In this document: positions 1-64,000 of the stretch, piece after piece
Layout of the letters: each line of letters starts with the position of its first letter
Numbering within the stretch: the first letter of the stretch is position 1
Source: Candidatus Zixiibacteriota bacterium
GTDB lineage: Bacteria; Zixibacteria; MSB-5A5; JAABVY01; JAHJOQ01
DNA length: 64,000 nucleotides
Assembly: GCA_018820315.1 (NCBI GenBank)
Contig: JAHJOQ010000073.1
Span: 81,281-145,280 of the forward strand
Reading direction: 5' to 3'
The notes under the pieces: model-generated
What the model was told of the DNA's origin: nothing
What the model saw: only the letters and a program-made list of their open reading frames with translations
Databases searched by the model: none
Made by a program: the position numbers and the translations under genes

Positions 1-1
1 T

Positions 2-1372
2 GTGATGACGGGACTCAAGAATGATATATTTGCTGCTCTGCTTGCTTGTGGCAGCGTCTACGAAGTAGGAGGATGCGTTCGCGACTCTCTGTTCGGGCGC
101 GATGTGTCTGAGAAGGATCGCGATTATCTCGTTACCGGAATCCCTATTGATGAACTCATAGCATTACTCGGGCGATTCGGCAGGGTTGATGTTGTCGGGA
201 AATCGTTCGGTGTGATCAAATTCACGCCGCGAGGCGATGGCGCGTCACCGGCTGCCACATACGACATTGCACTTCCGAGACGCGAATTCTCAACCGGCCT
301 AGCTCACAGAGATTTCGAAGTCGATTTCGATCACATGATCCCGGTTGAGGAGGATCTCCTGCGGCGCGATTTTACCATCAATGCAGTCGCGCGAGATATG
401 AAAACCGGAGCTTTGATCGACCCTGTCGGTGGTCAGCGAGACATTGCAACGCGAACGCTGAGGATGATCAGCCCTAATAGCTTCACTGATGATCCACTGA
501 GGATTCTCAGAGGCATTCAATTTGCGGCGCGATTCGATCTCACGATCGAAGCGGAGACGATGCGCGCTATGCGCGAGCATGCGGATTTGATCACAACTGT
601 AACGCCCGAGCGAATCGGTGAAGAGCTGAACAAACTTCTGACGAGAGCGAAGATGCCGTCAGTCGGTTTCCTGCTGATGCAGGAAATTGGTCTCCTCAAA
701 CTGATTCTGCCGGAGCTCCATGAGTCTGTCGGCGTCACGCAGCCGGGTGGATATCACGCGCACAATGTTTTCGAGCACTCACTCTATGCTGTCGATGCGG
801 CGATCCCGACTCTGCGTCTCAGGTGGGCGGCGTTACTTCACGATGTGACGAAGCCGCAGTCAATGTGCGAGGTCGAGGGCGGCGTCACATTTTACGGCCA
901 CGAGACAAGCGGTGCCAGAGTGGCAAAGAAGGTGCTGAGGCGGCTTCGCTATCCCAATAACTTCGTTACAGAGGTCGCCACTCTGATAGACCAACATATG
1001 TTTTCGATTCCACCCTCAGATAAGGGCCTCCGTCGGCTTGTGCGTCGAACCGGCATTGATCTGATTTTCGATCTGCTCGATCTCAGACGCGCTGATGTTG
1101 TCGGTCAGGGAATGGGCAACAAGACTGATGATGTAGACGAGTTCGAGAAGCGAATCAAAGAGGAACTGGATCGAAAACCGCCGTTTTCCGTCAAGGATCT
1201 TGCAATTGGCGGAGATGATCTGATGATGCTGTTCAATATTCCCGAATCACCGATCATCGGAGATATTCTTTCCCATTTGTTGGAGATCGTGCTGGATGAT
1301 CCTGAAAAGAATAAAGAAGAAATATTAGTAGAGACAGTCAAGGAATACTTGCATTCTGAGGAGACTCGATGA
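2..1372 (+). CDS. cca: CCA-adding tRNA nucleotidyltransferase (PolyA-pol head domain plus HD domain); 5' end may lie before the window
   Basis: N-terminal GGCVRDSLFGRD...DxD nucleotidyltransferase motif, RRDFTINA motif and C-terminal HD region (LLHDVTKP). The stop overlaps the sucC start (ATGA). Confidence 0.8.
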   Translation: MMTGLKNDIFAALLACGSVYEVGGCVRDSLFGRDVSEKDRDYLVTGIPIDELIALLGRFGRVDVVGKSFGVIKFTPRGDGASPAATYDIALPRREFSTGLAHRDFEVDFDHMIPVEEDLLRRDFTINAVARDMKTGALIDPVGGQRDIATRTLRMISPNSFTDDPLRILRGIQFAARFDLTIEAETMRAMREHADLITTVTPERIGEELNKLLTRAKMPSVGFLLMQEIGLLKLILPELHESVGVTQPGGYHAHNVFEHSLYAVDAAIPTLRLRWAALLHDVTKPQSMCEVEGGVTFYGHETSGARVAKKVLRRLRYPNNFVTEVATLIDQHMFSIPPSDKGLRRLVRRTGIDLIFDLLDLRRADVVGQGMGNKTDDVDEFEKRIKEELDRKPPFSVKDLAIGGDDLMMLFNIPESPIIGDILSHLLEIVLDDPEKNKEEILVETVKEYLHSEETR

Positions 1373-2505
1373 AAATTCATGAGTATCAGGCGAAGGATAT
1401 CTTTGCACGTCACGGTATCCCCGTGCCGCCGGGAGAAGTCGTGACGACGCCGGAGGAAGCAAAACGCGTCGCCGAGAAAATAGGCAAAGCAGTAATGGTG
1501 AAATCGCAGGTGCATGTCGGTGGTCGCGGGAAGGCGGGTGGCGTGAAATATGCCGAAAACCCCGAAGCGGCTTTCCAACATGCCAGCAACATCCTGGGTA
1601 TGGACATCAAAGGCCTGATAGTGAAGAAAGTGCTGATCACTGAGGCAGTCGATATCACTTCCGAGTCGTATGTCGGGATCATAATCGATAGATCGGCGAA
1701 GAAGCCTGTGTTCATGGTTTCTCCGGCAGGTGGAATTGACATTGAGCAGGTCGCCAAGGAGACGCCCGAGAGGATTTTCAAGCGGCATATCGATCCGCTT
1801 CTGGGAATGTCGATGTATGAGGCACGCGCGCTTGGATACAAGCTGTACGATGATCCAAAGCTGGTCAATCAGGCGGCGAAGATAATCCTGAAGCTGTATG
1901 AAGCTTTCATGGCGAGTGATGCATCTCTCGCTGAAATCAACCCTCTGATCACTACCTCGGAAGGTCAGGTGCTTGCGATCGATGCGAAGATCAACATCGA
2001 TGACAACGGGCTGTTCCGTCATCCCGACATCGAAGCACTTCGCGATATGGATGCCGAAGACAAATCTGAGATGGATGCGCGCGATGCGGGCCTGTCATTT
2101 GTCAAGCTCGATGGCAACATCGGATGCATCGTCAACGGCGCAGGTCTGGCTATGGCTACTATGGATCTGGTTAAGTACTACGGTGGTGATCCGGCCAATT
2201 TCCTCGACATCGGAGGATCATCGAATCCCGAGAAGGTCGTCAATGCAATGAAAATAATTCTGCGTGATACGAACGTAAGAGCGATCCTGTTTAACATATT
2301 CGGCGGCATCACGCGCTGCGACGATGTCGCGACGGGAATCGTTGAAGCGATCAACAGGCTGCAGCCATCAGTTCCGATCGTCATCAGGCTGACCGGGACC
2401 AACGAAGAAGAGGCTCGCAGGATTCTCGAAGAAGTTAAGCTACCCGCAGCTACATCAATGGATGAGGTCGTCCAGAAGGCGATAGAAGTTGCGGGAATAA
2501 ATTGA
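1369..2505 (+). CDS. sucC: Succinyl-CoA synthetase beta subunit (ATP-grasp)
   Basis: MKIHEYQAKDIFARHGIPVP N-terminus and ~378 aa length match SucC. Immediately followed by sucD. Confidence 0.93.
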   Translation: MKIHEYQAKDIFARHGIPVPPGEVVTTPEEAKRVAEKIGKAVMVKSQVHVGGRGKAGGVKYAENPEAAFQHASNILGMDIKGLIVKKVLITEAVDITSESYVGIIIDRSAKKPVFMVSPAGGIDIEQVAKETPERIFKRHIDPLLGMSMYEARALGYKLYDDPKLVNQAAKIILKLYEAFMASDASLAEINPLITTSEGQVLAIDAKINIDDNGLFRHPDIEALRDMDAEDKSEMDARDAGLSFVKLDGNIGCIVNGAGLAMATMDLVKYYGGDPANFLDIGGSSNPEKVVNAMKIILRDTNVRAILFNIFGGITRCDDVATGIVEAINRLQPSVPIVIRLTGTNEEEARRILEEVKLPAATSMDEVVQKAIEVAGIN

Positions 2506-2576
2506 CGTGGATGATCAAAAGAGATCAAATCGAATCGGCCAAATGAGGATTGTGGAACAAGAGGTCAGAGGTTAAC

Positions 2577-3755
2577 ATGAGCATATTCGTTGATGGAAAG
2601 ACTAAGATCGTTGTGCAGGGAATAACCGGTCGTGACGGTTCATTCCATGCGAAACAGATGAAGGAATACGGTTCAAAGGTCGTCGCCGGTGTAACGCCGG
2701 GCAAGGGCGGCCAGAATCTCGACGGCATTCCGATTTTTAATACGGTTGAGGATGCGGTGAGAGCGACCGGCGCCAACACTTCGGTGATTTACGTTCCGGT
2801 GGCGTTTGCAATCGATGCAATCTATGAAGCAGCAGATGCTGGCGCGAAGCTAATCGTCTGCATTACCGAGGGTGTTCCGGCGAATGACATGCTGAATGTC
2901 TACAATTATCTGAAGGACAAAGACTGCCGCCTTATCGGCCCGAATTGCCCCGGAATCATCAGCCCCGGCAAGACGAAAGTCGGCATCATGCCTGGTCACA
3001 TCAGCAAGCCTGGCAAGGTCGGAGTCGTATCACGCTCCGGCACGTTGACATATGAAGTCGTATACAATCTCACGCTCGCCGGGCTCGGTCAGTCGACCTG
3101 TATCGGAATTGGCGGCGATCAGATCATCGGGACGAATTTTATTGATTGTCTGGAAGCATTCCAGGCTGATCCGGCGACTGAAGCGATTGTCATGATCGGT
3201 GAGATAGGCGGCTCTGACGAAGAGGAGGCCGCTGCATACATCAAGAAGAACGTAACAAAGCCGGTCGTCTCGTTCATTGCGGGTCAGACTGCGCCTCCGG
3301 GGAAGCGCATGGGACATGCAGGCGCGATAATTTCCGGCGGTACCGGTACTGCTGCGGACAAGGTAAAGGCGTTGAATGCAGCCGGTATTCCAGTTGCTGA
3401 AACTCCGGCACAGGTCGCTACAGTCATGGCAGAGCTGATCGCAAAGTCCAAAGCGGCAAGAAAGAAGACTGCTAAGCCGGCAAAGAAGAAAGCAGCGAAG
3501 AAAACAGTCAAGAAGGTCGTGAAGAAAGTAGCTAAGAAGGCGGCTAAGAAGACTGTCAAAAAGGTTGCGAAAAAGAAGGCTGCAAAGAAGGCCCCCAAGG
3601 CTACAAAGAAAGTAGTCAAGAAGGTCTCAAAGAAGGCAGCGACCAAGAAGAAGTCTGTGAAGAAAGCTATCAAGAAAACTGCAAAGAAGATAACAAAGAA
3701 AACGTCCAAGAAGACGACCGCGCGCTCTCGTAAGACATCGGGCAAGCGCAAATAG
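2577..3755 (+). CDS. sucD: Succinyl-CoA synthetase alpha subunit with a ~103 aa C-terminal Lys/Ala-rich histone-H1-like extension
   Basis: The core (~289 aa) has the CoA-binding and citrate-lyase-like motifs ([18 protein letters not shown]). The tail is [18 protein letters not shown]... to the stop codon. The likely start is ATG at 2577 (MSIFVDGK), downstream of the track start at 2550. Confidence 0.9.
3444..3755 (+). repeat. Low-complexity imperfect tandem AAG/AAA-GCN-rich coding repeat encoding the SucD K/A-rich tail
   Basis: Visible DNA periodicity (aagaaggtcgtgaagaaagtagctaagaaggcggctaagaag...). The antisense ORFs on this stretch (Phe-rich) are artefacts of the repeat. Confidence 0.8.
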
Positions 3756-3773
3756 GCCGCCGGGAGTTTGCAA

Positions 3774-4055
3774 ATGACAGATAAACCGGAAAAAGCAGAA
3801 GAAAAGCCTCCAGAGAAGGTACAGACGGAGGCTGCGCCGGCCAAGAAGGGTAAAGGTGCTGGATCCGACGACCCTCTGACCATCTTCTACCACTGGTGTA
3901 AGGCGTGCAATATTTGCATAGCCTTTTGTCCTCAGAAGGTCTTCGAACCGGATCGAGATGGTAAGCCACAGATTGTACGTCCTCGGGATTGCTCCCAGTG
4001 TGCATTCTGTTGGCTGCACTGTCCTGACTTGGCGATAATTTCCAACGAGAAGTAG
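3774..4055 (+). CDS. korD: 2-oxoglutarate:ferredoxin oxidoreductase delta subunit (dicluster 4Fe-4S ferredoxin)
   Basis: Two CxxCxxCxxxCP motifs (CKACNICIAFCP; CSQCAFCWLHCP). Lies directly upstream of korA. Short K/E/P-rich N-terminus. Confidence 0.8.
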   Translation: MTDKPEKAEEKPPEKVQTEAAPAKKGKGAGSDDPLTIFYHWCKACNICIAFCPQKVFEPDRDGKPQIVRPRDCSQCAFCWLHCPDLAIISNEK

Positions 4056-4066
4056 AGGAGCGGCAA

Positions 4067-5224
4067 ATGAAGAGAGAAGTAAAACTGCTGCAAGGTAACG
4101 AAGCCTGTGTCGAAGGCGCTATCATGGCCGGCGTCCGCTTCTTCGGTGGATATCCCATCACACCCTCTACGGAAATCGCTGAGGGAATGGCGCGAAGACT
4201 GCCGCTGATCGGGGGACGTTTCGTCCAGATGGAGGATGAGATTGCCTCGATGGCATCGATTATAGGCGCATCATGTGCGGGTGTCAAGTCAATGACGGCG
4301 ACGTCGGGACCTGGCTTCTCGCTGATGCAGGAGAACCTGGGCTACGCATACATAACCGAGACGCCTACCGTGATCGTTGACGTTCAGCGGGGTGGCCCTT
4401 CGACAGGCCTCCCGACTAAAGTGTCTCAGGCAGATACGATGCAGGCCGGATTCGGGACTCACGGCGACTATTATGCGATTGCGCTGGCTCCGTCGAGCGT
4501 GGAAGAGATTCTGTATGCGACGATAGAGGCTGTGAATCTGTCTGAGACGTACAGAACGCCTGTGATCCTGCTGCTTGATGAAGTGCTCGCGCATATGCGA
4601 GAGAAGGTAGAGATTCCATTTCCTGACGAGATTCAGGTAGTGAAGCGTAAACGCCCTACGGTACCGCCGGATTGGTACAAACATTTTGCAATCTCGGCGA
4701 CCGGGGTTTCGGCGATGGCGAAGTTCGGTGATGGCTATCGCTTTAATATAACCGGGCTGACACACGATGAACTCGGATTTCCGACCGCGGTTCCTTCCGA
4801 AATCGCAGCCATGCTCGACAAGCTCAAACAGAAGATTGTCAAGAATGCTGAATTGACATGCCAGTTTGAGTACACCGAGATGGATGATGATCCAAATGTG
4901 GCTATATTCTCCTACGGGATCGTCGCTCGTGCAGCCAAGCAGGCCGTCATGATGGCCCGCGACCACAGGCTGAAAGTCGGTGCGATTCGACCCAAGGCAA
5001 TCTGGCCGTTGGCAGCAAACACCCTGCGAAAGCGGCTGAAAAAGGTTAGAAAACTGATCGTAGCTGAACTGAACCAGGGACAACTTATCAATCAGATCAA
5101 ACATCATGTGGACAGGCGGCACACCGAAATCATACCTCTTCAGAGATATGACGGTGAACTGATAACGCCCGCCCAGATTCTTCAAAAAGTCAAGGAGGTA
5201 AAGCATCATGGAACAGAAATCTGA
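4067..5224 (+). CDS. korA: 2-oxoacid:ferredoxin oxidoreductase alpha subunit
   Basis: The N-terminus (LLQGNEACVEGAIMAGVRFFGGYPITPSTEI) is typical of KorA/PorA. Confidence 0.9.
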   Translation: MKREVKLLQGNEACVEGAIMAGVRFFGGYPITPSTEIAEGMARRLPLIGGRFVQMEDEIASMASIIGASCAGVKSMTATSGPGFSLMQENLGYAYITETPTVIVDVQRGGPSTGLPTKVSQADTMQAGFGTHGDYYAIALAPSSVEEILYATIEAVNLSETYRTPVILLLDEVLAHMREKVEIPFPDEIQVVKRKRPTVPPDWYKHFAISATGVSAMAKFGDGYRFNITGLTHDELGFPTAVPSEIAAMLDKLKQKIVKNAELTCQFEYTEMDDDPNVAIFSYGIVARAAKQAVMMARDHRLKVGAIRPKAIWPLAANTLRKRLKKVRKLIVAELNQGQLINQIKHHVDRRHTEIIPLQRYDGELITPAQILQKVKEVKHHGTEI

Positions 5225-6047
5225 TGTAATTCATCGTTACCTCCGGCCGAAGAAGAAATTTCCGCATGTGTGGTGTTCCGGCTGCGGACTTGGAGTGATC
5301 CTCGGATCGCTGATTCGTTCGATCGACGCTCTGGAAATACCGAAAGACAATATTACAGTCTGTTCGGGCATTGGATGTTCGTCGCGTCTGCCGGTGTACG
5401 TCGATTTCAACACTCTGCACACCACGCACGGGCGTGCGATTGCTTTTGCAACGGGCGTGAAAGTCGCTAACGACCGTCTCAAAGTGATCGTAGTGACTGG
5501 TGACGGTGACTGCCTTGCAATTGGCGGCAACCACTTCATCCATGCCTGCCGCAGGAATATTGATATAACGGTGATTCTTGCGAATAACTGGATATACGGC
5601 ATGACAGGCGGTCAGTATTCGCCGACGACACCGACGACCAAGTTTGGCTCTACTGCGCCATATGGGAACCTCGAGCAACCATTCGATCCGGCCAAACTGG
5701 CGATTGCGTCGGGCGCTGCCTACGTTGCGCGCACGACGGTATATCACGTCGATCAGATGGACAAGATGATTAAAGGTGCCCTTGCTAAGAAGGGCTTCTC
5801 TGTCGTTGAGGTGATCTCGAACTGTCATACCTACTTCGGGCGCCTGAACCGCGCAGGTGATGCTGTCCAGATGCTCGACTGGATGAAGAAGCATGCCATG
5901 CCGATCCAGGCCGCGAGGAAGCTTCCTCCGGAGAAGATGGAAGGCAAGTTCGTGACGGGTCTCCTTCACGATGAAGAGAAGGATGAGTATTGCGAGAAGT
6001 ACGCTCGTCTGGTCGATGAACTTATGAACAAGTCTGGAGCGAGGTAG
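5208..6047 (+). CDS. korB: 2-oxoacid:ferredoxin oxidoreductase beta subunit (TPP-binding)
   Basis: CSGCG...GDGD TPP-binding motif (VVTGDGDCLAIGGNHFIHA). Overlaps the korA stop. Confidence 0.9.
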   Translation: MEQKSDVIHRYLRPKKKFPHVWCSGCGLGVILGSLIRSIDALEIPKDNITVCSGIGCSSRLPVYVDFNTLHTTHGRAIAFATGVKVANDRLKVIVVTGDGDCLAIGGNHFIHACRRNIDITVILANNWIYGMTGGQYSPTTPTTKFGSTAPYGNLEQPFDPAKLAIASGAAYVARTTVYHVDQMDKMIKGALAKKGFSVVEVISNCHTYFGRLNRAGDAVQMLDWMKKHAMPIQAARKLPPEKMEGKFVTGLLHDEEKDEYCEKYARLVDELMNKSGAR

Positions 6048-6051
6048 TACG

Positions 6052-6624
6052 ATGCCGGATAAAACCAAACATGCCGTCGGTTCCGACCGATTTGAGATAC
6101 GCCTTTCCGGCTCAGGTGGTCAGGGTCTGATCCTTGCCGGAGTCATTCTGGCTGAGGCTATAGGGACAATCGACGGGAAGAATGTCACACAAACGCAGTC
6201 CTATGGACCTGAAGCTCGTGGCGGAGCGTCGAGAGCCGACGTCGTTGTATCGAAAGATGAGATTTATTATCCTAAGACGATGAAGCTCGACTTGCTTCTT
6301 GCGCTGACTCAGGAGGCGTGTGACACGTATTTCCATGATCTGAAGGATGGCGGAATTTTCATGATTGATTCTCATATGGTGACACAGCCACCTACTCCCA
6401 ATTGCTATGGATTCCCGTTTGTGCAGCTTGCGAAAAGCGAGATCGGCGTTGCTATGGTAGCCAACGTAATTTCGCTCGGTGCAATATGCGAGCTGACAGG
6501 AATCGTTTCGAAGCACGCGTTGACGGAAATAGTAAAGAAACGTGCCCCGAGAGGAACCGAGGAGAAGAACCTCAAGGCTCTCGAGCTCGGATTCAAGATT
6601 GCGCGCGAATACAAGAACGCGTAA
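6052..6624 (+). CDS. korC: 2-oxoacid:ferredoxin oxidoreductase gamma subunit
   Basis: SGSGGQGLILAGVILAEA motif of the POR/KOR gamma family, ~190 aa. Confidence 0.88.
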   Translation: MPDKTKHAVGSDRFEIRLSGSGGQGLILAGVILAEAIGTIDGKNVTQTQSYGPEARGGASRADVVVSKDEIYYPKTMKLDLLLALTQEACDTYFHDLKDGGIFMIDSHMVTQPPTPNCYGFPFVQLAKSEIGVAMVANVISLGAICELTGIVSKHALTEIVKKRAPRGTEEKNLKALELGFKIAREYKNA

Positions 6625-6734
6625 GAAGCTGGAGCGATGGAGAAGAAGCTGCTGATAATCAAGCCTGATTTGACCGAGACTGCAAAGGCTGAGATATCGT
6701 TTTTCTTTGGAGATTTCTGAGACGGAATCAACGG

Positions 6735-7985
6735 ATGATGACAATTAGAATTCCATATGGCGACGACAAGCTGGAGATCACCGTGCCGGATGAACACTTT
6801 GGCGGATTGATCGAACAGAAGCGTCAGGTAGCTGCGAGGAACGTGTCATCTCTCATCAAGGATTCGCTCGCTGCTGATCGACTTGGAGAGTTTCTCGGAG
6901 ATTCGACCAGAGTTCTTGTTGTTGTGAATGACTCCTATCGGTGGACGCCATCGCATCTTGTGCTCGCGGAGCTGAGTCAATACTTGAGAAAGATTTCAGA
7001 CGTGCGATTAATCGTGGCAACCGGCCTGCACAGAAAGCCTACTGATTCCGAAATCGACAGGATTCTGGGAGATGGGTGCGATATTTCCCGGTCCGGGATC
7101 GCATACTCAGATGCGTACGACGCAGATCAATTCGACTGCATCGGCAAGTGGAGGAGCGGCAAAGATGTTCTTGTGCACAAGCTGTTCGGCTGGGCTGAGA
7201 AGGTGATTGTGATCAGCTCCGTGGAACCGCACTACTTTGCTGGTTTCTCAGGCGGCCCGAAGTCTTTTGTACCCGGACTCGCGCACAAGAGTACTATTGA
7301 AGCGAATCACTCTCTCGCTGTCAGCAGTGACTGCCAGCCTTGCATTCTCGAGGGCAACCCTTTTGCAGAGTCGCTCAGGGAGGCTGTCGATCTGCTCGAT
7401 TTGTCGAGAGTCTACGCGATTCAGCTCGTCTTGAACACGCACGAGGATGTTGTTGGCGTGTTCACCGGCGATCTGTGGAGCAGTTTCGGCCGGGCGGTCG
7501 ATTGCGCGAGATCGGTATTCGTCGAGAAAGTCGATCGTCAGTATCCGGTTGTAGTTGCAGTCAATTCGCCTCCGCTTGACAGGAATCTCTATCAGATGCA
7601 GAAAGTGTATGAGAATACGAAAGGTTTGGTGATGGATGGAGGTTCGATCATTGTCGTCTCGAAATGCCAGGAAGGCGTCGGCAATGATGAGTTCCTGAAT
7701 CTCGCCGCCAAGTATCCTGAGCCTCAGGATGTTCTTAACGCCAAGGTCGAGGGATGGAGTCTCGGTTTCCACAAGCTGTACAGAACTGCGTTGGCGAAGA
7801 AAAGAATCAGCATATTTGCCAAGACTGATGTCGATCCGGAAATTGTCCGACGTGTGTATCTCGATCCGATCGATGATCTGCAGTCGAAGATCAATGAAGA
7901 ATTAGAGAAGTTTGGAAAAGAGTCAAAGGTAATGTTTATATTGGATGCAGGCCATGTCGTTCCACACGTGGATCGGGCCGCATAG
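6735..7985 (+). CDS. LarA-family (nickel-pincer nucleotide-dependent) 2-hydroxyacid racemase/epimerase homolog
   Basis: N-terminal DUF2088-like region (IPYGDDKLEITVPDE...LVVVNDSYRWTP), GLHRKPT motif and HYFAGFSGGPKSFVPGLAHKSTIEANH. These match the LarA cofactor-anchoring Lys/His region (HYFAGFSGGRKS in L. plantarum LarA), recalled from memory. Confidence 0.65.
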   Translation: MMTIRIPYGDDKLEITVPDEHFGGLIEQKRQVAARNVSSLIKDSLAADRLGEFLGDSTRVLVVVNDSYRWTPSHLVLAELSQYLRKISDVRLIVATGLHRKPTDSEIDRILGDGCDISRSGIAYSDAYDADQFDCIGKWRSGKDVLVHKLFGWAEKVIVISSVEPHYFAGFSGGPKSFVPGLAHKSTIEANHSLAVSSDCQPCILEGNPFAESLREAVDLLDLSRVYAIQLVLNTHEDVVGVFTGDLWSSFGRAVDCARSVFVEKVDRQYPVVVAVNSPPLDRNLYQMQKVYENTKGLVMDGGSIIVVSKCQEGVGNDEFLNLAAKYPEPQDVLNAKVEGWSLGFHKLYRTALAKKRISIFAKTDVDPEIVRRVYLDPIDDLQSKINEELEKFGKESKVMFILDAGHVVPHVDRAA

Positions 7986-8009
7986 TATCAAACGGAACAG
8001 GAGGATTTC

Positions 8010-8942
8010 ATGCGAAGGAAAGTAGCAGTTATAGGAGCGGGTAACGTTGGTGCATCGGTTGCTCAGTATCTTGCTCAGAAGAACCTGTGCAACATAGTGC
8101 TTGTCGATATTCCCGAGAAAGAAGGCATGCCTGCCGGTAAGGCGCTCGATCTTATGCAGGCCGGTCCGATCGATAACTACGATTGCAGTGTAGTTGGTAC
8201 GTTCGACTTTGCGGAAATCAAGGATTCCGACATTGTCGTCGTCACATCCGGTCTCGCTCGCAAGCCGGGCATGTCTCGCGAAGATCTTCTCAAGGCCAAT
8301 GCAGCGATCATCAAATCTGTTTCTGAGAATGTTGCCAAGCACGCCCCCCAATCGATGGTCATCATGGTTGCGAATCCGCTCGATCTGATGACGTATCATG
8401 CCTGGAAGGTGACCGGATTCCCGACCAACCGCGTATTCGGTCAGGCCGGCATTCTCGATTCCATTCGTTTCCGTACGTTTGTCGCGATGGAGCTCGGCGT
8501 GTCCGTAAATGACACACAGGCGATGGTGCTCGGCGGCCACGGCGACACAATGGTACCGGTTCCGTCATACACGACCGTTGCCGGCATCCCGATCACTGAG
8601 TTGCTTCCTGCGGATCGCATCCAGGCTATCTGCGATCGCACCAGAACGGGTGGCGGCGAAATCGTCAAGCTGCTCAAGACCGGATCGGCATACTATGCTC
8701 CGGCGCGCGCTGCCGTCGATATGGTCGAGTCAGTTCTTTCAGATCGCAAGAGAGTTTTGCCATGCTCGGCGTACCTAACCGGCCAGTATGGTCTCAAAGA
8801 TGTCTACATCGGTGTCCCGTGCGTTCTCGGTGCCAACGGTGTAGAGAAGATCTTCGAACTCAAGCTCAGCGTAGCGGATCTTGAGCTTCTGCAGAAGTCA
8901 GGCAACACTTACAAAGAGCATCTGAAAGAGCTGGGATATTAG
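8010..8942 (+). CDS. mdh: Malate dehydrogenase (LDH-like, NAD-dependent)
   Basis: KVAVIGAGNVGASVA Rossmann motif, a catalytic His region and ~310 aa length. Confidence 0.9.
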   Translation: MRRKVAVIGAGNVGASVAQYLAQKNLCNIVLVDIPEKEGMPAGKALDLMQAGPIDNYDCSVVGTFDFAEIKDSDIVVVTSGLARKPGMSREDLLKANAAIIKSVSENVAKHAPQSMVIMVANPLDLMTYHAWKVTGFPTNRVFGQAGILDSIRFRTFVAMELGVSVNDTQAMVLGGHGDTMVPVPSYTTVAGIPITELLPADRIQAICDRTRTGGGEIVKLLKTGSAYYAPARAAVDMVESVLSDRKRVLPCSAYLTGQYGLKDVYIGVPCVLGANGVEKIFELKLSVADLELLQKSGNTYKEHLKELGY

Positions 8943-8965
8943 CTCGAATTGAAAGGAACCGCTGA

Positions 8966-10210
8966 ATGAATTACAAGATGTTGAAACCGCCGACCAACGG
9001 TGACAGAATCACTGTTGAAGGTGGTAAGCTGAATATACCAAACAAGCCAATTATCCCGGTGATCGAAGGCGACGGCATCGGGCGCGATATCATGAAGGCG
9101 ACTCGCAGAGTGGTGGATGCCGCTGTCGAGAAGACTTTCGGCGACGAGAAGAAAATCGTCTGGTTTGATGTCTATGCCGGTGAGAATGCGAATGCGAAAT
9201 ATGGCGAATGGATGCCGGAGGATACGTTCGATGCCATTCGTGAGTATATCGTTGCACTCAAAGGCCCGCTTACGACTCCGGTCGGTGGTGGATTCAGAAG
9301 CCTGAACGTGACACTTCGTCAGGTTCTCGAACTCTACGCCTGTGTGCGTCCGGTCAGATACTTCGAAGGTGTCCCATCGCCGGTCAAGCATCCCGAAGAC
9401 ATGAATGTCGTCATATACCGTGAGAACACCGAGGATGTCTATGCAGGTATCGAATGGCAGCAGGGTACGGCTGAAGTCAAGTCGGTCATCGATTTTCTGA
9501 ACAACACTTTCAAGTTGAACATTCGCGCCGATTCCGGAATCGGAATCAAGCCGATTTCGATCACGGGTACTGAGCGGCTGGTGAAAAAGGCGATCAATTT
9601 CGCGATCGACAAGAAGCACTCATCGGTCACGCTGGTACACAAAGGGAACATCATGAAGTTCACCGAAGGTGCTTTCCGTGACTGGGGATACAAGCTCGCA
9701 GCGCGCGAATTCGCAAACGAGACAGTTTCCGAGGATGATCTCTGGTCGAAATTCGACGGTAAAGCGCCTGATGGCAAGATCGTCGTCAAGGATCGTATTG
9801 CCGATTCGATGTTCCAGCAGATTCTGACCCGTACGAAAGAGTACGACGTTATCTGTACGCCGAACCTCAACGGCGATTATCTCTCCGATGCTTGCGCTGC
9901 GCAGGTCGGTGGGCTCGGTATGGCTCCCGGAGCCAATATCGGCGACCATATCGGACTGTTCGAAGCTACTCACGGCACTGCTCCGAAGTATGCCGACAAG
10001 GATATGGTCAACCCGGGATCGCTGATTCTCTCGGCTTGCATGATGCTCGAGTATCTCGGCTGGGATGATGCTTCGAAGAAGATATATGATGCAATTCAGG
10101 AGACGATCAAGAAGAAGACGGTAACGTATGATCTTGAGCGTCAAATGAGCGGTGCGACAAAGTTGTCGACTTCCGAGTACGGAACGCAGATCATCAAGAA
10201 TCTGAAGTAG
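8966..10210 (+). CDS. icd: Isocitrate dehydrogenase (NADP-type, homodimeric)
   Basis: N-terminus [28 protein letters not shown] and C-terminal [19 protein letters not shown] motifs, 414 aa. Confidence 0.93.
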
Positions 10211-10241
10211 CCCCCTATTTCGAACTTGTTCGATATAGAGC

Positions 10242-10280
10242 GCCGACCGGTCTTGTACCGGTCGGCGTTTCTTGTTTGTG
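10242..10280 (+). terminator. Rho-independent terminator after icd
   Basis: GCCGACCGGTcttgtACCGGTCGGC hairpin followed by gtttcttgtttgtg (T-rich). Confidence 0.7.
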
Positions 10281-10409
10281 TGATGCGAACCGCGATCAGA
10301 GATCACGGCCACACGGGACTGTGGCAGCCTCTGGAGATCTGCCGCCCACTGCAATGCGATCACCGATGCTTTCGGTTCGCTACACCTGACCAGAAAATAT
10401 TCTGGTAGA

Positions 10410-11882
10410 TTGAGGGTGGTGGGCTTATATTCGCTCCAGAGTGACTGGAATACTAGTGCATGGGTGTCGCAATTGGCTGATCTCAGAACCGCAAACATGA
10501 TCTCCTGGCATTCAGTGCTATCGCTGGCATTGATCTATACAATAATCGTATTCGCATCTGTTCTTGTGGAGCCGGCTAAGATTGCTGCAGTGGTGATTGT
10601 ACTTGCTCTTGTCGCCGGAGTCGGAATCATCCGGCACGGCTTCCTATATTTGCTTCTCGCTGCCTTCGCATTTGAGTGGCTTATACGGTTTGGGAGCGGC
10701 TACGACGCTGTCAGCTACGCCATAGAATTCTCGATGGCAGGTGTTGCTGCTGCAGGGCTGTTCTTCAGGGGAGAACGGTTTGCACTGCCCCCCTCCAAGG
10801 TGCTGACTTCGTTCTTGATTCTCTTCGGGTGGATCATTTTCAGGACTCTGTTCGCAATGAACTTGAATCATGCTCTTAGGGGATTCGTGTTTCTCCTGAT
10901 GCCTTTACTCATCTTTATGCTCTCGTATCAACTTCTCAGAGCGAGAGACATATTCAGGAATATCCTGATTTTTCAACTAGTTCTAGCGATTGCGTTCGTC
11001 CTCGCCGGAGTCTCAGAGCACATTATCGGAGGACTCTCCAGATTGTGGCTGGTAAACATGAAGCCCAATGCCGTTGCAGGATACACCTATATCGCTGCAT
11101 CGATATCATTGTTCTCAATCGACTATTTCAGAAACAAGTCTCTGAAGCTCTTGTCGCTGCTGGCGCTGATTGGTTTGGCGTATGTGATCGTTCTAACCGG
11201 ATCACGTTCAGCGATGTTTGCGCTGGCAACCTTCTGCACGGTTTATCTCTGGTTCAGCGGTCGCAAGAAACTCGTAGTAGTCGGTTACAGTGCTGTCTTT
11301 GCCGGAATAGCATTAATCCTATTGTCGGGGATTTTCTCAGATACAATCACACAGGTTTCACGAATACTGAGGCTGGCCAGCGGCCTGACGATGCGCGATG
11401 AACTCTGGAGGTCCGCAATGAACTTGATATCCGACTATCCGTTGGCGGGAGTCGGGACGAGTTGTGTCGGCACGGTATTCTCGGATTATGTGCGCTGGAC
11501 GGACCCAAGAGTCATTTTGCTGGCACACGGTCCAGCCGAGGCGGGAATAATACATAACGGAATTCTGAACATGACCGCCCAATTCGGACTGATTGGCGCG
11601 GCACTGACACTCTGGACGCTGGCTGCATCATTCAGCTATATATTCAGAATTCGCCGTCAACTGACCGGAGAAATGCATCGACTGTCGTCATTTGTTATTG
11701 CTGCCATCGTCGCTATCATGGCGCATGGTCTCTTCGAAAATAGAATACCGTTCGGAGTATTCGTCAATGACTCGATGTTTGCCATCTTCGTTGCCGGTGC
11801 GTTTAGCCAAATGATTTCAAAAACTTCGGATCGAGTCAGACATGACCCAGGACCACCTGATATTCCTCCCGGCCCGGAGTAA
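10410..11882 (+). CDS. O-antigen ligase / Wzy_C-family polytopic membrane protein (possibly a PEP-CTERM-associated O-glycosylation ligase)
   Basis: ~11 predicted TM helices. A ...LTGSRSAMFALAT... segment resembles the Wzy_C signature. The start is uncertain; an alternative is ~10497. Confidence 0.45.
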   Translation: MRVVGLYSLQSDWNTSAWVSQLADLRTANMISWHSVLSLALIYTIIVFASVLVEPAKIAAVVIVLALVAGVGIIRHGFLYLLLAAFAFEWLIRFGSGYDAVSYAIEFSMAGVAAAGLFFRGERFALPPSKVLTSFLILFGWIIFRTLFAMNLNHALRGFVFLLMPLLIFMLSYQLLRARDIFRNILIFQLVLAIAFVLAGVSEHIIGGLSRLWLVNMKPNAVAGYTYIAASISLFSIDYFRNKSLKLLSLLALIGLAYVIVLTGSRSAMFALATFCTVYLWFSGRKKLVVVGYSAVFAGIALILLSGIFSDTITQVSRILRLASGLTMRDELWRSAMNLISDYPLAGVGTSCVGTVFSDYVRWTDPRVILLAHGPAEAGIIHNGILNMTAQFGLIGAALTLWTLAASFSYIFRIRRQLTGEMHRLSSFVIAAIVAIMAHGLFENRIPFGVFVNDSMFAIFVAGAFSQMISKTSDRVRHDPGPPDIPPGPE

Positions 11883-11886
11883 ATAG

Positions 11887-12660
11887 TTGGAATGGTACCT
11901 TTACATCGCAGTCGTCGCTGCCGGATTCATTGCCGGATTCATAAACACACTTGCCGGTAGTGGCTCGTTGATCACGCTGCCGCTCCTGATCTTCCTCGGC
12001 CTTCCCGCAAATGTTGCCAACGGAACCAACCGTGTCGCCATACTGCTTCAGAACGTTGTTTCCGTTAGCAGTTTCCGAAGGCAGAAAGTGCTCGATATTC
12101 GTCGCGGACTGATACTCGCGGCACCGGCAGTGATTGGAGCGATCATCGGAGCTCAGATCGCCGTCATACTCGACGAAGAGATGATGCGCAAAGCCATCGG
12201 GCTGCTTATGGTCGTGATGCTTTCGGTGATGATCGTCCGTCCAAAGAGATGGCTGGTGGGGCGGCCGGAATCTGCCGTTGGACGCCTGAGCTGGATTCAG
12301 ATTCTCACCTTCTTTGGAATTGGAGCTTACGGTGGCTTCATCCAGGCCGGAGTCGGGATATTTCTGCTTGCAGGATTGGTGCTGAGCGCTGGCTACGACT
12401 TGGTCCGTGCCAATGCTGTGAAAGTGCTCATAGTGTTCTGTTTTACTCCTCTTGCGCTGGTGGTGTTTCTCATCAATGGGCAAGTTGACTGGTCGGTAGG
12501 ATTGATCCTGGCTGTTGGGAATATGTCAGGTGCGTGGGTTGCTGCAAGAATGGCAGTTAAGCGAGGCGCCGCTTTTGTCCGCTGGCTGCTAATGGCGGTT
12601 GTCATAATATCTGCATCGGTGTTTTTGGGTTTGTTTGATCTTATCAAGGGGTTATTTTGA
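11887..12660 (+). CDS. TSUP-family (TauE/SafE, DUF81) sulfite/anion exporter
   Basis: Duplicated 4-TM halves with GxGGG-like motifs (FINTLAGSGSLITLPLLIFLGLP; GIGAYGGFIQAGVGIF). Confidence 0.8.
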   Translation: MEWYLYIAVVAAGFIAGFINTLAGSGSLITLPLLIFLGLPANVANGTNRVAILLQNVVSVSSFRRQKVLDIRRGLILAAPAVIGAIIGAQIAVILDEEMMRKAIGLLMVVMLSVMIVRPKRWLVGRPESAVGRLSWIQILTFFGIGAYGGFIQAGVGIFLLAGLVLSAGYDLVRANAVKVLIVFCFTPLALVVFLINGQVDWSVGLILAVGNMSGAWVAARMAVKRGAAFVRWLLMAVVIISASVFLGLFDLIKGLF

Positions 12661-12707
12661 TGGCAAGGCATTGTTCGCAGGAATGAAACGGCACTCAGGG
12701 AGAGAAG

Positions 12708-13154
12708 ATGGCCTACAGCATCACGAAGATCGCTATCGGATGCGATCATGCAGGATATGAGTATAAAGAGAAGATCAAGAAGTACCTCGGAGACAGGGGA
12801 CTTGAGGTCGCCGATTTCGGCACGAATTCAGAAGAGTCGGTCGGCTATCCGGTCTTCATCAGGCCGGTTGCTGAGGCGGTCGCACGTGGTGAATTTCCCG
12901 CCGGAATAGTGCTCGGCGGCAGTGGCAATGGTGAAGCTATGGTAGCCAACAAAGTGAAGGGGATCAGGTGTGCTGTCTGCTGGAGCGAGGATTCTGCGCG
13001 GCTGGCAAAAGAGCACAACAACGCAAACATGATATCTCTGGGACAGCGGCTGATCGCGCCCGATATGATTCTGAAAGTAGTCGATGCATGGCTGATGGCC
13101 GAGTTCGAAGGAGGCCGTCATGTAAAACGAATCAATCAGATAGAGGGAGACTGA
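12708..13154 (+). CDS. rpiB: Ribose-5-phosphate isomerase B
   Basis: KIAIGCDHAGYEYKEKI...GIVLGGSGNGEAMVANK is the RpiB/LacAB family signature. Confidence 0.9.
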   Translation: MAYSITKIAIGCDHAGYEYKEKIKKYLGDRGLEVADFGTNSEESVGYPVFIRPVAEAVARGEFPAGIVLGGSGNGEAMVANKVKGIRCAVCWSEDSARLAKEHNNANMISLGQRLIAPDMILKVVDAWLMAEFEGGRHVKRINQIEGD

Positions 13155-13235
13155 GATCACCACAAGATAAGGCTCGTTGGGGGAGTATCTGATTGCACTT
13201 GACCAGAACGGCTGATTGTTTTAATATGGAGCACC

Positions 13236-14279
13236 ATGCCAGATAAAGAGCACATAGACTACAGTTCGGCCGGTGTCGATCTTGACCGGGCCGGTGCTGC
13301 AACCGAGAAAATCAAGTCTCTGGCTGCGGCGACATTCACCAAGAACGTGATGGGCAAGTTTGGTGGATTCGGCGGGGCATTTAAATTCGACACGAAGGCA
13401 ATCGCGGACCCAATACTCATATCAAGTTGCGACGGTGTCGGCACCAAACTGAAGATCGCATTCATGACCGGCATTCACAGCACTGTCGGCGCCGATTTGG
13501 TGAATCACTGCATTGACGACATAGCGGTTTGCGGTGCCGAACCATTGTTCTTCCTCGATTATATCGGCACGGGACAGCTCGATCCCGATATGATCGAGCA
13601 GATTGTTAAAGGATTCGCCACTGCCTGCCTGAAAGCCGGAATCGCCCTGATCGGCGGCGAGACAGCTGAGATGCCCGATTTCTATAAGCGAGGAGAGTAT
13701 GATCTCGCGGGCTTCATAGTGGGAGTGGTTGGTTCGGGTGAAGTCATTGACGGTTCCGGAATCACTGACGGTGATGTGGTGATCGGTTTCCCCTCGGTTG
13801 GATTGCATACCAATGGATACTCGCTTGCCCGTAAGGTATTTTTCGATGTGGCGAAATGGAAAGTAGATAGAAAAGTCGAGGAGTTCGGCAGGACTCTCGG
13901 CGAGGAGCTTCTTGTTCCGCATTATTCCTATCTGGAAGAAATTCGTGCTCTGAAGAGGCTCGGGGTAAAGGGAATGGCTCACATCACTGGAGGGGGCATT
14001 CCGGGTAACCTGAACAGGATAATCCCTGACGGTCTCTGCGCCAAGGTCGAAGTTGGGAATCAGGAGATTCCTCCGATATTTAGCCTCATGCAGAAGCTCG
14101 GCAACATCGAGACCAGGGAAATGTATCGAGCCTTTAATATGGGCATCGGCCTGGTCGCTGTCCTTAGCCGCGAACAGGCCACGAGTATTCTCGATGATGG
14201 CAGTCTCCAAGCGAAGCCACTTGAGATCGGAAGGATTGCGACCGGTACGTCACCTGTTGAGTTGATCTATCTCACATAA
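13236..14279 (+). CDS. purM: Phosphoribosylformylglycinamidine cyclo-ligase (AIR synthetase)
   Basis: AGVDLDRAG...GGFGGAF...DGVGTKL...GGETAEMP are PurM motifs, 347 aa. Confidence 0.93.
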   Translation: MPDKEHIDYSSAGVDLDRAGAATEKIKSLAAATFTKNVMGKFGGFGGAFKFDTKAIADPILISSCDGVGTKLKIAFMTGIHSTVGADLVNHCIDDIAVCGAEPLFFLDYIGTGQLDPDMIEQIVKGFATACLKAGIALIGGETAEMPDFYKRGEYDLAGFIVGVVGSGEVIDGSGITDGDVVIGFPSVGLHTNGYSLARKVFFDVAKWKVDRKVEEFGRTLGEELLVPHYSYLEEIRALKRLGVKGMAHITGGGIPGNLNRIIPDGLCAKVEVGNQEIPPIFSLMQKLGNIETREMYRAFNMGIGLVAVLSREQATSILDDGSLQAKPLEIGRIATGTSPVELIYLT

Positions 14280-14397
14280 GTCCTCCCGTAGTCAGTCGCC
14301 CACTTTTTGATTGCATGGTGCATCTTTCTTGCCCTAATTGCCTAATCGACAGCGACAGTTGTGATCCTCGGAGGAAGTAGGCGGAATAGGATGGCTC

Positions 14398-15963
14398 GTG
14401 CTTCGAATATACAACTACATTAGCTCGTTTGTCACCGATCGCGACAAGAGGCTGATCCTGGTAGCCGCACTTCTCCTTTCAGCCGGGTTTGCGCCGCTTC
14501 CATTTGGGTTTCTTGCATATATCTGCCTGATCCCGCTTTTCTTCGTTGCCAAAGGCAAATCGTTCAAGCGCGGATTCCAGCTCGGTTATCTCCTCGGGTT
14601 TGAGATCAGTCTGTTCAGTCTGAATTGGGTTACAGCCTTTGCCTTCAATGCCGGCAGCGGGTTGAAGTTCATCAATCCCTTCATCGCAGCGACAATCTCC
14701 GGAGTTCTCGGATTTCTTGGCATGACTGTCTTTCATGCGTTATATTATGCTGTCATTATGGGAGCCTTCTGCTGGCTTCTGAATCGTCGCAGGGTTTTCA
14801 TTGTCTCGCTTCCGTTCATATGGGCTGCCGTCGAGTACGTTCGCACGCTGTCGCAGTTCGCGTTTCCCTGGACTAATCTCGGCTATACACAGTCGTATTA
14901 CCTGCCCCTTATCCAGACTGCTGATCTCTGGGGTGACATCGGGATATCTTTCTGGATAGCAATCGTGAATCTGCTGCTGTACTTTGCGTGGCGCGCGAGA
15001 CGCAGTCTCAAGCGAGCAACCGTACCAGTAGTTGGCATTGCGCTACTGTTCGTGGGGGCATTGGCGTATGATTCCGGTCCCGTTGACTACGATCCAGATA
15101 TCAAGGTGGCAATGCTGCAGGGGAGTTTCCCGCTCAAGATCAAGTGGAACAGGGCAATGCGAGACCACAACTTCCAGGTCTACGATAGCCTTACAAGAGC
15201 CGCTCATGCCGAGGGTGCCGATTTGATTGTCTGGCCGGAAACGGCAGCTCCCATGTATCTCGCGCAAGAGCCGTATTACTACGCCTGGGCGCAGCAGCTT
15301 GCAGTGAGTCTGCAAACTTACATGCTTGTCGGCACGCTTGCATCCGACCAGAATCCTGCTGGAGAGCGTAGAGCTTTCAACGCCTGCTATCAGTTCACCC
15401 CTGAGGGACAAACGCAGATTCCGTACAAAAAGATGGAGCTTGTTCCATTCTCGGAGCGAGTTCCTTATGCTGATTATTTTCCTCTCATCAAGAAGATCGA
15501 CCTGGGACAGTCAGATTTCTCCGCCGGCGACACACTTTTGCTTTTCGAGCATCACAAGGGCAAATATGCCTGTCTGATCTGCTTCGAGTTGACTTTCTCC
15601 GATCTTGTCAGAAGATTTGTTATCGAAGGTGCGGAGTTCTTCGTCGCGATAACAAATGATACATGGTTCGGCAGAACTGCCGGACCTTACCAGCATATGC
15701 AGATGGCTTCGTTCCGCGCCATTGAGAACAGGACATGGATTGGCCGCTCCGCGAATTCGGGATTCTCGTTTACAGTTGATCCATACGGAAGAAAGCACGG
15801 GCGTAGCGATCTTGAAGTCAGAACGATTGTGTACGGCGAGATTGGGAGAATTGCGGAGAAGACCTTCTTCACTACTCATGGATTCTGGTTGCCGCAACTC
15901 TGTCTTGTCGTGACTTTTTTGTTTCTTTTGGCAGGTTTGATTGTTAAACTAATCAGGTACTGA
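14398..15963 (+). CDS. lnt: Apolipoprotein N-acyltransferase
   Basis: N-terminal multi-TM domain plus a C-terminal CN-hydrolase domain (LVWPETA...; ICFELTFSD), 521 aa. GTG start. Confidence 0.85.
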   Translation: MLRIYNYISSFVTDRDKRLILVAALLLSAGFAPLPFGFLAYICLIPLFFVAKGKSFKRGFQLGYLLGFEISLFSLNWVTAFAFNAGSGLKFINPFIAATISGVLGFLGMTVFHALYYAVIMGAFCWLLNRRRVFIVSLPFIWAAVEYVRTLSQFAFPWTNLGYTQSYYLPLIQTADLWGDIGISFWIAIVNLLLYFAWRARRSLKRATVPVVGIALLFVGALAYDSGPVDYDPDIKVAMLQGSFPLKIKWNRAMRDHNFQVYDSLTRAAHAEGADLIVWPETAAPMYLAQEPYYYAWAQQLAVSLQTYMLVGTLASDQNPAGERRAFNACYQFTPEGQTQIPYKKMELVPFSERVPYADYFPLIKKIDLGQSDFSAGDTLLLFEHHKGKYACLICFELTFSDLVRRFVIEGAEFFVAITNDTWFGRTAGPYQHMQMASFRAIENRTWIGRSANSGFSFTVDPYGRKHGRSDLEVRTIVYGEIGRIAEKTFFTTHGFWLPQLCLVVTFLFLLAGLIVKLIRY

Positions 15964-15964
15964 T

Positions 15965-18148
15965 ATGCGTCTGATAATAGCAATAATTGCGGCTCTTACG
16001 CTGGTATTTCTATGGACTTCCAGTCCGGAAGCGATCTCGTGGAAGACCTACACCGATTCACGGAAAGTCAATTCGATACTCGAGTATGGAGGAGAATTGT
16101 GGGCTGGGACCGGCGGTGGTGTGCTGCGATTTCATCCCGATGGTTCCAACCTGATCCAGTACACGAATTCCGAAGGGCTCGGAGATAATACGATAAGCTC
16201 TGGCATAGCTGCCGGCGGCTACATCTGGTTTGGATCGGATACTGGAAAGCTATCGCGATTCGATCCCTCTGATGGCAGCTGGCGAATCTTCGTACTTCGC
16301 GATCGAGATGGCAACAGCATCGCAATTCATGATATGGAGACCTCGGCCGATTTCCTCTGGCTTGCTACCGATATTGGAGTCAGCAAGTTTGACATGTTTC
16401 GCAATGGTGGAGAGATAAAGGAGACTTACCGTCGATTGGGCGATTTGACCGTTGAATCGCCTGTTGTTTCAGTATTCATCGAGGGAAGCGTCATTGTAGC
16501 CGCAAGTCTTGAAGGGCTCTCTATTGCTGATATCAGCGACGAGTTCCTTCAGGATTTCACCCACTGGAGCTCAGTGACTGAGGCGAATTCTGTCGACTTT
16601 GCCAGTGGGGATATCACGTCTGTTGCGATCCTGAGTGGTGTCTATGTAGTTGGATCTACTTCCGGGCTGTACACAGTCATCGAGGTGGACGGTGCATATT
16701 TATGGGAAAGAGTCGGTTTGGCGAATGCTGCCGTCAGACAGATACGAAGTGATACAGGGCAGCTTCGGATTACGGCGACTTCCGGCATCTACACTTACGA
16801 TGGTGCGTCACTGGATCAGCATGATCTCACCGGATTGCCGGATGTCACCCTCAGGACTTCGGTAATTGCAGGTGACAACGTTATCGTCGGCACGGAGGAA
16901 CAGGGTCTTTTCATCAGTTCGACCGGCTGGACGAATGTCCTGGTTGGCGGTCCGGCATCCAACGCGATTGTTGATGTGGCTGCCGACAGCAAAGGAACAA
17001 TATGGACCGTTCTTAAGCCGCCGTTTGTATCCAGCTTCGATGACGATCAGTGGGCGCATATTACGCTGCCTGTTTCTGACGCTGGACAGTGGGCACTTGA
17101 GGTGGATCATAACGATGATATCTGGGTGAGTACCTGGCAGAATGGCGCATTGCGCCTTCATGGTGATTCGCTAATCAAGTACGACACAACCAATAGTTCG
17201 CTGTACGGTAATGGGGATGCGGATGGAGAGAACTATATCGTGCTGCGAGATCTCGATGTCGATGAAGCGGGGAGAATCTGGTTTCCGTGCTACCGAGGGT
17301 ATCCGATGCGGCCTGTCAGCTTCTATGATCCCGCCACGGACAGATGGGATTACTACACCAATCTGGAGGGGCTGACCGATCACTTCATAATTTCGATTCA
17401 CGTTGTCGATGGAATCCTCTGGACCGGATACGAGAATGCGGGTCTATACCGCACCACCTTAGGCAGTGATCCCTTTGATCATTCGGATGTTTCCAGCCGA
17501 CTGTATACAACGCTGGAGAATCTGCCTTCTGACGATATCAGAGTTATTTCAAGTGATCTGAACGGTACGGTCTGGGTAGGAACCAACGCCGGACTGGCAT
17601 ATTTCGATGAAGGAATAGACAGATTCATACGGGTTGAACTGCCATCCGGAGCAGGTCCGCAGATAAATGCTATCGAGATTGACCCAAGGAATAACCTATG
17701 GATAGGGACGTCAAACAGCCTGGTATCGCTCACCGCCGATGGATCGGGATTCGAAGTCTTCACCACTGCCAACAGCAACATAGCAGGCAATGAAATCACG
17801 TCGTTGCATTACGCTGATGATGGTTTTCTGTGGATCGGAACTTCCTCCGGTTTATCGCGACTTGACTACGCGATTGGAATTCTGACTACTCAGGTGGATG
17901 AAGTCCTAGCTTATCCAAGTCCGTTTCTGGTCCCGGATCATGGGAAAGTCTTCTTCAACTTCGAAGGAGTGGCAGATGTATCGATCTACACTCTTGCAGG
18001 TGAGCTGGTGGCGGAGACGTCTACATCGCGTGGCTGGGATGGCAGCAACGATAGTGGTGAACTGGTTGCCGGAGGTCTGTATCTCTTTTACATAGTGACT
18101 CCGAACGGCGAGAGTCATACAGGCAAGATAGCCCTTGTTCGCAAGTAG
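15965..18148 (+). CDS. Secreted beta-propeller protein (two-component-regulator-propeller-like repeats) with a T9SS C-terminal sorting domain
   Basis: Signal peptide. Repeated W-x-GT-x-x-GL motifs (LWIGTSNSLVSL, VWVGTNAGLAYFD, LWIGTSSGLSRL). The C-terminus ...VSIYTLAGELVAE...GLYLFYIVTPNGESHTGKIALVRK is typical of T9SS CTDs. Confidence 0.7.
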   Translation: MRLIIAIIAALTLVFLWTSSPEAISWKTYTDSRKVNSILEYGGELWAGTGGGVLRFHPDGSNLIQYTNSEGLGDNTISSGIAAGGYIWFGSDTGKLSRFDPSDGSWRIFVLRDRDGNSIAIHDMETSADFLWLATDIGVSKFDMFRNGGEIKETYRRLGDLTVESPVVSVFIEGSVIVAASLEGLSIADISDEFLQDFTHWSSVTEANSVDFASGDITSVAILSGVYVVGSTSGLYTVIEVDGAYLWERVGLANAAVRQIRSDTGQLRITATSGIYTYDGASLDQHDLTGLPDVTLRTSVIAGDNVIVGTEEQGLFISSTGWTNVLVGGPASNAIVDVAADSKGTIWTVLKPPFVSSFDDDQWAHITLPVSDAGQWALEVDHNDDIWVSTWQNGALRLHGDSLIKYDTTNSSLYGNGDADGENYIVLRDLDVDEAGRIWFPCYRGYPMRPVSFYDPATDRWDYYTNLEGLTDHFIISIHVVDGILWTGYENAGLYRTTLGSDPFDHSDVSSRLYTTLENLPSDDIRVISSDLNGTVWVGTNAGLAYFDEGIDRFIRVELPSGAGPQINAIEIDPRNNLWIGTSNSLVSLTADGSGFEVFTTANSNIAGNEITSLHYADDGFLWIGTSSGLSRLDYAIGILTTQVDEVLAYPSPFLVPDHGKVFFNFEGVADVSIYTLAGELVAETSTSRGWDGSNDSGELVAGGLYLFYIVTPNGESHTGKIALVRK

Positions 18149-19130
18149 CTCCATGTCTGAAGATAATATCCTGACAGGCAGTGAATTGATTTCGGCACTG
18201 ACGGAAACCGGTGTGGCGGCTGGGCGAACAAGCTTCTTCCAGAGTCTTGATTGGCTCCGATTCTGGAATGCTCAGCAAGGCTTCGAATCATGCGCAGTTG
18301 TTGCCTTTGACAATAAGCATCTCCGTGGGTATCTCCCATTCTGTACAAGGACAAATCACGGTATTGTCGAGTGCTACTCAATGCCGATGGGTACATATGG
18401 AAGTGCAGTCGCTCTCGACGATTCAGGAGACATCCGGGACCTTCTCACAAGTCATTTCCTTGACTGGTGCAGGAAGAAGAACTGCTCTCGAATAAATGTG
18501 GTAGAATTCAGTTCGCAGACAGATCAAGTACTCGAGCAATTCGAGATCAGGGAGTTGACGACACAGATCGTCGACCTGGGTGGCGGCGAGGAACTGCTGC
18601 GAAGCGCCTTGTCTGAGAATCATCGCAGGAATATAGAAAAATGCCGCAACTATAACCTGAGTTGCAGGAGAGTTGGCTCCGACTGTGATGTTGCTGCTTA
18701 TTTCTCTCTGGTTGAGGATGGCGCAAAGTGTCGGGGTGCGAAGCCGTTTTATGATTTTGATTTCTACACATCTCTGCTGAATCACATTCCGGGAGATAAT
18801 CTGCTGTGGGAACTGGTTTGTCTTGATGACAAACCGTGCACCGGACATATTTACTTCAAGTGGGCGAACAGCGTGTTCTATTGGGACGGTGCATCAAGTG
18901 GAGCAGGTCTCGAAGCCCTGGCTAACTTCTATTTGTTCTGGAGGAATATTCGACAGTTTGAGGATGAGGGATTTGCGCACCTGAATTTAGGATCAAGTCC
19001 GGAAGCGGCTCAGGATTTGATACGATTCAAGAGGGGATGGGGGGCGAAGCAGGTGAACTACTTCGAGTATAACTGGTCGAGTGTCACGTATCGAGGCATG
19101 AAACAGATAAAGGACTGGTTGGGACGGTGA
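18135..19130 (+). CDS. FemAB-like (Acetyltransf_6/GNAT-fold) protein; resembles the PEP-CTERM-system-associated FemAB-related family
   Basis: ~330 aa with a GNAT-like C-terminal half (HIYFKWANSVFYWDGASS...ALANFYLFWRNI). It sits in a glycosyltransferase locus. Confidence 0.55.
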   Translation: MFASSSMSEDNILTGSELISALTETGVAAGRTSFFQSLDWLRFWNAQQGFESCAVVAFDNKHLRGYLPFCTRTNHGIVECYSMPMGTYGSAVALDDSGDIRDLLTSHFLDWCRKKNCSRINVVEFSSQTDQVLEQFEIRELTTQIVDLGGGEELLRSALSENHRRNIEKCRNYNLSCRRVGSDCDVAAYFSLVEDGAKCRGAKPFYDFDFYTSLLNHIPGDNLLWELVCLDDKPCTGHIYFKWANSVFYWDGASSGAGLEALANFYLFWRNIRQFEDEGFAHLNLGSSPEAAQDLIRFKRGWGAKQVNYFEYNWSSVTYRGMKQIKDWLGR

Positions 19131-20197
19131 GAATACTATTGCTTGGTGACATACGACCGACACACCTGAAACGCTGGCGATCGTATTTCAAGGATGCCGG
19201 ACATGACGTCATGACAATCTCTCTCGAAGAGGACGTCGCTGATAGGGATTATCTCCAACTGAAGAGCAGCGTGCCGATCCAATCATTCAAGTACTATCTT
19301 GAAAGAAACAGTGTGCGACGGATCATTCTCGAGTTCAAGCCCGATATCATCAATGGTCATTTTGTACCGACGTATGGTCTTCTCGCTGTTGCGACCGACT
19401 TCAAGCCGGCAGCAGTCTCGCTATGGGGGTCAGATATCCTTGTTTCGCCACGTAAGTCGAAGCTTCATCTGGCACGTGCTCTCTGGGTATTGCGCAACTG
19501 CGATATTATTACGTCCGACAGCGAGTATATGACTCAGGAAGCCCATAAGTTGGGCAAATTCGAAACTGAGATAATCACTGAACCGATGGGGATTTCAGAA
19601 TCTGAGTTTCGGGCGCTAAGTTCGCTATCAAGAGAGAGAATTGTCGATAGGATTACTTTTCTCTCGACGCGCAGAATCGAAGCGATATACCGGGTTGATC
19701 TGCTGATAGAGGCTCTTTCTAGAGTGAGAAACGACCTTCCGCCATTCAACTGTGTGATTTGCGGGGATGGTCCTGAAAGGAAGAGAATCGAAGATTTGGC
19801 AAGGCAGTATGGACTTGATACGGTATCATTCGTGGGATGGAAGGCTGGACAAGAGTATCTGGATATGCTTGGTGGCGCGGATGTCTATGTCTCATGCTCG
19901 CGATCCGACTCGACATCTGTCTCACTTCTCGAAGCAATGGCCGGTGGATTGTTTCCGGTAGTTACGGCTATCCCCGGGAATACCGAGTGGGTAGAAGATG
20001 GAAAATCGGCACTTACGTTTCCGGATGGCGACGTCGATGCGCTTGCAGCCGCGCTGTTGAAAGCTGCGAAAAACAGGGTACTGCGAGATGATGCCGCAGC
20101 TATGAATCGAAAGACAATTGAATCGCGCGCGATCTGGGAAAAGAACATGGCCGCGATAGAAAGGGCGTTTGAAGAAGTTGTCCACCGCACCCGATAA
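19127..20197 (+). CDS. Glycosyltransferase family 4 (GT-B, Glycos_transf_1)
   Basis: The C-terminal E-x7-E region (SCSRSDSTSVSLLEAMAGGLFPVVTAIPG) is typical of GT4. GTG start overlaps the upstream stop. Confidence 0.8.
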   Translation: MRILLLGDIRPTHLKRWRSYFKDAGHDVMTISLEEDVADRDYLQLKSSVPIQSFKYYLERNSVRRIILEFKPDIINGHFVPTYGLLAVATDFKPAAVSLWGSDILVSPRKSKLHLARALWVLRNCDIITSDSEYMTQEAHKLGKFETEIITEPMGISESEFRALSSLSRERIVDRITFLSTRRIEAIYRVDLLIEALSRVRNDLPPFNCVICGDGPERKRIEDLARQYGLDTVSFVGWKAGQEYLDMLGGADVYVSCSRSDSTSVSLLEAMAGGLFPVVTAIPGNTEWVEDGKSALTFPDGDVDALAAALLKAAKNRVLRDDAAAMNRKTIESRAIWEKNMAAIERAFEEVVHRTR

Positions 20198-21443
20198 AAA
20201 TCTCCTGATAGTATCCTACTACTTCCCACCTTTCGGTATGGGAGGTGTGCAGAGAGTTGTGTCACTGACATCTCACTTGTCGCGACTGGGGTGGAATGTC
20301 AGCGTGTTGACGGTCAAACCTTCCGTATATCCTTCGCATGACAATTCCCTGATTGACAAAGTACCCAAGTCGGTGAGAATCTTCCGCGCGGCGCCGTTCG
20401 GCGCTGAGAAGCTGAAGAACATGTTCTCCAGAAATGATGCGAAGTCTGGCGCAGAGCTGACTCATACGGGAACAGAGTTAGCCCGGTGGGCAATGCTTCC
20501 TGACAGCAAGATTATTTCGCTTCCGAATATGTTGATGCTGCTGCCGGAGATTATGAAGCAATCCCGTCCTGCCGCTGTGCTGACGTCATCGCCACCACCG
20601 TCGATTCATCTGGTGGGGCTGCACGTCAGGAAGCATCACGGCATCAAGTGGGTGGCGGACTTTCGGGACATATGGTTTCCGCAATCATCAATCGATTTCA
20701 GGACGGAGCTCCACCGTAGGCTTCAACGGCATCTCGAACGCACTTATTTCAGGAACGCCGATGCCGCTGTCGTGGTCACTGATGGCCACCTCCAAATGCT
20801 AAGAACAAAATATGAAGGCATTGATAGCAAAGTTCGACATATCCCGAACGGTTTTGATGAATCTGACTACAAATCTGCCCCATCTATCGTCAAGCGGGGG
20901 ACATTAAAGATAGGCTACAGTGGAACACTGAATCGCCTCACCTATGTTAGCGGTCTGTTTGATGTTTTTTTCGACCTTGCCAAAGAGCGCCCCCTGACTG
21001 TGGACATCTTCGGTGTGGTGACAGCGAGTGTCACGAACGACATCAGACGAATCGACCCCGATCAGAGTGTGATCAAGCTGCATGGCTACAGGAACCATTC
21101 GGAGGCGATTGAATTCGGTCGTTCCTGTAACGTGAATTTGATAACACTTGCGCCCGACTCTCATCTTGAGGCTACCATTCCGGGGAAAACGTACGAGGTT
21201 TTGAGAATTGAGAAGCCTGCCATTGCGGCGGTCCCTCGTGAAAGCTCGGCTTGGAGACTTCTAACCAGCTTCAATGATGTGCTGATTGTTGATGCATCAA
21301 ACGTGTCTGCATCCAAAGACGATATCGCCAATCTGATCGACAGAGCAGGCAGCGATATCGGTGTACGTACTGGTATAGACGAATTCGAGTGGCACAATCT
21401 AGCCAAACGATATGACGCGCTATTGAGAGAGGTTACAGCTTAG
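20169..21443 (+). CDS. Glycosyltransferase, GT4-like (glycine-rich N-terminal loop YYFPPFGMGG)
   Basis: The LLIVSYYFPPFGMGGVQRV N-terminal motif is typical of GT-B glycosyltransferases. Non-ATG start; overlaps the upstream gene. Confidence 0.65.
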   Translation: MKKLSTAPDKNLLIVSYYFPPFGMGGVQRVVSLTSHLSRLGWNVSVLTVKPSVYPSHDNSLIDKVPKSVRIFRAAPFGAEKLKNMFSRNDAKSGAELTHTGTELARWAMLPDSKIISLPNMLMLLPEIMKQSRPAAVLTSSPPPSIHLVGLHVRKHHGIKWVADFRDIWFPQSSIDFRTELHRRLQRHLERTYFRNADAAVVVTDGHLQMLRTKYEGIDSKVRHIPNGFDESDYKSAPSIVKRGTLKIGYSGTLNRLTYVSGLFDVFFDLAKERPLTVDIFGVVTASVTNDIRRIDPDQSVIKLHGYRNHSEAIEFGRSCNVNLITLAPDSHLEATIPGKTYEVLRIEKPAIAAVPRESSAWRLLTSFNDVLIVDASNVSASKDDIANLIDRAGSDIGVRTGIDEFEWHNLAKRYDALLREVTA

Positions 21444-22315
21444 TGCGAATCTCGATTATTATTCCGCTCTATCTGGGACGCGGTGTTATAGGTCGGTGTC
21501 TCGACAGCCTTATTGACTGCAGGGACGATTCCGGTTGCGAGATAATAGTAATCGACGACTGCTCACCGGACGGTGCTGGAGAATTCGTCAGTTCTGCTTA
21601 TCCCGGCATCCGGATGCTGGTGAATGAAAAGAACATTGGCTATGCGGCGAGCGTGAATCGTGGGTTGTCGACGGCTGGCGGAGAATACATCCTGCTTCTG
21701 AATCAGGATACAGTAGTCGAGACAGGCTCAGTGGTGACGCTTGTTCGCATTTTGGAAGAACGCGAAGATATCGCTGCCGTTGCGCCACAGCTATTGAATC
21801 TGGATGGATCAATCCAAAGATCGTGCCGCTTTCTTCCCGAGCATTGGGACGTGATCAGCTATCATTTGCTGCTCGCATATCTGATTCCCGAATCGCGCAT
21901 CTTCTCACGCTGGCGCATGCCAGGCTTTACGCACGATGAGGAGTTGATCGTCGAGCAACCTTCATTCTCGGCGATTTTGCTCAGGCGGTCCACTATTGAG
22001 GCTGTCGGACTTCTGGATGAGAGATTCAGAATATTCTTCAATGATGTCGATTACTGCAGAAGAATGGCAGAACATGGCGGAAAGATTCTCTTCTCGCCCG
22101 CCGCAAAAGTGACACACCAGCGTGGACAATCGACCGCTCAGATTCCACTGCGCAAGATTCTCGATGCGCATCGTGGATTTATCAGATACTTCCTCAAGCA
22201 TTACCACGGCGCTGCATACCTGCTGCCGAATCTACTGATGGCTGTCTTGCTGGTGTTTTCAGGTTTCGTCAGGATGGTGTGGCAATTGATCAGACATCCG
22301 TTTATTTCAGAATGA
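21443..22315 (+). CDS. Glycosyltransferase family 2
   Basis: ISIIIPLY...IIVIDDCSPDG...DxD (LNQDTVV) matches the GT2 GT-A fold signature. Confidence 0.85.
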   Translation: MRISIIIPLYLGRGVIGRCLDSLIDCRDDSGCEIIVIDDCSPDGAGEFVSSAYPGIRMLVNEKNIGYAASVNRGLSTAGGEYILLLNQDTVVETGSVVTLVRILEEREDIAAVAPQLLNLDGSIQRSCRFLPEHWDVISYHLLLAYLIPESRIFSRWRMPGFTHDEELIVEQPSFSAILLRRSTIEAVGLLDERFRIFFNDVDYCRRMAEHGGKILFSPAAKVTHQRGQSTAQIPLRKILDAHRGFIRYFLKHYHGAAYLLPNLLMAVLLVFSGFVRMVWQLIRHPFISE

Positions 22316-24665
22316 CCATCTTCTTCGCATCTGAGAACATGTCTGTCTTCAGTCTGTAGAAATAGACTCCACTCGGCCATCCGGCGGCGTCGAACTGTGT
22401 GATGTGAGCGCCTGCGCCCATCTGTTCGCTCAGCAGAGTTTCCTCCAACTGTCCGAGTACATTGTATATTCCAAGTTCTACGTAGGTCGCGCGAGGCAAG
22501 TCAAATGCAATCTTTGTGGTGGGATTAAACGGGTTGGGGTAGTTTTGCTTCAAACTGAAAGCTGAGGGGAGAAGTAAGTCGTCCGTATCGTCGTCAGCAT
22601 CCAGGAGCAGAGATGGGGAGAGATTCTCTTCGATGGGGACGTATCCCGGCTTGCTTACCGTCACCGTGACTGTCGTGTCGACAGTTAGCGTGAAGGCGAC
22701 TTCGATCACGCCGTCAGACCCGGTGAAGCCGTCAAAGATGATTGCTTCTTTTCCGACTACTGTCACTTGTGCTGAATCGATTGGATCGCCAATAGAATTG
22801 ACATCCAGAGAGAAGCTGTTTTCGCCGAAGTCCAACTCAGTCGGAAAGGCTGTCGATACCTGCTGGGGAATATCCGTCCAGATGCGTAGCGATGGATCTC
22901 CGTAGACGTTGAGTCCGTATACAAGATCTCTGATAGTGTGGTTGTTGGCCTTTGAGTAATTATTCGCCGGTGCGAGGCGATTGTCAAGATTGAATATGCA
23001 TTCATTGAAATCAATCGCGAATCTATATGAACTGGCTACCCATCCCCAGCGAGAATAGCCGATAAATGCTGCCGCGCCCGCCTGGGGCTGTGTCAACAGC
23101 CTTTCCGCAACACACGGATCTGTGTTTTCATACGGCGGCACATCCATATCGAACGCACCATTGTTGCATCCCACTGAGTAGATGATACCGCAACGATTCG
23201 AATTGGTTGCGTCGCACATTGTCGCGTGGCCCGGAGGGGCAGTCTCAGCCGTAAGTACGAATGACTTGGGCCATTCGTTATATGCTGCGGCTCGCGAGAC
23301 GAATCCGTTAGCCATGCCGTGTGCGAATATATATGCCAGGTTAAAACCCTCCGAAAGCTTCGATATGAAGTCCACGGCCGCGGGTGACGCCGGAGATTCG
23401 TCGGATCCCGAAGGCGCTTCCGCAAGCGACCAGGTATCGACGTCGAGATAGGCCGGAAGCTGCTCTGCCAACATAGAATCCTGACCGATATCGTGATAGT
23501 CACGCATCTGGTCAGATGCTGCTGTCAGGAGTTTGAGCGCGAATTGATCGTCACCATCACCGGGGTTTCTCTCGTATGCGATCGATTTCTCAATGAATGC
23601 AGCGACTTCAGTCGGTGTGTCCACAGGAACTCTGCCGATCATTATTTCGGGAGTGATATCGGGGGAGTCGTCGTACATCTCGCCGTAGATTCCATCTCCG
23701 TCGGCATCCCATTCACCTGTGAGATCGGCATAATAGAGATCGCATACTTGCTGCATGTCGAGAGCAATATCGGTGGATCTGTCGAGATGAAATGCGTATC
23801 TGATCGGAACGACAGTCTCATCGCCACCGAGAAGAACCCACCGAGTTCCGCCATCATACGCATCGATCAAGTAGTTTCTGATTCTTTCCGGATTGTCAAC
23901 ACCGGAACTCTGCGAGTAGATATCTTCGGTGGTGACAATTTCTGCAGAGTATCCGAGCTGCCGTTTCCATTTGATCAATGGCCGGAACGCTTCTGCCAGA
24001 TATGCAGAGGTTATGATTATGTACTCCGCCGAAAATGAAGCTGGCGAAAATGATGTGTGCGACAGCGAATCATCATCCGGAACTGCTCTGGTATCAGAGA
24101 TGCTTCTGGAAATCGACTCGAAGAGAGCTTGTTGCGCCAATCGAGATTCCTCGCATAGTTCTACAGCTGCACCGGTGATCTCTACACTGACGTCATTGTA
24201 ATACCAGAGGCGACACTCTGCAGAATCATAGGTGTAGAGTGAAACCCAGATATCGACTACGGTGATTTCATCCAGCTCCAGAGTCCCCGCTATGGCAGTG
24301 CGTGGCTGACCCTGAAAATTGAGTGGTTCCCCGGTAATTCCTGACGTGTCGAAAAATCCAACCGCGTCTGTTGTGAGATACGCTAGCTGCATCCGTTCAT
24401 CGTCGAAGTCAGATATTTCGATTGAGTCGATTGCCTTTGACGTAGCAATGATATCTGAAACATCTCCACGGCAGATAAAGCGGATTTTCCGAACCGGATA
24501 ATCACATCCGGGTATCTCATATTCCTGAGTGCTCGCGTGTGATTCGCCGTAATATGAGGTGACCTCGTCGCTGCACGAGATTGGGAACACCTCGGCCCGA
24601 ACGTCGATTGCGGTTGAAATCAGAGGCAACACCAGCAATGTAAGCGCGATCATTAGTCCCCTCAC
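22302..24665 (-). CDS. Peptidase C25 (gingipain-like) family protein with a T9SS C-terminal sorting domain
   Basis: Signal peptide and C25-like motif series (IIITS...WKRQLGY; LLGGDETVVP; IGRVPV; IFAHG; IYSVGCNNGAFD, candidate His/Cys dyad). The C-terminus KQNYPNPFNPTTKI...GVYFYRLKT is the T9SS CTD signature. Confidence 0.65.
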   Translation of the reverse strand: MRGLMIALTLLVLPLISTAIDVRAEVFPISCSDEVTSYYGESHASTQEYEIPGCDYPVRKIRFICRGDVSDIIATSKAIDSIEISDFDDERMQLAYLTTDAVGFFDTSGITGEPLNFQGQPRTAIAGTLELDEITVVDIWVSLYTYDSAECRLWYYNDVSVEITGAAVELCEESRLAQQALFESISRSISDTRAVPDDDSLSHTSFSPASFSAEYIIITSAYLAEAFRPLIKWKRQLGYSAEIVTTEDIYSQSSGVDNPERIRNYLIDAYDGGTRWVLLGGDETVVPIRYAFHLDRSTDIALDMQQVCDLYYADLTGEWDADGDGIYGEMYDDSPDITPEIMIGRVPVDTPTEVAAFIEKSIAYERNPGDGDDQFALKLLTAASDQMRDYHDIGQDSMLAEQLPAYLDVDTWSLAEAPSGSDESPASPAAVDFISKLSEGFNLAYIFAHGMANGFVSRAAAYNEWPKSFVLTAETAPPGHATMCDATNSNRCGIIYSVGCNNGAFDMDVPPYENTDPCVAERLLTQPQAGAAAFIGYSRWGWVASSYRFAIDFNECIFNLDNRLAPANNYSKANNHTIRDLVYGLNVYGDPSLRIWTDIPQQVSTAFPTELDFGENSFSLDVNSIGDPIDSAQVTVVGKEAIIFDGFTGSDGVIEVAFTLTVDTTVTVTVSKPGYVPIEENLSPSLLLDADDDTDDLLLPSAFSLKQNYPNPFNPTTKIAFDLPRATYVELGIYNVLGQLEETLLSEQMGAGAHITQFDAAGWPSGVYFYRLKTDMFSDAKKMVILK

Positions 24666-24921
24666 GGCTGACCCTTTCCCTGTTATCCAGCAGTTTAGCC
24701 GGGAATTAGAAACGCAACTGGTCTGCCAGCAGGCGTCTCATGTGATGGGTATATTGTGCGCTGGCAAGATGTTGCCAGGCAATGGTTTGCGTATGCATCT
24801 TCGTCATTCATGTCGATTGTTCCGGATTGGGACGATTTCTAAAAGCCGATAATGTGGGGAAGTCCCTACAGGACTGGAGGTAACGCAACACTCTTTTTAT
24901 ATTTTTCTCATACTTTTAAAC

Positions 24922-25001
24922 TTGACAGTAGGGCACTTCAAGAAGATATTAGCGGTGGGTTGTTAATGGGTCAAAGTGGTCGAATGTGGGGAGCTAGTGG
25001 G
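24922..25001 (+). promoter_or_regulatory. Putative mra promoter (TTGACA-17-GATATT) followed by an MraZ-type operator of 4-5 direct (G)TGGG repeats at 10-11 bp spacing
   Basis: GTGGG at ~24955, TGGG at 24967, GTGG at 24976, GTGGG at 24986 and GTGGG at 24997. mraZ starts at 25065. This architecture matches the known MraZ binding mode (direct GTGGG repeats, 10 bp spacing). Confidence 0.55.
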
Positions 25002-25064
25002 TTTAGCCTCGATTGACCCCTTAGCTCATCTGTCGGACAAACTGAGAATGAAAGCGGGAAGGCA

Positions 25065-25562
25065 ATGCCGGCCCTCAGAGACGAAACAAAAATCAGAGTC
25101 ACGGGATACAAAGGCAAGTACAGCGCAATTCTTGATGATAAGAACCGTCTAACTCTGCCGGCTCCACTCAGGAAGACTCCGCCTCGGGCAAAGTCTCGGT
25201 CAAAGAAGACGCAGGATCGGTTTGTGCTGACACGTACTCTTGATGGCGGTCTTGCGCTTTATCCTGTTTCGGAGTGGATACTGATTGAGGCGAAGTTGTC
25301 TGAGGGTCCGTTCACTCATCCTGACACCAGATATTTCAGTAGGATTTTGTATGCCTCTGCGATTGAAGTTGTCCTTGATTCACAGGGGAGGATACCTGTG
25401 TCCAAGCCTCACCAGGAGATGGCAGGAATTGCTCGTGACGTCACGGTAACCGGGCATGGGCATTTCATCGAGATTTGGAATCCGAAGCGGTACAAGCAGT
25501 ACGTGGCCGGATATGGAAAGAGTTGGGAGGATGCCGCCAGGGATCTCAACCCGGGACTATGA
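25065..25562 (+). CDS. mraZ: Transcriptional regulator MraZ
   Basis: Duplicated MraZ/SpoVT-AbrB-like halves (ILDDKNRLTLPAPLRK; DSQGRIPVSKPHQE). First gene of the dcw cluster. Confidence 0.85.
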   Translation: MPALRDETKIRVTGYKGKYSAILDDKNRLTLPAPLRKTPPRAKSRSKKTQDRFVLTRTLDGGLALYPVSEWILIEAKLSEGPFTHPDTRYFSRILYASAIEVVLDSQGRIPVSKPHQEMAGIARDVTVTGHGHFIEIWNPKRYKQYVAGYGKSWEDAARDLNPGL

Positions 25563-26485
25563 GCGAGATATTACACTTGCCGGTACTGGTCGAGCGAGTT
25601 CTGGAACTCCTCTTAACGAATCGATCAGGACGGTATCTGGATGGGACTTGCGGACTTGGTGGTCATGCTGAATCGATACTGAAGGAACTCACTGACGAGG
25701 GAAAGCTCATCTGCATCGACAGGGACGTTAAAATGCTTCAAGTTGCCAGGAATAGACTGCAGGAACATTCGGATCGCGTGAGTTTTCATCACGCCTCATA
25801 CGATCAAGCTGGCAATGTCTCCGAAGTCAAGAACAGTACGCTGGACGGGATTTTGCTTGACCTTGGGATATGTTCCGCACAGCTTGACGATGATGTTCGT
25901 GGTTTCAGCTATCGTTTTGATGCTCCTCTCGACATGCGTTTTGATCAGCAGTCGGGTACGACCGCCGAAGAGTATGTCAACTCGGTCTCGTCAGAAGAAC
26001 TCTCAACCATACTCCGATCCTATGGTGATTTTGTCAATCCCCGGAAAATAGTTGAACGGATAATATCGCGCCGTAAGCAGTCTCCTCTTCGCAGTGTGGG
26101 CGATTTAGTATCGTGCGTGGAGGATCTGTTTCCGAGAAAACAGAAGAACAAGCTCACGGCGAGATTACTGCAGTGTGTGAGAATTGCCGTCAATGGGGAG
26201 TTGGATAAGCTCGACAGAGCTCTTCCCACGCTGGTTGAATTTCTTAAACCGGGTGGACGGCTCGCTGTGATTTCATACCACAGCCAGGAAGACAGAAGAA
26301 TAAAGAGGTTTATCAGGCAGTCAAGCAGAGATTCGGGTTTGCCGCCTGAAATAGAGGCCTGTATGAAGGGCATAGGCCTCACCTTGCGCTCGGTCACACG
26401 GAGGGCGGTGAAAGCCGCCGACAAAGAGGTTCGCGTGAACCCGCGGGCGCGCAGCGCTCGTCTCCGTGTGGCGGAGAGAGTGTAA
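25560..26485 (+). CDS. rsmH: 16S rRNA (cytosine1402-N4)-methyltransferase
   Basis: HLPVLVERVLELL...YLDGTCGLGGHAE...FHHASY are MraW motifs. The start at ATG ~25560 overlaps the mraZ stop. Confidence 0.9.
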
Positions 26486-26505
26486 TCTTCATAGTAATGG
26501 TATGA

Positions 26506-26997
26506 GTGGGGGGACGCAGGTCTCCCGTAATGGGAGGCCTGCATTTCCTCGGCTGGGACATCATGGTATCGTTGGCATTTCAGGGACGATTTGCCGGACT
26601 TGTGTCCTTTGGCAAAACAATCGGAATATTGCTTCTTGTAATATTTCTTGCGGCCTCATTTGTGCTCGAGCGCTATCACATCGCGCGCGTGGCAATCGAC
26701 AGCGGACGACTTGAAGGCGAAGTCAAACAACTCCACAAAAACAAGGCGTATCTTCAATCTCAAGTTTCCCAACTTGAGTCGCTCGATCATGTCGGTTCAG
26801 TCGCAGCCGAGAAATTCGGACTCGGCATCCCGCATCCCGATCAAATAGCCTGGCTCACAGATTCGGTCTTGGGTTCCTCACAAGGCCGGTCTGTCCTGAC
26901 GAGAGCCATAAACCGCATCGGCTATCTGTACGCGGGTTTGAAGGTGCCATCAGTCGTGCGTTCGAGCGCGGCCGCAAATGTGAGGACATCAGAGTGA
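26506..26997 (+). CDS. ftsL: Cell division protein FtsL (single TM plus coiled coil); start uncertain
   Basis: Lies between rsmH and ftsI. Has one TM (ILLLVIFLAASFVL) followed by a heptad-rich segment (GEVKQLHKNKAYLQSQVSQLESL). Confidence 0.6.
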   Translation: MGGRRSPVMGGLHFLGWDIMVSLAFQGRFAGLVSFGKTIGILLLVIFLAASFVLERYHIARVAIDSGRLEGEVKQLHKNKAYLQSQVSQLESLDHVGSVAAEKFGLGIPHPDQIAWLTDSVLGSSQGRSVLTRAINRIGYLYAGLKVPSVVRSSAAANVRTSE

Positions 26998-29060
26998 AGA
27001 AGCCAAAGATCTCGACCAGACGGCTGGCGCTAATGTTCGTACTCGTCACGCTAGGCTGGTGCGCGATCATGGCTCGCTTCGCTCAGGTCCAGATTCTTGA
27101 AGGCGCACGGTACGATGAACTCGTCATCAGGCAGTGCTGGGGTGAATTCGAGCTCTCCGCCAAGAGGGGCGCCATCTATGACTGCAACGAGAACCTACTA
27201 GCGTTCGACGTTCCATCAGAATCTTTCTATACATATGCTGCAGGCAGACAGCATCTCCGTGAAATAGGCAAGCGAGTTGGCTACCTGGCAGGCGATCCCG
27301 CCATGACCGAACGAATCATCATCAGGCCCGGCAAATTCAACTGGCTTGTACGCAGAGCAGATCCCAAACTCGCGGACGAAATCAAATCGTTGGATATGGA
27401 CAGCGTGCGATTTCACTCGGAATTCAAACGAACCTATCCCTACGGATCTCTTGGAATGGATCTTATTGGGCAGGTGGACGCTGATCATTCCGGCATTTCC
27501 TGTCTCGAGATTGCATACAATGGACTTCTGAAGTCCACTCCCGGTATCGCGACATTTCAAAGAGATGGCCGGGGCAAGGTCTACCGCATCTCCGATGCTC
27601 CCCTTGTGCGCCCCAAACCTGGCGCCGATCTGAAGCTGACGCTGGATTATGAATATCAGCAGATACTCGAAGAGGAGTTGAAGAAGGCCGTTTGCAAGTG
27701 GAACGCCAAATCCGGCATCGCAGTGTTCGTTGAAGTCTCGACCGGACGAATACTCGCCGCCGACTGCTATTCTCCAGTCGATGAGAATGCAGGTAGTGAA
27801 CAGATTTTTAAGACCAGGATCGTGACTGATCTGTTCGAACCTGGTTCCACTTTCAAGCTGGTCGCGTTCGCGGGAATGATCGAGGAGAAACTCTTTTCTC
27901 TCAATGATACGATGTGGGCCGGAATGGGCGAGTTTAGGTTCAACGGTCGTACTATGCATGATGACAAGAAACTGGGAACGATCACATTCAGGAGGGCGTT
28001 TGAGCTCTCCTCGAATATAGCAACCGGCAGGTTCAGCCAGACACTATCCGGAAAGCGCCTTTACAAATATGCCCGGCTTTTCGGTTTCGGTCAGCCGACC
28101 GGTACCGATCTGCCCGGTGAGCAGAGAGGGCAGCTTGCCAAGCCGAGAAGATGGAACGAGTTTTGGACGGCGCAGATATCGATAGGCCACGGGGTGTCGG
28201 TGAACGCCCTGCAGCTCGCCTCTGCATTTGCCGCGATCGCCAACGATGGTGTGCTTATGAGGCCGTATCTGGTCGAGGAGATCAGAAATGAGTCAGGCAG
28301 AGTGGAGGAGAAGTTTCAGCCGCATGCTGTCAGACGCGTTGTGTCAAAGGAGACAGCGGCGACAATGCGCGATTTGATGGGTGGCGTTGTCGACTCCGGC
28401 ACTGCACAGGTGGCCCGCATCGAAGATGTCCCGTTTTCCGGAAAAACAGGGACTGCACAGAAGCCTGATCTTGAAAATGGCGGATATTTCTGGGACAAGT
28501 ATATGGCAGGATTCGGAGGCTTCTTCCCGAGGGAAAATCCGCGAATCGCAGGAGTAGTCATAATCGACGAACCTCAAAGAGTTCACTACGGAGGCTACAC
28601 CGCAGCACCAGTGCTCGCAGAATTCGCGCGAAGAACAACCCTTCTCGAAAAAACTCGCAAGAACTGGGCGAAGGAGAATAGTAAAGCCGATGCGGCCGAC
28701 ACGCGCGTCACCGAGCGCAGCAAAGACAACAGCATTGACAACCCGGAGGAGGAGAGTCGAAGCATGGCAAGTTCAATGAGCCTTCAGGAATCACTCGCAT
28801 GGTTATCGAAGCCTTCAGAGACGCTCAGTTCCCCGTGTAACCGGCAACTGCTGAAGTGCAGAGAACAGATGCAGTCAGGCATTCTGCCGGACATGAAGGG
28901 ATTGTCTGCGCGTGACGTTGTGATTCTGCTCCAGGACCTCAATTGTAGAATTTCTGTGAGCGGCAGTGGCAGGATAGAGAGTCAGGTGCCGAGCGCAGGT
29001 TGCAGGATAGCTGACATAGAGACTGTATCGCTTGTGTGCGGATCAAATAGTGGAGGCTGA
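26994..29060 (+). CDS. ftsI: Peptidoglycan D,D-transpeptidase FtsI (PBP3)
   Basis: PBP dimerisation domain plus the transpeptidase motifs STFK (GSTFKLV), SSN (SSNIATG) and KTG (GKTGTAQK). Confidence 0.9.
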   Translation: MKKPKISTRRLALMFVLVTLGWCAIMARFAQVQILEGARYDELVIRQCWGEFELSAKRGAIYDCNENLLAFDVPSESFYTYAAGRQHLREIGKRVGYLAGDPAMTERIIIRPGKFNWLVRRADPKLADEIKSLDMDSVRFHSEFKRTYPYGSLGMDLIGQVDADHSGISCLEIAYNGLLKSTPGIATFQRDGRGKVYRISDAPLVRPKPGADLKLTLDYEYQQILEEELKKAVCKWNAKSGIAVFVEVSTGRILAADCYSPVDENAGSEQIFKTRIVTDLFEPGSTFKLVAFAGMIEEKLFSLNDTMWAGMGEFRFNGRTMHDDKKLGTITFRRAFELSSNIATGRFSQTLSGKRLYKYARLFGFGQPTGTDLPGEQRGQLAKPRRWNEFWTAQISIGHGVSVNALQLASAFAAIANDGVLMRPYLVEEIRNESGRVEEKFQPHAVRRVVSKETAATMRDLMGGVVDSGTAQVARIEDVPFSGKTGTAQKPDLENGGYFWDKYMAGFGGFFPRENPRIAGVVIIDEPQRVHYGGYTAAPVLAEFARRTTLLEKTRKNWAKENSKADAADTRVTERSKDNSIDNPEEESRSMASSMSLQESLAWLSKPSETLSSPCNRQLLKCREQMQSGILPDMKGLSARDVVILLQDLNCRISVSGSGRIESQVPSAGCRIADIETVSLVCGSNSGG

Positions 29061-30519
29061 AATCCGACTCAATGATTTGATAAGTGTGCTTCCCGTCAAG
29101 GAAGTCATCGGCTCCGATACTATCGAAATCGGCAAGATCGAATACGATTCTCGGGAGATCGAGCCTGACGATGTCTTTGTCGCTCTTGTCGGCGCGAATG
29201 TCGATGGTCACGATTACATATCTAATGCAGTGGACAAGAAGGCAGCATGTCTTGTGGTGGAGAGGACGCCCGATACGCACGCGTCCGTTTGCGTGACGGT
29301 ACCGGATACTCGTGAGGCACTGGCCCTTCTGTCGGCGAAGTACTACGATTACCCTTCCCGGCAAATGAAGACCCTTGCTGTGACCGGCACAAATGGGAAA
29401 ACGACAGTGACGTATCTGATCAAGTCCATATTCGAGGAGCGCGGTCGCAGAATCGGTTTGATTGGCACTATAGAATATCTCACGGGTGAGCATAGGATAA
29501 GCGCAGTCAACACGACACCGGAGTCTCTGCAGTTGGAGCGCCTCCTGATGATTATGAAGAGTGAGCGCATTCGGACAGTCGTTATGGAAGTGTCGTCCCA
29601 TGCCCTGGTGGCAGGACGCGTCAGGATGATCGATTTCGATGTGGTTGGGATTACAAATCTCACGCAGGATCATCTCGACTTTCACAAGACTATGCAGGAA
29701 TACAGAGACGCGAAAGCCACTCTCTTCGATATGGCTGCCGGTGATGACAAGTGGGCGGTGCTAAACTTGGATGATTCAGAATATGAGTTCTTTCGGGCAA
29801 GAGTGAAGTCACCTTATCTGTCGTACTCCATCTCCGACCGTCAGGCTGATTTGTCTGCAACTGATATTCGCACCAGTCCGACAGGATCGAGTTTTCACCT
29901 GATTACGCCCCTTGGTGAGGAAGATATCGCCTTGAAACTCGCAGGTGAACACAATGTTTCGAACGCGGTCTGCGCGGCGGCGTTCGCGATGGCTGCCGGA
30001 ATGGACATTGGCGCGATTAAACGCGGTTTAGATGAAGCATCGCACGTACCGGGCCGGCTTGAGCCCATTGAAAATGACCGGGGAATTCACATATTCGTCG
30101 ATTACGCTCATACGCCCGATGCACTCGAACACGCTTGTTCTGTCTGCAGAAGTTTAACCGAAAGCAAGCTGGTAGTATTGTTCGGATGTGGCGGAGACCG
30201 AGATAAATCGAAACGAAAGCTGATGGGTGAGGCTGTCTCCCGATACGCTGATCGAATCGTTGTGACCTCGGACAATCCTCGCTCGGAAGATCCACTGGCT
30301 ATTATAGAAGAGATCAAACCAGGTCTCGATTCAGCGGTTCATGCTGACATTGTCCCGGATAGAAAAGAAGCCATCAAGGCAGCTCTAGATAGCTGCTCCG
30401 AGAATGATGTGTTGCTTGTTGCCGGCAAAGGTCACGAAGACTATCAGATAATCGGCAAAACGAAAACTCACTTTGATGACCGCGAAATTGTTCGCGAGTT
30501 GTTAAGAAAGAATGCATGA
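29032..30519 (+). CDS. murE: UDP-MurNAc-L-Ala-D-Glu:meso-DAP ligase
   Basis: Mur ligase P-loop (VTGTNGKTT) and a DNPR motif (DNPRSEDP), 495 aa. Confidence 0.9.
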   Translation: MCADQIVEAEIRLNDLISVLPVKEVIGSDTIEIGKIEYDSREIEPDDVFVALVGANVDGHDYISNAVDKKAACLVVERTPDTHASVCVTVPDTREALALLSAKYYDYPSRQMKTLAVTGTNGKTTVTYLIKSIFEERGRRIGLIGTIEYLTGEHRISAVNTTPESLQLERLLMIMKSERIRTVVMEVSSHALVAGRVRMIDFDVVGITNLTQDHLDFHKTMQEYRDAKATLFDMAAGDDKWAVLNLDDSEYEFFRARVKSPYLSYSISDRQADLSATDIRTSPTGSSFHLITPLGEEDIALKLAGEHNVSNAVCAAAFAMAAGMDIGAIKRGLDEASHVPGRLEPIENDRGIHIFVDYAHTPDALEHACSVCRSLTESKLVVLFGCGGDRDKSKRKLMGEAVSRYADRIVVTSDNPRSEDPLAIIEEIKPGLDSAVHADIVPDRKEAIKAALDSCSENDVLLVAGKGHEDYQIIGKTKTHFDDREIVRELLRKNA

Positions 30520-31910
30520 TACGCGCTGAATTTGATACCATCGCTCGAATCATTAGCGCTGTTAGATCTGAAGGCAGGCTCTCCGGAGTCTCTTTCACGG
30601 GTGTATCGATCGACAGTCGGACAATCCGGGAGGGAAATCTCTTCGTGGCGGTCGCAGGCAAATCTGAGGATGGTCACAGGTTCATCCCGGATGCAATCAA
30701 GCGCGGCGCGGCAGGGATCATCGCCAAGGCAGACTATGAGTATGATCCGGGCGAAAAGGGTGTAGTATTTTTCGCGGTTGAGGATACTCTCGAAGCCTTG
30801 CTGAAACTGGCCGCGTGGTGGCTTTCCAGATTCGAACTGAAGAAGATCGCTGTTACGGGCACGAACGGCAAGACCACGACAAAGGAAATGATTGCCGCAA
30901 TCCTCTCGCGACTGCACTCGGTGTATCGATCACCCGGCAACTTCAACAATCTGTTCGGAATACCGCTTTCTATTTTCGAGATGGAAGGAAGTTATGACTT
31001 CGCTGTATTCGAGTTCGGCATGAGCACCACTGGCGAGATTGCACGGTTGACCCGAATCGTGCAGCCGCAATACGGCCTCATCACCAACATCGACGCAGCC
31101 CATCTGGAGACAATGTTGAGTGTCGACGCCATCGCAGCAGCGAAATTCGAACTTTTCGACAACATGCCTTCCGATGGCACAGTCTTCATCAATCTTGACA
31201 ATGATTATCTCCGGCGGCGATTCGATACAGAGAGACACGAAAAGTATGGATTCGGGGTTCATAGCAGAACGGGTTTCTCACCTGATAGATTTGAAATCAA
31301 TGGTTCAGGCTGCGCGAGATTCGAGCTTGAAAGCATCGGTGAGGTGCATTTGGCTATGCCGGGATTGCACAGCCTTTACAACGCGATCGGCGCTGCAGCG
31401 GTCGCGCATTATCTGAAGATTCCCGGGCGTGAGATCAAGGCGGCGCTCGAATCGTTCAGATCGGTAGAGATGAGAATGGAGACGTTCACGGTCGCCGGTG
31501 TATTGATCATCAATGATTCGTATAATGCCAATCCGAATTCCATGAAATATGCGCTCGATACGCTCGAATCCATCAACGCGAGGGGGCGGAAATTCGCAGT
31601 GCTCGGCGATATGTTCGAGCTCGGCGTGACCGAATCCGAGCTGCATCGTCAAGTGGGAGCTCACGCCGCGAAATCAGGTCCCGACTTCCTCATTACGTGC
31701 GGCGATCGTGCCAGAGATATCTCTGCGGCCGCAGTCGAGATGGGATATCCCTCGGACGCTACAAAGCACTTCGCGAACGTGAATGACGTTACCGAACATC
31801 TTCTTGCAAGATTGCACTCGGGCGATGCCGTGCTCATTAAAGCATCACGCGGAATGGCTTTCGATCGCATCACTACGGGATTGCAGTCGCAACTCGGGAG
31901 GAGCAACTGA
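30516..31910 (+). CDS. murF: UDP-MurNAc-tripeptide:D-Ala-D-Ala ligase
   Basis: VTGTNGKTTTKEM P-loop; Mur ligase family; position after murE. Confidence 0.88.
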   Translation: MIRAEFDTIARIISAVRSEGRLSGVSFTGVSIDSRTIREGNLFVAVAGKSEDGHRFIPDAIKRGAAGIIAKADYEYDPGEKGVVFFAVEDTLEALLKLAAWWLSRFELKKIAVTGTNGKTTTKEMIAAILSRLHSVYRSPGNFNNLFGIPLSIFEMEGSYDFAVFEFGMSTTGEIARLTRIVQPQYGLITNIDAAHLETMLSVDAIAAAKFELFDNMPSDGTVFINLDNDYLRRRFDTERHEKYGFGVHSRTGFSPDRFEINGSGCARFELESIGEVHLAMPGLHSLYNAIGAAAVAHYLKIPGREIKAALESFRSVEMRMETFTVAGVLIINDSYNANPNSMKYALDTLESINARGRKFAVLGDMFELGVTESELHRQVGAHAAKSGPDFLITCGDRARDISAAAVEMGYPSDATKHFANVNDVTEHLLARLHSGDAVLIKASRGMAFDRITTGLQSQLGRSN

Positions 31911-33001
31911 TGTTCTACCATCTCCTGTATCCATTGACCGACTCCGTATCGTTCTTCAATCTCTTCAAGTACATCACATTCAGGAGTGCCGGTGCCATTT
32001 TGACTGCGCTCATTGTGAGTTTGATTTTCGGGCCGCTCTTCATACGCGTGCTGAAAGGCAGGGGGGTGAAGGAGACGATTCGGCAGGAGGGACCGAAATC
32101 GCACTATGCCAAGGAAGGCACACCTACAATGGGAGGGATCATCATCCTTGCTGCGATCATAATTCCGACATTGCTCTGGGCCGACCTGACGAACCGGTTT
32201 ATACAGTTGATTCTCTTCGTGACCGTGTGGATGGGAGCAATCGGATTCATGGATGATTATATGAAGGCGATACTCCGGCATCCGAAGGGCATGGTTGGCA
32301 AATACAAATTGGCTGGCCAGGTGATCTGCGGCTTGATTCTCGGTCTTGTGCTGTACTATTATGCTCCGTTTCCGACATTCGGAACCACCACGGAGATACC
32401 TTTCGTCAAAGACTACATTCTCAATTTCAGTTCGGTGATCGTCTTTGTGCCGTTCGTTGTCCTCGTAATAACGGGATCATCGAACGCGGTCAATCTTTCG
32501 GACGGGCTCGACGGGTTGGCAACGGGTCTCTGTGGGATCGCGTTTGTTGCATTTGCAGGTTTTGCCTATGTGAGTGGGCGTAACGATTTCTCGCAGTACC
32601 TGCAGATCATGTATCTCGAAGGCGCAGGCGAATTGACGATATACTGCGCTGCAACGATGGGCGCAGCGCTCGGCTTTCTCTGGTACAACTCGCATCCGGC
32701 GGAAATATTCATGGGTGACACGGGCGCGCTGGCACTCGGAGGAGCGATGGGCGCGATCGCGATAATGCTCAAAAAAGAACTCTTGCTTCTCATTGTCGGA
32801 GGCGTCTTCGTCGCCGAAGCGCTTTCTGTGATATTGCAGGTGTCATCGTTTAAGCTGCGCGGCGTAAGAATATTCAAGATGGCGCCATTGCACCATCATT
32901 TTGAACAATTGGGATGGCCGGAAACCAAGGTGGTTACGCGCTTCTGGATAATTGGTGTGATTTGCGCTTTGCTGACGTTGGCGACGCTCAAAGTGAGATA
33001 G
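31910..33001 (+). CDS. mraY: Phospho-N-acetylmuramoyl-pentapeptide transferase
   Basis: MraY motifs (GTPTMGG; NAVNLSDGLDGLA; HHHFE), 363 aa. Confidence 0.93.
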   Translation: MFYHLLYPLTDSVSFFNLFKYITFRSAGAILTALIVSLIFGPLFIRVLKGRGVKETIRQEGPKSHYAKEGTPTMGGIIILAAIIIPTLLWADLTNRFIQLILFVTVWMGAIGFMDDYMKAILRHPKGMVGKYKLAGQVICGLILGLVLYYYAPFPTFGTTTEIPFVKDYILNFSSVIVFVPFVVLVITGSSNAVNLSDGLDGLATGLCGIAFVAFAGFAYVSGRNDFSQYLQIMYLEGAGELTIYCAATMGAALGFLWYNSHPAEIFMGDTGALALGGAMGAIAIMLKKELLLLIVGGVFVAEALSVILQVSSFKLRGVRIFKMAPLHHHFEQLGWPETKVVTRFWIIGVICALLTLATLKVR

Positions 33002-33009
33002 AGTCTGAT

Positions 33010-34380
33010 ATGAGAGTGGACAGAGCTGAAAACAAGAAGGTCGGTGTGGTCGGTGCCGCAAGATCCGGCATTGCGGCTGCTCTGCTGCTCAATCGGCACG
33101 GTGCGGATGTATTCGTGTCTGATTCGCGTAATGCTGATCTGCTTGCCGATGCGATTGACAGCCTCAGACCGAGGGGTATCGAATACGAAACGGGAGGCAA
33201 TACAGCTAAGGTCTTCCGGGAAAAAGATTATGTGGTGCTCAGCCCCGGCGTACCACCCGACGCTCCGATTGTTAAGCAGATCGAGGCGGCAGGGGTCCCG
33301 ACCATTTCCGAGATTGAACTCGGCTACTGGCTCTGCGACGGTCATATCGCTGCGGTGACAGGCTCTAATGGCAAGACTACCACGACTTCGCTTACTGGTG
33401 ATATCTTCAAGCGTTCCGGGAAGCCGACTTTCGTGGCAGGCAACATCGGAGCTCCATTTTGTGATATTTGCGATGAAGTTCCACAAGATGGCTGGGTGGT
33501 ACTGGAAATATCATCCTTTCAACTGGAGAAGTGCTACGAATTCAAACCGGAAATCGCTGCAGTGCTGAATTTGACTCCGGATCATCTCGATCGGTATGGA
33601 GAGTTCTCGACCTATGCTGAGATGAAGATGAGAATCGGGGAAAATCAAAGCGATGATGACGCGTTCATTGCTAATTTCGACGATGCCTATCTTGTAGGGC
33701 TTGCTGCCAGACTCGCTGCTGAGAAATACTACTTCAGCCTTTCAGAGAAAGTGAATCCCGGAGTTTATATTCAGGATGAAGCGTTGCTTTTCAATGCAAA
33801 CGGAAGAGTTCGTTCGATCATGCCCATCTCAGAAATTTCACTTCCGGGACCGCATAATCTGGCAAACTGCGCAGCCTCAGCGCTCATCGCGCTCCTGGCT
33901 GATATTCCTGATAGCGCGATTCGGGAGTCTCTTTCTTCATTCCCCGGAGTGGAGCATCGACTGGAGAAGTGCGGCGAAGTAGATGGCGTTGCGTTCGTGA
34001 ATGACTCCAAGGCCACGAATGTCGATTCGGTATGGTACGCGCTCCAGAGCATTTCCGGCAGGCTTGTTGTGATTATGGGTGGACGAGACAAGGCTGGAGA
34101 TTTCTCGAGATTGCGCGAGCTGGTAGCTGATCGCGTCGACACTGTCGTTCTGATTGGCGAGGCTACGGAAAAGATGGAATCAGCCTTTGGCGACGTCACA
34201 TCAATCCGCAGAGCTGAAAGTATGGATGACGCTGTTCGGATGGCATTCAATGCAGCCAAACCTGATGGGACAGTGCTTCTGTCTCCGGCATGTGCATCAT
34301 TCGATATGTTCACGGATTATGAGCATCGCGGAAAAGCGTTTAAAGATGCTGTAGCTGAACTTCGAAGGGAATCGAAATGA
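33010..34380 (+). CDS. murD: UDP-MurNAc-L-Ala:D-Glu ligase
   Basis: VGVVGAARSG Rossmann-like N-terminus and VTGSNGKTTTT P-loop. The internal ATG at ~33010 is preferred over the long track ORF starting at 32914. Confidence 0.88.
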   Translation: MRVDRAENKKVGVVGAARSGIAAALLLNRHGADVFVSDSRNADLLADAIDSLRPRGIEYETGGNTAKVFREKDYVVLSPGVPPDAPIVKQIEAAGVPTISEIELGYWLCDGHIAAVTGSNGKTTTTSLTGDIFKRSGKPTFVAGNIGAPFCDICDEVPQDGWVVLEISSFQLEKCYEFKPEIAAVLNLTPDHLDRYGEFSTYAEMKMRIGENQSDDDAFIANFDDAYLVGLAARLAAEKYYFSLSEKVNPGVYIQDEALLFNANGRVRSIMPISEISLPGPHNLANCAASALIALLADIPDSAIRESLSSFPGVEHRLEKCGEVDGVAFVNDSKATNVDSVWYALQSISGRLVVIMGGRDKAGDFSRLRELVADRVDTVVLIGEATEKMESAFGDVTSIRRAESMDDAVRMAFNAAKPDGTVLLSPACASFDMFTDYEHRGKAFKDAVAELRRESK

Positions 34381-35498
34381 AGAGAACATCTCGACATGGC
34401 GTCGACTTGATGCTCTATACGGCGGTACTGCTTCTGATGACGATCGGTGTGGTCGAGGTCTATTCTTCATCGGTGTTCCTTGCCGATAGCAAGTTCTCCG
34501 GACAACATGCTCACTTCTTCGGGAGACAACTTCTCTTCTTCGGAGTGGCTCTCTTCTCGATGCTTGTGTTCGCCGCTGTGGATTATCGATGGATTAGGAA
34601 GATCATCTGGCTGGCTGCGCCGGCATCGATTGCGCTCCTCGTTATAGCTTTGTTTATGCCGAAGATCAATGGCGCATCAAGATGGATCAGTCTGGGATTC
34701 GCAAGCATTCAGCCATCCGAGCTGTTTAAGTATGTTATGGTATTCTTGTTGGCAGACTTCCTTGCCAATGACAGTGAGAGGACGAGCAGCCCGCATTACT
34801 CTGTATTGATAATGGTAATCATAGGCCTCGGCATGGGGTTGATTCTCATCGAGCCGGATCTGGGTACGCTGATAGTATTGTCCATCGTAGCGATTGGCCT
34901 GCTCTTCGTCGGCGGTGTAGGTCTCGGTAAAGTGGTCCTTGGGGGGAGTATTCTCTCGATGGCTGGATATGTCGCTGTCTTTGTTTTCGGTTACAAGCGC
35001 GGAAGGCTGGTGGAGTATCTCAATGCGCTTGAGGATCCGTTGCAGGGAGCGTATCAGGTAAAGCAATCGATTTTGTATATCGGCTCCGGCGGATTTCTAG
35101 GGAAGGGCATCGGGCGAGGCGCCGCGAAACTATTCTTCCTTCCCGAAGTGCATACAGATTTCATATTTGCGAATTTCGCCGAGGAAGGCGGGTTTATCTG
35201 GGTGTTTATAATGCTTGCGCTCTTCTTCATCATCTTCTGGAGAGGGATGAGAATCGCGGTAGCGTCGCAGGATCGTTTTGGTTTCTTCCTTGCATTTGGG
35301 ATAACGATGGTCCTGACGGCCAGCGCCTTGATCAATATCGCTGTAACAGTAAACCTGATTCCGACCACAGGGATGCCGCTGCCGTTTGTCAGCTACGGCG
35401 GAACGTCTCTTCTGATCTCCGCATCCGCAGTCGGAATCTTATTGAATATATCTCGAAGGCAGAAGAAGAAAGTGTCTCTGTTTGAAAAGCATGGATGA
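34377..35498 (+). CDS. ftsW: SEDS-family peptidoglycan glycosyltransferase FtsW
   Basis: 10-TM SEDS protein with conserved motifs (PSEL.K; DFIFA; GMPLPFVSYGGTS). Confidence 0.9.
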   Translation: MKRTSRHGVDLMLYTAVLLLMTIGVVEVYSSSVFLADSKFSGQHAHFFGRQLLFFGVALFSMLVFAAVDYRWIRKIIWLAAPASIALLVIALFMPKINGASRWISLGFASIQPSELFKYVMVFLLADFLANDSERTSSPHYSVLIMVIIGLGMGLILIEPDLGTLIVLSIVAIGLLFVGGVGLGKVVLGGSILSMAGYVAVFVFGYKRGRLVEYLNALEDPLQGAYQVKQSILYIGSGGFLGKGIGRGAAKLFFLPEVHTDFIFANFAEEGGFIWVFIMLALFFIIFWRGMRIAVASQDRFGFFLAFGITMVLTASALINIAVTVNLIPTTGMPLPFVSYGGTSLLISASAVGILLNISRRQKKKVSLFEKHG

Positions 35499-36594
35499 GA
35501 TAACAATTGCAATAGCCGGTGGCAGGACCGGGGGGCATCTGTTCCCGGCACTCGCTGTGGCCGAAAGTCTGAAGACAATGAGCAAGGATGTCAACTTGTT
35601 TTGGATAGGTACTAAGGATGGGATGGAGGCCAGGGTCGTACCCGAAGCCGACTACCCGTTCTTTTCGATATCCGCCATTCCATTGCGGAGAAACATGAGC
35701 ATCAAGAATCTCGCGATCCCATTTGTTCTTGCTCGCGGAACTTTGCAATCACTGAGGCTGCTGAGAAAGACACATGCAAGGGCTGTCTTTGCGACGGGTA
35801 GTTTTGTCTGCGTGCCTGTCTTGCTCGCTGCTCGCCTAGCTCGAATAAAAATACTGCTGCAGGAGCAGAATTCCTATCCCGGTCTAACCACGAGGTTGTT
35901 TGCAAGGCACGCTGTCGCCGTGTTCGTTGCTTACCGTTCAGTGAAGGACTTCATGCATCCGGATACGAATGTTGTCGAAACAGGAAATCCGCTCCGACCC
36001 GGGTTCGAAATCGGCAGTCGGGATAAAGGCGTGGAACTGTTCCAACTCAATCCATCGATGAGAACATTGTTGATATTCGGAGGCAGTCAGGGAGCTGAAG
36101 CGATAAACCTGCTTGTGATGGACAATCTTGAGAGACTTGCTGAGCAGGAGGATCTTCAGCTTATCTGGCAGACCGGGCGGGGGATGTTCCAGGAGTGTCA
36201 AGATCGATTCGACGAATCACGAGCGCGAGGGGTGGTGTTGCCATTCATCGACAGAATGGACTTGGCATACGCCTGCGCTGACCTGGTGATCTGCCGCTCA
36301 GGTGCAATGACTCTGGCGGAGCTGGCGTCGGCTGGTAAACCGGCAATTCTCGTTCCTTATCCCTACGCTGCCGAGAGTCATCAGGAATACAACGCGAACC
36401 TCGTCTCTGAAAATGGCGCAGCGATTGTGATGAAGCAGAAAGATATTGCGGAAGACGATCTCGTAGGGAAAGCTCTCGATCTCATGCGCGATGTCAAAAC
36501 GCTGGAAAGAATGTCCGAGTCTTCCCGGAAGCTCCACACTCCGAATGCTTCTGATGCAATTGCGAGAGCAATACTGTTGGAGGTTACAGGATGA
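35482..36594 (+). CDS. murG: UDP-GlcNAc:lipid I N-acetylglucosaminyltransferase
   Basis: The GGRTGGHLFPALAV N-terminal motif is the GT28 signature. Confidence 0.9.
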   Translation: MKSMDEITIAIAGGRTGGHLFPALAVAESLKTMSKDVNLFWIGTKDGMEARVVPEADYPFFSISAIPLRRNMSIKNLAIPFVLARGTLQSLRLLRKTHARAVFATGSFVCVPVLLAARLARIKILLQEQNSYPGLTTRLFARHAVAVFVAYRSVKDFMHPDTNVVETGNPLRPGFEIGSRDKGVELFQLNPSMRTLLIFGGSQGAEAINLLVMDNLERLAEQEDLQLIWQTGRGMFQECQDRFDESRARGVVLPFIDRMDLAYACADLVICRSGAMTLAELASAGKPAILVPYPYAAESHQEYNANLVSENGAAIVMKQKDIAEDDLVGKALDLMRDVKTLERMSESSRKLHTPNASDAIARAILLEVTG

Positions 36595-37964
36595 AGTTCG
36601 GAAAGATTAAGAAACTCCACTTTGTCGGTATCGGCGGAATCGGAATGTCGGGTATTGCAGAGATGCTTCACAACGAGGGCTTTGCAATAACCGGAAGTGA
36701 TCTTGTAGCGACTGAGGTTACGGATCATCTCGTCGATTTAGGCATCACAATATCATTTGAGCACGACTCGAAGAATGTTGGCGATGCTCATGCCGTGGTG
36801 ATTTCATCGGCTGTGCACAGCGATAATCCTGAAGTAATCTCTGCTGTGAAATCGAGAATACCTGTGATTCGACGGGCAGAAATGCTCGGTGAGTTGATGC
36901 GTACCAAATTTGGTATCGGTATCGCCGGAACTCACGGCAAAACCACAACAACATCAATGACCGGTTATGTGCTGACCGAAGGAGGATTCGATCCTACTGT
37001 CATCGTAGGAGGTCGGGTGCAGCAGTACGGCACAAATGTCAAATTCGGCACCGGCGACTGCATGGTGGCCGAAGCGGATGAATACGACAGATCTTTCCTG
37101 AACCTGACTCACTCGATGGCGGTCATAACAAGTCTCGAAGCCGATCATCTCGATTACTACGGATCGTTCGAGAATATCAGAGAAGCGTTCATTCAGTTCG
37201 CCAATAAGGTGCCGTTCTACGGGAATATATTCTTGAACATGGATGATGAAAATGTCATATCGCTCATCCCGGAATTGAAGCGCCCGATTGTCACATTCGG
37301 ATTGACGACTCAGGCGGATGTGAGGGCGTCGAATCCAACGTACGATAAGCACTCATCAACGTTTAAAGTGCATCACAATGGCAACAAAGTTGGCGAGTTT
37401 ACGATCAATCTGCCGGGGCTGTTCAATGTTAGGAATGCTCTGGCGGCGATTGCTGTCGGCCTCGAGTTCGAGATGCCGCTCGATAAGATCAGAAGTGCGC
37501 TCGAAAGCTTCCAGGGAGTTATCAGGAGGTTTGAGATCAAAGGTGAGGAGGGTGGTGTGATGGTCGTTGATGACTATGCGCATCATCCGACAGAAGTTGA
37601 GGTAACTCTCCGTGCCGCCAAAGTCGGTTACCATCGTCCGATCGTGGCGATATTCCAGCCGCATCTCTATTCTCGGACCAATGATTTCTATCGTGAATTC
37701 GCAAAGGCTCTTCTGTTGTCGGATATGTTGATCGTGACGGGAATCTATGCTGCGCGGGAGAAACCGATGCCGGGCATCTCGGGCGAGATGATCGTCACCG
37801 CCGCCGCCGGGTACGGTCACAGAAACTGCCACTACGTCGAAGACATGCACAGCATTCCGCAGTTCGTCAGGGAAAATCGCATCGATGACTCGATAGTAAT
37901 GACGATAGGTGCAGGAGATATATATCACATCGGTGATGATATTTTGAAGGAGTTGAAGCGTTGA
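36591..37964 (+). CDS. murC: UDP-N-acetylmuramate:L-alanine ligase
   Basis: HFVGIGGIGMSGIAE N-terminus and GTHGKTTTTSM P-loop. Confidence 0.92.
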   Translation: MKFGKIKKLHFVGIGGIGMSGIAEMLHNEGFAITGSDLVATEVTDHLVDLGITISFEHDSKNVGDAHAVVISSAVHSDNPEVISAVKSRIPVIRRAEMLGELMRTKFGIGIAGTHGKTTTTSMTGYVLTEGGFDPTVIVGGRVQQYGTNVKFGTGDCMVAEADEYDRSFLNLTHSMAVITSLEADHLDYYGSFENIREAFIQFANKVPFYGNIFLNMDDENVISLIPELKRPIVTFGLTTQADVRASNPTYDKHSSTFKVHHNGNKVGEFTINLPGLFNVRNALAAIAVGLEFEMPLDKIRSALESFQGVIRRFEIKGEEGGVMVVDDYAHHPTEVEVTLRAAKVGYHRPIVAIFQPHLYSRTNDFYREFAKALLLSDMLIVTGIYAAREKPMPGISGEMIVTAAAGYGHRNCHYVEDMHSIPQFVRENRIDDSIVMTIGAGDIYHIGDDILKELKR

Positions 37965-38677
37965 ATACGCGCGTCAGAATTGTGATCGCAATTACGGTGT
38001 CATTGTCAGCAGGGTTTTTCGGTTTCTGCTATTTCTATCCGCTTCTGACCGTGACCGGCCACAGGATGATGGTTTGTGACAAAGATGTAGATATTGACTT
38101 TGCGACTCTGTTGGATACCACTGCTGATGTCAATCTGTTCAGGCAACCACTGCAGGATTACTCGGAGGCTCTACTGTCCAGACTACCGGAGTTATCATCG
38201 GTGACTTGCAGAATTGATCTCGCCGGAAAGGTCGTGTGCAGGGGTGAAAGAAAACTGCCGATTGCGCTGATTTGCCTCCCGGAAACTTATGGGATATCTT
38301 CCCGATGTGAACTGCTGCCATTCAGACAATGCGGCGATGTTGAAGCCTTGCCTCTTGTGACAGGGATCAAGATCGAGAAGGTTGAGAGCTATGCTCCCGT
38401 GCCATCGCCGAAATTGAAAGAGGCATTACGATTCTGCAAACTGCTCCACAACCGGTATCCCGAGCTCTGCAGTGCGATATCCCAGATAGATTTCGAATCC
38501 AGTGATGCTCCGGTTCTCATTTTGAGAAATTCCGAGACCCGCATAATCATTGGATGTGGTGATCTGGATGAGAAGTTATCCTGCTTGAATCTAATTCTCG
38601 ACCGTCTGAAGAATGCACCGGCGGGAGAGTTTGATATGCAGTACGGACGATCAATTGTTGCGAGAGATCTGACTTAG
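37961..38677 (+). CDS. ftsQ: Cell division protein FtsQ/DivIB (POTRA domain)
   Basis: Single N-terminal TM; lies between murC and ftsA; ~238 aa. Confidence 0.65.
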   Translation: MNTRVRIVIAITVSLSAGFFGFCYFYPLLTVTGHRMMVCDKDVDIDFATLLDTTADVNLFRQPLQDYSEALLSRLPELSSVTCRIDLAGKVVCRGERKLPIALICLPETYGISSRCELLPFRQCGDVEALPLVTGIKIEKVESYAPVPSPKLKEALRFCKLLHNRYPELCSAISQIDFESSDAPVLILRNSETRIIIGCGDLDEKLSCLNLILDRLKNAPAGEFDMQYGRSIVARDLT

Positions 38678-38689
38678 CAAAAGGAATAC

Positions 38690-39922
38690 ATGATGCAAGC
38701 GAGAAACACTGTCACCGGACTCGACATTGGATCGCACAAGATCTGCTGCGCGATTGGACAAATAGGACCTGACGGGGAGCTGGCACTATGTGGCGTAAGT
38801 GAACTTCCTTCCGAAGGGATCAAGAACGGCACGATCATTAGCAAGGAACGTGCAAGCAACGTGATTTCAGAGGTTCTTAGACGTGTGGAAGAGAAGGCAG
38901 GTGTGAAGCCGGGGCCGGTGCATGTAAGCATCGCCGGTGAGCACATACGCGGACTCAATAGCCGTGGCGCTGTCTCGATCTCCATGATCGAAGGGGAGAT
39001 TACTCAGGACGAGATCGAGAGAGTTGTGGATCTTGCGAAAGCTGTCAGAATCCCCGAAGATCAGGAACGCCTGCATGTCATTCCTCAGCACTATTCAGTC
39101 GACGAAAGAACAGACATCAGCGATCCTGTCGGGATGTCAGGCGAGCGCCTTGAAGTCGAAGTTCACATCGTCACAGCCTCGATGTCCGCAGCAGGGGACC
39201 TGCTGGATTGTGTGAGAGAAGCGGGTGCGAATGTCGTCGAAATGGTCTTCAGCCCGATTGCGTCCGCGGAAGTACTGCTAACGCCCGCAGAGAGACAGAA
39301 GGGTGCAATTCTTCTGGATATTGGCGCCGGAACTGTAGACGTAGCGCTTCACTTCCGTAACACCGTATGGCACACGGCATCGATTCCTCTCGGTGGCAGA
39401 AACGTGACTTCCGACATCGCCTATGGACTGCGCCTTCCGATGGAGGCTGCCGAAGAATTGAAGATATGTCAGGGATCGGCGGTCATATCTCGTGTCGATC
39501 CAAGCGAAAAGCTCGCTTTGCCGGACCTTGGTGAATTCTACCAGCGGCGCATCTCCCGCACTGTCCTCGCGGCGATCATCGAACCGAGGGTTGAAGAGAT
39601 GTTCGGAATAATCAGGAGGCAACTTGTCAAGATCTCAGTCTACGACAAAATGGAGGGCACAGTTGTGATGACCGGTGGAGGTGCGTGTCTCAATGACATT
39701 GAAGCTCTCGCTGAACGAATTTTCAAGTTTCCTGCTCGACTCGCGACACCGAAGATATTTGATGATGAGATTTATTATAGCAGTCCATACAGCGTTGCAG
39801 TGGCGGTCGGCTTGTTGAAGTACGGTCTCATGCAACGTGTGGAAGAAGAGGCTGATCCCGGATTCTTTGGTAGAATGGGGCGCAGCTTCGAGAAAGCTTT
39901 TAATGCAATATTAAATATATAG
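38690..39922 (+). CDS. ftsA: Cell division protein FtsA (actin-like ATPase)
   Basis: GLDIGSHKICCAIG N-terminus and DIGAGTVDVAL motif. Confidence 0.9.
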   Translation: MMQARNTVTGLDIGSHKICCAIGQIGPDGELALCGVSELPSEGIKNGTIISKERASNVISEVLRRVEEKAGVKPGPVHVSIAGEHIRGLNSRGAVSISMIEGEITQDEIERVVDLAKAVRIPEDQERLHVIPQHYSVDERTDISDPVGMSGERLEVEVHIVTASMSAAGDLLDCVREAGANVVEMVFSPIASAEVLLTPAERQKGAILLDIGAGTVDVALHFRNTVWHTASIPLGGRNVTSDIAYGLRLPMEAAEELKICQGSAVISRVDPSEKLALPDLGEFYQRRISRTVLAAIIEPRVEEMFGIIRRQLVKISVYDKMEGTVVMTGGGACLNDIEALAERIFKFPARLATPKIFDDEIYYSSPYSVAVAVGLLKYGLMQRVEEEADPGFFGRMGRSFEKAFNAILNI

Positions 39923-39931
39923 GAGGGATGT

Positions 39932-41086
39932 ATGATCAGCTTTGCTGAAGACTATCTTAACAAAGCCCGGATCAAAGTGGTCGGCGTCGGGGGAGCAGGC
40001 AACAACGCAGTCAATCGCATGATCGATGCAGGTCTGGTTGGGGTCGAGTTCTTGGCGATCAACACTGACGCCCAGACGCTGGAGGGCTCGAAATGTGCGA
40101 ACAAAGTGCAGATCGGTAGCCGCTGCACAAAAGGCCTTGGAGCCGGAGCCGATCCGGAAATCGGTCGAAAGGCTATCGAAGAGGACCGGGAACTTGTTGC
40201 TGAAGGGTTCAGTGGCTGCGACATGGTGTTTGTCACCGCAGGCATGGGCGGCGGAACCGGCACCGGCGCGGCACCGATCGTCGCTGAGATCGCTCGCGAA
40301 GTCGGTGCTCTCACTGTGGCTGTCGTTACGAAGCCGTTCACTTTTGAAGGGAAGAAGCGTCTTAACAAGGCGCTGCTCGGCATCGACGAATTGAAGAGCC
40401 GTGTAGACACGATGATCGTAATTCCGAATCAGCGACTCATCGAAGTCGTCGACAAGGGCACGACGTTCACTCAGGCATTCCTGATGGCTGACGAGACCCT
40501 GCTGCACGCGACACGCGGAATATCGGATCTCATCACAATCCCCGGAATTATCAACTGCGATTTTGCCGATGTGAGAACCGTGATGCGCGGCAGGGGAGAG
40601 GCTTTGATGGGAACCGGTTTCGGCGAGGGCGAGAATGCCGGTGCCGATGCTGCCAAAGCAGCTATCAATTCACCACTGTTGGAGAACACCTGCATATCCG
40701 GTGCGAAGGGCGTTTTGATCAATGTCTGCGGTGGCGAGAACATGACTCTCACGCAGGTCAACGATGCGACAAACGTGATTTATGATGCTGCCGGAAGCGA
40801 TGCCGAAATCATATTCGGCGCGGTGATTGATCCGACTCTCGGCGACGAGATGCGCGTAACGGTTATCGCCACCGGATTCGGCAGATATGAGAAAGAGGTT
40901 TACGATTACGATACCAATGTTGTCGATCTGTTTCATCAGCAACGGGTTGCCTCGACACAAGAGGTCGTGACAATATCGAGAGATAAGAGGGTTGCGGTAG
41001 GTGCCGAGATGGTTCATGCCGGCGATATCGATCGCGACGATCTCGAGGTGCCGACGTTTCTGAGAAAGGCTATCGACAACAGGTAA
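39932..41086 (+). CDS. ftsZ: Cell division GTPase FtsZ
   Basis: Tubulin signature GGGTGTG ([17 protein letters not shown]) and the T7 loop NxDFAD. Confidence 0.95.
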
Positions 41087-41129
41087 TTAGTCCCACCCTG
41101 TTCCTCAACCAGCCGAGGATAGGGATAAC

Positions 41130-41159
41130 GAGAGCCTCCGCACCCACTCGGAGGCTCTC
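41130..41159. repeat. GC-rich perfect hairpin (11 bp stem) downstream of ftsZ at the edge of the REP/RAYT insertion
   Basis: GAGAGCCTCCGcacccactCGGAGGCTCTC. No convincing U-tract follows, so terminator function is uncertain. Confidence 0.4.
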
Positions 41160-41206
41160 ACCTGATGGTCTTCTGCAAGACACGCTGCTCATGCTCTGAT
41201 ACAACG

Positions 41207-41230
41207 CCGTCAGGAATCCTTTCCTGACGG
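41207..41230. repeat. REP palindrome copy 1 (CCGTCAGGAA-tcct-TTCCTGACGG)
   Basis: Perfect 10 bp inverted arms around a 4 nt loop. Overlaps the 3' end of the RAYT gene. Confidence 0.85.
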
Positions 41231-41797
41231 AATCCCACCGTAACCAATGCACGTCCATTCACTGTCAACGGGAATCAATATGTCCTCCCTGCCACCATAT
41301 GCTGACGCGCTCGAGTACCGCCACTGCCACGGTTCCTCAACCAGACCCTTACGAACAGGGTTGTTATGAATGTACTCAATCTTCTGTCGCAAGATATCCT
41401 CAGATGAGATCACCAGACTATCGAACCGTGGCTTCCATAGAGCCGATCCCTTCCCCGATTCGCGCGCTGTGGCGCGCCGAGCGCGGCAGATAGTCTCCTG
41501 TATGTCTGGCCCCGCGTCCAGCCGCCCGATTTGTCTTGCTGTGTAGCGTTTGAGGTTGCCGACTATTTCAGAGATTGTCTTGTCCTCTGCCCGTTTGACG
41601 ATCATGTGGAAGTGATTCGCCATCAGAACCCATGCCAACAGAGTGAAATCACCTCGCCTCTGACAGAAGCGAAGACAGTCGACGAAGATGGCACATGTCT
41701 GCTTGTTATTGAATACGTTGATGAATCCCGCCACTGTGGATGTTACGAAGTGCACTTTTCCGTGGACATCGAAAAGTGCACGGTCGCGGCTTCTCAA
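41210..41797 (-). mobile_element. REP-associated tyrosine transposase (RAYT; IS200/IS605 TnpA-like Y1 HUH transposase)
   Basis: HUH motif (MANHFHMIV), a conserved downstream Tyr region (WQ..FD...I...KIEYIHNNPVRKGLVEEPWQWRYSS), ~190 aa, flanked by REP hairpins. Confidence 0.85.
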
Positions 41798-41814
41798 TTA
41801 CGCCTCCTTTGTTT

Positions 41815-41837
41815 CGTCAGGAATTCTTTCCTGGCGG
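41815..41837. repeat. REP palindrome copy 2 (CGTCAGGAA-ttct-TTCCTGGCGG; one arm mismatch)
   Basis: Immediately upstream of the RAYT start, 24 bp from copy 3. Confidence 0.75.
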
Positions 41838-41861
41838 AATGCTGCTGGGTCAGCACTTGTG

Positions 41862-41885
41862 CCGTCAGGAATCCCTTCCTGACGG
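41862..41885. repeat. REP palindrome copy 3 (CCGTCAGGAA-tccc-TTCCTGACGG)
   Basis: Perfect copy that overlaps the 3' end of the HEPN-like ORF. Confidence 0.85.
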
Positions 41886-42470
41886 CTCCGGGGAATCAGT
41901 CATTTGTGAAGAGCTATCGTCCCGAGTCCCGCTTTGCAGTTCTTTAGTACTTTGGAGAGGTTCCATGACCCATCCAACGGCTCGGTGTACATACGTGGAT
42001 TCAAGAGCAGGCGGCGGTGGTTTGATGTTTTTCATTGAGTATCCCCAGTCGCTCACGAGATTGTGCGCTGCGGCGAGATCATTGGCGGCCTCTCGTAGCG
42101 TGGAGATTCGTGCGGATAGTCTCAAATCGTCATTACTGGGAAAGTACCACAGAAGAGCTGCATCGTGAGCAATATAGTTCCGGGCAAGTCTCGCCATGTC
42201 GAGCAGTGACAGATTGCCTTCCGTTGTTCCGTGCACATTGCCATACTTCTTCACGGCGTTGGCAAGCCGGTTCTCCATCGTCTTCTCCGCTATATTCTGC
42301 CAAGTGTCAAGGTCTTGTTCTTTGCCTTCTCTGACGCCTTTGACAAAGTCAAAAAGGCAAAGGACATCCTTGCATGTATACTCAAAATGCTGACTCAGCA
42401 CCAACGCTCGGCCCACTGCTGCAAGGTAGTTCAGCTCACAACTGCTCGCTTTGCTGAAATCAATCCACAT
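41865..42470 (-). CDS. Hypothetical protein with a HEPN-type RNxxxH motif (candidate HEPN RNase / Abi-like cargo)
   Basis: The RNYIAH segment (RNxxxH; HEPN consensus is R-x4-6-H, often RN-x3-H) lies in a predicted helical context (LLDMARLARNYIAHDAALLWYF), 201 aa. The ORF is bounded by inverted REP copies 3 and 4. No recognisable partner gene. Confidence 0.4.
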   Translation of the reverse strand: MWIDFSKASSCELNYLAAVGRALVLSQHFEYTCKDVLCLFDFVKGVREGKEQDLDTWQNIAEKTMENRLANAVKKYGNVHGTTEGNLSLLDMARLARNYIAHDAALLWYFPSNDDLRLSARISTLREAANDLAAAHNLVSDWGYSMKNIKPPPPALESTYVHRAVGWVMEPLQSTKELQSGTRDDSSSQMTDSPEPSGRDS

Positions 42471-42505
42471 ACAACGTCCTCAGCTTTGCATTGTTCTTTG
42501 CGATT

Positions 42506-42529
42506 CCGTCAGGAAGGGATTCCTGACGG
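42506..42529. repeat. REP palindrome copy 4 (CCGTCAGGAA-ggga-TTCCTGACGG; inverted relative to copies 1-3)
   Basis: The loop is the reverse complement of the copy 3 loop, so copies 3 and 4 form an inverted pair around the cargo ORF. Confidence 0.85.
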
Positions 42530-42627
42530 CGCATTTGCCGTTGCGTCTCTTGCTGTGCCCCTGTTGCTCTGCCGCGTATTCTTAATCAGTTCATTATATC
42601 GATAACCAGTGCGTCGCGCAATCACAA

Positions 42628-42659
42628 ACGCAAAAAACCCCCGGCATGCCGAGGGTTTT
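42628..42659 (-). terminator. Rho-independent terminator downstream of rpmB
   Basis: AAAACCCUCGGCAUGCCGGGGGUUUUUU on the minus strand, directly after the rpmB stop. Confidence 0.7.
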
Positions 42660-42681
42660 GAAATCGGAATCGAGATTCTTA

Positions 42682-42873
42682 TTATGCGGCTTTGGTGACT
42701 TTGCCTGCTTTGAGGCAGGAAGAGCAGACTCTGATCTTCTTCGTCTGTCCGTTGATCTTCGCGCGCACCGGATGAAGATTCGGGTTGAATCTCCGGTTGC
42801 TCACATTGTGCGCGTGAGAGATCGTAGAGCCGAACATCGGCTTCTTTCCGCATATGTCACAAACTTTCGCCAT
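42682..42873 (-). CDS. rpmB: 50S ribosomal protein L28
   Basis: [15 protein letters not shown]...[14 protein letters not shown], 63 aa. Confidence 0.93.
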
Positions 42874-42936
42874 TTTTGCTCCTCTAAGAAGTTAGCCCTG
42901 TAATATATGTACAGAATCCGATCTGGCAAGTCTTTT

Positions 42937-45612
42937 CTACCAGCCCATGAGCTGTTCCAGATTGTTATTTATCTTGTCTGCCATCGACTCAAAATCGTCC
43001 CGTTTCCGCTTCTCGCGCTCAACAACATCGGGCGCAGCCTTCGACAGAAACTCCGGATTGCCGAGTTTGCGGCCGATCTTGAACAACTGATCCCGGACCT
43101 GATCGAGGTCTTTCTTGAGCCGCGATCGCTCTCTATCAATGTCGATCAGACCTTCAAGCGGTATAAACACTTCCGCGTCCTTGATCACTGCAGAAGCCGA
43201 CAAATTCGGCCGTTTGGTGTCGGACCCGACGTGGAAATCGTTGATTCTGCCCAATTCAGTAATGTAGGTCGAATGAGTCTTCAGGGCCTCGGCAAGCTCT
43301 TCTGACGCTACTCTCACGTGCACATCAGCACGCTTCGATGGGGGAACGTTCATCTCGGCACGGACCGCTCTTATCGCGTTCACCACCGACTGGATGCTCT
43401 CCATTCCCGATTCAAGCTGCGGATCGATCCACTTGTTGTCATGTTTCGGATATTCCGCCACGATGATAGTGTGGCCCTTAGCCTCCCCGTCGGAGCTGTG
43501 CAGTCCCTGCCAGATTTCCTCGGTCACAAACGGCATATATGGATTTAGCAGCAGCAGAATCTTGTTGAGCACAAAGCTCACAACGTTGCGCGCTGCCTCT
43601 TTATCATCAGCATTCGCATCATCCCGGAGGCGCGACTTGACAAGCTCCACATACCAGTCACAGAAATCGTGCCAGATGAAGTCGTATAGCACTTTCGCGC
43701 CGGCGTTGAAACGAAATGTATCGAGGTTGGTTCGTACAGCTTTGATCGTCTGGTTCAACCGCGACAGAATCCACTCGTCCATCAGCGCGAGGTTGCCGTT
43801 CTGTTTGATATCTGCGAAGTACTCCGGCGATATGTTGTCGCCGAGATTCATCATCACGAAGCGAGATGCATTCCAAAGCTTGTTCGCGAAATTGCGACCC
43901 TGCTCGAACGTATTGAACGATATGCATGGGTCCTGACCTTCAGGTGTCGACAGCACGAGCGAAATCCTGAGCGCATCGGCGCCATGTTCCTTGATGATGT
44001 CGCGCGGATCGATGCCGTTGCCGAGCGATTTCGACATCTTGCGTCCCTGCGAATCGCGAACTGTGCCATGAATGTAAACATCGGTGAAAGGGATATCTCC
44101 GAGGAACTTGTACCCGGCCATCACCATTCTGGCCACCCAGAGATAGATGATTTCGGACGCCGTGAAGAGCGAATTCGTCGGATAGAATCTCTTCAGATCC
44201 GGAGTCTCCTCCGGCCAGCCGAATGTCGAGAACGGCCAGAGCCATGACGAGAACCATGTATCGAGAACATCGGGATCCTGCTCAACATCCTTCGACTTGC
44301 ATTCAGGGCACTCTCGCGGTGTATCCTTTGCCACCCAGACATGATCGCAATCCTGGCAGTAGAATATCGGAATCCGATGTCCCCACCAGAGCTGCCGCGA
44401 GATGCACCAGTCGCGCACGTTCTCCAGCCAGTAGAGATAAGTCTTTTCCCAATGTTCTGGATGAAACCGCAATTTGCCGCTCTTAACAGCTTCGATTGCG
44501 GGTTCTGCAAGCGGCTTCATGCGAACATACCACTGTTTCGACAGGTACGGTTCGAGAACAGTACCACATCGATAGCAGACGCCAACCGAAAGATCGTACT
44601 TCTCCGTCTTTTCGAGATGCCCTTTCTTCTCAAGCTCTTTGAGCAGCGCCTTGCGACCCTCGTAACGATCCATACCCTTGAACTTGCCTGCGTTCTCATT
44701 GAGAGAGGCATCGGGATTCATGACATTGATCTGCGGCAGATCATGCCGAAGACCGATCTGGAAGTCGTTCGGATCGTGCGCGGGTGTGACTTTCACCACA
44801 CCGGTGCCGAATTCGGGGTCGACATAGTCATCCGCAATGATCGGTATCTCGCGATCGAGAATCGGCAGGATCGCCGTCTGGCCGACATATTTCTGGTAGC
44901 GTTGATCTTTTGGGGACACAGCCAACGCGGCATCGCCAAGCATAGTCTCGGGACGTGTCGTCGCCACCGTCAGAAACTGGTCCGCTCCGGCGATTTTGTA
45001 TTTGATATACCAGAGGTGCGAATGCTGATCCTGATATTCGACCTCGTCATCCGACAGCGATGTAAGGTCCTTCGGGCACCAGTTCGTGATGTAATGACCC
45101 TTGTAAATCAGCTTCTCGTTGAATAGCCGGATGAAGACTTCTTTCACGGCATCTGATAGTCCCTCGTCCATCGTGAATCTCGTACGATCCCAGTCGCAGG
45201 AGCAGCCAATGAGCTTCAACTGGTCTATGATGGCGTCAAATTTCTCTTCTTTCCACTTCCAGACACGCTCGACAAACTTCTCTCTTCCGATCTCCTGGCG
45301 GGTCGTTTTCTCTTTCACGAGCTGCTTTTCGACCACAACCTGAGTGGCGATTCCGGCATGATCTACGCCCGGCAGCCACTCGGTTTCGAAGCCAGCCATG
45401 CGTCTGTAACGGATCATTATGTCCTGCAGACTGTTATTGAGGGCGTGGCCTATGTGGAGTATATCAGTGACGTTCGGCGGCGGAATGACAATCGTGTACG
45501 GTGTCTTGCCATTGTCGGTAGCGTCAGCGTGGAAATACCCGCCGTCGAGCCAATGCTTGTACCATTTCTTCTCGGCGGACTTGAAGTCGTAATGTTTCGG
45601 TATCTCTGTCAT
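42937..45612 (-). CDS. valS: Valyl-tRNA synthetase
   Basis: HIGH (ILHIGHALNNSLQD) and KMSKS motifs and a C-terminal coiled coil, ~890 aa. The preferred start is the second ATG (MTEIPKHYDF), which has a GGAG RBS and aligns with the E. coli ValS N-terminus. Confidence 0.93.
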   Translation of the reverse strand: MTEIPKHYDFKSAEKKWYKHWLDGGYFHADATDNGKTPYTIVIPPPNVTDILHIGHALNNSLQDIMIRYRRMAGFETEWLPGVDHAGIATQVVVEKQLVKEKTTRQEIGREKFVERVWKWKEEKFDAIIDQLKLIGCSCDWDRTRFTMDEGLSDAVKEVFIRLFNEKLIYKGHYITNWCPKDLTSLSDDEVEYQDQHSHLWYIKYKIAGADQFLTVATTRPETMLGDAALAVSPKDQRYQKYVGQTAILPILDREIPIIADDYVDPEFGTGVVKVTPAHDPNDFQIGLRHDLPQINVMNPDASLNENAGKFKGMDRYEGRKALLKELEKKGHLEKTEKYDLSVGVCYRCGTVLEPYLSKQWYVRMKPLAEPAIEAVKSGKLRFHPEHWEKTYLYWLENVRDWCISRQLWWGHRIPIFYCQDCDHVWVAKDTPRECPECKSKDVEQDPDVLDTWFSSWLWPFSTFGWPEETPDLKRFYPTNSLFTASEIIYLWVARMVMAGYKFLGDIPFTDVYIHGTVRDSQGRKMSKSLGNGIDPRDIIKEHGADALRISLVLSTPEGQDPCISFNTFEQGRNFANKLWNASRFVMMNLGDNISPEYFADIKQNGNLALMDEWILSRLNQTIKAVRTNLDTFRFNAGAKVLYDFIWHDFCDWYVELVKSRLRDDANADDKEAARNVVSFVLNKILLLLNPYMPFVTEEIWQGLHSSDGEAKGHTIIVAEYPKHDNKWIDPQLESGMESIQSVVNAIRAVRAEMNVPPSKRADVHVRVASEELAEALKTHSTYITELGRINDFHVGSDTKRPNLSASAVIKDAEVFIPLEGLIDIDRERSRLKKDLDQVRDQLFKIGRKLGNPEFLSKAAPDVVEREKRKRDDFESMADKINNNLEQLMGW

Positions 45613-45765
45613 TTCTCCGCTTCCTGAAAATTCAGCCGTCAATTACAGGGAAATGTGCCCGGAAGTCAAGGCAAACCTATTTAGACTTTGACCTGGGGCG
45701 TCCAGTTGACTATTATCCAGAAGTATCGGATTAATACGTGTATTGTTGACGAAAGGTTCTCTCTT

Positions 45766-46542
45766 ATGTCAAGCTTTTATGAACTCGTTGATATCATGAA
45801 GAAACTGCGGGGACCTGAGGGCTGCCCATGGGATATAGAGCAGACCCATAAGTCATTGATTCCCTATTTATTAGAGGAGACGTACGAGGTTATCGAGCGG
45901 ATTGAAGAGGCTGACCCGGTGAAGCTGAAGGATGAGCTGGGGGATCTTCTGCTGCAGATCGTGTTTCATGCTCAGATCGCGTCCGATGTGGGCGAATTCG
46001 ACATAGAGGATATCTCGAAGGCTATATCTGATAAGCTTGTACGGCGGCATCCACATGTTTTCGAGAAGAAGGCTGATCTCACGCCTGATCAGGTAACGGT
46101 CAACTGGGAGCATATAAAGCTCGAAAAAGACGAGCCTCGCGACGGCGAGCGGAACTCGGTGTTGTCTGGTGTGCCGAAGAGCCTTCCGGCGCTACTGCGG
46201 GCGTATAGGGTGCAGGAGAAGGCGGCGCGGTTCGGGTTTGATTGGGAGAAGATCGAGGATATAATAGTCAAGCTCGACGAAGAGACCGTTGAATTGAAGT
46301 CTGAACTTGCAGATAAGAATGAATCCGGCATTATCGAGGAACTGGGCGATCTGCTCTTCACCGTCGTAAATATCGCGCGGTTCCTGAAGATCGACCCCGA
46401 ACGCGCATTGAATCGCATCACGAATAAGTTCAAGACACGGTTCGAATATATCGAGACCCGCCTCGCTGAATCGGATCGCACTGTCGCAGACGCCACCCTT
46501 GCGGAAATGGACAAACTCTGGGACGAGTCGAAGAGGAGGTAG
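45766..46542 (+). CDS. mazG: Nucleoside triphosphate pyrophosphohydrolase MazG
   Basis: GCPWDIEQTHKSL...EETYEV...ELGDLL are MazG motifs, duplicated in the N- and C-terminal halves. Confidence 0.88.
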   Translation: MSSFYELVDIMKKLRGPEGCPWDIEQTHKSLIPYLLEETYEVIERIEEADPVKLKDELGDLLLQIVFHAQIASDVGEFDIEDISKAISDKLVRRHPHVFEKKADLTPDQVTVNWEHIKLEKDEPRDGERNSVLSGVPKSLPALLRAYRVQEKAARFGFDWEKIEDIIVKLDEETVELKSELADKNESGIIEELGDLLFTVVNIARFLKIDPERALNRITNKFKTRFEYIETRLAESDRTVADATLAEMDKLWDESKRR

Positions 46543-46567
46543 ATGGCTGTGGGGCGCAGCATAACGG

Positions 46568-47773
46568 ATGCGATCTCTGGTCGCCCGGCAATTGCCAATG
46601 GTGAAGGAGGGCAGGGTGAATAGCAGAGAAAGCTACCAACAGGTCATTGAGGATATCTTCGGGGCTGGCGTGAGCACTTTTGATTGCAGCAAGGACATTC
46701 GAAACAATGTGACCGGTGCCATCAATAATGAAAACTACCGGCCATTCACGAGAAACTTTGTCGCCAGACTGGAGAGACTTAGAACGACTTACGAAGGCCA
46801 TGTCTCGTTCGGCGACCTCCTCAGACAAGTCAATATTGTAGCTGAAAGTGGTCTTTGGCGTGGTGCAGTAGCCGAGTTGGCTGCCTACGACTTCTTAAGT
46901 TGGAAGATACTCGAAGGGGATCGGATACTGTCTGAACCTGCCGAGTTGAATGTAGATCTGAGAAAGGAGCAGACATATGCGGCGGAACTCGGTAAGAAGT
47001 TCGCAAATGTTGACGGTTGTTTTAGGGGAATTGACGTTTACTTCGACGTCAAATGTCTCGGTGACGCTGCTTCGGCGTTGCTTAGAAGTGCAATCAAGGA
47101 GATCGTTAGCGAACTCGATATTCCAGGTTTGTGGATAGTCCCGGAATTCGCGAAGGACTTGGATTACGAGCTGATTCAAGACAATTGGTGTGCCCTCAAG
47201 CACGAATTAATTCGGGCTGCACGACACAACCAAGTAGTGAATCAAGTGAAATCAAATGTCGTGAAAGGGCTTGGTTTCAGTCTGAAGCGCGGACCCGGAG
47301 TAATGGCAACCGAAAGCAGCCACAATCCGTACCGTCATGCAGAAGTCTATTGGTCTAGAGTTTTCGGGCATTGTGACAAGTTTGTGAAAAACAGCCCGTT
47401 TATGCTTGTGTACGTCGTATTCCCATGGTTTAACAACACTCTCAGGCCGCATGGGGGCGAAAGTCTGACATTTTATCGGGCGTTAACTAGACGGGTTTTC
47501 TGTCAATGGATCGGTCATAAGACGCGTTTAGATACCGTACTTGATGACTTTCATAGTGATTGTACTATATGCGAAGTATCGCAGAGCCTTTCTGGGATAC
47601 TCTTCTTAGAGGACAATGTCATACAGGGTGAGAATCCTGATCATCACAATTTGATCGCGCACATGTATCTTAATCCTAATGCTGAACACAGCTTGAAACG
47701 GACGCTATTCTTTGATTTTGCGCTGACTTCTGGTCTTGATACGTTTGATGACTTTGAGCATGATAATTACTGA
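46568..47773 (+). CDS. Hypothetical protein (no recognised family); possible PD-(D/E)xK nuclease-like N-terminal half
   Basis: ~390-401 aa ORF with a GGAGG RBS before a GTG at ~46617. GC and codon usage are visibly lower than the neighbours. The E...D-x12-DVK pattern (AELGKKFANVDGCFRGIDVYFDVKC) is compatible with a restriction-endonuclease fold. Confidence 0.45.
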   Translation: MRSLVARQLPMVKEGRVNSRESYQQVIEDIFGAGVSTFDCSKDIRNNVTGAINNENYRPFTRNFVARLERLRTTYEGHVSFGDLLRQVNIVAESGLWRGAVAELAAYDFLSWKILEGDRILSEPAELNVDLRKEQTYAAELGKKFANVDGCFRGIDVYFDVKCLGDAASALLRSAIKEIVSELDIPGLWIVPEFAKDLDYELIQDNWCALKHELIRAARHNQVVNQVKSNVVKGLGFSLKRGPGVMATESSHNPYRHAEVYWSRVFGHCDKFVKNSPFMLVYVVFPWFNNTLRPHGGESLTFYRALTRRVFCQWIGHKTRLDTVLDDFHSDCTICEVSQSLSGILFLEDNVIQGENPDHHNLIAHMYLNPNAEHSLKRTLFFDFALTSGLDTFDDFEHDNY

Positions 47774-47797
47774 CAGCACGAGGACGTACACCAACCA

Positions 47798-47832
47798 CAA
47801 ATCGTGTTCTGTTGGTGCGCGGGGATATACAC
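47798..47832. terminator. Hairpin between the convergent genes (possible bidirectional terminator)
   Basis: CACCAACcacaaatcgtgttctGTTGGTG; ACACCAACCA is also present as a direct repeat. Confidence 0.3.
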
Positions 47833-47849
47833 CAACCAATATTCTATGA

Positions 47850-48146
47850 CTAAATCTCACCTGCCAGTTCGACAATGCGCTTGTACGGAATCGCGATCCA
47901 GCTCTCTGCCGAAAATGCGCCGTTGGCCATGCTGATCATCGAGACTTTGGCAGCTGTCTCCTCATCGGGAGCTTCATAGATGTCACAGAAATCATAAGAA
48001 CCGAGCAGGGCGTAGTGAGCGAGAAATTTCACCTCGGGACATTTTTCCCTGACCTGTTCCAGCCAGCTCTTGCCGATTGTTTCGCGGTCCTTTATCTTCG
48101 CTGCGACCTCTGGCGACAGTTTCGTCATCAGCATAAATGTCTTCAT
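47850..48146 (-). CDS. GYD-domain protein
   Basis: ~98 aa with the GxYD motif (LLGSYDF) and a strong RBS (GGAGGTG). Confidence 0.7.
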   Translation of the reverse strand: MKTFMLMTKLSPEVAAKIKDRETIGKSWLEQVREKCPEVKFLAHYALLGSYDFCDIYEAPDEETAAKVSMISMANGAFSAESWIAIPYKRIVELAGEI

Positions 48147-48327
48147 TTGAACACCTCCGTTAATTTCGATCTATTAGTATGACCAATTGGTCGTTACTTA
48201 TCGAGAGGTCATCCCTGATGTACATTCGAGTTGTTGCTACCTGATGGACTCACTAGTAAATGTAGCACACGATTCGGGAGTTGTGAAGAAAAAACTGACG
48301 ATGAGGGACTGCAGTGGAATGGAATCG

Positions 48328-48924
48328 TCAGAAGTCTTGTCTGCCCTGAAGCGCTTTGGTAAGGGTGTTCTGATCGGCGTATTCGATGTCGGATCCGATC
48401 GGCAGGCCGCGCGCGATCCGCGTGACTCTGATTTTTAGCGGTTTGACGAGTCGAGAGACATAGACGGCTGTGGCCTCGCCCTCGACATTAGGATTGGTTG
48501 CGATTATTACCTCTTTGATCTCGTCTTTCAGTCGCGAAACAAACTCTTTGAATCTAAGTTGCTCAGGGCCGATGCCGTCGAGAGGGGAGAGGGCACCCTG
48601 AAGGACGTGGTACAATCCTCGGTACTCGCCGCTTTTCTCGATCGCCAGGATGTCGTTGGCTTCTTCGACGACGCAGATTGTCGTATTGTCCCGTTTGGGA
48701 TCGGTACATATAGCGCACGGGTCGGTCTCGGTGATGTTGGAGCAGATCGAGCAGCGGACGATTTTTTCCTTAACATCGACAATCGCCCTCGCCAGACTTC
48801 TGGCATCCTCTTTCTTCATCTTGAGAATCCAGAATGTAAGTCTCTGGGCGGTCTTGCGACCTATGCCGGGAAGCTTCGACAGCTCTCCGATCAGCTTCTC
48901 AACCGATTGTGCTGACTTGAACAT
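48328..48924 (-). CDS. recR: Recombination protein RecR
   Basis: C4 zinc finger (CSICSN...CAICTD), Toprim domain, 198 aa. Confidence 0.92.
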   Translation of the reverse strand: MFKSAQSVEKLIGELSKLPGIGRKTAQRLTFWILKMKKEDARSLARAIVDVKEKIVRCSICSNITETDPCAICTDPKRDNTTICVVEEANDILAIEKSGEYRGLYHVLQGALSPLDGIGPEQLRFKEFVSRLKDEIKEVIIATNPNVEGEATAVYVSRLVKPLKIRVTRIARGLPIGSDIEYADQNTLTKALQGRQDF

Positions 48925-48929
48925 AATAG

Positions 48930-49253
48930 TTAGAACGGCAAATTCATGCCGGGGATTTTCATGCCACCGGTTATTGCGGCCATTTTCTCGGCAGCAAGTT
49001 CCTGTGCATTCTGCTGAGCCTGATTGACTGCTGCAACTATCAGATCCTCGAGCATCTCAACGTCTTCGGGGTCCACGACTTCTTTTTCTATCTTGACCTG
49101 AACGATCTCCTGCTTACCGTTGGCGATCACTTTTACCATGCCGCCGCCTGAAGTTCCCTCGATGCGCTCCTCTTCGAGCTCGGCCTGGATCTCTTCCATT
49201 TTGGCCTGCATCTTCTGAACCTGTTTCATCATATCGCCTAAACCTTTACCCAT
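48930..49253 (-). CDS. ybaB: Nucleoid-associated protein YbaB/EbfC
   Basis: 107 aa; conserved dnaX-ybaB-recR synteny; MGKGLGDMMKQVQKMQ N-terminus. Confidence 0.9.
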   Translation of the reverse strand: MGKGLGDMMKQVQKMQAKMEEIQAELEEERIEGTSGGGMVKVIANGKQEIVQVKIEKEVVDPEDVEMLEDLIVAAVNQAQQNAQELAAEKMAAITGGMKIPGMNLPF

Positions 49254-50935
49254 TGTTTGCTCCTTTGGGGGTTATCCTTTTTATGCTGGTAATCTTTCCA
49301 TCATATCTCTCAACGATTTTTTGGATGTCGGGGTTCTTCCTGAAGACATCTTCCGGACTAATATCAAACCTCGGATCGAGTGTCATCTTCGGTTCATCCA
49401 GCCGCAACCCGGGATCCGTCTCCACTCGGAATTTGACAAACCTTCCATAGTATTTTTGGAGCTCCATCTCGAGCTGCTTGATCTTCGCCGACGTCAACAA
49501 AGTATCAATACCGGAATCAGGAGGGAAAGTCAACTGCAGGATGCCGTCACTGACAAATTCCGCGTTGCCTTTCCTGAGCATCATCGAAAGCATGCCGTTG
49601 ATCTGTGTGTAGCCGTCCAGAAATCCCTTCCATCCGGTGCCGGGTTTATCCGAGGGGGCTTTACTCCGCACTTCCTCATCGTCCCCGGCAGGTTTATTCA
49701 GAATCGGGCTTTTTTTTTCCGCCGGTGAAGACTCTCCCGACGATGTTCCATTAAAGAGATCCTTGGGAGGGGCGGATTCCTGTCGCGATGAAGAGATCTC
49801 CGAAAGTTTCTTGAGCACGTCAGCAAGAGTGGCGGTCGTGTCCATCCTGGCCAATCTCAGCAGAGCCATTTCGAGGAATATTCTCGGCTCGGCACCTTCT
49901 TTCAGTTGTTGTCTCAAGTCGGAGATTACCTGCACCATTCGAAGGATGTCGCTTTCGGAGAAATAGCCCTCTTGTGCAACGTACTTCTCGATGTAAAGGT
50001 CTGAGAGTTCGAGAAACTGGGATGGTTCCGGTACAGAGGCAGTGATCAAGAGATTTCTGAGATGCTCCTGAAAGTCGATCAGGAATTGTCCAATATCGGA
50101 TCCGCTCTCAGTTAATTTCAAAACCTGCTCAAGTAGTGACCTGGTGTCGTGATTATGGATCGTCTCAGTTAGATTAAACAAGAGGTTTAGATCGACAAGA
50201 CCGAGTGCATCGGAGATTAATTCAACAGTGACACCATCATTGGCGTAAGCCAGCACCTGCTCGAACAGCGACAGCGCGTCGCGCAGTGATCCATCACCTT
50301 TCCTGGCGATCAGCGCGAGGGCATCGTCGGTGATATTGATATTTTCTTTCTCGGCGGCGCTTCTAAGACTTTCCGTCAACTTGGTTAGTGGTATCCTCCT
50401 GAAATCGTAGCGCTGCGCCCGGGAGAGAATCGTCGCCGGCAGGTTGTGCGGTTCAGTAGTCGCAAACATGAAGACAACGTGTGCAGGAGGTTCTTCGAGA
50501 GTCTTGAGCAACGCATCGAACGCTGCGCCGGAAAGGCGGTGCACTTCATCGATTATATATATCTTGTACCTGCTTCCGGCAGGAGCGTAGCGGACATTCT
50601 CACGCAGATCGCGTATGGAATCGACACCTGTGTTCGACGCAGCATCGATTTCGATGACATCCATCGACGATGATGAAACGATCTCCCTGCAGTTGACGCA
50701 TTTCAGGCACGGTTCCGCAGTCGGTCCCTCAACACAATTGAGGGCTTTCGCCAGGATTCGCGCAGTTGACGTCTTCCCAGTTCCTCTCGTGCCGCAGAAG
50801 ATGTATGCGTGAGCGATTCGTCCCATCTGGACGGCCTTCTTCAGCGTCTCAGTGATATGCTCCTGCGCAACGATCTCGTCGAACGTCTGAGGGCGGAGTT
50901 TCCGTGCAAGTACCAGATATGTCACGAATTCGACA
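49246..50935 (-). CDS. dnaX: DNA polymerase III subunits gamma/tau
   Basis: AAA+ P-loop (GTRGTGKTS), zinc module (CLKCVNC), SRC motif. The preferred GTG start gives MTYLVLARKLRPQTFDEIV, matching E. coli MSYQVLARKWRPQTF. Confidence 0.9.
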
Positions 50936-50945
50936 GCTCCATATT

Positions 50946-51218
50946 TGACCCGTGCACCCACCTCCGATCCCGCTGACCTAACAACGGTACGGCCAGTTAG
51001 CTCAGGTCAAGCTTCCCCGCATCACACTCAAAGACATGCTTACCGCTGCTTCCTTCCGGACCTGACGGGATTGGGCAGCCTCAAGTTGCACGGGACCTGA
51101 CCGTCAACACCACTTAACCGGGCCGTGCAAGCTGCTGACGGACCTCGGGTGGGCATCAGTCCCGGTATAGCGGATTCCGGGTAACAGGGCACCGCTAGCT
51201 CCCCACTTAGCACGGGAA
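50946..51218 (-). ncRNA. ffs: Signal recognition particle RNA, long (Bacillus/Alu-domain-containing) form
   Basis: The minus-strand sequence contains the domain IV motif GUCAGGUCCGGAAGGAAGCAGCGGUAAG. A 5' Alu-domain segment GUGCUAAGUGGGGAGCUAGCGGUGCCCUGUUACC... closely resembles B. subtilis scRNA as recalled from memory. The 3' end ...GGUGGGUGCACGGG abuts the dnaX start, the classic ffs-dnaX arrangement. Confidence 0.8.
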
Positions 51219-51736
51219 TATTTTCGCGCGCCTTCAGCCTATGTGCTCGGCTCGGCGAATCATTACTCGCCATATAGCCGAAAACGAACAGACTGAATAT
51301 AAGACTTTCGCACGGCGTGGGCAAGTGTCGGTTGCCTCAAGGTCTCGAAAAGATGGCTTTCACTCCCAGTTTCAGTCTGTCGCTGGAGCATTTTATCTTC
51401 TGCGCATGCCAGCGCAATCATATATGGTTGTACGGTTGCACTTTTTGTGAATCTGATTTGTCTTCGAAATCAGGCGATTTCGCCTTTCTGCGCCCGACAG
51501 CTCGATCTTCCATCACACAAATCCATGCGACCCCGTCAGTGTTTCGTAAGTGCTTGTCGCACTGTAAGTTCTTTCGGCACGTGTCAGTGACTGGATTCTG
51601 GCTGAAATGTGTTTAGGTTCGAGAAATTTCCTGCAAATCGGTTCATTAATTGCTGACTTCATAGCTAAGTATTGGGATTGATGCTGAAGAATACATATTA
51701 ATAGTATATTCGAGTATTATCAGAAGGAGAGAGCAC

Positions 51737-52378
51737 ATGAAATTTATCTTGCTCACACTGGCTATTGTTAGCCTTCTCGCTTCGTCGGCGTTCGGCTTCA
51801 CAGGTTGGCTTTCGACGCCATCAGGAGTGACTGGCACAGGAATCTGGGCTGACAACTTCAAGATATCCTGGGATGTCACTCAGCAGGGCAATGACTGGTA
51901 TTACGAGTACTGGTTGACACAGACCAATAATGAGCCTCTGGTTGTAGGTGCTGTCAGTCACTGGCTGCTGGAAGTCTCACCCCGTACTGATACGGGAACA
52001 GACTTCTGGGGATTTAGTGGTGGAACAGAGGTGCAGGACAACTGGCAGACAGCGGCTGGGTTCACATTTGTCGGACGTGCTCTCAAGCTCGACTATGGTG
52101 CGACGCATTACTCATTCTATTCCAACCGCGCCCCGGTGTGGGGTGACTTCTTCGCGAAGGATGGCACCGCCGGAAACGACCAGGGGATCTTCAATTATGC
52201 CTGGAATACCGGTTTCTTTGATCCGGACCCGATGGATGCTCCATCCGATGGTTCGATCGGATATAAGATTCTGCGGCCGGATACGTATACTGAGGTTATC
52301 CCGGAACCGACCACTCTCGGACTTCTCGGATTGGGACTACTTGGTCTGGGCACCCGGTTACGCAAGAAATCCATGTAA
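51737..52378 (+). CDS. PEP-CTERM sorting-domain secreted protein
   Basis: Signal peptide. The C-terminus VIPEPTTLGLLGLGLLGLGTRLRKKSM has a PEP motif, a hydrophobic helix and a basic cluster. Preceded by a ~500 bp AT-rich non-coding leader. Confidence 0.8.
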   Translation: MKFILLTLAIVSLLASSAFGFTGWLSTPSGVTGTGIWADNFKISWDVTQQGNDWYYEYWLTQTNNEPLVVGAVSHWLLEVSPRTDTGTDFWGFSGGTEVQDNWQTAAGFTFVGRALKLDYGATHYSFYSNRAPVWGDFFAKDGTAGNDQGIFNYAWNTGFFDPDPMDAPSDGSIGYKILRPDTYTEVIPEPTTLGLLGLGLLGLGTRLRKKSM

Positions 52379-52465
52379 GCTTTCTGACGTTGAAGAGCGG
52401 ATATTCAAGGCGCTGATTTGATCAGCGCCTTTACTTTTTCTTATGATATTGAATCGTCTTAACTA

Positions 52466-52496
52466 AGAAGACCCTCGTTAGAGGGTCTGATATTTT
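52466..52496. terminator. Bidirectional intrinsic terminator between the PEP-CTERM gene and tRNA-Ala
   Basis: AGACCCTCgttaGAGGGTCT followed by gatatttt on the plus strand; the reverse complement reads as a hairpin followed by ucuuaguu. Confidence 0.6.
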
Positions 52497-52571
52497 GGTG
52501 GAGCAGAGCGGGCTCGAACCGCCGACCTGTACGTTGCGAACGTACCGCTCTCCCAGCTGAGCTACTGCCCC
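52496..52571 (-). tRNA. tRNA-Ala (anticodon CGC), CCA encoded
   Basis: GGGGCAGUAGCUCAGCUGGGAGAGC...anticodon loop UUCGCAA...GGUUCGAGCC...CUGCUCCACCA, with the G3:U70 alanine identity pair and a canonical cloverleaf. Confidence 0.9.
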
Positions 52572-52816
52572 ACGGCTGACCAATAATAAAGCGAGACCGG
52601 GACATTTACAAGAGAATTCTGCTCAACTTAGTGCGAGATCAATACACCAACAAGGTGTCGACAATCCAGCAAAGTGATCATTCGGAGCGCTCCAGCGGAG
52701 TGCCATCGGCCTTCCCGAAGACATACCAAGCCTGGTTTTCCGGACAGTGAGTCCTCGTGCGGCGGCGGCAAGTAATACGGATGAGCGACAGTGCGAGAAA
52801 GCTGACTCTTGATCTA

Positions 52817-53230
52817 TTATTGCGATCTAAGGCGAGGATCTCCGAAGTTAGCCGCTGTAAGAGTCTTCTTGAGGCTGTCCTGAACTTCATCCCAGAATGT
52901 CTTCATGGAGCAATTGCTGAATCGGCTGCATCCACAATCGATGTCTGAGCCTGCGCACAGATTCACCTGAAGTGGACCTTCCATAGCTTCCACGACATCC
53001 AGGAAGGAAACTGTCTCTCTCGGTTTCGCGAGTTGGTAACCGCCGGTGACACCCTGAAATGACTTCAGGATTCCTGCTCTGGTAAGCTCTTTGAGAATCT
53101 TGGCGAGAAAGTCGCGAGGTATAGCTTCTGCTTCCGCGATCTCCGATATGGAGCTTTTCTTCTCCGGTTTCTGTCCTGCGATATACGCCAGTGCCCTGAG
53201 TGCGTAGTCGGATTTTCTTGAAATGTGCAT
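52817..53230 (-). CDS. Rrf2-family transcriptional regulator (IscR/NsrR-like, 3-Cys cluster ligands)
   Basis: MHISRKSDYALRAL...wHTH, and a C-terminal CAGSDIDCGCSRFSNC cysteine cluster. Confidence 0.85.
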   Translation of the reverse strand: MHISRKSDYALRALAYIAGQKPEKKSSISEIAEAEAIPRDFLAKILKELTRAGILKSFQGVTGGYQLAKPRETVSFLDVVEAMEGPLQVNLCAGSDIDCGCSRFSNCSMKTFWDEVQDSLKKTLTAANFGDPRLRSQ

Positions 53231-53584
53231 AATTCCTCACTGCTTGAGACAACTTCTAGCTGTTTGCAATTCCAACATGGATAATACCGAACTCCAAACA
53301 CCACCATTATAACCCGTTCAGTTTACGCATTTTCCTTTGCAACGCAAGGGAAAAATTCCTAATTGGAACCATTATCTACACATTGAACCGATCCCGATCT
53401 CTCCAGGTTCCCGGCAGGATTACCAGGTCGGTCCATCTGGGAAGGCAGACGATGCAACGGTTGCCAGTGTTCCAGCTAAGTCGTTAATATGGAATAGATT
53501 ATAAGCGTGGGTGGTGGTGGGTGAGCTATAGTTGAGTTCTTCGCGGGTATCAGACGTCTGAGATACGAATCGGGTTGATCGCCG

Positions 53585-54124
53585 TCAGGATGAAATGCAA
53601 TCCGGGATCAAATCTCTAAGGAGGGATCGCAAGTGAGAGTCAAGATTTGGGTTAAATCCTTGCATTCTGTCTATAATCTTCCCCGATGCATCGAACACAA
53701 TGAGTGTTGGAATCGCGCGTATACCAAACCTGTTACCAAGAGCGCGACTCTGATCCAGCATTACATCGTAAGGCATTGGATATCGTGCAAGAAATCGCTC
53801 CACTTTATTCTGCGATTCACCGAGGTTAATAGCGATCACTTCCAGGCAATCGTGGCTCTTCAGACTTTCGTAGAATCGATCCAAGACGGGTATCTGTCTC
53901 TTGCACGGTCCGCACCATGAAGCCCAAAAATCGAGTATGACCACTTTGCCGGCGTAGTCGGAGATGGCAAAATCGGCGCCATCGACGATCCTTGGGTGTT
54001 CACCTTCGGTCGCGTCGGCGGAGGTGTTGGCTGTGGATGTCGCCTCATTGTCGGTATTCAACAGAAACTTGTACGCCAGGAAGAGCAGGACAAGCGCAGC
54101 TACAAGGATAGTGTATTTCTTCAT
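53585..54124 (-). CDS. TlpA/ResA-like periplasmic thioredoxin (thiol:disulfide oxidoreductase)
   Basis: Signal peptide or anchor, then WASWCGPCKRQIP (WCxxC thioredoxin motif), 179 aa. Confidence 0.85.
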   Translation of the reverse strand: MKKYTILVAALVLLFLAYKFLLNTDNEATSTANTSADATEGEHPRIVDGADFAISDYAGKVVILDFWASWCGPCKRQIPVLDRFYESLKSHDCLEVIAINLGESQNKVERFLARYPMPYDVMLDQSRALGNRFGIRAIPTLIVFDASGKIIDRMQGFNPNLDSHLRSLLRDLIPDCISS

Positions 54125-54264
54125 TCTTCACCTCAGTTCGCTCATGATGTCATCGCCATCTTATTATAATCAATTTGCAGTGTCGACCGCAACAGGAGAA
54201 AACTCCGAATGAGACAAGGATGTCATACTGACACAATGAGGATTGCCTTAGTCATGAAGGGAGA

Positions 54265-55119
54265 CTACTCGACCGAGAACTCTCCATCAGAAGAAGCGAT
54301 GACGTCCTTGTAGTTGTTGGCAGCGAATTCGTTCAAGACTATGATAGCAATTCGTCGGTTGCCGGGGTTCCCTGGATCGTTTTCAAATCTCGGTTGATTG
54401 GCTGCGAATCCTCTGATTTCCTTGATCCGCGATTCATCCATGCCAGCGCTCAGCATAACGCGTCGCGCAGTATTAGCGCGATCGGCGGACAGCTCCCAGT
54501 TAGTGTAATTCGCACCATCCCGATACTTCTTGCTGTCAGTGTGACCTTCGATCACTACACTGTAGGAGAGTGTCGAGATTTCGGCGGAAATAGCATCCAG
54601 GATCGCCTGACCATCTATGCTCATCTCTGCAGATCCGCTCGCGAAGAATGACGATTTGTCATTGTTCTCTATCAGCAGTATCCTGAGGCCGTCAGGTGTG
54701 AGCTCGATATCGATCTGGTTTTTGAATCTTGTGAAGCTGCTCATAGACTCGAGCTTTTCGCCGATTCTCTTGCCGACATCTTTGAGACTCTTGAAGGTCT
54801 CTGCGGCTTTTTCTTGACGTTTCAGATCCTTTACGGGTTTGCTCCCGGACCCATCCTTGAACAGCCCTTTCTTTCCGGGAAGGACTCCCTCGGCGCCGGC
54901 TCCTGAGAGGCCGCCCGGGTCCCTGAAATATTGGGCGACATTTTCCTTGATTGAGTCATCAAGGCTGACAATCCACATGACCAGGAAGAATGCCATCATC
55001 GCGGTGACGAAATCCGCATAGGCTACTTTCCACGCCCCGCCGTGATGGCCGCCGTGGCCACCCTTCTTCTTCTTGATTATGATTGGCTGCTGATTGTTGT
55101 CCTGATTCTCGTCGACCAT
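54265..55119 (-). CDS. motB: MotB-like stator protein (OmpA-like C-terminal peptidoglycan-binding domain)
   Basis: N-terminal TM with the conserved Asp (AYADFVTAMMAFFLVMW) and a C-terminal OmpA/MotB domain (ANTARRVMLS...RRIAIIVL). Unusual K4-GGHGGHHGG N-terminal stretch. Confidence 0.8.
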   Translation of the reverse strand: MVDENQDNNQQPIIIKKKKGGHGGHHGGAWKVAYADFVTAMMAFFLVMWIVSLDDSIKENVAQYFRDPGGLSGAGAEGVLPGKKGLFKDGSGSKPVKDLKRQEKAAETFKSLKDVGKRIGEKLESMSSFTRFKNQIDIELTPDGLRILLIENNDKSSFFASGSAEMSIDGQAILDAISAEISTLSYSVVIEGHTDSKKYRDGANYTNWELSADRANTARRVMLSAGMDESRIKEIRGFAANQPRFENDPGNPGNRRIAIIVLNEFAANNYKDVIASSDGEFSVE

Positions 55120-55130
55120 GACTCCGGTGC

Positions 55131-56000
55131 TTAGCCTTTCTTTTGTTTAGCTTCTCTGCAGGCGTCTTCGACTTCTTTAAATGTAGGCCGGACTTCCGGT
55201 GAGATACCTCGGCGTGCGAACTCGGCTACGAACGACGGAACATATCCTCGGTTGAATCCAAGCAATCCTTGTTTGAGGCACTTATAATAGCCGAGAGCCT
55301 CATTCGTCTTCTGCTCGATGTTGATTGTCAACGGCTGAACGAATCCGTAGGATGCGAGAATTCCAAGAAACGTGCCGACTAATGCCGCTCCGACCTTGTG
55401 TCCTATCACTTCGGGGGGACCATCGATAGCACCCATCGTGATAACGACACCGAGCACGGCGGCAACGATACCGAAACCGGGCAGCGCATCACCAACTTTG
55501 CTGAGTATGCCGGTCGGTGTTTCCTCTTCGCTGTGATGCGAATCCAGATCCAGGTCCATTATTTCATCAAGTTCGTGCCCCGGCACCGCTCCGGTTGTGA
55601 TGCTGCGGACAGTGTCGCAGAAAAACGCGACAGCGAAATGGTCATTTATGAATCGTTTGTACTTGTTCAAGATTTCGCTTTCATCTGGTTTCTCAATGTG
55701 AACTTCCAGCGCGATGACGCCGTCTCGACGAGCTATATTGAAGATTTCGTACATCATCACGAGCAGCTCTATGTAATCACTTTTCTGTGGGCCGGACTTG
55801 GTAATGCTCAAAACCTGGTGAATCATCCTCTTCAGTGTTTTCAGGGGAGTTCCGATCAGGAGCATGCCCATAGCTGCGCCGCCGATAATTAGGAACTCGG
55901 CGGGCTGGTTAAGGGCGAGCGGATGTCCACCCTCCCATATGAAACCGCCTACTACAGCTCCGAGTACTACCAGAAAGCCTAGCAATGCGAGCATACTCAA
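55131..56000 (-). CDS. motA: MotA/TolQ/ExbB-family proton-channel stator protein (MotA-like, 289 aa)
   Basis: Four TM segments with the large cytoplasmic loop between TM2 and TM3 that is typical of MotA/PomA. Adjacent to motB. Confidence 0.8.
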   Translation of the reverse strand: MSMLALLGFLVVLGAVVGGFIWEGGHPLALNQPAEFLIIGGAAMGMLLIGTPLKTLKRMIHQVLSITKSGPQKSDYIELLVMMYEIFNIARRDGVIALEVHIEKPDESEILNKYKRFINDHFAVAFFCDTVRSITTGAVPGHELDEIMDLDLDSHHSEEETPTGILSKVGDALPGFGIVAAVLGVVITMGAIDGPPEVIGHKVGAALVGTFLGILASYGFVQPLTINIEQKTNEALGYYKCLKQGLLGFNRGYVPSFVAEFARRGISPEVRPTFKEVEDACREAKQKKG

Positions 56001-56230
56001 GTCCTCTCGTGAAGAAGCAGTCCAAGCGTCAGTAGCATTATCGTCAACATTTCGACATTCCTTAACCGTTAAGCCACAAGCAGATCACAACCAGGCGCCG
56101 GAGACAGTTGCATAGCAGATCGTCAATAGTTTTTGTGCACGTAGCGCTCGGTTGTGCTTATCCAATATCTGACATTGGAGGTGCTCTCGATAAAGAGATC
56201 GACCAAATTCCGAATTTTAGGCGGGCATGT

Positions 56231-56773
56231 CTACTTTGAGGCAGATGACACGAGAATGTGCACGCCTGTTGTCTGGCCAGGGGTATATTCGAAACCTTTG
56301 AAGTCGGGTGAATCCTCGTTATGGCATCCCAGGCAAGCTGTTTCGCCGGCGACTACCAGGCCGAGTTCAATCGCTTTGCCAAGGTCCTTCATTACTCGCA
56401 TTTTGCGATATTCGGATCCGGGCCCGTGGCACGACTCGCACTCGACATTCTCAATCAATGTGCCGTCAGCCTTGATGCCGGTCGAGTGGCAGCGGATGCA
56501 TTCGGGGCTGGTTGGCTGGTCGCCCTCAAGAAGCGTTATCGCCCTGGCATGTTTTGTGCCTCTCCACGATTCGTAGATCTCGAAGTGACACAATCTGCAT
56601 TTTTGGGCACCGACGTATTCCAAATCTGGTGCCTCCATGCTGTCAGCGGCGATCAACACAGCGGTGAAGAAGTGATCTGTCTCCGGGTTGTTGTGGCCCA
56701 AAAGTGCGAAAGAGAGAAGCGTTGCAACAGTCAGAATGACAAGAAGCGATGTGATGCCAAATGCTTTAGACAA
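56231..56773 (-). CDS. Membrane-anchored tetrahaem c-type cytochrome
   Basis: Four CxxCH motifs (CRLCH, CIRCH, CESCH, CLGCH) in 180 aa with an N-terminal signal or anchor. Confidence 0.85.
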   Translation of the reverse strand: MSKAFGITSLLVILTVATLLSFALLGHNNPETDHFFTAVLIAADSMEAPDLEYVGAQKCRLCHFEIYESWRGTKHARAITLLEGDQPTSPECIRCHSTGIKADGTLIENVECESCHGPGSEYRKMRVMKDLGKAIELGLVVAGETACLGCHNEDSPDFKGFEYTPGQTTGVHILVSSASK

Positions 56774-57045
56774 AGCGAATCCTCAATCAAAGTTGTGCGA
56801 TAAGTCATCGGTGGCGAGAATTGCATTGTATCGGACTCGCCACGGTGCCTCGCTCGGGGTGAATATATCTCTCGGCAGGACTCTGTCAAGATTAAACGGT
56901 CAGATTTGCATTGCGATTACAATCGATCTTATTTATTATCATCGTTACTGAATAAGTTGACGAAAGGAAACTTCTGGAGACACCACTAATCACGTCCCCG
57001 ACCGGCATTCTCGCAATCCTTGCAGGCGTCTGTTCGTTCTTTTTC

Positions 57046-58179
57046 ATGCTGGAGAAGAAGACCGGTTGGAAGATATTCAATTTCTTTCCTCCTCTGATTT
57101 TCATCTATATGATTCCTGCGGTATTGTCGAATACCGGTGTGATGACTAATGACTCTCCAGTGTATGGCTGGATGAGCGATTTGTTGCTGCCGCTGTTTCT
57201 GACCATCATGCTGCTCGATGTCGACGTAAAGGGAGCCGTAAGGGTAATGGGGAGAGGGATCTTTGTCATGTTGCTCGGCACCGTCGGAGTCATTGTCGGC
57301 GCACCGATCGGCTACTTCTGCGTCAAGTCCGCGCTCGATCCGGAAGCGTGGCGCGGATTCGGAACTCTCGCCGGAAGCTGGATCGGAGGAACCGGCAATA
57401 TGGCGGCTGTCAACGAGGCTTTGAAGACAATTCAGGGTGTCGATCCGTCGATTGCCGAACAGATTGCTGCCAAGAACTATGGACTTGCCGCTATCGCCGA
57501 CAATATGGTTTATCTCATTTGGTTGCCGATCATGCTCGGTTCCAAGAACCTGGCCAAACGATTCAATAAGTTTACCGGAGTTAGTCAGAAACGGCTCGAT
57601 GATATGCATGCTGCCGCGGGCGAGCTGAGCACCGACAAGGGAAAAGTGGAGATGAGGCATATTCTCTATCTCCTCTTCTTCGGACTTGCGGTGACATTTG
57701 TCGCGAGTTCTCTTGCAGGCGTGCTGCCTACCAAATCTCCTATCCTCACAGCCAGCACATGGAAGATACTCCTCGTAACTTCGTTGGCCTTGCTGCTGTC
57801 TCTGACCAGAGCGAGGAAAATCCCCGGATCGCATCCTCTCGCCATGGCTCTGGTCTATCTGTTTGTGGCCAAAATGGGAGGAAGCGCCGATATTTCCGGA
57901 CTCGCGGAAGATGCACCATGGTTCGTTGCGGGAGCATATATCTGGATATTCATTCACGGAGTATTCTGCCTGCTCGGGGCGAAGATCTTTAAAGTTGATG
58001 TTCATACAGTCGCGATTGCGTCGGCCGCTAACATCGGAGGCGCTGCATCTGCGCCAATAGTAGCCGCATACCATAATGAGGCGCTCGTACCCGTCAGCAT
58101 TCTGATGGCGCTGATTGGTTATGCAATCGGCAACTACGGTGCACTTGCCGCCGCATGGCTGTGCTCACTCGTTGCGTAG
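57046..58179 (+). CDS. Polytopic membrane protein, possibly DUF819 family (putative transporter); start may lie further upstream at a non-ATG codon
   Basis: ~10 TM helices, 377 aa. The family assignment is from memory and is weak. Confidence 0.4.
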   Translation: MLEKKTGWKIFNFFPPLIFIYMIPAVLSNTGVMTNDSPVYGWMSDLLLPLFLTIMLLDVDVKGAVRVMGRGIFVMLLGTVGVIVGAPIGYFCVKSALDPEAWRGFGTLAGSWIGGTGNMAAVNEALKTIQGVDPSIAEQIAAKNYGLAAIADNMVYLIWLPIMLGSKNLAKRFNKFTGVSQKRLDDMHAAAGELSTDKGKVEMRHILYLLFFGLAVTFVASSLAGVLPTKSPILTASTWKILLVTSLALLLSLTRARKIPGSHPLAMALVYLFVAKMGGSADISGLAEDAPWFVAGAYIWIFIHGVFCLLGAKIFKVDVHTVAIASAANIGGAASAPIVAAYHNEALVPVSILMALIGYAIGNYGALAAAWLCSLVA

Positions 58180-58350
58180 CGATTGTCCTCGACCCCATTC
58201 GATCCAACTTCTGTAGATAGTTCATTGACATCTTTAGGTGCTTGTGGCAGCTTTGGTGACCCGTCGAAATGTGCGGCGGGAATGTATCCGGTGTGGGAGG
58301 AACTAAAGATGAGTCACACTGCTCGTTCCTGATTCCCGAGAATTAGCAAG

Positions 58351-59001
58351 TCAATGTTTCCGTAACACTGCATGCACCTCCGCATGCTGTTCCGGCGGGT
58401 TATCGACATGCTTATGTACCGGGCCGAGACCTTCCCAATGATAGACAGCATCGAAGCCGTCGAACAGTTTAAGAATTTCATTCGGTTCCAGAAATGTTCT
58501 CACGCCACCTGAAGTGGTGATGAATGAATTCGTGCCGATCTGCTTCTCTTTCGAGAAGCGCTCGTACGATGGATCATCTTTTCTGAATGCGAGCACGAAG
58601 ACGAGACCGTCATCGGTTAGCCATTTGTGAATTTTGTGGATGAGGAAAGATATATCCTCCCATCTAAGGAGCTGGATGATTCCAAACAGCAGGATTGCGG
58701 AATAGTATCCATCCTCAACTCGAAGGTCCTCAAAGCTCACATTGCATGGGTTGATCAGGAGGTTTTGCTTTCTTGCGCGGCTTGCGAGATGCTCGACTGC
58801 CACATACGAAGTGTCGATTGCGTCAACATTGAAACCTTGTCCGGCGAGGAAGAGTGAATTGCGCCCCTGCCCGGCGCCGATATCGAGCACCGGCTTGCTT
58901 CTATTGATTAGTCGGCAGTGATTCTCAAGCATCTCATCCGGCTTATCACCGAAATAGTTAGAATGCTCGCTATATATGCTATTGTACTGCTTCTCCTGCA
59001 A
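58351..59001 (-). CDS. Class I SAM-dependent methyltransferase (TehB-like)
   Basis: Motif I VLDIGAGQGRNSLFLAGQG, 216 aa. Confidence 0.8.
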   Translation of the reverse strand: MQEKQYNSIYSEHSNYFGDKPDEMLENHCRLINRSKPVLDIGAGQGRNSLFLAGQGFNVDAIDTSYVAVEHLASRARKQNLLINPCNVSFEDLRVEDGYYSAILLFGIIQLLRWEDISFLIHKIHKWLTDDGLVFVLAFRKDDPSYERFSKEKQIGTNSFITTSGGVRTFLEPNEILKLFDGFDAVYHWEGLGPVHKHVDNPPEQHAEVHAVLRKH

Positions 59002-59086
59002 GTTTCATACTCCTAATCCTCACTCGATCGTTGCGGCAGACGCGTGTACCTGCCGCAAATGAAATGTTCGAAAGCAGCCGTTACAT

Positions 59087-60400
59087 TCACACCGTCTGGT
59101 AGACCACTTTGCCGTCGACAATTGTCATGATTGCACGACCGGTCAATCGTCTGCCATGGTACGGGCTGTTGCGCGATTTGGACTTGAACTTCTTGACATT
59201 TACCTGCCATGATCGTTCCGGATCTATCACGGTAATATCCGCTGGATATCCTTTTTTCAGCGTTCCCATCTCCAGCTTCATGATTTTCGCCGGATTTGCA
59301 GACATCTTCTCGATCAGGTCGGACCAGCTGAGGAGACCCGGCTTGACGAGATGTGTGACCGCGAGGCCGAGTGCAGTTTCGAGGCCGATTATTCCGTTGG
59401 GAGCAAGATCGAACTCTACATCCTTCTCTTCGATTGAATGCGGCGCATGATCGGTCGCAATGCAGTCGATTGTGCCGTCCTGCAATCCGGCAATCACTCC
59501 TTCGACATCAGCTTTGGTGCGCAGCGGCGGATTCATTTTGAGATTGGTGTCGAATCGTTCAGCGATCAGATCATCGGTGAGCGTAAAGTGATGCGGCGTG
59601 ACTTCCGCCGTCACTGCGATATTTCTACGCTTGCCCTCACGGAGCAGCTCAACCGATCCTCTCGTAGAAACGTGCGCAATGTGAAGCCTCGACTTTGTGT
59701 AATCAGCCAAAAGCATATCGCGGGTGATGCAAATCTCTTCCGATATCGACGGATTTCCTTTTATGCCGAGCGTGGTCGAAGTGTATCCCTCGTTCATGTG
59801 AGTGCCGCCTGACAGAGAATTATCCTCAGCATGCGAAATGACTGCGATATCGAACATCCGCGCATAATCGAGAGCGCGCTTCATGACGACCGCGCTGCTC
59901 ACCGGGGAGCCATCGTCAGAGATTGCAACCGCACCTGCGTTGACCAAATCACCCACCTCAGAGAGTTGCTCGCCCTTGCGCTCCTTTGTGACGGCGGCAA
60001 TGGGGAAAACCTTGACCGGCGCATTGGCTGCGCGATCGAGAATGAACTGCACAGTTTCCTGATTGTCAATCGGTGGTGATGTGTTCGGCATGCAGCAGAT
60101 CGCAGTGAATCCACCGGCAGCGGCAGCTTCGGCGCCCGTGACGACTGTCTCCTCATCCTCGCGACCCGGTTCTCTCAGATGGACGTGGATATCAATCAGC
60201 CCGGGAGTGACCATGAATCCTTCTACCCAGATGCACTCGCCAGCTTTGTATTTCTTCACATCTTTCTTTGCCAGCAGAGAGCCTGTTTCGATCTTCTTCA
60301 CTTTTCCGTTCTCGATATATACATCAGCCTTGCAATCCAGATTCGCTTGGGGATCAATTACCCGGCCGCCGGCTATTACTTTCAGATTTGACTCATTCAT
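59087..60400 (-). CDS. pyrC: Dihydroorotase (multifunctional-complex type)
   Basis: HVHLREPG metal-binding motif, amidohydrolase fold, ~437 aa. Overlaps the pyrB stop. Confidence 0.9.
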   Translation of the reverse strand: MNESNLKVIAGGRVIDPQANLDCKADVYIENGKVKKIETGSLLAKKDVKKYKAGECIWVEGFMVTPGLIDIHVHLREPGREDEETVVTGAEAAAAGGFTAICCMPNTSPPIDNQETVQFILDRAANAPVKVFPIAAVTKERKGEQLSEVGDLVNAGAVAISDDGSPVSSAVVMKRALDYARMFDIAVISHAEDNSLSGGTHMNEGYTSTTLGIKGNPSISEEICITRDMLLADYTKSRLHIAHVSTRGSVELLREGKRRNIAVTAEVTPHHFTLTDDLIAERFDTNLKMNPPLRTKADVEGVIAGLQDGTIDCIATDHAPHSIEEKDVEFDLAPNGIIGLETALGLAVTHLVKPGLLSWSDLIEKMSANPAKIMKLEMGTLKKGYPADITVIDPERSWQVNVKKFKSKSRNSPYHGRRLTGRAIMTIVDGKVVYQTV

Positions 60401-61328
60401 CTTCTTTTGCTCCTCCTCCCTTGATGAGGTACAGCACGGCCATTCGTACCGCAACGCCGTTTGTAACTTGAGTGAGAATGACCGAATCGTCGGCGTCTGC
60501 GACCTCTGATGATATTTCGACTCCGCGATTCATCGGACCGGGATGCAGGATCGTGTGGTTCTTGTTCAGCAGGCGGAGTCGCGCTGATGTTATGCCGAAG
60601 AGATTCGTGTATTCGCGAAGCGATGGGAGAAGGCCCGCCTGCTGACGCTCCAACTGAAGCCTCAGAACGTTTACGACATCGGCTCCATCGAGAGCTTTGT
60701 TAATATCGTAGTAAACGTCAACGCCCATTTTCTCGATCTCGACAGGCAGAAGGGTCGTCGGCCCGCATACAGCCACGGACGCTCCCATTGTCTTAAGTCC
60801 CCATATATTCGATCGTGCGACTCGCGAGTGAAGCACGTCGCCGACTATCACGACACGCAGGCCGTCGAGCTTGCCGTATTTCTGCCGGATCGACATCATG
60901 TCCAGCAGAGCCTGAGTCGGATGTTCGTGGGAACCGTCACCGGCATTGATCACCTGTGAGGATGAAAACTCGGTCAGGAATTTCGGCGCGCCGGAGCAGT
61001 TGTGGCGCATGACGATCATATCGACTTTCATAGCCTCGATATTGCGGACTGTGTCTTTGAATGTCTCGCCTTTCGATACCGATGATCCTGATGTTGAGAA
61101 ATTCAGCAGATCGGCGGAGAGTCGTTTTTCAGCGAGTTCGAACGATAGTCTGGTTCTCGTGGATGGTTCGTAGAAGAGATTGACAACTGTGACACCGCGC
61201 AGAGTCGGGACTTTCTTGATCGGTCTGTCGAGCACTTCGCGGAAACTGTCTGCTGCATTAAGGATTTCTTCGATATCCTCGCGATCCACACCTTCCAGGC
61301 CGAGCAAGTGCTTGAGTCCAAAAGCCAT
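60393..61328 (-). CDS. pyrB: Aspartate carbamoyltransferase catalytic subunit
   Basis: STRTR carbamoyl-phosphate-binding motif (EPSTRTRLSFE) and HPGP, 311 aa. Confidence 0.93.
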   Translation of the reverse strand: MAFGLKHLLGLEGVDREDIEEILNAADSFREVLDRPIKKVPTLRGVTVVNLFYEPSTRTRLSFELAEKRLSADLLNFSTSGSSVSKGETFKDTVRNIEAMKVDMIVMRHNCSGAPKFLTEFSSSQVINAGDGSHEHPTQALLDMMSIRQKYGKLDGLRVVIVGDVLHSRVARSNIWGLKTMGASVAVCGPTTLLPVEIEKMGVDVYYDINKALDGADVVNVLRLQLERQQAGLLPSLREYTNLFGITSARLRLLNKNHTILHPGPMNRGVEISSEVADADDSVILTQVTNGVAVRMAVLYLIKGGGAKEDE

Positions 61329-61336
61329 CGGTTACC

Positions 61337-61930
61337 TCACTTTCTCTTTTTGGAAGGTTTACTCTTCGATGACTTGGCCGTGGACTTACGCATCACCTGA
61401 TGCAGTTTGACCGAGTCATGTTCATCTGTCTCTTTGAGCGTCACGACAACTTCGTCATCCGGTGACGTTGGGATATTCTTCCCGACATAGTCAGCTTTGA
61501 TCGGCAGCTCTCTATGGCCGCGATCTACCAGCACCGCGAGTTGAATTGCGCGCGGCCTGCCGAAATCGGTTATCTGATCGAGCGCGGCGCGAATTGTACG
61601 GCCTGTGAAGAGGACATCATCCACAAGCACGACAATCTTGTCGTCGATTGGAAAGAGTATCTCCGTTTGGTGAATCTCCGGCTGTTCAAGTCGCGAGTGG
61701 ACATCGTCGCGGTAGAAGGTGATGTCCATGTAGCCGACATCCACTTCGGTTCCCTCGACCTCGCTGATCTTCTCGGCTATTCGGTCCGCGAGATGATCAC
61801 CGCGTGTTCGTATACCGATGATAACCAAGTCATCCGCGCCGGCATTTCGCTCGATAATCTCGTGGGCGATGCGCATCAATGCGCGCTCGACCTTCTTGTC
61901 ATCGAGTACTTCTGTCACACTGGAAGTCAA
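61337..61930 (-). CDS. pyrR: Bifunctional pyr mRNA-binding attenuation protein / uracil phosphoribosyltransferase PyrR, with a short K/S-rich C-terminal tail
   Basis: PRTase motif ([13 protein letters not shown]) and a PyrR-type N-terminus. C-terminal ...[16 protein letters not shown] extension. Confidence 0.9.
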
Positions 61931-61963
61931 GACTCCTCCTTTCTATTGTCAGATTGTATATAG

Positions 61964-62050
61964 AAAAAATCCTCCCGTGCATTGTGGAGGGAGGTTCTGG
62001 AGTGGTTTCCATGTTCTGTTCCCTTTCCGGCCTCGCGGGACCGGATTAAA
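61964..62050 (-). promoter_or_regulatory. pyr operon leader: PyrR-binding loop plus intrinsic terminator (attenuator)
   Basis: Minus-strand RNA AAUCCGGUCCCGCGAGGCCGGAAAGGGAAC resembles the PyrR-binding-loop consensus (UCCAGAGAGGCUNGCAAGG). It is followed 3' by CCUCCCUCCACAAUGCACGGGAGGAUUUUUU, ~35 nt upstream of pyrR. Confidence 0.6.
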
Positions 62051-62424
62051 GGTTCACGTTGAGGCGTAAATAATGCTGGGAATCTCGGATGTCAAGCGGT
62101 TTGTGGGAAAAGGGGAGTACCGATGTGGACATCTGCCGTCCACACAATGACAAAATGTCTGTGGTTTTTCAACAAGCCCTTTGACGATATGACGGCGCTT
62201 CGCTACACTCGAAGTCTGGCAGAACCACTTTGCTCGCTCCGCTTCGCTCGGGATTCTGCCCTGCTATCTTGGCATTCAGTTGGGCTCAAGAAAAAGGTTG
62301 GCGGTGTAGATCATTTAGTGTATTTTGTCGGCTGGAACTCGGATGGCCTGGCGCGCTATAACTTTCTGATGTCACTTCAGATATATCGACAGGCCGTTTC
62401 TTGCAGACACTATTCGAAAGGATA

Positions 62425-64000
62425 GATTGTGGCAAAGAAAAAGAGCAAGAAGGCGGCTGAAGGCGAACAGAAACCGAGATCATCGAAACCACCTGCGCTC
62501 GATGCCATCTTTGAGTCAAAGTTCTATTTTCTCTACTATGCCGTCGCAATCGGTATCCTGACACTGATCCTCTTCCACAAGTTTGTCTTCTCCAATCAGA
62601 TGCTCTTCGGATCAGATATGCTGCAGGCAGGGGTCTTCTTCCGCAATTTCTTTGTCGAGTATGTTAAGGCTCATGGCTCTGTGCCACAGTGGAATCCGTA
62701 TATTTTTGGCGGGATGCCGTATGTCGATGCGTTCCACGGTGACATTCTCTACCCGATCAGCTTCGTGTTCAAGATGATATTCCCGCTTTTCAGGGCGCTC
62801 GGCTGGGCGCTTGTGTTTCATGTCTTCCTGGCGGGCATAACGATGTATCTCTGTACACGCGCATTCAAACTTGGCAAGTTCGCGGCTACATTCGCGGGAC
62901 TGTTCTACATGTTCGCGCCATACTTCGTGTCGCTTGTCGCGCCGGGACATGACGGCAAGATGTTCGTAACGGCACTTTTCCCACTTACGATCATGTTTCT
63001 TGAACGGGGAATGGACAAGAAATCATACCTTGATTTTGTCGGCCTCGGTACAGTCATCGGGTTGATAATTCTGACACCACATCCGCAGATGGCATACTTC
63101 TCTCTTTGGGCAATCGGATCGTATTTCATCTTCAAGTTAATAACGAGATATATCAGGGAAAGATCGCTCGCGGTTGGGGGCGTCCTGACCGGATTCTTCC
63201 TGGTCGCGATTATAATCGGGCTTGCGCTCTCCGCGATCCAGTTCTATCCCGGTTACAAGTATGTCAAAGAGTACTCTCCGAGAGCGGGCGAGGGGAGAGG
63301 CGGATACGAGTGGGCAACATCGTGGTCGATGCATCCCGAAGAGCTCGTCGGGATGTTCGTGCCTTTGTATGCCGGTGTCGATGGTCATTCAGGGCAGACA
63401 TATTGGGGAAGGAATCCTTTTAAAGACAACTCGGAGTACATTGGATTTTTCCCTCTGCTGCTCGGTGTTCTCGGCCTGATTTTCTTCCATGACAAACGGA
63501 AATGGTTCTTTCTCGGCCTCGGGATCATAGCATTGATATATGCACTTGGCGCCACCACGCCTCTGTTCTACTTATTTTACTACCTGGTGCCGAATGTCAA
63601 GTCGATGCGCGCGCCGAGTATGATTATGTTTCTGGCGTCATTCTCGTTTGCACTGCTCGGTGCGATGGGAATCCAGTATCTTGTGAAGGAATTCCGGGGT
63701 GATAAGTCTGTTAGGCGGAAGAAGCTGCTGACGGTTCTGCTCGTAGTGACAGGAGTCTATGCTGCATTCGCGCTGTTCTGGACGGTTGCCGGCGAAACGC
63801 TTATGGATATCGCGCGGTATTCGGCGATGAGCCAGAACAAGTTTGCGGCATCATCGGCGAATATCGGCACGATTCAGGGCGGACTCTGGCTGATTGCGCT
63901 GTTTGTCGCGGGCACGTTTCTCCTGATCAAGATGTTTGGCGAACGCAAGGTTGGGATTGCCGCGCTGGCATTGATCGCATTGTTCTCTGTGGCCGAGGCT
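62425..64000 (+). CDS. Large polytopic membrane protein (YfhO/GT-C-like, putative glycosyltransferase); continues beyond the window
   Basis: Open frame from GTG at 62425 to the window end. K-rich N-terminus then >10 TM helices. Not in the supplied ORF track because it is unterminated. Confidence 0.4.

Follow-up and report, generated by a model that had tools for sequence, protein, structure and literature searches.

Why does succinyl-CoA synthetase, an enzyme of the TCA cycle, end in about one hundred residues that resemble the tail of a linker histone? The question is raised by the sucD gene in a stretch of 64,000 nucleotides (the window) from a member of the uncultured phylum Zixibacteria. 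A sequence-only reading of the window had claimed that a complete 289-residue SucD core continues in one open frame into some 103 further residues, and had taken the tail as one sign of a lineage-wide tendency to attach basic tails to housekeeping proteins. The first of these claims is borne out and the second is not. From conservation and composition we lean, on balance, toward a genuine, translated and selected polycationic disordered extension that is a probable tether to DNA, RNA or polyphosphate.

The sucD frame is uninterrupted on the plus strand from the ATG at 2577 to the TAG stop at 3753-3755 when the window is translated, and it encodes a single protein (Table 1). Against NCBIfam PRK05678, residues 1-289 align to model positions 1-289 of 291 and score 458 bits (cutoff 336), and against TIGR01019 the score is 450 bits (cutoff 353), a full-length match above curated cutoff that places the protein in the SucD family. 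The core also matches E. coli SucD (1jkj) over residues 2-283 with E = 8e-112, and Pfam locates PF02629 (CoA_binding) at residues 8-99 and PF00549 (Ligase_CoA) at residues 151-270. AlphaFold2 gives a confident model of the core. The H247 loop aligns with the MGHAGAII loop of the E. coli enzyme, which identifies H247 as the catalytic phosphohistidine, and this residue and the flanking residues of the GHAGA loop do not vary across 33 relatives. The core ends and the tail begins at nucleotide 3444, exactly where the earlier reading had placed the boundary.

The beta subunit gene, sucC, lies adjacent to sucD in the window and the pair is found in most of the loci that were fetched. SucC is recognized by its match to PRK00696 (523 bits, residues 1-375 on model positions 1-385 of 388). 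For the genes downstream of sucD, NCBIfam returned delta-subunit and ferredoxin matches that are all under the curated cutoffs, and Pfam found POR_N, TPP_enzyme_C and POR on the called genes. The Kor enzyme is a maker or user of succinyl-CoA, and is given here as context. The gene order cca-sucC-sucD-korDABC-larA-like-mdh is kept in most Zixibacteria loci, and the first strong terminator-like site on the plus strand was located at 10238-10270 by a promoter and terminator scan.

Table 1. Features of the sucD locus, in window coordinates.
Feature	Position	Strand	Description
sucC	1369..2505	+	Succinyl-CoA synthetase beta subunit, 378 aa, without extension (NCBIfam PRK00696)
sucD, complete ORF	2577..3755	+	392 aa plus TAG stop; catalytic core then polycationic tail; identical DNA in two independent runs
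SucD catalytic core	2577..3443	+	Residues 1-289; CoA-binding and CoA-ligase domains, GHAGA phosphohistidine motif (H247)
SucD C-terminal tail	3444..3752	+	Residues 290-392; polycationic, predicted disordered; 47% K, 18% A, net +52
Imperfect tandem repeats	3485..3592	+	Period 12 and 24 nt, AAG AAR GCN GYN type (Tandem Repeats Finder); encode xxKK units
Second short array	3672..3703	+	Period 12 nt, inside tail (Tandem Repeats Finder)
Antisense ORF	3284..3883	-	199 aa, F/L-rich; mirror image (CTT/TTC codons) of the AAG repeat; whole ORF faces the conserved sucD frame
korD-korA-korB-korC	3774..6624	+	2-oxoglutarate:ferredoxin oxidoreductase, directly 3' of sucD in the same apparent operon

The DNA of sucD is the same at all 1179 nt in the Logan assemblies of two different runs, SRR6514730 and SRR10598173, and the same protein is also on record from JGI and ENA sources. 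In a close relative with 97% core identity (L083), the tail differs only by substitutions and by in-frame indels of 24 and 18 nt, located at about 3454-3477 and 3579-3596. The agreement of independent runs, the in-frame indels in this relative and the conservation of the tail throughout the phylum exclude an assembly artefact, and on firmer grounds than the earlier reading by eye also a frameshift. The antisense ORF of Table 1 was rejected as a gene, being a mirror artefact of the repeat.

The histone-like composition that had been described for the tail was recovered in full. The 103 residues include 48 K, 19 A, 11 T, 10 V, 6 S and 4 R with no D or E, and the pI is 12.0 for the tail and 10.1 for the whole protein. 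The lysines are spaced with a period of four residues, xxKK, with an autocorrelation of +0.61 at lag 4 and -0.66 at lag 2. The underlying DNA is the imperfect AAG-rich repeat that had been reported: Tandem Repeats Finder resolves the first array into 3485-3550, 3486-3563 and 3534-3592, and the arrays have 63-72% matches. The first array is a substrate for in-frame changes in tail length. The last helix of the core in the AlphaFold2 model, residues 277-298, extends about nine residues into the tail; from residue 310 to the C-terminus, pLDDT is near 40 and the model assigns no secondary structure. The tail thus has the features of the polyanion-binding class, namely a high density of positive charge, no acidic residues and predicted disorder. 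Pfam assigns it to no family in a scan of the full protein at E <= 0.1 and returns only noise for the tail alone at E <= 10, and in a homology search with the tail alone none of 8,000 word-sharing candidates passed HMMER composition-corrected scoring. No Rfam RNA families were found in or beside the repeat. Minus-strand stem-loops near it, with 5-bp stems at 3703-3716 and 3807-3819, are weak and were treated as chance matches.

How widespread is the tail? A comparison of SucD lengths in related genomes had been proposed, and was made here with a tail-blind scan in which GTDB species representatives were searched with the core only. In the Zixibacteria clade, nearly all complete SucD proteins carry a basic tail, of 19-132 residues, and a fused in-frame tail is present in 119 of 120 protein clusters among the matches listed. 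Tail and frame are retained down to about 70% core identity. The sequences of 119 tails are unalignable and their composition is constant: pooled (9,662 residues), they contain 43.4% K, 20.4% A, 12.7% T and 4.6% R, with F, W, H and C at about zero and large hydrophobic or aromatic residues nearly missing (L 0.4%, I 0.7%, M 0.2%, F 0.0%, W 0.0%, Y 0.1%). D and E together make up 0.9% of the tails versus 9.3% of the cores. As a change from K to E takes a single transition, this low value means that acidic residues are being purged. Runs of at least six A are depleted in the DNA of 60 tails (122 observed versus 152.9 +/- 6.5 after shuffling of Lys codons), as is expected for a translated lysine tract under selection against ribosome slippage. 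In the tail DNA of the window the longest run of A is five (P = 0.045 and 0.0045 under two null models). A core-only search of a 50%-identity representative library found basic tails on only two of 25 inspected representatives (P0121 and P0126); the best 150 matches in that library are mostly fragments, fusions and frameshifted predictions and are unsuited to lineage counting. Taken together, the sequences indicate that the tail is characteristic of Zixibacteria.

One Zixibacteria species representative (L033) has only a stub of nine residues. A 123-bp insertion severed the tail and was followed by a frameshift in the K-rich remnant. This state is derived and is not an ancestral two-gene arrangement, and the loss means that the tail is dispensable at least in this organism. 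A separate small basic gene 3' of a tailless sucD was also considered and rejected, as the remnant in L033 is the severed tail and the downstream gene at another locus (L049) is ndk.

Basic tails are also found on SucD in other lineages. They are present in four of four Eisenbacteria loci and in one genome of the Ignavibacteriaceae, and the Steroidobacteraceae have an R/A-rich version. In an uncultured clade of gammaproteobacteria, 73 of the 120 nearest clusters have K/R/A/G tails of 26-62 residues, and Nevskiales relatives with 84-87% identity have no tail. The nesting of this tailed clade among tailless relatives, together with the tails in other lineages, shows that gain was convergent, and independent gains on the same enzyme argue for a benefit specific to SucD and against a genome-wide habit.

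What known proteins does the tail resemble? The C-terminal domain of linker histone H1 has about 100 residues, is about 40% Lys with Ala, Thr/Ser, Pro and Val, has almost no acidic residues and is disordered. Its sequence changes fast under a constraint on composition, and it binds polyanions electrostatically and independently of sequence. The SucD tail is similar in length, in its richness in Lys and Ala, in its few acidic residues and in its disorder, which is predicted here. However, the winged-helix globular domain of H1 positions it on nucleosomes, whereas the folded part of SucD is a metabolic enzyme; the winged helix PF00538 was absent both from full SucD (E <= 0.1) and from the tail (E <= 10). 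The tail has only two Pro in 103 residues and lacks S/TPKK motifs, and a resemblance to H1 in composition does not amount to homology. Chlamydial Hc1 and Hc2 (PF07432 and PF07382) are likewise Lys/Ala-rich bacterial polycations, and are stand-alone nucleoid-condensing proteins. Their profiles do not match the window tail at E <= 10. Precomputed matches to PF07382 exist on the tails of two of 120 listed relatives (P0056 and P0074), and are probably compositional.

Parallels in architecture exist in bacteria. AlgP and PhaF of Pseudomonas, like SucD, have a folded N-terminal part followed by a long disordered Lys/Ala repeat tail with a variable number of repeats, and their tails bind DNA or RNA or associate with polyphosphate or PHA granules. 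Both have dedicated roles in structure or regulation, whereas SucD is an enzyme of central metabolism. DNA is bound by the Lys-rich C-terminal domain of AlgP, a protein that also associates with polyphosphate granules (PMC9239181), while RNA is bound by the disordered region of PhaF (PMC12818456). Their repeat unit is KPAA, 25% Lys and Pro-rich (the AlgP repeat was compared by its description in PMC9239181), as opposed to the Pro-poor xxKK of SucD with 47% Lys, and direct reading of the SucD tail found no tandem KPAA, KPVA or KTAA tetrapeptides. In actinobacteria, low-complexity Lys/Ala tails of the PAKKA/KAAK type are appended to conserved folded proteins in one lineage only, as in SucD. Those of HupB/MDP1 and Ku modulate DNA binding or processivity (PMC3553676, PMC9760754), the PAKKA tail of Ku modulating DNA binding (PMC3553676), and a Lys-rich tail on topoisomerase I has been linked to DNA binding and processivity (Strzalka et al. 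2017, as cited in PMC6821194). HupB, Ku and topoisomerase I already bind DNA and the tail enhances this, whereas the tail of SucD would add a new property. To our knowledge, SucD has no nucleic-acid function. In prokaryotes, Lys-rich low-complexity regions typically belong to proteins that bind DNA or RNA, and surveys report a depletion of low-complexity regions in metabolic enzymes (PMC6821194). A precedent for enzymes of central metabolism on a genome scaffold comes from yeast mitochondrial nucleoids, which house Kgd1/Kgd2, aconitase and other TCA enzymes (PMC8477199), with succinyl-CoA nearby to modify Lys-rich DNA-binding proteins. Unlike SucD, these enzymes act through folded surfaces or partners, carry no polycationic tail and belong to a eukaryotic organelle.

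The tether that we favor would operate as follows. Repeat units of the 12-nt type are gained and lost in frame, which lengthens and shortens the tail, and selection keeps it in frame, positively charged and free of acidic residues; the sequence itself is not maintained. The tail would most likely act like the C-terminal domain of H1 and the Lys-rich tails of AlgP, PhaF, HupB, Ku and topoisomerase I. SucC and the SucD core are acidic (net -10 and -3), and the tail takes the pair from about -13 to +39; SucCD would thus be drawn electrostatically, strongly and without regard to sequence, to polyanions. The candidates are chromosomal DNA, RNA or ribosomes, and polyphosphate, and such a scaffold would localize or concentrate the enzyme. 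Composition alone does not separate DNA from RNA, polyphosphate, acidic proteins or anionic lipids. With lengths ranging from 19 to 162 residues, any function of the tail must tolerate large changes in valency. It counts against the tether that there is no obvious tie between the chemistry of succinyl-CoA synthetase and nucleic acids.

Could the attachment be switched by metabolism? Succinyl-CoA is a reactive agent that acylates lysine non-enzymatically, and 48 tail lysines would be tethered to an enzyme that makes and consumes it. As succinylation turns +1 into -1 at each site, high succinyl-CoA would progressively neutralize the tail and release SucCD from the nucleoid, the RNA pool or polyphosphate granules. 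The DNA binding of Abf2 and TFAM, which are Lys-rich, is inhibited by in vitro succinylation with succinyl-CoA (PMC8477199). The preference for Lys over Arg in Zixibacteria tails (43% versus 4.6%) fits such a switch, whereas the Arg-rich tails of Steroidobacteraceae and the mixed K/R tails of gammaproteobacteria argue for a generic polycation instead. We regard the switch as a long shot. If true, it would couple TCA-cycle flux to the organization of chromosome or RNA, or to the localization of the enzyme.

A different reading keeps the tail within metabolism. Electrostatic channeling between TCA enzymes is an established concept, and the tail could serve as a metabolon or steering device in place of a nucleic-acid tether, concentrating CoA, succinyl-CoA, ATP/ADP and succinate or docking acidic partners (OGOR, ferredoxin, Ndk). 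The position of sucCD directly 5' of korDABC in a conserved TCA cluster and the acidic cores of SucC and SucD are consistent with this, and tails that recur in four lineages on SucD specifically suggest a tie to the chemistry of the enzyme. However, the Kor subunits of the window are neutral to basic (KorA +2, KorB +8, KorC 0, KorD 0) and would be poor partners for a polycation. Tails are also kept at four loci (L026, L048, L050 and L057), as well as in the Eisenbacteria and in L070 and L072, where kor was undetected in flanks of about 6 kb or less. These two results weaken the idea of tethering to Kor, and a charge of +52 over 100 residues far exceeds what substrate steering needs. We consider electrostatic recruitment rather unlikely.

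It is also unlikely, in our estimate, that the tail is a non-adaptive or generic appendage, produced by slippage of AAG repeats at an exposed C-terminus and tolerated, or kept as a solubility or spacer "bristle" with no specific partner. The imperfect tandem repeat, the very variable length that changes by repeat-unit indels, the unconserved sequence and the one lineage with no tail all suit such an origin. They have to be set against the presence, frame and extreme composition that are kept throughout the phylum, to about 70% core identity. Arg- or Glu-rich tails, which AAG repeats would yield if read in either of the other two frames, are unseen in the Zixibacteria clade. A generic spacer would accept D, E, Q, N and G, yet acidic residues stay at 0.9% despite lying one transition from Lys; slippery A runs are avoided, and the convergent tails of gammaproteobacteria are differently encoded (K/R/G-rich), yet purely basic.

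The tendency toward basic low-complexity tails on housekeeping proteins, of which SucD would be one case, had been proposed with PyrR and MotB as further examples, and we find it quite improbable. The K4/His-Gly N-terminus of MotB ("KKKK...HGGHHGG") falls within the canonical model PRK09041, positions 3-281, and is therefore not an add-on. PyrR has 19 S/K-rich residues past its family model; an extension is shared only by the closest relative, where it is S/T/P-rich and not K-rich, and is missing from 79 others. An ORF at 62429-64003 begins with a short basic stretch and KorD has a 34-residue low-complexity N-terminus, which may be added on the side of a habit. Against it, no long K-rich tracts were found outside SucD in the 64-kb window, and in about 0.8 Mb around sucD from 80 genomes every real ORF with such a tract is SucD itself. 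There were none among 2,822 ORFs in 590 kb of unrelated metagenomic control loci. The sequences thus indicate a trait tied to SucD and not to the genome, and SucD acquires such tails in unrelated phyla too.

Polybasic stretches bind acidic lipids in many systems, and a period-4 xxKK unit could line up charges along one side of a helix, so that the tail might hold SucCD at the inner face of the membrane, for example by electron-transfer complexes. This is very doubtful, as amphipathic helices that target membranes require large hydrophobic and aromatic residues, of which the tails have almost none, and AlphaFold2 gives no helix past residue 298. Finally, repeats are error-prone in assembly and a stop parts the core from a K-rich remnant in L033, but a frameshift, a repeat mis-assembly or a fusion of sucD to a separate small basic-protein gene is a negligible prospect given the two identical runs, the in-frame tails in nearly all Zixibacteria-clade representatives and listed clusters, and the derived state of L033.

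Lys-rich H1-like tails are known in bacteria on DNA and granule proteins (HupB, Ku, topoisomerase I, AlgP and PhaF), and our search found no literature on a Lys-rich SucD or on Lys-rich tails in Zixibacteria. What is new here is a core TCA-cycle enzyme with a tail charge of up to about +50 and a composition conserved across a candidate phylum. In practical terms, a SucD of 320-450 residues in a metagenome-assembled genome is real and warrants neither trimming nor a fusion flag, and its tail is invisible to trypsin-based metaproteomics. The independent gain of equivalent tails on SucD elsewhere points to an unrecognized selectable advantage in attaching this enzyme to a polyanion. The advantage may lie in the spatial organization of central metabolism, in a second role of SucD at the nucleoid, or in the formation of condensates.

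The sucD gene of the window is a single unbroken open reading frame of 392 codons closed by a TAG stop, as the sequence-only reading had held in describing a full succinyl-CoA synthetase alpha core that runs without a stop into a basic tail, and the codon of residue 290 begins exactly at nt 3444, where that reading had placed the start of the feature. Residues 1-289 match positions 1-289 of 291 in NCBIfam PRK05678 (458 bits, cutoff 336), Pfam finds CoA-binding and CoA-ligase domains, and the alignment with E. coli SucD (1jkj) spans residues 2-283 (E = 8e-112) and takes in the MGHAGAII phosphohistidine loop. Judged from these matches, the core is a complete alpha subunit and the protein is a bona fide SucD family member, with four of the four defining features tested being found.

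The tail comprises 103 residues (48 Lys, 19 Ala, 11 Thr, 10 Val, 6 Ser, 4 Arg, 2 Pro, 2 Ile and 1 Gly) and zero Asp or Glu. It has a net charge of +52 and a pI of 12.0, and the pI rises from 5.7 for the core to 10.1 for the whole protein. The Lys positions follow an xxKK pattern with a four-residue period, and in the underlying DNA Tandem Repeats Finder detected imperfect arrays with periods of 12 and 24 nt, in agreement with the AAG-rich imperfect tandem repeat read from the sequence. No comparable tract was found in any other ORF of the window or among 2,822 ORFs from 590 kb of unrelated metagenomic DNA. In an AlphaFold2 model built with a 33-sequence alignment the core was modelled confidently and its last helix (277-298) extends about 9 residues into the tail, while residues 310 to 392 have a pLDDT of about 40 and no assigned secondary structure. 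The tail is predicted to be disordered.

Features of the window around and beyond sucD
Feature	Position (nt)	Strand	Remark
TCA gene cluster: cca (CCA-adding enzyme), sucC, sucD, korD, korA, korB, korC, larA-like, mdh, icd	2-10270	+	
sucC (beta subunit)	1369-2505		directly upstream of sucD; normal length
sucD	2577-3755	+	
SucD tail (residues 290-392)	3444-3752	+	
199-aa Phe/Leu-rich ORF	3284-3883	-	rejected as a gene; reverse complement of the AAG repeat
KorD N-terminal extension	3774-3875	+	
Strong terminator-like hairpin	10238-10270		14-bp stem; end of TCA cluster
Same-strand ORF run	26994-41086	+	last ORF ends in FtsZ-like sequence; from gene order, probably the division and cell-wall (dcw) cluster
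Large-type bacterial SRP RNA	50950-51215	-	170 bits
tRNA-Ala (CGC)	52496-52571	-	
MotB N-terminus (PIIIKKKKGGHGGHHGGAWKVAYA)	55015-55119	-	model match, PRK09041 positions 3-281
PyrR extension	61340-61396	-	19 residues past family model
ORF running past window end	62429-64000	+	short basic start (AKKKSKKAAEGEQKPRSSKPP); no match in NCBIfam search

The tail is genuine, continues the reading frame of the core and is no artefact. The same 392-aa protein, residue for residue, is recorded on five contigs, and in the Logan assemblies of SRR6514730 and SRR10598173, which correspond to two of the five, the gene equals that of the window at all 1179 positions. A close relative (P0002/L083, 97% core identity) has a tail of 89 aa vs 103 in the window; the two DNAs differ by one in-frame indel of 24 nt, one of 18 nt and substitutions, and the final ~100 nt are identical. 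The earlier exclusion of a frameshift is upheld by the identical gene in two runs and by the in-frame-only indels in the relative. AAG accounts for 37 of the 48 Lys codons and the longest A run is 5, which is below expectation both under shuffling of the Lys codons (P = 0.045) and under random draws at genome AAG:AAA usage (P = 0.0045). Runs of at least six A are likewise depleted in 60 Zixibacterial tails (122 observed vs 152.9 +/- 6.5 expected). Such depletion is as expected if the Lys tract is translated and selection acts against the slippage of ribosomes on poly(A).

A search with the full-length protein listed 120 clusters of 323-451 aa, the named ones belonging to candidate division Zixibacteria or GN15, and 119 of these have basic tails of 34-162 aa. 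Because this search was word-based and could favour tailed proteins, it was repeated blind to the tail, using the 289-aa core alone as query; this gave 80 loci from GTDB species-representative genomes, in which ORFs were read to their stop. All but one of the cores that group with Zixibacteria and have a complete 3' end carry a basic tail (19-132 aa). These loci share the gene order cca-sucC-sucD-korDABC-larA-like-mdh, the order of the window cluster being the same in most Zixibacteria loci, and some of their members are recorded as Ignavibacteria or Calditrichota. The comparison of SucD lengths that the sequence-only reading had proposed finds tails near-universal in the clade, with those of the window's nearest subclade among the longest seen.

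In the exception, L033, a GC-rich palindromic stretch of ~123 bp is inserted precisely where core and tail meet (L033:6858-6985 vs L032:6860-6870 in its sister) and brings in a stop codon. Downstream, a K-rich remnant (KLKKKSTKKREKRPDVKRTKKV...) is still readable, frameshifted by a 1-nt deletion; on this comparison the tailless state is a secondary loss. The insertion resembles a small REP/MITE-like element. Above 70% core identity just one more locus is tailless: L049, labelled Melioribacteraceae, which groups outside the Zixibacteria clade, beside the tailed L069. In L049 (Ignavibacteria), ndk, for nucleoside diphosphate kinase, lies directly 3' of the tailless sucD (4343-4800), an adjacency that recalls the reported physical association of succinyl-CoA synthetase with Ndk.

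Pooled, the 119 tails (9,662 residues) consist of K 43.4%, A 20.4%, T 12.7%, V 5.7%, R 4.6%, S 4.2%, P 3.2% and G 2.8%. Phe, Trp, His and Cys are practically missing, and D+E amounts to 0.9% vs 9.3% in the cores. Tail-to-tail alignment found no likeness beyond composition; as read from these sequences, what evolves or persists is length, frame-preserving indels and composition.

The trait is tied to SucD and not to the genome. Around sucD (~0.8 Mb, 80 genomes, 3,346 ORFs of at least 60 aa), 61 ORFs have a long K-rich tract, of which 58 are SucD and the remaining three are short and out-of-frame; no such tract was found in SucC, KorA, KorB or KorC. A lineage-wide tendency to add basic tails to housekeeping proteins had been proposed, with MotB and PyrR as parallels, and is not supported by these counts around sucD or by either example. 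The K4/His-Gly start of MotB lies within the canonical model and is a normal N-terminus. PyrR does extend beyond its model, but of 80 relatives 79 end within 0-8 residues; the one that is extended, by a similar length, is the closest, L084 (76% identity), and its added residues are S/T/P-rich rather than K-rich (PTEPTVSKTAPQITSRKRK). KorD, a small ferredoxin-like subunit, has a ~34-aa N-terminal low-complexity extension (MTDKPEKAEEKPPEKVQTEAAPAKKGKGAGSDDP) ahead of its 4Fe-4S domain, in which K, E, P and A are abundant and which is of mixed charge, not polycationic.

Outside Zixibacteria, SucD has a basic tail in all four Eisenbacteria loci (K/R/A-rich, 60-64 aa), one Ignavibacteriaceae locus (59 aa), one Steroidobacteraceae locus (85 aa, Arg/Ala-rich) and a gammaproteobacterial MAG, L070 (58 aa). 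In a core-only search from the L070 protein (P0271-P0356 among the matches), 73 of the 120 nearest clusters (~85-97% identity) bear K/R/A/G tails (26-62 aa; 0.4% D+E) that usually end in GRGRR; tailless relatives of 288-294 aa include Nevskiales and Stenotrophobium (84-87% identity). A rough neighbour-joining tree of cores splits the tailed groups by tailless Nitrospina, Planctomycetota, Omnitrophota, Desulfobacterales, Dehalococcoidia and Cloacimonadota. Independence is clear for at least two gains, those in Zixibacteria and in an uncultured gammaproteobacterial clade, and probable for four. The independently gained tails use different codons, yet are again purely basic.

Positive charge as such is maintained by selection, since acidic residues are purged though K-to-E is a single transition. 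Alternative frames of the AAG repeat (Arg or Glu) were not seen in the Zixibacteria clade. The polycation would be expected to bind polyanions without sequence specificity. This property and Lys-rich precedents favour a polyanion tether, which at slightly better than an even chance is the most likely mode of action. The alpha-beta pair of SucCD, whose net charge is about -13 without the tail, would reach +39 with it, and SucCD would be placed on DNA, RNA or polyphosphate. Prokaryotic Lys-rich low-complexity regions have been linked to DNA and RNA binding (PMC6821194), AlgP binds DNA through its Lys-rich C-terminal domain and associates with polyphosphate granules (PMC9239181), PhaF has a disordered RNA-binding region (PMC12818456), the tails of actinobacterial Ku and topoisomerase I are functional precedents (PMC3553676, PMC9760754), and Lys-rich regions drive RNA condensates (PMC6606616).

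The most novel of the readings, at a low probability, is an acylation switch, in which tail lysines on an enzyme handling succinyl-CoA would be open to succinylation. Non-enzymatic succinylation inhibits DNA binding by the Lys-rich Abf2 and TFAM in vitro, and yeast mitochondrial nucleoids contain TCA enzymes (PMC8477199); the Arg-containing proteobacterial tails argue against an essential lysine chemistry. The idea that the tail steers anionic substrates electrostatically or docks partner enzymes is weakened by Kor (2-oxoglutarate:ferredoxin oxidoreductase) subunits that are neutral or basic and by tails that remain at loci with no kor genes detected nearby. Phylum-wide retention, exclusion of acidic residues and convergence weaken the idea that the tail is a tolerated slippage product or a generic spacer. 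Membrane binding loses weight because Leu, Ile, Met, Phe, Trp and Tyr are all but missing from the tails.

Pfam gave zero matches to the tail up to E = 10, with linker-histone, Hc1 and Hc2 all absent; the globular domain of H1 is lacking, and the repeat unit differs from that of AlgP/PhaF. By profile and repeat, the tail falls outside the H1, Hc1/Hc2 and AlgP/PhaF families, though it would very probably act as the Lys-rich domains of these proteins do. The literature searched for Lys-rich SucD, or for Lys-rich tails in Zixibacteria, gave no description. Metabolic proteins are reported to be poor in low-complexity regions (PMC6821194), and a tail on SucD is surprising to a specialist. Its function is putative; on the sequences compared, it is an appendage of a known type, carried by a protein on which it was not expected, and the comparative evidence for selection and convergence is unusually clear.

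Follow-up and report, generated by a model that had tools for sequence, protein, structure and literature searches.

A LarA-family protein embedded in a TCA-cycle operon of Zixibacteria is a predicted malate racemase

The gene larAH (6735..7985; ATG start, 416 aa) of the 64,000-nucleotide stretch of Zixibacterial DNA analysed here (the window) encodes an intact member of the LarA family, in which all catalytic and nickel-pincer nucleotide (NPN)-binding residues are kept. This LarA homolog (LarAH) carries a signature of the malate racemase type and lies among TCA-cycle genes in an arrangement found throughout the phylum. Judging from its residues and its relatives, LarAH is probably an NPN-dependent 2-hydroxyacid racemase of a Group-04-like lineage, with malate as its main substrate (D-malate <-> L-malate). 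The operon and protein features described below are on the forward strand; malate, lactate and 2-hydroxyglutarate racemases are abbreviated as MAR, LAR and HGR.

The protein and its operon

The first-pass annotation had taken this open reading frame (ORF) for a LarA-family member with a DUF2088-type N-terminus. Our analysis recovered the same ORF, and Pfam detected in its product the two-domain architecture of the LarA superfamily (IPR048068/COG3875): Lar_N (PF09861, formerly DUF2088) at residues 8-196 (E = 1.3e-39, 136 bits, GA 23.3) and LarA_C (PF21113) at residues 272-405 (E = 8.3e-11, 42.5 bits, GA 25). The AF2 model (pLDDT 93.4, pTM 0.91) has the three-dimensional fold of LarA. When it was compared with the PDB using Foldseek, the lowest E-value was obtained for Mar2 (7s91, 1.3e-36), and LarA itself (5huq_A) gave a TMq of 0.90. 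Mar2 is also the top PDB match by sequence (6d6z, E = 1.2e-43), and identity to characterised enzymes amounts to 27-30%.

As the first-pass annotation had stated, larAH is placed between korC, which ends at 6624, and mdh, which starts at 8010, both assigned by Pfam/NCBIfam. The series begins with sucC (1369..2505; Pfam; NCBIfam PRK00696, 522.7 bits, cut-off 370) and sucD (2550..3755; Pfam CoA_binding and Ligase_CoA), coding for the beta and alpha subunits of succinate-CoA ligase. These are followed at 3768..6624 by korD (3768-4055), korA (4067-5224), korB (5208-6047) and korC (6052-6624), which according to Pfam specify a four-subunit 2-oxoacid:ferredoxin oxidoreductase. Its substrate is probably 2-oxoglutarate: the korA product passes NCBIfam PRK08659, and the best NCBIfam match of the korB product is the beta subunit of 2-oxoglutarate ferredoxin oxidoreductase (335.8 bits, under the cut-off of 364). 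Downstream of larAH, mdh (8010..8942) encodes an NAD-dependent L-malate dehydrogenase of the LDH-like type (TIGR01763, 456.8 bits, cut-off 351.85) and icd (8966..10210) an NADP-dependent isocitrate dehydrogenase (TIGR00183, 664 bits, cut-off 567.3). The translated sucD product ends in a Lys/Ala-rich C-terminal tail of approximately 105 residues. The idea that icd might code for a D-malate/tartrate dehydrogenase, which would neatly explain a racemase, was rejected on the NCBIfam scores (664 bits for NADP-IDH against 146 for tartrate dehydrogenase). An AIRS-domain gene at 13236-14279, considered as a HypE-like or nickel-related candidate, proved to be purM (NCBIfam).

An intrinsic-terminator-like hairpin (10238..10270; 14-bp stem with nine GC pairs, T-rich tail) closes the operon after icd. 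No hairpin of comparable strength was seen in the korC-larAH, larAH-mdh and mdh-icd junctions, which measure 110, 24 and 23 bp, respectively. A scan for sigma-70 promoters returned seven sites against 8.2 expected from shuffled sequence, that is, no excess. Upstream of larAH, a 27-codon ORF at 6637..6720 (MEKKLLIIKPDLTETAKAEISFFFGDF, then a stop) represents a relic of ndk, in which the two termini of nucleoside-diphosphate kinase (NDK) are joined; in tblastn it shows 79% identity to NDK residues 1-14 and 71% to residues 118-131. An independent Logan assembly has the same relic sequence, and a full ndk occupies its position in all other Zixibacterial loci examined.

Active-site residues and the likely substrate

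Residues were mapped by alignment to the solved structures of LarA and Mar2 and to a 59-sequence reference set. LarA residues D72, R75, H108, H174, K184, H200, Y294, Q295 and K298 correspond to D66, R69, H99, H166, K176, H192, Y286, Q287 and K290 of LarAH, and all are conserved. The pair D66...R69 (6930..6941), assigned to binding of the substrate carboxylate and NPN, is invariant in a 31-sequence alignment (A1) and in the table of signature residues. By alignment, H99 (7029..7031) is the first catalytic acid/base histidine and H192 (7308..7310) the nickel ligand. The segment H166-Y167-F168-A-G-F-S-G-G-P-K176 (7230..7262; LarA H174, F175, F176, K184) contains the second catalytic histidine, the specificity residues Tyr and Phe and the NPN-tethering lysine, roles that follow PMC7583248 and PMC11770544. 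It coincides with the HYFAGFSGG(P)K...H hallmark already picked out in the first-pass annotation, which reads in full E164-P-H166-Y-F-A-G-F-S-G-G-P-K176-S ... E-A-N-H192-S. The family assignment had been made dependent on the Lys/His cofactor ligands surviving alignment; K176 and H192 are both retained, and the NPN ligands are invariant across the 31 sequences of A1, which share 33-59% identity.

The MAR signature (PMC11770544, PMC7583248) is present in LarAH, with H346 and K347 at the positions of LarA W358/T359 and Q289 at that of V297. Taken together, the specificity positions (Y, F, Q at 297, G-x-H-K) are the same as in MAR groups 04, 05 and 06 and in Mar2 (Y172, Q293, H350, K351). The MAR-type Q289, equivalent to Mar2 Q293, belongs to the motif Y286-Q287-M-Q289-K290 (7590..7604; LarA Y294, Q295, V297, K298). 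Residues H346 and K347 lie in G344-F-H346-K347-L-Y-R350 (7764..7784), at the start of helix 345-355 (DSSP of the model), and both pairwise and multiple alignments pair them with H350/K351 of Mar2, which are proposed to bind the second carboxylate of malate.

The product name of LarAH in GenBank/NCBI, nr and JGI is ‘nickel-dependent lactate racemase’, a label that is probably wrong for this protein and its clade. LarA of Lactiplantibacillus plantarum (5HUQ), the founder of the superfamily, does share with LarAH the fold (TM 0.90), the cofactor Lys/His and both catalytic histidines. However, the two proteins are 27% identical, and the LAR signature, consisting of the hydrophobic F175, F176, V297 and W358 together with T359, is changed to Y, F, Q, H and K. 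The NCBIfam model of LarA lactate racemase (NF033504, Group 01) ranks third for LarAH, with 225.9 bits (cut-off 460), after the models of MAR LarAH6 (NF052593; 270.6 bits, cut-off 500) and MAR LarAH5 (NF052595; 245.9 bits, cut-off 462), and neither a lactate permease nor a lactate dehydrogenase occurs in the gene context. That LarAH is a lactate racemase seems to us scarcely credible. LarAH remains under every NCBIfam equivalog cut-off and falls outside both curated MAR families, though these rank as its top two.

The closest references to LarAH are the ‘putative malate racemases’ of Group 04 (Desguin et al. 2020), found in Methanomassiliicoccales, Thermoplasmata and Korarchaeum. Its best BLASTP matches in the reference set, MMALV_14900, TALC_01392 and Kcr_0555, all belong to this group (34-35% identity, the best reaching 35% and 242 bits). 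They have the same signature as LarAH (D R H H Y F K H Y Q Q K and G-x-H-K, followed at K+3 by a basic residue), and their active-site loop, SVEPHYFAG..GG.KSF.PG, hardly differs from that of LarAH. Group 04 differs from LarAH in being archaeal and in its typical neighbours: in place of TCA genes it has genes for AIR-synthase-like proteins, for a CCG/Fer4 Fe-S protein and for a pterin-binding protein. The validated groups are G1, G2, G5, G6, G7a, G10, G19 and G20, with a small number added in 2024, and include neither Group 04 nor the Zixibacterial clade. Phylogenetic placement, recommended in the first-pass annotation, was carried out with neighbour-joining (NJ) trees from Kimura distances, in which deep nodes are weak (<70%). 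LarAH clustered within a MAR+LAR supercluster (94-100% bootstrap) that leaves the HGR groups outside; its grouping with Group 04, whose reference sequences end at about 400 aa, received weak support (56% and 68%).

These data separate the two activities originally suggested for LarAH, malate or 2-hydroxyglutarate racemization. A 2-hydroxyglutarate racemase could clear or recycle L-2-hydroxyglutarate that MDH makes as a side product from the 2-oxoglutarate of the neighbouring KOR and IDH, and larAH is flanked by enzymes that produce and consume 2-oxoglutarate. Members of the family from other lineages are found paired with GlcD-like and CCG proteins, as is HGR Group 11. Hgr (LarAH7) of Deferribacter and LarAH32 of Geobacter belong, like the predicted LarAH, to the dicarboxylic 2-hydroxyacid class; in common with it they have Tyr and Phe after the catalytic histidine, at signature positions one and two, and a polar side chain where LarA has W358, His346 being shared with HGRs. 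However, they carry Thr in place of Lys347, Asn in place of Gly344 (N-x-Q-T) and Val/Ile in place of Tyr286 (LarA Tyr294), so that the HGR signature of Groups 07a and 11 is absent from LarAH. They are 23-24% identical to it and lie outside its clade in the trees, and the BLASTP match to Hgr (23%, 107 bits) compares with 242 bits for Group 04. We therefore regard the 2-hydroxyglutarate half of the suggestion as very unlikely; the malate half is favoured by the MAR signature, the best NCBIfam and PDB matches and the MDH and malic enzyme neighbours.

Several observations nevertheless weigh against malate. The characterised MARs are only 27-30% identical to LarAH, the scores are far under both MAR equivalog cut-offs, and the signature rule is empirical. 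LarAH has Phe168 where Mar2 has Lys173. One helical turn past K347 it also has an extra basic residue, R350, which is conserved in the LarAH clade (HKLYR), replaced by Lys in Group 04 (HKAAK) and missing from Mar1, Mar2 and the characterised MARs; this could point to another substrate or to one that carries more charge. Outside Zixibacteria the same family occurs beside GlcD-like FAD oxidases and CCG Fe-S proteins, a context also typical of HGRs. Finally, we know of no established role for D-malate in the TCA cycle.

If malate is the substrate, homology with LarA and Mar2 suggests the following course of catalysis. NPN would be tethered to Lys176, its nickel being ligated by His192, while Arg69, Tyr286, Gln287 and Lys290 would grip the C1 carboxylate and the 2-hydroxyl group of the substrate. 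His99 and His166, one on each face, may take turns as base and acid, with the C2 hydride parked on NPN and oxaloacetate formed transiently. Recognition of the distal C4 carboxylate would fall to Lys347, His346 and Gln289 in a pocket lined by Tyr167 and Phe168. larAH seems to share a transcript with sucCD, korDABC, mdh and icd, and if it does, LarAH would link a pool of D-malate to the L-malate on which the neighbouring MDH acts. LarAH might also feed the (reductive) TCA cycle, as the first-pass annotation had proposed.

Gene neighbourhoods and cofactor genes

The order sucCD-korDABC-(ndk)-larAH-mdh-icd is present in every Zixibacterial locus examined. LarAH identities among these loci range from 36 to 57%, and the order is kept even at 36-40%. 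A clade considered as a paralog possibly near lar genes (P0075/P0086/P0090/P0094) turned out from its context to be the ortholog of other Zixibacteria, embedded among TCA genes there as well. Across the related loci, the commonest neighbour family is MDH (16 of 82). LarAHs of other lineages adjoin tandem MDHs (L019, L074) or MDH (L054, L073), and in L078 a malic enzyme gene overlaps the start of larAH. No publication was found on Zixibacteria and lactate racemase or on a TCA-operon context of malate racemase. The kind of LarAH is itself already known; its conserved TCA context is not described in the literature searched.

The same neighbourhoods bear on the possibility that LarAH racemises, or epimerises at C2, another TCA-related anionic 2-hydroxyacid (e.g. 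tartrate, isocitrate, citramalate or 2-hydroxysuccinamate) and that malate is a side substrate at most. An IDH or Iso_dh-family gene adjoins larAH in 12 of the 82 loci, and in two (L047, L074) the gene lies beside citrate synthase-aconitase-IDH. Characterised MARs also epimerise tartrate, and malate as the native substrate of Mar1 was doubted by its own authors; the extra basic residue after K347 and the position of LarAH outside both curated MAR families point in the same direction. On the other hand, the key signature residues are those of proven MARs, the most telling neighbours, MDH and malic enzyme, are malate-specific, and the C2 epimers of isocitrate and citramalate have no known function in physiology. 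On balance we consider such a substrate rather unlikely and retain malate as the favoured one.

The genes for NPN synthesis were reported at the outset to be missing from the window, and this holds: neither Pfam scans of the ORFs nor six-frame tblastn with verified LarB, LarC and LarE of locus L072 revealed larB, larC or larE in the 64 kb. Likewise, tblastn found none of the three within ±10 kb of all Zixibacterial loci, and the L072 queries, run against the window and 89 loci, gave no match beyond L072 itself. Since larBCE is adjacent in only one of the 82 related loci, its absence from the window is normal and uninformative. The exception is L072, in which a Group-04-like LarAH is directly preceded by verified larC-larB-larE. 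Together with the reported linkage of 28% of Group 04 genes to larB/C/E (PMC7583248), this supports the use of NPN in the LarAH lineage. A comparison of L072 LarC with a large protein database was uninformative on Zixibacteria, the best 120 matches including Kiritimatiellae and Bacteroidales.

The lack of larBCE in the window and in any Zixibacterial locus fetched could also be taken to mean that the host cannot make NPN and that LarAH is an apo-protein. Alternatively, LarAH may use NPN for chemistry other than racemization, for instance net oxidation or transhydrogenation of malate/oxaloacetate with another TCA acid. NPN enzymes of non-racemase chemistry have recently been described, and the centre of an operon of redox enzymes is unusual for a racemase. 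However, LarAH has both catalytic histidines; the homologs for which non-racemase chemistry was proposed have a single one. Strict retention of all NPN ligands in A1 argues against an apo-protein, as does the separation from larBCE in 81 of 82 loci, which is the rule of the family. We give either alternative very little credence, and infer that LarAH is loaded with NPN and acts as a racemase.

Relation to known racemases and significance

Mar2 (LarAH6) of Thermoanaerobacterium thermosaccharolyticum (6D6Z, 7S91; Group 06, Desguin et al. 2020) shares with LarAH the two-domain fold and the NPN-binding and catalytic residues. The likeness extends to the Tyr that follows the second catalytic histidine, to the Gln preceding the catalytic Lys and to the G-x-H-K that starts the C-terminal substrate helix. 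The two proteins are 29% identical and differ in Lys173 of Mar2, which is Phe168 in LarAH, and in the additional Arg350 of LarAH. Their contexts also differ: malic enzyme accompanies 15% of the Mar2 group, whereas LarAH belongs to a TCA operon. Similarly, L. plantarum larA is clustered with larBCDE, and larAH has no lar biosynthesis genes nearby.

LarA-family malate racemases are active in vitro, and their role in vivo is open (PMC7583248). The placement of larAH in a TCA operon makes this question testable, and the fixation of a MAR-type LarAH at this site across Zixibacteria, an uncultured phylum, hints at an unexplained role of D-malate in central metabolism. With it, nickel dependence would also reach an operon of central metabolism in this phylum. 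LarAH might even be an integral, phylum-wide part of central carbon metabolism in Zixibacteria and not an accessory enzyme of catabolism. In that case D-malate, or some related D-2-hydroxy di-/tricarboxylate, would be a true intermediate or an unavoidable by-product of a ferredoxin-linked TCA cycle, returned to the L-malate/MDH branch by the nickel-pincer enzyme, either as a nickel-dependent step or as metabolite repair. We offer this extension as a speculation that is more likely wrong than right by a wide measure; if true, malate racemases would for the first time have a clear role in physiology.

Gene content and organization around larAH

The gene larAH (6735-7985, + strand) encodes a LarA homologue (LarAH) of 416 aa in which Pfam recognizes both Lar domains, Lar_N (former DUF2088; E = 1.3e-39) and LarA_C (E = 8.3e-11), in agreement with the LarA-family ORF described at these coordinates by the first-pass annotation. 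Its placement between korC and mdh was also confirmed by Pfam and NCBIfam. Upstream lie sucC, sucD and korD/A/B/C, the last coding for a four-subunit 2-oxoacid:ferredoxin oxidoreductase (Pfam); downstream lie mdh, encoding a bacterial-type malate dehydrogenase (MDH; TIGR01763, 456.8 bits, cut-off 351.85), and the NADP-IDH gene icd (TIGR00183, 664 bits, cut-off 567.3). Only 24 bp separate larAH from mdh and 23 bp mdh from icd. These short gaps, together with the presence of a strong terminator-like hairpin only 3′ of icd (10238-10270), suggest that larAH is a member of a single TCA operon.

The 110-bp korC-larAH gap contains a 27-codon ORF (6637-6720, +; MEKKLLIIKPDLTETAKAEISFFFGDF, followed by a stop) that aligns with NDK residues 1-14 (79% identity) and 118-131 (71%). 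Matches to both ends of NDK indicate a remnant of ndk from which about 105 internal codons were lost in frame. The NCBI MAG and an independent Logan assembly give identical sequences for it; an intact ndk occupies this position in all other Zixibacterial loci, and no full ndk was found elsewhere in the window. SucD carries a C-terminal extension of about 105 aa (~3441-3755, +) in which nearly all residues are Lys, Ala, Thr or Val. This Lys/Ala-rich tail resembles histone-H1-like tails and accounts for the elevated AT skew of the 2-4 kb bin (0.198). The size of SucD ranges from 324 to 413 aa across Zixibacterial relatives.

Elsewhere in the window, type IX secretion-related genes, encoding a PorZ-like beta-propeller/Reg_prop protein (15965-18148, +) and a C25 peptidase of the gingipain family bearing a Por_Secre_tail sorting domain (22302-24665, -), flank a glycosyltransferase cluster and fit an FCB-group organism. 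An IS200-like Y1 transposase ORF (41210-41797, -) directly follows an mraZ-to-ftsZ-like block (25-41 kb), of which the annotation covers the mraZ and mraW ORFs only, and adjoins a 201-aa ORF without annotation (41865-42470, -).

Active site and cofactor supply

The best phmmer match in the PDB was the malate racemase Mar2 (6D6Z, 1.2e-43), followed by the lactate racemases 2YJG, 6C1W and 5HUQ. An AlphaFold2 model built from a 31-sequence alignment (pLDDT 93.4, pTM 0.91) gave significant Foldseek E-values for LarA-family structures only, including 7S91 (Mar2; E = 1.3e-36) and holo-LarA 5HUQ (TM 0.90). In a 59-sequence alignment including published reference sequences, LarA residues D72, R75, H108, H174 and K184 correspond to D66, R69, H99, H166 and K176 of the window protein, and H200, Y294, Q295 and K298 to H192, Y286, Q287 and K290. 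All nine are invariant in 31 relatives sharing 33-59% identity. In LarA, K184 tethers the nickel-pincer nucleotide (NPN) and H200 is a nickel ligand; as both are kept (K176, H192), the loss of cofactor ligands considered at first pass is ruled out. Alignment and model thus point to an intact LarA-type enzyme with the LarA fold and complete NPN and two-His catalytic sites. We consider it very probable that the protein is an active NPN-dependent 2-hydroxyacid racemase or epimerase; non-racemase chemistry or an apo-protein appears improbable.

The cofactor genes larB, larC and larE were not detected in the 64-kb window, either by Pfam on ORFs or by six-frame tblastn with verified queries, as already remarked from the sequence. 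They adjoin larAH in only one of 82 related loci, that of a Lentisphaerota MAG, where larC-larB-larE, all above NCBIfam cut-offs, directly precede a Group-04-like LarAH (L072:6896-11173). Consequently, their absence from the window does not speak against function. In the 2020 survey, 28% of genes of Group 04, the ‘putative malate racemases’, were linked to larB/C/E (PMC7583248). A LarC database search gave only non-Zixibacterial proteins among the matches listed.

Substrate specificity

Specificity positions have been defined in two studies (Desguin et al. 2020, PMC7583248; Urdiain-Arraiza et al. 2024, PMC11770544), namely the pair of residues following the second catalytic His, the one that precedes the catalytic Lys, and the opening turn of a C-terminal helix (LarA W358/T359, Mar2 K351). 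According to these authors, lactate racemases (LAR) show F, F, V, W and T/E/Q, 2-hydroxyglutarate racemases (HGR) Y, F, then H/Q and T, and malate racemases (MAR) H/Q and K, the Lys being the proposed binder of malate's second carboxylate group. The window protein has H166-Y-F, Q289-K290 and G344-F-H346-K347, the MAR pattern of Groups 04 and 06; H346/K347 align without gaps with Mar2 H350/K351 and start a predicted helix (345-355). The two malate-racemase equivalogs of NCBIfam score highest (270.6 and 245.9 bits), LarA coming next with 225.9. These scores lie below the cut-offs of 500, 462 and 460 bits, placing the protein in none of the LarAH families defined by NCBI.

BLASTP against the references of Dataset S2 of the 2020 paper (PMC7583248) favoured Group 04 (35% identity, 242 bits) over Mar2 (158), Mar1 (150; also a characterized MAR), LarA (136) and Hgr (107). 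In neighbour-joining trees, the protein belongs to a Zixibacterial clade with 100% support, within a loosely supported Group-04-like cluster (56-68%) that is itself part of a MAR+LAR supercluster (94-100%); HGR groups fall outside.

Malate is thus the substrate we favour, as probably the main one, on the strength of these signatures and scores. The first-pass annotation had proposed malate or 2-hydroxyglutarate; signature, NCBIfam and BLASTP favour the former, whereas 2-hydroxyglutarate seems rather improbable, as K347, G344 and Y286 replace the T, N and V/I of HGR and the HGR groups lie outside the supercluster. Lactate, implied by the public product name of an identical, already deposited protein (‘nickel-dependent lactate racemase’ in NCBI, nr and JGI; candidate division Zixibacteria MAG GCA_018830545.1, contig JAHJRO010000026.1, where the window corresponds to about 26005-90004), is the least probable substrate. 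Judging from signature residues and NCBIfam scores, this name is probably a misnomer throughout the clade. Another di- or tricarboxylic 2-hydroxyacid is unlikely, though less so than 2-hydroxyglutarate. Identity to any assayed enzyme is only 27-30%, and the validated groups (G1, G2, G5, G6, G7a, G10, G19, G20 and a few 2024 enzymes) do not include Group 04. A Phe replaces Lys173 of Mar2, and R350, an extra basic residue conserved in the clade (Group 04 has Lys), is lacking in characterized MARs.

With malate as substrate, K176 would tether NPN supplied by larBCE elsewhere in the genome, and H192 would serve as its ligand. R69, Y286, Q287 and K290 would hold the C1 carboxylate and 2-OH, and K347, H346 and Q289 the C4 carboxylate. 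H99 and H166 would take turns as base and acid, with NPN temporarily carrying the C2 hydride, and the transient oxaloacetate would be re-reduced on the opposite face. In the simplest reading, the enzyme would connect a pool of D-malate with the L-malate that MDH uses.

Linkage of LarAH to malate and TCA enzymes

Every Zixibacterial locus fetched carries the block [446-aa protein]-arcC-cca-sucC-sucD-korDABC-ndk-larAH-mdh-icd (L003-L006, L008-L010, L085-L087; shortened to sucD-ndk-larAH-mdh in L046). Its conservation at LarAH identities down to 36-40% indicates an old association maintained across the phylum. The conserved 446-aa protein (L001:948-2288, +, in the window's own locus), just outside the window and about 8 kb 5′ of larAH, is in Zixibacteria always encoded ahead of the carbamate kinase gene arcC and the TCA operon, as it is in L074. 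It has a Walker-A-like GCGKS motif and a marginal CobW/HypB/UreG match (residues 231-296; 24.6 bits, GA 20.7); in the PDB it weakly matches cyclic-2,3-diphosphoglycerate synthetase and HypB, and NCBIfam gave no match. The proximity of a G3E-type metallochaperone-like protein to a nickel enzyme is suggestive, though no more than that.

A GTDB-wide scan recovered at least 574 relatives. The best 80 loci, whose context we surveyed, derive from Thermoplasmata, Methanomassiliicoccales, Asgard archaea, WOR-3, Spirochaetes, Deltaproteobacteria and others. Clustering of all neighbours identified MDH as the commonest family (16/82 loci). In a separate clade (100% bootstrap), LarAH, here 457 aa with a C-terminal extension, follows two tandem bona fide MDH paralogs in the order ndk, Iso_dh-family gene, both MDHs, LarAH, citrate synthase and aconitase B (L074:2073-11501, L019:180-3473; citrate synthase and aconitase B in L074). 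LarAH also follows MDH and faces a GlcD-like oxidase (L054), lies near MDH and citrate synthase (L073), or ends a citrate synthase-aconitase-NADP-IDH cluster (L047). In a KSB1 MAG (L078:8211-11236), ndk precedes a malic enzyme gene (428 aa) whose stop overlaps the beginning of LarAH, which adds a third kind of malate-enzyme partner. In other subclades, LarAH accompanies GlcD-like FAD oxidases and Fe-S proteins of the CCG or FlpD type; in archaea its partners are a CCG protein and a protein that binds pterin. Related LarAHs are thus recurrently linked to malate and TCA enzymes.

The LarA family, its chemistry and its predictive signature have been published. The 2020 context table lists MDH, kor or suc linkage for no LarAH group (PMC7583248), and in the literature searched we found no description of LarAH in such a TCA context: neither its fixation in a TCA operon, nor the repeated occurrence of Group-04-like LarAHs in TCA clusters that differ in architecture, nor a separate Zixibacterial clade lying outside every curated family. 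Zixibacterial larAH offers a testable lead on the in vivo role of malate racemases.

Follow-up and report, generated by a model that had tools for sequence, protein, structure and literature searches.

A REP-flanked RAYT gene and a HEPN-like accessory gene occupy a strain-variable slot between ftsZ and rpmB in a Zixibacteria genome

Overview of the locus

A block of DNA between ftsZ and rpmB in a Zixibacteria genome was analyzed as part of a 64 kb stretch (the window, meaning the whole stretch at its full length). The stretch was matched to contig JAHJRO010000026.1 of the Zixibacteria MAG GCA_018830545.1. We consider it reasonably probable that this block is a REPtron accompanied by an accessory gene in a strain-variable slot, and that their pairing is a local accident, not a conserved two-gene system. 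The REPtron would consist of a single-copy domesticated HUH-Y1 transposase and its cognate REP hairpins, placed between the convergent terminators of ftsZ and rpmB. Between REP copy 4 and the transposase gene lies what appears to be a stand-alone accessory gene with a HEPN-type signature (E-x3-K ... R-N-x-x-x-H). The RAYT and the HEPN-like gene each add an example to a known kind, and no result shows them acting jointly. Coordinates of all features are given in Table 1.

Table 1. Features of the ftsZ-rpmB region, in window coordinates
Feature	Position	Strand	Description
ftsZ	39932-41086	+	Flanking gene, left
Left anchor	41090..41165	+	Conserved structured element and terminator-like hairpin directly 3' of the ftsZ stop
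Strain-variable block	41167..42633	.	Between the ftsZ terminator and the rpmB terminator; encloses both genes and all REP copies
REP copy 1	41204..41230 (hairpin 41207-41230, exact)	+	Tail ACG + CCGTCAGGAA-TCCT-TTCCTGACGG
RAYT / TnpA-REP gene	41210..41797	-	195 aa; TTG start, AAGGAGG 6 nt upstream
REP copy 2	41814..41837	+	Degenerate: 2 mismatches, without GCG tail; 16 nt 5' of the RAYT start
REP copy 3	41859..41885 (hairpin 41862-41885, exact)	+	Tail GTG + hairpin
201 aa ORF, HEPN-like accessory gene	41865..42470	-	GAGGA 7 nt upstream of ATG
REP copy 4	42506..42532 (hairpin 42506-42529, exact)	-	Full GCG tail; inverted relative to copies 1-3
Block-specific spacer	42533..42633	-	Holds the possible promoter of the 201 aa ORF
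Right anchor (rpmB intrinsic terminator)	42634..42659	-	Also in strain L133
rpmB	42682-42873	-	Flanking gene, right; convergent with ftsZ

A strain-variable slot between ftsZ and rpmB

The ftsZ-rpmB junction was compared between the window and its relatives. A strain of the same species (L133) is 97-99% identical to the window up to position 41166 and again from 42634, and between these positions the two sequences are ~51-54% identical (near random) or unalignable. The left anchor is common to all relatives and lies outside the insertion. Judged from these junctions, the ~1.5 kb block is an insertion, as the earlier note had proposed, because three relatives (L131, L135, and L138) have a short ftsZ-rpmB spacer in which the slot is empty. 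The block has the G+C content of its flanks, so its composition gives no hint of a recent foreign origin, and an Rfam search returned no match within or close to the block.

In L133, with flanks 97% identical to those of the window, the slot is occupied instead by an Old-family nuclease (PADLOC, 286.6 bits) and a 213 aa gene. Twenty nucleotides corresponding to the left half of REP copy 1 are retained beside this cassette (L133 positions 7266-7285), and the breakpoint falls inside the hairpin arm of that copy, not at the REP foot. A remnant of a right-hand REP in L133 is marginal (18 of 25 positions, a level reached by 5 of 500 shuffles). The accessory genes of the two strains were taken to be unrelated because an hhalign comparison of the 201 aa ORF family profile with the 213 aa gene was negative.

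REP hairpins and the RAYT gene

The window was searched for the palindrome CCGTCAGGAA-N4-TTCCTGACGG. All four copies described previously were recovered, three of them exact and the one at 41814 with two mismatches, and none of 100 shuffles gave a match. No fifth copy was found in the 64 kb window, even with five mismatches or loops of 3-6 nt. As single-stranded DNA, the hairpins fold stably (-7.7 to -14.6 kcal/mol, z -4.6 to -6.5). Orientation was assigned from the asymmetric loop and the flanks: copies 1, 2, and 3 share the direct orientation, and copy 4 is inverted. This upholds the description of copies 1 and 2 as a direct pair around the RAYT gene and copies 3 and 4 as an inverted pair around the 201 aa ORF. 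Two of the copies overlap stop codons. The TGA of copy 1 is the stop of the RAYT gene, and copy 3 overlaps the stop of the 201 aa ORF and encodes its final residues (PSGRDS-stop). Copy 4 lies 35 nt upstream of the 201 aa ORF.

The transposase is, by profile and alignment, a true REP-associated tyrosine transposase with its catalytic residues intact. It passes the NCBIfam equivalog model NF047646 (REP_Tyr_transpos) with 113.5 bits against a cut-off of 80 and matches Pfam Y1_Tnp with 37.7 bits. Residues H62-F-H64, Y142, and N146 align to E. coli TnpA-REP (PDB 4er8), including the Asn four residues after the catalytic Tyr that characterizes RAYT proteins, where IS200/IS605 TnpA has Gln (PMC3333891). 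The earlier identification of this gene as a RAYT with a catalytic HUH motif and tyrosine is thereby confirmed.

The same REP flanks RAYT homologs (44-67% identity) at six other loci, none of which carries an extra gene. At L021, L071, L084, L101, and L119, the RAYT start is preceded at a distance of 9-18 nt by a REP in forward orientation, and a REP in reverse orientation meets or overlaps the stop; L043 is cut off downstream. Copy 2 of the window is oriented opposite to the upstream REP at these loci. The canonical partner of copy 1 on the upstream side is copy 4, shifted 709 bp away from the RAYT start. Copies 1 and 4 make up an inverted pair of 33 nt (94% complementary) enclosing the whole block.

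If it works like E. coli TnpA-REP, the RAYT would bind the folded single-stranded REP and cut and rejoin DNA at the REP foot, and REPs may be maintained and spread through this activity. On mRNA, the REPs probably serve in addition as 5' and 3' hairpins and provide each gene with its stop codon.

Dispersal of the REP family

The REP family has the consensus GCG-CCGTCAGGAA-YCCY-TTCCTGACGG, with a 10-bp stem, an asymmetric loop, and an unpaired 5' tail. A genome scan identified matches in at least 120 genomic stretches from Zixibacteria and Ignavibacteria, compared to a chance expectation of ~0.5 by our own estimate. The palindrome is a dispersed REP family in these genomes. For the source genome, where the earlier note made a RAYT 'master copy' locus conditional on genome-wide dispersal, no REP lay outside the locus within the 64 kb window. 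This dispersal was counted in related genomes, the source MAG not being among the matches listed. Among those matches, one Zixibacteria MAG has copies on 19 contigs, the two orientations are equally frequent (70 forward versus 73 reverse), and for the most part the hairpin is found singly or in arrays, with no transposase gene. A sequence logo of the listed matches has a conserved 5' GCG tail (90/76/90%) and a YCCY loop.

A metagenome scan with an extended REP variant returned nine matches, none from the source organism, and ~48 kb of DNA from relatives contained no REP. Since no copy was found outside the locus in the 64 kb window or in this DNA from relatives, REPs may be rare in the source lineage and the RAYT may be a relic. 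Viral contigs contained neither the REP nor the 201 aa ORF family.

An undescribed HEPN-like family

The 201 aa ORF belongs to an undescribed family of proteins of ~175 aa with 324 cluster representatives at 50% identity. Its conserved core spans residues 1-183 and contains the motif R97-N-Y-I-A-H102 and an upstream E30-x3-K34. The last 17 residues are a non-conserved read-through into REP copy 3, a tail that is missing in homologs. Across 100 sequences of the family, E30, R97, N98, and H102 are invariant, and the C-terminal side has an additional conserved region (W142, Y160, and W167). The published HEPN signature comprises R-x4-6-H with a polar residue after the R, near the end of a core helix, and an upstream E-x3-[KR] (PMC3710099), and these four residues fit it. 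A confident AlphaFold2 model is an all-alpha bundle (pLDDT 83.9) and places the motif in helix 84-109. We predict that the ORF encodes a metal-independent RNase resembling toxins or abortive-infection proteins.

It is unlikely, although the chance is appreciable, that the protein is not a HEPN RNase and is some other helical protein, such as a regulator or scaffold, in which the motif has another role. The 201 aa protein reached threshold with no model in Pfam, NCBIfam, or PADLOC, HEPN models included, Foldseek gave nothing significant, and sequence and profile searches against the PDB returned nothing relevant and no HEPN protein. An hhalign comparison of the family profile with one bona fide DUF4145 protein was also negative (0.6% probability). 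Against this reading, the invariant residues of 100 diverse sequences match the HEPN signature exactly, near the end of a long helix and with the upstream E-x3-K, and the best sub-threshold Pfam matches repeatedly fall in the HEPN clan. The top one, DUF4145, covers the motif region and gives the family consensus 19.6 bits (cut-off 23.1; E 1e-3); the consensus likewise falls short of threshold with HEPN_Cthe2314, HEPN_Apea, and HEPN_AbiU2, and 7 of 100 family members match DUF4145 (best E 2e-5). Neighboring genes in the family include toxin-antitoxin and defense genes (PIN toxin-antitoxin pairs, Abi_alpha, and a Shedu-type domain) as well as DDE or IS66 transposases and an integrase. The HEPN-type RNxxxH signature proposed in the earlier note is supported by its invariance across the family; Foldseek did not confirm the fold. 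If the protein were not a HEPN RNase, the locus would be a REPtron beside an unrelated hypothetical gene. Matches of the family consensus to PHROGs were weak.

A possible promoter of the 201 aa ORF was read by eye as TTGCGC (42621-42616) and TATAAT (42598-42593) separated by 17 nt. A consensus promoter scan did not report this pair because the -35 hexamer matches only 3 of 6 bases. REP copy 4 would lie in the 5' UTR of the ORF if this candidate promoter were used.

Relation between the RAYT and the accessory gene

The pairing of the RAYT gene and the 201 aa ORF is probably incidental and appears to be a one-off, because homologs of the ORF were never beside a REP or RAYT in the neighborhoods looked at and other RAYT loci have no extra gene. 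On these results the term cargo used in the earlier note, which implies that the RAYT and the ORF travel together, is unsupported. The accessory gene probably came to lie beside the RAYT by accident in a crowded slot, one that holds an Old cassette and a truncated REP in the sister strain and is empty in distant relatives. The ORF is nonetheless framed in exactly the same manner as RAYT genes, preceded by a REP in forward orientation and with a reverse one overlapping its stop, and such framing is not easily put down to pure accident.

A composite mobile unit, in which the HEPN-like gene is true cargo and is moved by the RAYT through the outer inverted REPs (4 and 1) or through copies 4 and 3, would explain several of these patterns, and we judge it distinctly improbable. 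Copies 1 and 4 are the best-matched pair and bracket both genes, the ORF sits between a forward and a reverse REP as the RAYT does at six other loci, the block is missing from relatives, and the ORF family often adjoins transposases. An independent Logan assembly also contains a 1,329-bp contig that spans exactly copy 4 to copy 1, but contig breaks at the REPs are equally explained by the same REP k-mers elsewhere in the metagenome. Each protein is known from a single genomic context on record, no homolog of the ORF is flanked by REPs, and the break in L133 does not coincide with the REP foot. In addition, the literature describes REPtrons as not transposing as units, and TnpA-REP as monomeric (PMC6006769; PMC3479197). 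The composite unit would present the REPtron as a transposon carrying a toxin or defense gene.

There is a slim chance that the REP-bounded unit is a working gene-capture and exchange device, in which the RAYT or recombination at REP hairpins loads and swaps defense genes in a fixed slot beside ftsZ. The ORF would then be framed by REPs like a RAYT gene because it is a mobilizable cassette. The HEPN-like RNase of the window strain and the Old-family nuclease of the sister strain could be seen as swapped cassettes, and if exchange does occur, REP/RAYT systems would help build defense islands.

If the element were an autonomous insertion sequence of the IS200/IS605 type and not a domesticated RAYT, the REP-like hairpins would be its left and right ends. 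This reading is consistent with the Y1_Tnp match and with the direct orientation of copies 2 and 1 around the transposase gene, an orientation shared with IS200/IS605 ends, but we rejected it as hardly credible, given 21.6 bits against the IS200 model NF033573 (cut-off 55) where the RAYT model is passed, Asn and not Gln at Y+4, the single context on record, and a hairpin found mostly without a transposase gene.

Significance

A REPtron with an incidental accessory gene does not overturn current views, and the locus extends them in several respects. REP/RAYT (REPtron) systems are extended to Zixibacteria and Ignavibacteria. Across RAYT proteins as diverged as ~47% identity, the 27-nt REP has stayed nearly constant, a clear case of joint conservation of protein and DNA site. 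The 201 aa ORF defines an uncharacterized, fairly large family of small HEPN-like proteins, predicted to be a reasonable candidate for a stand-alone abortive-infection RNase. Finally, a strain-variable slot for accessory genes lies directly after the cell-division cluster, which parallels the replacement of the E. coli REPtron by hicAB.

Comparison with known systems

The HEPN-like family resembles the DUF4145-like and Abi-type stand-alone HEPN proteins (Anantharaman et al. 2013, PMC3710099) in its R-N-x-x-x-H motif with an upstream acidic E-x3-K, its predicted all-alpha structure, and its stand-alone occurrence in defense, toxin-antitoxin, and mobile islands. It differs from them in falling below Pfam thresholds and in its extra C-terminal region, and the 201 aa ORF is not partnered by an MNT, restriction-modification, or antitoxin gene.

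The REP shares with CGTC-tagged REPs (Di Nocera et al. 2013, PMC3733652) a CGTC at the hairpin foot and a 4 nt loop. In CGTC-tagged REPs the CGTC is left unpaired, the stem of 8-9 bp begins with AT, the tail is CCA, and no RAYT accompanies the repeats (PMC3733652), whereas in the window the CGTC pairs with GACG within the 10-bp stem, the tail is a 5' GCG, and the family flanks RAYT genes. Membership in this group was rejected on these grounds.

As in the Pseudomonas REPIN-RAYT system (Bertels and Rainey 2011, PMC3116915), a putatively single-copy RAYT is flanked by its own REPs, and the REP family occurs elsewhere in both orientations, in pairs, and in arrays. Pseudomonas REPINs are inverted pairs with short spacers; copies 3 and 4 of the window are 620 nt apart with a gene between them.

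The earlier note had recognized no described arrangement at this position, yet a REP-flanked RAYT is the described REPtron, and the E. coli system (tnpA-REP/yafM, REP/BIME; Ton-Hoang et al. 2012, PMC3333891; 4er8) also consists of one Y1 HUH gene bordered by its own REPs. The HUH motif, the Tyr, and the Asn at Y+4 are conserved in the window RAYT. The two differ in phylum (here Zixibacteria and Ignavibacteria), in the REP itself, which has a GCG tail and a 10-bp perfect stem compared to a GTAG foot and an imperfect stem in E. coli, and in the extra protein gene that the REP-bounded unit of the window contains. Both loci are polymorphic among strains: the REPtron gives way to the toxin-antitoxin genes hicAB in some E. 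coli strains or is lost by precise deletion (PMC3333891), and here an Old-family nuclease cassette takes its place in L133.

REP palindromes in a variable slot between ftsZ and rpmB

The palindrome CCGTCAGGAA-N4-TTCCTGACGG occurs four times between ftsZ and rpmB and was matched in none of 100 shuffled sequences. It is the sole real dispersed repeat in the 64 kb window, where no further copies were found with up to five mismatches or other loop lengths. Asymmetry of the loop and flanks places copies 1–3 in direct orientation and copy 4 in inverted orientation; the earlier note described the palindromes and their orientation correctly. The entire block is enclosed by copies 1 and 4, a 33-nt inverted pair (94% complementary). 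Folding energies of the copies as single-stranded DNA are -7.7 to -14.6 kcal/mol (z of -4.6 to -6.5); in mRNA the REPs may act as hairpins. No REPs were found outside the ftsZ–rpmB locus in the window and ~48 kb of relatives' DNA.

Features of the window and of compared loci
Feature	Source	Position	Strand	Description
Coding tandem repeat	window	3453-3713		12-nt period, AAGAAR-rich; probable product a lysine/alanine-rich tail like that of histone H1
ftsZ	window	39932-41086	+	end of cell-division cluster, after ftsA
Non-coding element	window	41090-41165	+	conserved, ~45 nt, right after ftsZ stop; TCCCACCC..TCCTCAACCAGCCGAGGA..GGGA
REP copy 1	window	41207-41230		
RAYT	window	41210-41797	-	195 aa; NCBIfam equivalog model for REP-associated tyrosine transposases
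REP copy 2	window	41814		2 mismatches
REP copy 3	window	41862-41885		
201 aa ORF	window	41865-42470	-	HEPN-like
REP copy 4	window	42506		
Putative promoter	window	42593-42621		
rpmB	window	42682-42873	-	with valS, converges on ftsA-ftsZ
Large SRP RNA	window	50950-51215	-	bacterial; Rfam, 169.7 bits
tRNA gene	window	52499-52571	-	Rfam
First gene	L133	within 7290-9986		664 aa Old-family ATPase-TOPRIM nuclease; PADLOC 'Old' 286.6 bits; Pfam AAA_15, AAA_21, OLD-like_TOPRIM
Second gene	L133	within 7290-9986		213 aa, unannotated, without family match
Tandem arrays of three REPs	L070; L119	25-299; 1288-1685		periods 125 nt and 187 nt

Comparison with related genomes shows that the block was inserted, as the earlier note had proposed, and that the slot varies between strains. 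Three relatives with 78–84% identical FtsZ (L131/L132, L135/L136, and L138/L139) all keep the order ftsZ, rpmB, valS, with a REP-free spacer of 167–206 bp where rpmB was called. A strain of the same species (GCA_043823925.1, locus L133) has an identical FtsZ and flanks that match the window at 97%–99% identity through 41166 and from 42634 onward, with other genes in between; its 213 aa gene is unrelated to the 201 aa ORF. L133 retains 20 nt of copy 1 (CGCCGTCAGGAATCCCTTCC), broken within the hairpin arm, and at the position of copy 4 a decayed candidate REP (18 of 25 positions; score equalled in 5 of 500 shuffles) that no longer forms a stable hairpin. From these remnants, the REPs are older than the divergence of the two haplotypes, and the interior has been exchanged. 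The block and its flanks have equal G+C content.

The element that follows ftsZ is almost invariant in relatives with FtsZ just 78–84% identical and has a terminator-like hairpin with compensatory changes on its 3' side. It has no Rfam match and may represent a small RNA or a conserved part of the 3' UTR.

The REP family in other genomes

Exact matches to the REP were found in at least 120 stretches when one genome per species was scanned (596 Gb), compared with a chance expectation that we estimate at ~0.5 for 20 fixed bases. Among the matches listed, nearly all are in Zixibacteria and Ignavibacteria MAGs, one of which (JAJRZO01) has the REP on 19 contigs and another on nine; the few tail-less matches in Firmicutes, Actinobacteria, and other phyla look like ordinary terminators. 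Orienting 143 copies by their loop gave the unit GCG-CCGTCAGGAA-YCCY-TTCCTGACGG, in which the unpaired 5' GCG is 90/76/90% conserved and both orientations are equally frequent (70 versus 73). Dispersal in related genomes, the conserved tail and loop, and the occurrence of both orientations confirm a genuine REP family. None was found in viral contigs.

One of the tandem REP arrays, in L119, lies directly upstream of a RAYT. Four contigs of metagenome Ga0209777 (L143, L145, L146, and L149) carry the REP, and three share a longer unit, gcgCCGTCAGGAATCCTTTCCTGACGGaatcgactg, which points to a REP or REPIN subfamily, from another population (~53% G+C), whose 3' flank is extended.

The RAYT and its loci

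The 195 aa product is identified as a RAYT by sequence comparison, in agreement with the earlier note. It passed the NCBIfam RAYT model (113.5 bits; cut-off 80), failed the IS200 model (21.6 bits; cut-off 55), and aligns with E. coli TnpA-REP (PDB 4er8) over the HUH motif H62-F-H64 and Y142-I-H-N-N146-P-V. The Asn at Tyr +4 distinguishes TnpA-REP from IS200/IS605 TnpA (PMC3333891). The protein, for which a single genomic context is recorded, may act on REPs as TnpA-REP does.

Among the matches listed, tblastn identified RAYT homologs (44%–67% identity) in six REP-matching stretches (L021, L071, L084, L101, L119, and L043), and a weaker match (L105, 30%) without a REP nearby. In five of the six, a forward REP precedes the start by 9–18 nt, and a reverse REP is located at the stop or overlaps it; L043 ends early downstream, leaving only the upstream REP visible. 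None has an additional gene. The 10-bp stem is essentially identical across both phyla despite the divergence of these proteins, which points to strong co-conservation of protein and DNA site or to inter-phylum transfer.

Read along the coding strand, the block starts with copy 4 in forward orientation, followed after 35 nt by the 201 aa ORF, whose stop is overlapped by copy 3 (reverse). Next comes the degenerate copy 2 (reverse) and, 16 nt further on, RAYT, with copy 1 (reverse) over its stop. From this order, copies 4 and 1 are the canonical outer pair, and the ORF with copies 3 and 2 separates the upstream REP from RAYT. The REPs around the ORF have exactly the layout that is usual for a RAYT. 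Both proteins end in REP-encoded residues (PSGKDS-stop in RAYT, PSGRDS-stop in the ORF) because the TGA inside TTCCTGACGG is the stop codon, from copy 1 and copy 3, respectively. The same stop and PSGKDS end occur in L021, L071, and L084. Read-through into the REP adds 17 residues to the ORF that are absent from its homologs.

The 201 aa ORF and its family

The ORF has no match in Pfam, NCBIfam, PADLOC, or PDB sequences, and a word-indexed search returned only two homologs. An exhaustive profile search yielded 324 cluster representatives, typically ~175 aa. E30, R97, N98, and H102 are invariant in a 100-sequence alignment; the corresponding segments of the window protein are E30-x3-K34 and R97-N-Y-I-A-H102. 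They agree with the published HEPN signature, in which an R-x4-6-H motif closes a core helix, a polar residue follows the R, and E-x3-[KR] lies upstream (PMC3710099). The RNxxxH motif reported in the earlier note is present, and the ORF belongs to a genuine, conserved family that carries a HEPN-type signature. The family consensus scores just under the Pfam cut-offs of four HEPN-clan families: DUF4145 (19.6 versus 23.1 bits; matched by 7 of 100 members), HEPN_Cthe2314, HEPN_Apea, and HEPN_AbiU2. A confident AlphaFold2 model from 31 sequences is all-alpha (pLDDT 83.9, pTM 0.80) and places the motif in helix 84–109. The Pfam and structural evidence agrees weakly with HEPN; overall, the ORF probably belongs to this superfamily and may be an RNase toxin or abortive-infection protein. 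One 289 aa member (P0155) is fused C-terminally to DUF6434 (PF20026, 113 bits).

Family members are stand-alone accessory genes that reside in mobile and defense islands. The closest homolog, P0002, follows an AF2212-like/PIN toxin-antitoxin pair; P0163 has Abi_alpha plus a Shedu-type domain on one side and a DDE transposase on the other; P0162 is near a PIN/Phd pair, UPF0175, and an IS66 fragment; P0168 is near an integrase, IS66, Mrr, and a DUF4145 gene; and P0169 follows a DDE_3 transposase. No REP or RAYT is near these five, and the family was not found in viral contigs. Among the loci examined, only the window ORF is beside a RAYT, and the pairing that the earlier note read as RAYT and cargo recurs neither at the six other RAYT loci nor among these five homologs.

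There is a small chance that the REP-bounded unit of RAYT and ORF is mobilizable, given the RAYT-like framing of the ORF and an independently assembled 1,329-bp contig (L003, Logan SRR10598174) that contains just REP4-ORF-REP3-REP2-RAYT-REP1 and ends exactly at the two outer REPs. Nothing beyond these two observations supports mobilization. The contig breaks fit REP k-mers recurring elsewhere in the sample or strain heterogeneity of the slot.

Comparison with known systems

CGTC-tagged families (Di Nocera et al.) have an unpaired tag, 8–9 bp stems, a CCA tail, and no associated RAYT; this REP does not fit them, and membership was rejected. A RAYT framed by REPs is the described REPtron arrangement (PMC3333891, PMC6006769). 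In E. coli, hicAB replaces the REPtron in some strains and tnpA-REP is precisely lost in others (PMC3333891), a strain-dependent parallel to the exchanged interior of the ftsZ–rpmB block.

Follow-up and report, generated by a model that had tools for sequence, protein, structure and literature searches.

The window is the whole stretch of DNA that was analyzed, 64,000 nucleotides in length. It contains an uninterrupted open reading frame (ORF) of 401 aa at positions 46568 to 47773 of the plus strand. As the original prediction had it, this ORF lies between mazG, which ends at 46542 on the same strand, and a convergent GYD-domain gene. The mazG gene (45766 to 46542, plus strand; Pfam MazG) is a conserved core gene for a nucleoside triphosphate pyrophosphohydrolase. 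The GYD-domain gene occupies 47850 to 48146 on the minus strand (Pfam GYD, E = 1.5e-21). The recR, ybaB, and dnaX genes lie beyond it, and valS is also in the neighborhood. None of these neighbors in the window is a methyltransferase gene, a part of an R-M system, or a recognizable defense gene. No flanking inverted repeats or terminal repeats, target-site duplication, or integrase were found around the target gene. The nearest tRNA is not close to it, at a distance of about 4.7 kb.

The maximal ORF starts at ATG 46568. The true start is most likely GTG 46616, which gives a probable coding sequence of 385 aa plus the stop codon (46616 to 47773, plus strand). This start is preferred because of its ribosome-binding site, the start positions of homologues, and the NCBI gene model. 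A Shine-Dalgarno sequence read from the DNA (AAGGAGG, 46604 to 46610, plus strand) lies 5 nt upstream of the GTG. The aligned position is the start of 99 of the 121 homologues, and the NCBI model (P0001) is a 385-aa protein that is 100% identical to the target. The 401-aa length first assigned thus describes an ORF that exists but probably not the protein. Residue numbers below follow the 401-aa ORF.

The mazG-GYD slot

Among all 59 window ORFs, the target has the lowest GC content, 0.469 (z = -2.6). At third codon positions (GC3) it has 0.504, and the window averages 0.576 (z = -1.7). It uses TTA for 5 of 40 leucines and AGA for 10 of 27 arginines, and its neighbors carry 0 to 2 TTA codons. 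The lower GC and the frequent TTA and AGA codons noted at the outset are therefore present, but the overall synonymous-codon likelihood falls within the range of the window (z = -0.5, rank 19 of 59 ORFs). Because that likelihood is unremarkable, we call the compositional anomaly real but modest, with codon usage only mildly atypical.

Related Zixibacteria whose MazG proteins are 72 to 79% identical keep the order valS-mazG-[slot]-GYD, with other genes in the slot. It is filled by Peptidase_C14 plus an 87-aa ORF, or by DUF2807, and the GYD gene is 86 to 91% identical in these relatives (L131 to L133). In a sister strain with 96.8% nucleotide identity, the target orthologue is truncated at codon 181. 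The divergence begins after that codon, between 47110 and 47111, and continues with a stop codon and unrelated sequence. Two contigs share this truncation junction (L129, GCA_043823925.1; L130, SRR26275509). The intact arrangement is identical on contigs from two sources, an NCBI metagenome-assembled genome and an SRA run. The comparison of this junction on the mazG side among relatives, which had been set beforehand, thus found other genes or a truncated copy and no conserved synteny of the target, although its flanks are kept. The target is an accessory, horizontally mobile gene in a variable mazG-GYD slot.

The slot between mazG and GYD and a second exchange slot between ftsZ and L28 contain no obvious integrases.

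An undescribed family with a putative PD-(D/E)xK core

An exhaustive search retrieved 298 representative clusters at an E value of 1e-3 or below. The members are mostly stand-alone proteins of 375 to 400 aa, with a typical length of about 380 aa. One variant, P0064, has an N-terminal XRE-type HTH fusion. Homologues are only 34 to 40% identical, and their genomic backgrounds are unrelated; examples are a locus with SprB/CHU_C-type genes (L002) and a megaplasmid of Cupriavidus. The family is previously undescribed and is widely but patchily distributed in bacteria. The target had been described as an orphan with no recognizable family. It does lack a curated family, but with 298 clusters of relatives it is not an orphan.

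Neither Pfam nor NCBIfam gave a match to the target, and when all 122 aligned members were scanned, the families reported included neither DUF4263 nor any other Pfam match. The only PADLOC-DB v2.0.0 match of the target, a 50-residue alignment to Cas8b (E = 0.062), is noise. PDB sequences, searched with the target and with the 122-member profile, also gave only noise, with E values of at least 0.2. A formyltransferase (E = 0.21) and a designed repeat protein from the profile search were rejected on this basis. Weak matches to Csm6-CARF (2/122 members, E = 0.06) and to DM_Arn (2/122) were likewise judged to be noise. The target had no match in PHROGs, where a single member of the 122 matched (E = 1.6e-4). 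No family match was found in 2.9 million IMG/VR viral contigs or in 50,697 phage records. A set of 72,556 plasmids contained one fragmentary match of 240 aa, on Cupriavidus necator N-1 pBB1. A phage origin of the family is unsupported by the viral contigs, phage records, and PHROGs.

Conservation was counted in an alignment of 122 diverse members with 20 to 40% identity. The PD-(D/E)xK motif places an aspartate on one strand and (D/E)-x-K on the strand after it; the helix before these strands usually adds another acidic residue. The family has E103 (121/122), D149 (122/122), D/E160 (120/122), and K162 (121/122). The original prediction had reported an E...D-x12-DVK arrangement. The D...DVK part is present, but D149 and D160 are separated by 10 residues (D-x10-DxK) rather than 12, and E140 in AELGKK is found in only 40/122 members. 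The conserved glutamate is E103 in AVAELAAYD. Its conservation throughout the family shows that the D...DVK motif is no chance occurrence. The alignment of 122 members shows the conserved catalytic motif expected of the PD-(D/E)xK superfamily.

The AlphaFold model of the target is confident (pLDDT 94.7, pTM 0.93). It begins with an all-helical region (residues 17 to 95; 46616 to 46852, plus strand) with helices at 19-31, 47-52, 55-75, and 81-90. The conserved positions of this region are N46, F60, F64, and R67-L68-x-R70-L71. The putative catalytic core follows at residues 96 to 195 (46853 to 47152, plus strand), assigned by the order of modeled secondary structure and by conservation. Its first helix (97-115) carries E103 (codon 46874 to 46876) and D108. 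It is followed by a strand at 126-132, a strand at 145-152 carrying D149 (47012 to 47014), and a strand at 157-163 carrying D160 (47045 to 47047) and K162 (47051 to 47053), all on the plus strand. A helix at 167-183 and a strand at 188-193 complete the segment. This alpha-beta-beta-beta-alpha-beta order is that of the PD-(D/E)xK core, and all four conserved residues lie on the canonical elements. The AlphaFold check for such a core, which had also been set beforehand, therefore found the expected order of elements together with near-invariant putative catalytic residues. The central segment is a putative PD-(D/E)xK (restriction-endonuclease-like) core.

A helical linker with small strands (residues 196 to 252; 47153 to 47323, plus strand) is the least conserved part of the model, with a mean conservation of 0.31 and no position above 0.8. 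The C-terminal alpha/beta region (residues 253 to 401; 47324 to 47770, plus strand), delimited by conservation and the model, is the most conserved part. It contains 16 positions above 0.8, compared with 7 in the core. Its motifs are P286-W287, Y303-R304-x3-R308-R309-x-F311, F346-x-E348-D349, N369 in N-P-N, and D399-N400-Y401, the last three residues. N369 is invariant, on a par with D149, and the helix at 298-311 is rich in arginine. An origin of this region by duplication of the nuclease half was rejected (hhalign probability 0.6%). The region may bind substrate, act as a sensor, or complete the active site.

Foldseek searches with the whole model covered the PDB twice, with two independent models and a library that ran to April 2026, and the BFVD viral library once. 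They gave no significant match, with best E values of 0.42 (PDB) and 0.2 (BFVD). The top PDB matches were SphA and other PLP enzymes, which were rejected as noise (rmsd about 23 Å). PD-(D/E)xK proteins recur among the weak matches in both PDB searches and in the BFVD search. The sub-threshold PDB matches include the Lassa L endonuclease (5j1p/5izh), RecE (3h4r), a YqaJ-like protein (3k93), MGME1 (5zyv), SPARDA (9qcc), and DUF4297 (8zir). They are not significant because their E values are 1.9 to 5 and their TM-scores are at or below 0.2. The likeness to them is a local 3Di similarity over about 120 to 180 columns, presumably the core, whereas the overall architecture and the flanking domains differ. 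In the BFVD top 50, about 15 of the 29 named matches are exonuclease, DUF559, ExoVIII-PDDEXK, restriction endonuclease, or Cas4-like proteins. No recognizable nucleotide-binding fold recurs among the sub-threshold structural matches. Taken over sequence, profile, and structure searches, the target has no significant match to an established PD-(D/E)xK protein or a known defense protein.

Genomic contexts of the family

Family loci were searched for with an 11-sequence alignment, and 32 non-redundant loci were tallied. About 17 of these have Pfam-supported defense neighbors, in a small sample in which such neighbors were classified by the author from Pfam names within about 4 kb. Type I R-M operons hold or adjoin members in four loci (L006, L104, L110, and L128). 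In L006 the family gene lies between hsdS and hsdR; in L104 it comes immediately after hsdM-hsdS, and the two genes overlap at the end of hsdS. It adjoins a DISARM-like drmABC set (L004), Eco57I/MmeI-type IIG enzymes (L101 and L123), and SIR2-HerA (L103 and L114). Further neighbors are AbiE (L002 and L091), TIR (L007 and L108), HEPN (L007), a 2,150-aa NACHT protein (L097), AAA_21 (L120), and GmrSD and nSTAND3+S8 (L006 and L128). As a control, non-self homologues of those defense proteins were found at 9/32 family loci and at 0/80 housekeeping loci (Fisher P = 5e-6). Five of the 80 control loci match through a generic AAA domain alone; when they are counted, the P value is 0.003. The family is significantly associated with defense genes, above background. 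About half of the loci have no recognizable defense neighbor, and some of them are in polysaccharide or housekeeping contexts.

No partner gene recurs across the family loci, including a 356-aa ORF upstream of the gene in L002 and L003 and small downstream ORFs. No methyltransferase family recurs beside the family genes, and the methyltransferases near homologues are parts of complete systems, of type I or type IIG. A functional link to mazG was considered and rejected: 80 mazG loci from other phyla (relatives at 55% or less) had no family member, recR, or GYD gene nearby.

Proposed function and alternatives

The motif is conserved, defense genes are frequent neighbors, and the slot is variable; the target therefore most likely encodes an immune nuclease that stands alone and belongs to a new family. 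We hold it somewhat probable that the family has a PD-(D/E)xK core and acts as a single-gene immune nuclease, and we infer its nuclease activity, substrate, defense role, and regulation. The earlier suggestion of a solitary PD-(D/E)xK nuclease or defense-like gene acquired horizontally is supported by the model, the conserved tetrad, the defense association, and the variability of the slot. E103, D149, and D160 would bind a divalent metal, and K162 would activate a water molecule that cleaves a phosphodiester bond of nucleic acid. The N-terminal helices and the conserved C-terminal region may supply substrate recognition, oligomerization, or gating. Such gating would direct the nuclease to invading (phage or plasmid) nucleic acid or allow it to act only upon infection. 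The system would consist of a single gene, with no methyltransferase or other fixed partner. A bolder version is doubtful. In it, the protein would be a new single-protein anti-phage immune nuclease whose overall fold lacks structural neighbors in the PDB and among predicted viral proteins, and the C-terminal region would be a new kind of module, sensory or autoinhibitory, through which a minimal PD-(D/E)xK core is gated. It is equally tentative that the key features of this module would be the arginine-rich helix, D349, the invariant N369, and the invariant C-terminal D-N-Y.

The same core could serve a non-immune nuclease, such as an addiction toxin, a processing or recombination nuclease of integrative elements, or a DNA repair or recombination enzyme. 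It would then occur in variable regions simply because such regions collect accessory genes. This is unlikely, though it draws on several observations: a TrwC relaxase in L007, Prim-Pol, DNA_pol_A, and HTH genes in L128, a DDE transposase in L002, the HTH fusion of P0064, and the roughly half of loci that lack defense neighbors. The recurring neighbors are nevertheless defense genes and not conjugation or integration genes, and no antitoxin-like or recombinase partner recurs. The window gene is flanked by no terminal repeats, tRNA site, or integrase, and the near absence of the family from viral, phage, PHROG, and plasmid data also speaks against a role of this kind. The endonuclease of a classical type II R-M pair, with its methyltransferase elsewhere or lost, is highly improbable. 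In size and in its lack of annotation the target suits such an enzyme, since type II restriction enzymes are as a rule PD-(D/E)xK proteins of 250 to 400 aa that defy annotation, and several homologues lie near methyltransferase genes. Those methyltransferases, however, sit in complete type I or IIG systems that have their own nuclease, and none recurs or is found in the window neighborhood. If unprotected, such an endonuclease would be lethal, which fits poorly with a solitary gene that is so widespread.

Two other readings set the nuclease aside. If the E/D/D/K residues were not a nuclease site, the C-terminal region could be the functional center, as a nucleotide-binding or hydrolase module or as a sensor. 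The excess of conserved positions in this region, the invariance of N369, the location of conserved residues where predicted strands end C-terminally, a placement shared with Rossmann-like ligand sites, and the lack of a significant structural match for the nuclease fold would all agree with this. We still think it rather less probable than a non-immune nuclease, since the E...D...(D/E)xK residues lie on exactly the expected elements and are 98 to 100% conserved. Many nucleases, and no recurring nucleotide-binding fold, were found among the sub-threshold structural matches, and no profile match to a nucleotide-binding family was obtained beyond the CARF noise. We give almost no credence to an ordinary, lineage-conserved Zixibacteria gene with no special history. 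The differently filled slot between conserved flanks, the truncated sister copy, the distant homologues in unrelated backgrounds, and the lowest GC in the window all contradict it, and what agrees with it is the identical arrangement on contigs from two sources and the unremarkable codon likelihood.

An immune nuclease that works alone would have precedents. PD-(D/E)xK proteins account for 13 of 154 DefenseFinder systems, and 8 of those 13 are single-gene systems (PMC13099982). Shedu (SduA/DUF4263), Upx (PDB 9WUF), and other solitary PD-(D/E)xK systems resemble the target family in having one gene, no fixed partner, and a place in defense islands. They also share the acidic/acidic/lysine motif, placed on an alpha-beta-beta-beta-alpha-beta core that is putative in the target family, and have further domains with a presumed role in sensing or gating. 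They differ from the target family in that no sequence, profile, or significant structural similarity connects them. No DUF4263 was found in the 122 members, and the target has no PADLOC Shedu match. In Upx, a protein of 1,272 aa, the C-terminal domain holds the core. The 385-aa target carries its putative core centrally, and DNY closes its distinctive conserved C-terminal region. END nucleases, which are endonucleases of a type IIS-like kind, lack a methyltransferase (PMC12191111). Size and architecture rule out identity with either Upx or the END nucleases. Type IV restriction enzymes and END nucleases share with the family the absence of a cognate methyltransferase, a cleavage module (putative in the family) combined with other domains, and a location in defense islands. 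With no fixed partner, the family would be functionally closest to solitary defense nucleases or type IV-like restriction enzymes. Scans of the target and the 122 members gave no match to a modified-base reader (SRA, EVE/ASCH, winged helix, or inactive EndoIII) or to an Mrr_cat-type domain, and modification-dependent cleavage by the family is pure speculation. PrrC in the EcoprrI locus is an accessory defense gene embedded in a type I R-M operon. The family gene occupies a like position, inside or beside such an operon, in only about 4 to 5 of the 32 loci, and PrrC itself is an ATPase-anticodon nuclease with no similarity to the family.

In the Zixibacteria, an uncultured phylum, accessory and defense-type genes are exchanged at short gaps between core genes, namely mazG-GYD and ftsZ-L28. 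The family is one of many candidate defense families, and its importance is moderate. It escapes Pfam, NCBIfam, and PADLOC and has no significant structural neighbor despite a very confident model. If the proposed function is correct, a compact (385 aa), partner-free nuclease family would be added to the bacterial immune repertoire. Its conserved C-terminal module may reveal how a solitary nuclease stays harmless until infection.

Gene, start and family

The target gene is a 401-aa open reading frame at 46568..47773 (+). Directly upstream is mazG, which ends at 46542, and a GYD-domain gene at 47850..48146 (-) converges on the target, as the original prediction had described. Beyond the GYD gene are recR, ybaB and dnaX; valS and L28 lie on the opposite side. 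Translation probably begins at GTG 46616, which is preceded at 5 nt by a perfect AAGGAGG and aligns with the starts of 99/121 homologues. Residue numbers follow the maximal ORF (401 aa), as in the original prediction. The window comes from a Zixibacteria metagenome-assembled genome, in which an identical 385-aa protein is labelled hypothetical.

The spacer from the target stop to the GYD stop is 76 nt. An imperfect 22-nt direct repeat is found at 47776-47838, with copies GCACGAGGACGTACACCAACCA and GCGCGGGGATATACACCAACCA 41 nt apart. Its core, ACACCAACCA, has no other occurrence in the window. The spacer has no counterpart in three Zixibacteria relatives that contain the mazG-GYD slot (L131-L133).

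The protein had no match in Pfam, NCBIfam or the PDB sequences and only a noise match in PADLOC. The family profile found nothing among PDB sequences, and 122 homologues scanned one by one had no Pfam family in common. The gene had been called an orphan without a recognisable family. That is correct for curated libraries, but homologues exist. A word-index search returned 11 homologue clusters at 34-40% identity, and an exhaustive search of 1.84 billion representatives returned 298 at E<=1e-3 (88 at E<=1e-30). Almost all members from the exhaustive search are stand-alone proteins of 375-400 aa. Rare variants include P0064 (441 aa), with an N-terminal XRE-type HTH fusion, and P0079 (939 aa), with a 560-aa N-terminal extension that has no Pfam match; P0079 and P0170 span 939-942 aa. 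The C-terminal motifs of P0079 are degenerate (RR is replaced by EE, and the terminal DNY register is absent).

Viral contigs and phage records contain no family member, a PHROGs search was negative, and plasmids nearly lack the family. The sole match from a cultured organism is a 240-aa fragment on Cupriavidus necator pBB1. In this region (strain N-1, 3126-7666) the remnant is divergent from an adjoining 1129-aa protein, which by reading of its sequence appears to carry a zinc ribbon, an adenylate/guanylate cyclase domain and a STAND ATPase/TPR region.

Putative catalytic core and C-terminal region

Conservation was counted in alignment columns of 122 full-length members with 20-40% identity to the query. 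D149 is conserved in 122/122, E103 and K162 each in 121/122, and D108 in 113/122; position 160 is D in 108 members and E in 12. A chance motif is ruled out because conservation is this high despite such divergence. The original prediction was an E...D-x12-DVK arrangement. Its D...DVK part is correct, since these columns are near-invariant, but the spacing is x10, and its glutamate, E140, is conserved in only 40/122. The conserved glutamate is E103, on the preceding helix.

A model from 11 sequences was moderate (pLDDT 80.6), and one from 122 sequences was excellent (pLDDT 94.7, pTM 0.93). The predicted core contains a helix (residues 97-115, with E103 and D108), three strands (126-132; 145-152, with D149; 157-163, with D160 and K162), a second helix (167-183) and a fourth strand (188-193). 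An alpha-beta-beta-beta-alpha-beta order defines the PD-(D/E)xK core. The predicted order is the same, with the motif residues on the expected elements, in agreement with the fold first proposed. The core is preceded by an all-helical region (17-95) and followed by an alpha/beta region (253-401).

No Foldseek match was significant: the best E-value was 0.42 for the PDB (to April 2026), searched with each of two independent models, and 0.2 for BFVD. Recognisable nucleases came up repeatedly below threshold in the two PDB searches (Lassa L endonuclease, RecE, YqaJ-like 3k93, MGME1, SPARDA and DUF4297). Nucleases made up about 15 of the 29 named matches in the sub-threshold BFVD top 50 (exonucleases, DUF559, ExoVIII-PDDEXK, restriction endonucleases and Cas4-like proteins). 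The model is consistent with a PD-(D/E)xK core inside an otherwise unmatched architecture, short of formal confirmation.

Conservation is strongest in the C-terminal region, where it exceeds 0.8 at 16 positions, versus 7 in the core. Its motifs are P286-W287, Y303-R304-x3-R308-R309-x-F311, F346-x-E/D348-D349 and the invariant N369 within N-P-N. The final three residues are D-N-Y in ~100/122 members. Possible roles for this region are completion of the active site, substrate or ligand binding, or regulation of the putative nuclease. Its origin as a diverged duplicate of the nuclease half was rejected (hhalign probability 0.6%).

Variable slots and composition

Other Zixibacteria encode proteins with 72-97% identity to the MazG beside the target. 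Their contigs retain ftsA-ftsZ-(L28)-valS-mazG-[slot]-GYD, and the slot content varies. The slot of L131 (6733-7902) contains an 87-aa ORF and a caspase-like Peptidase_C14; those of L132 (6854-7816) and L133 contain a DUF2807 protein. This content suggests that accessory genes have landed in the slot repeatedly. The target is also present in the closest strain (96.8% nucleotide identity), but the match runs only to codon 181. The breakpoint corresponds to window position 47110; unrelated sequence containing a stop follows, and the contigs run for only another 24-85 nt. The junction is the same in two independent assemblies. The target is thus dispensable and sits in a variable slot; conservation of the target in synteny across the lineage, which would have counted against the original reading, was not seen in these relatives. 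Features that might explain the insertion (inverted repeats, target duplications, an integrase or a nearby tRNA) were looked for around the target and not found.

Atypical composition, as originally claimed, was found in part. The target has the lowest GC of 59 window ORFs (0.469, z=-2.6), a GC3 of 0.504 versus a mean of 0.576 (z=-1.7) that falls to 0.40 in the last quarter, and more TTA and AGA than its neighbours, but its synonymous-codon likelihood under the window's own usage is ordinary (z=-0.5). This anomaly, though real, is modest, and composition alone cannot prove horizontal transfer.

Another variable slot is located between ftsZ and L28 (41210-42470, -). It contains an IS200-type Y1 transposase (41210-41797) and a 201-aa ORF (41865-42470) that could not be annotated, whose R-N-Y-I-A-H (Rx4H) pattern recalls HEPN RNases. 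The sister strain (L129) has an OLD-family AAA_15/AAA_21/TOPRIM nuclease (664 aa) and a 213-aa ORF in this slot; in L132 the slot is empty. Elsewhere, a 213-aa PEP-CTERM (exosortase-sorted) protein is encoded at 51737-52378 (+), followed by tRNA-Ala(CGC) at 52496-52571 (-). GC is low (0.44-0.47) at ~51250-52000, just before the PEP-CTERM gene.

Defence surroundings and proposed role

Family loci comprised 38 metagenomic loci and 6 from contig look-ups. No recurring partner family was found among the neighbours, so the family behaves as a single-gene unit. The recurring Pfam families among 138 neighbours (within ~4 kb) are almost all defence-related: Methylase_S, HSDR_N, ResIII, SWI2_SNF2, Eco57I/TaqI_C, HerA, SIR2_2, AbiEii, TIR_2 and AAA-ATPase_like/PDDEXK_9. 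The family gene lies between hsdS/GmrSD and nSTAND3-AAA/S8/hsdR (L006), after hsdM-hsdS (L104), directly upstream of a DISARM-like helicase/DUF1998/PLD trio (L004) or beside SIR2-HerA (L103, L114). Other neighbours are type IIG Eco57I/MmeI enzymes (L101, L123), AbiE (L002, L091), TIR proteins (L007, also with HEPN and TrwC; L108), a 2150-aa NACHT protein (L097), AAA_21 (L120), and a reverse-transcriptase-like giant protein with nSTAND3+S8 (L128). The nSTAND3/AAA ATPase and Peptidase_S8 pair, near members at two unrelated loci (L006, 8302-11767; L128, 14828-17146), may be a candidate defence pair by itself.

By our own tally, defence neighbours occur at ~17/32 non-redundant loci; the rest have unknown, housekeeping or polysaccharide-synthesis surroundings. 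As a control, 25 neighbouring defence proteins were searched against other loci. Non-self homologues were found in 9/32 family loci. Among 80 housekeeping loci centred on mazG, with 2.6 times as much DNA, 5 gave matches, all through a generic AAA domain only (Fisher p 0.003 with these five, 5e-6 without). A link between mazG and the family was rejected: 80 mazG loci taken from other phyla had no member nearby.

The best-supported reading, which we judge slightly more likely than not, is that the target encodes a PD-(D/E)xK-type nuclease, solitary and horizontally mobile, that acts as a single-gene defence effector. The family, its motif conservation and element order, the missing partner, the defence association and the accessory status were observed, in line with the solitary, defence-like gene first proposed; nuclease activity and the defence role are what we infer. 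A nuclease with a non-immune role, in a mobile element or in repair, is possible at clearly lower probability, given loci with other surroundings on one side and the defence enrichment on the other. Somewhat less probable still is a non-nuclease with its functional centre in the C-terminal region, which is the most conserved part; the near-invariant motif speaks against this. An orphan type II restriction enzyme is improbable. An ordinary lineage gene is very improbable; the target's codon likelihood is ordinary, but its slot varies among relatives.

As a defence nuclease, the protein would use E103, D149, D160 and K162 for metal-dependent cleavage of a presumed substrate, and the flanking regions would exert control. 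Lacking a methyltransferase, it would need to spare the cell's own DNA, either by recognising a foreign feature (type IV-like) or by becoming active on infection only (Shedu- or Abi-like).

In DefenseFinder, PD-(D/E)xK domains occur in 13/154 systems, 8 of them single-gene (PMC13099982). Single-gene PD-(D/E)xK defence is an established kind, and this family itself is undescribed. It differs from Upx (1272 aa; PDB 9WUF) and from END nucleases, which are set apart by an inactive EndoIII fusion (PMC12191111). It matches neither the DUF4263 of Shedu nor Mrr-type proteins. In the predicted model it has its own three-part architecture with no significant structural neighbour. Candidate defence families are numerous, and the importance of this one is moderate. 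Its appeal is that it is compact, with clear mutational targets and a very conserved C-terminal module.
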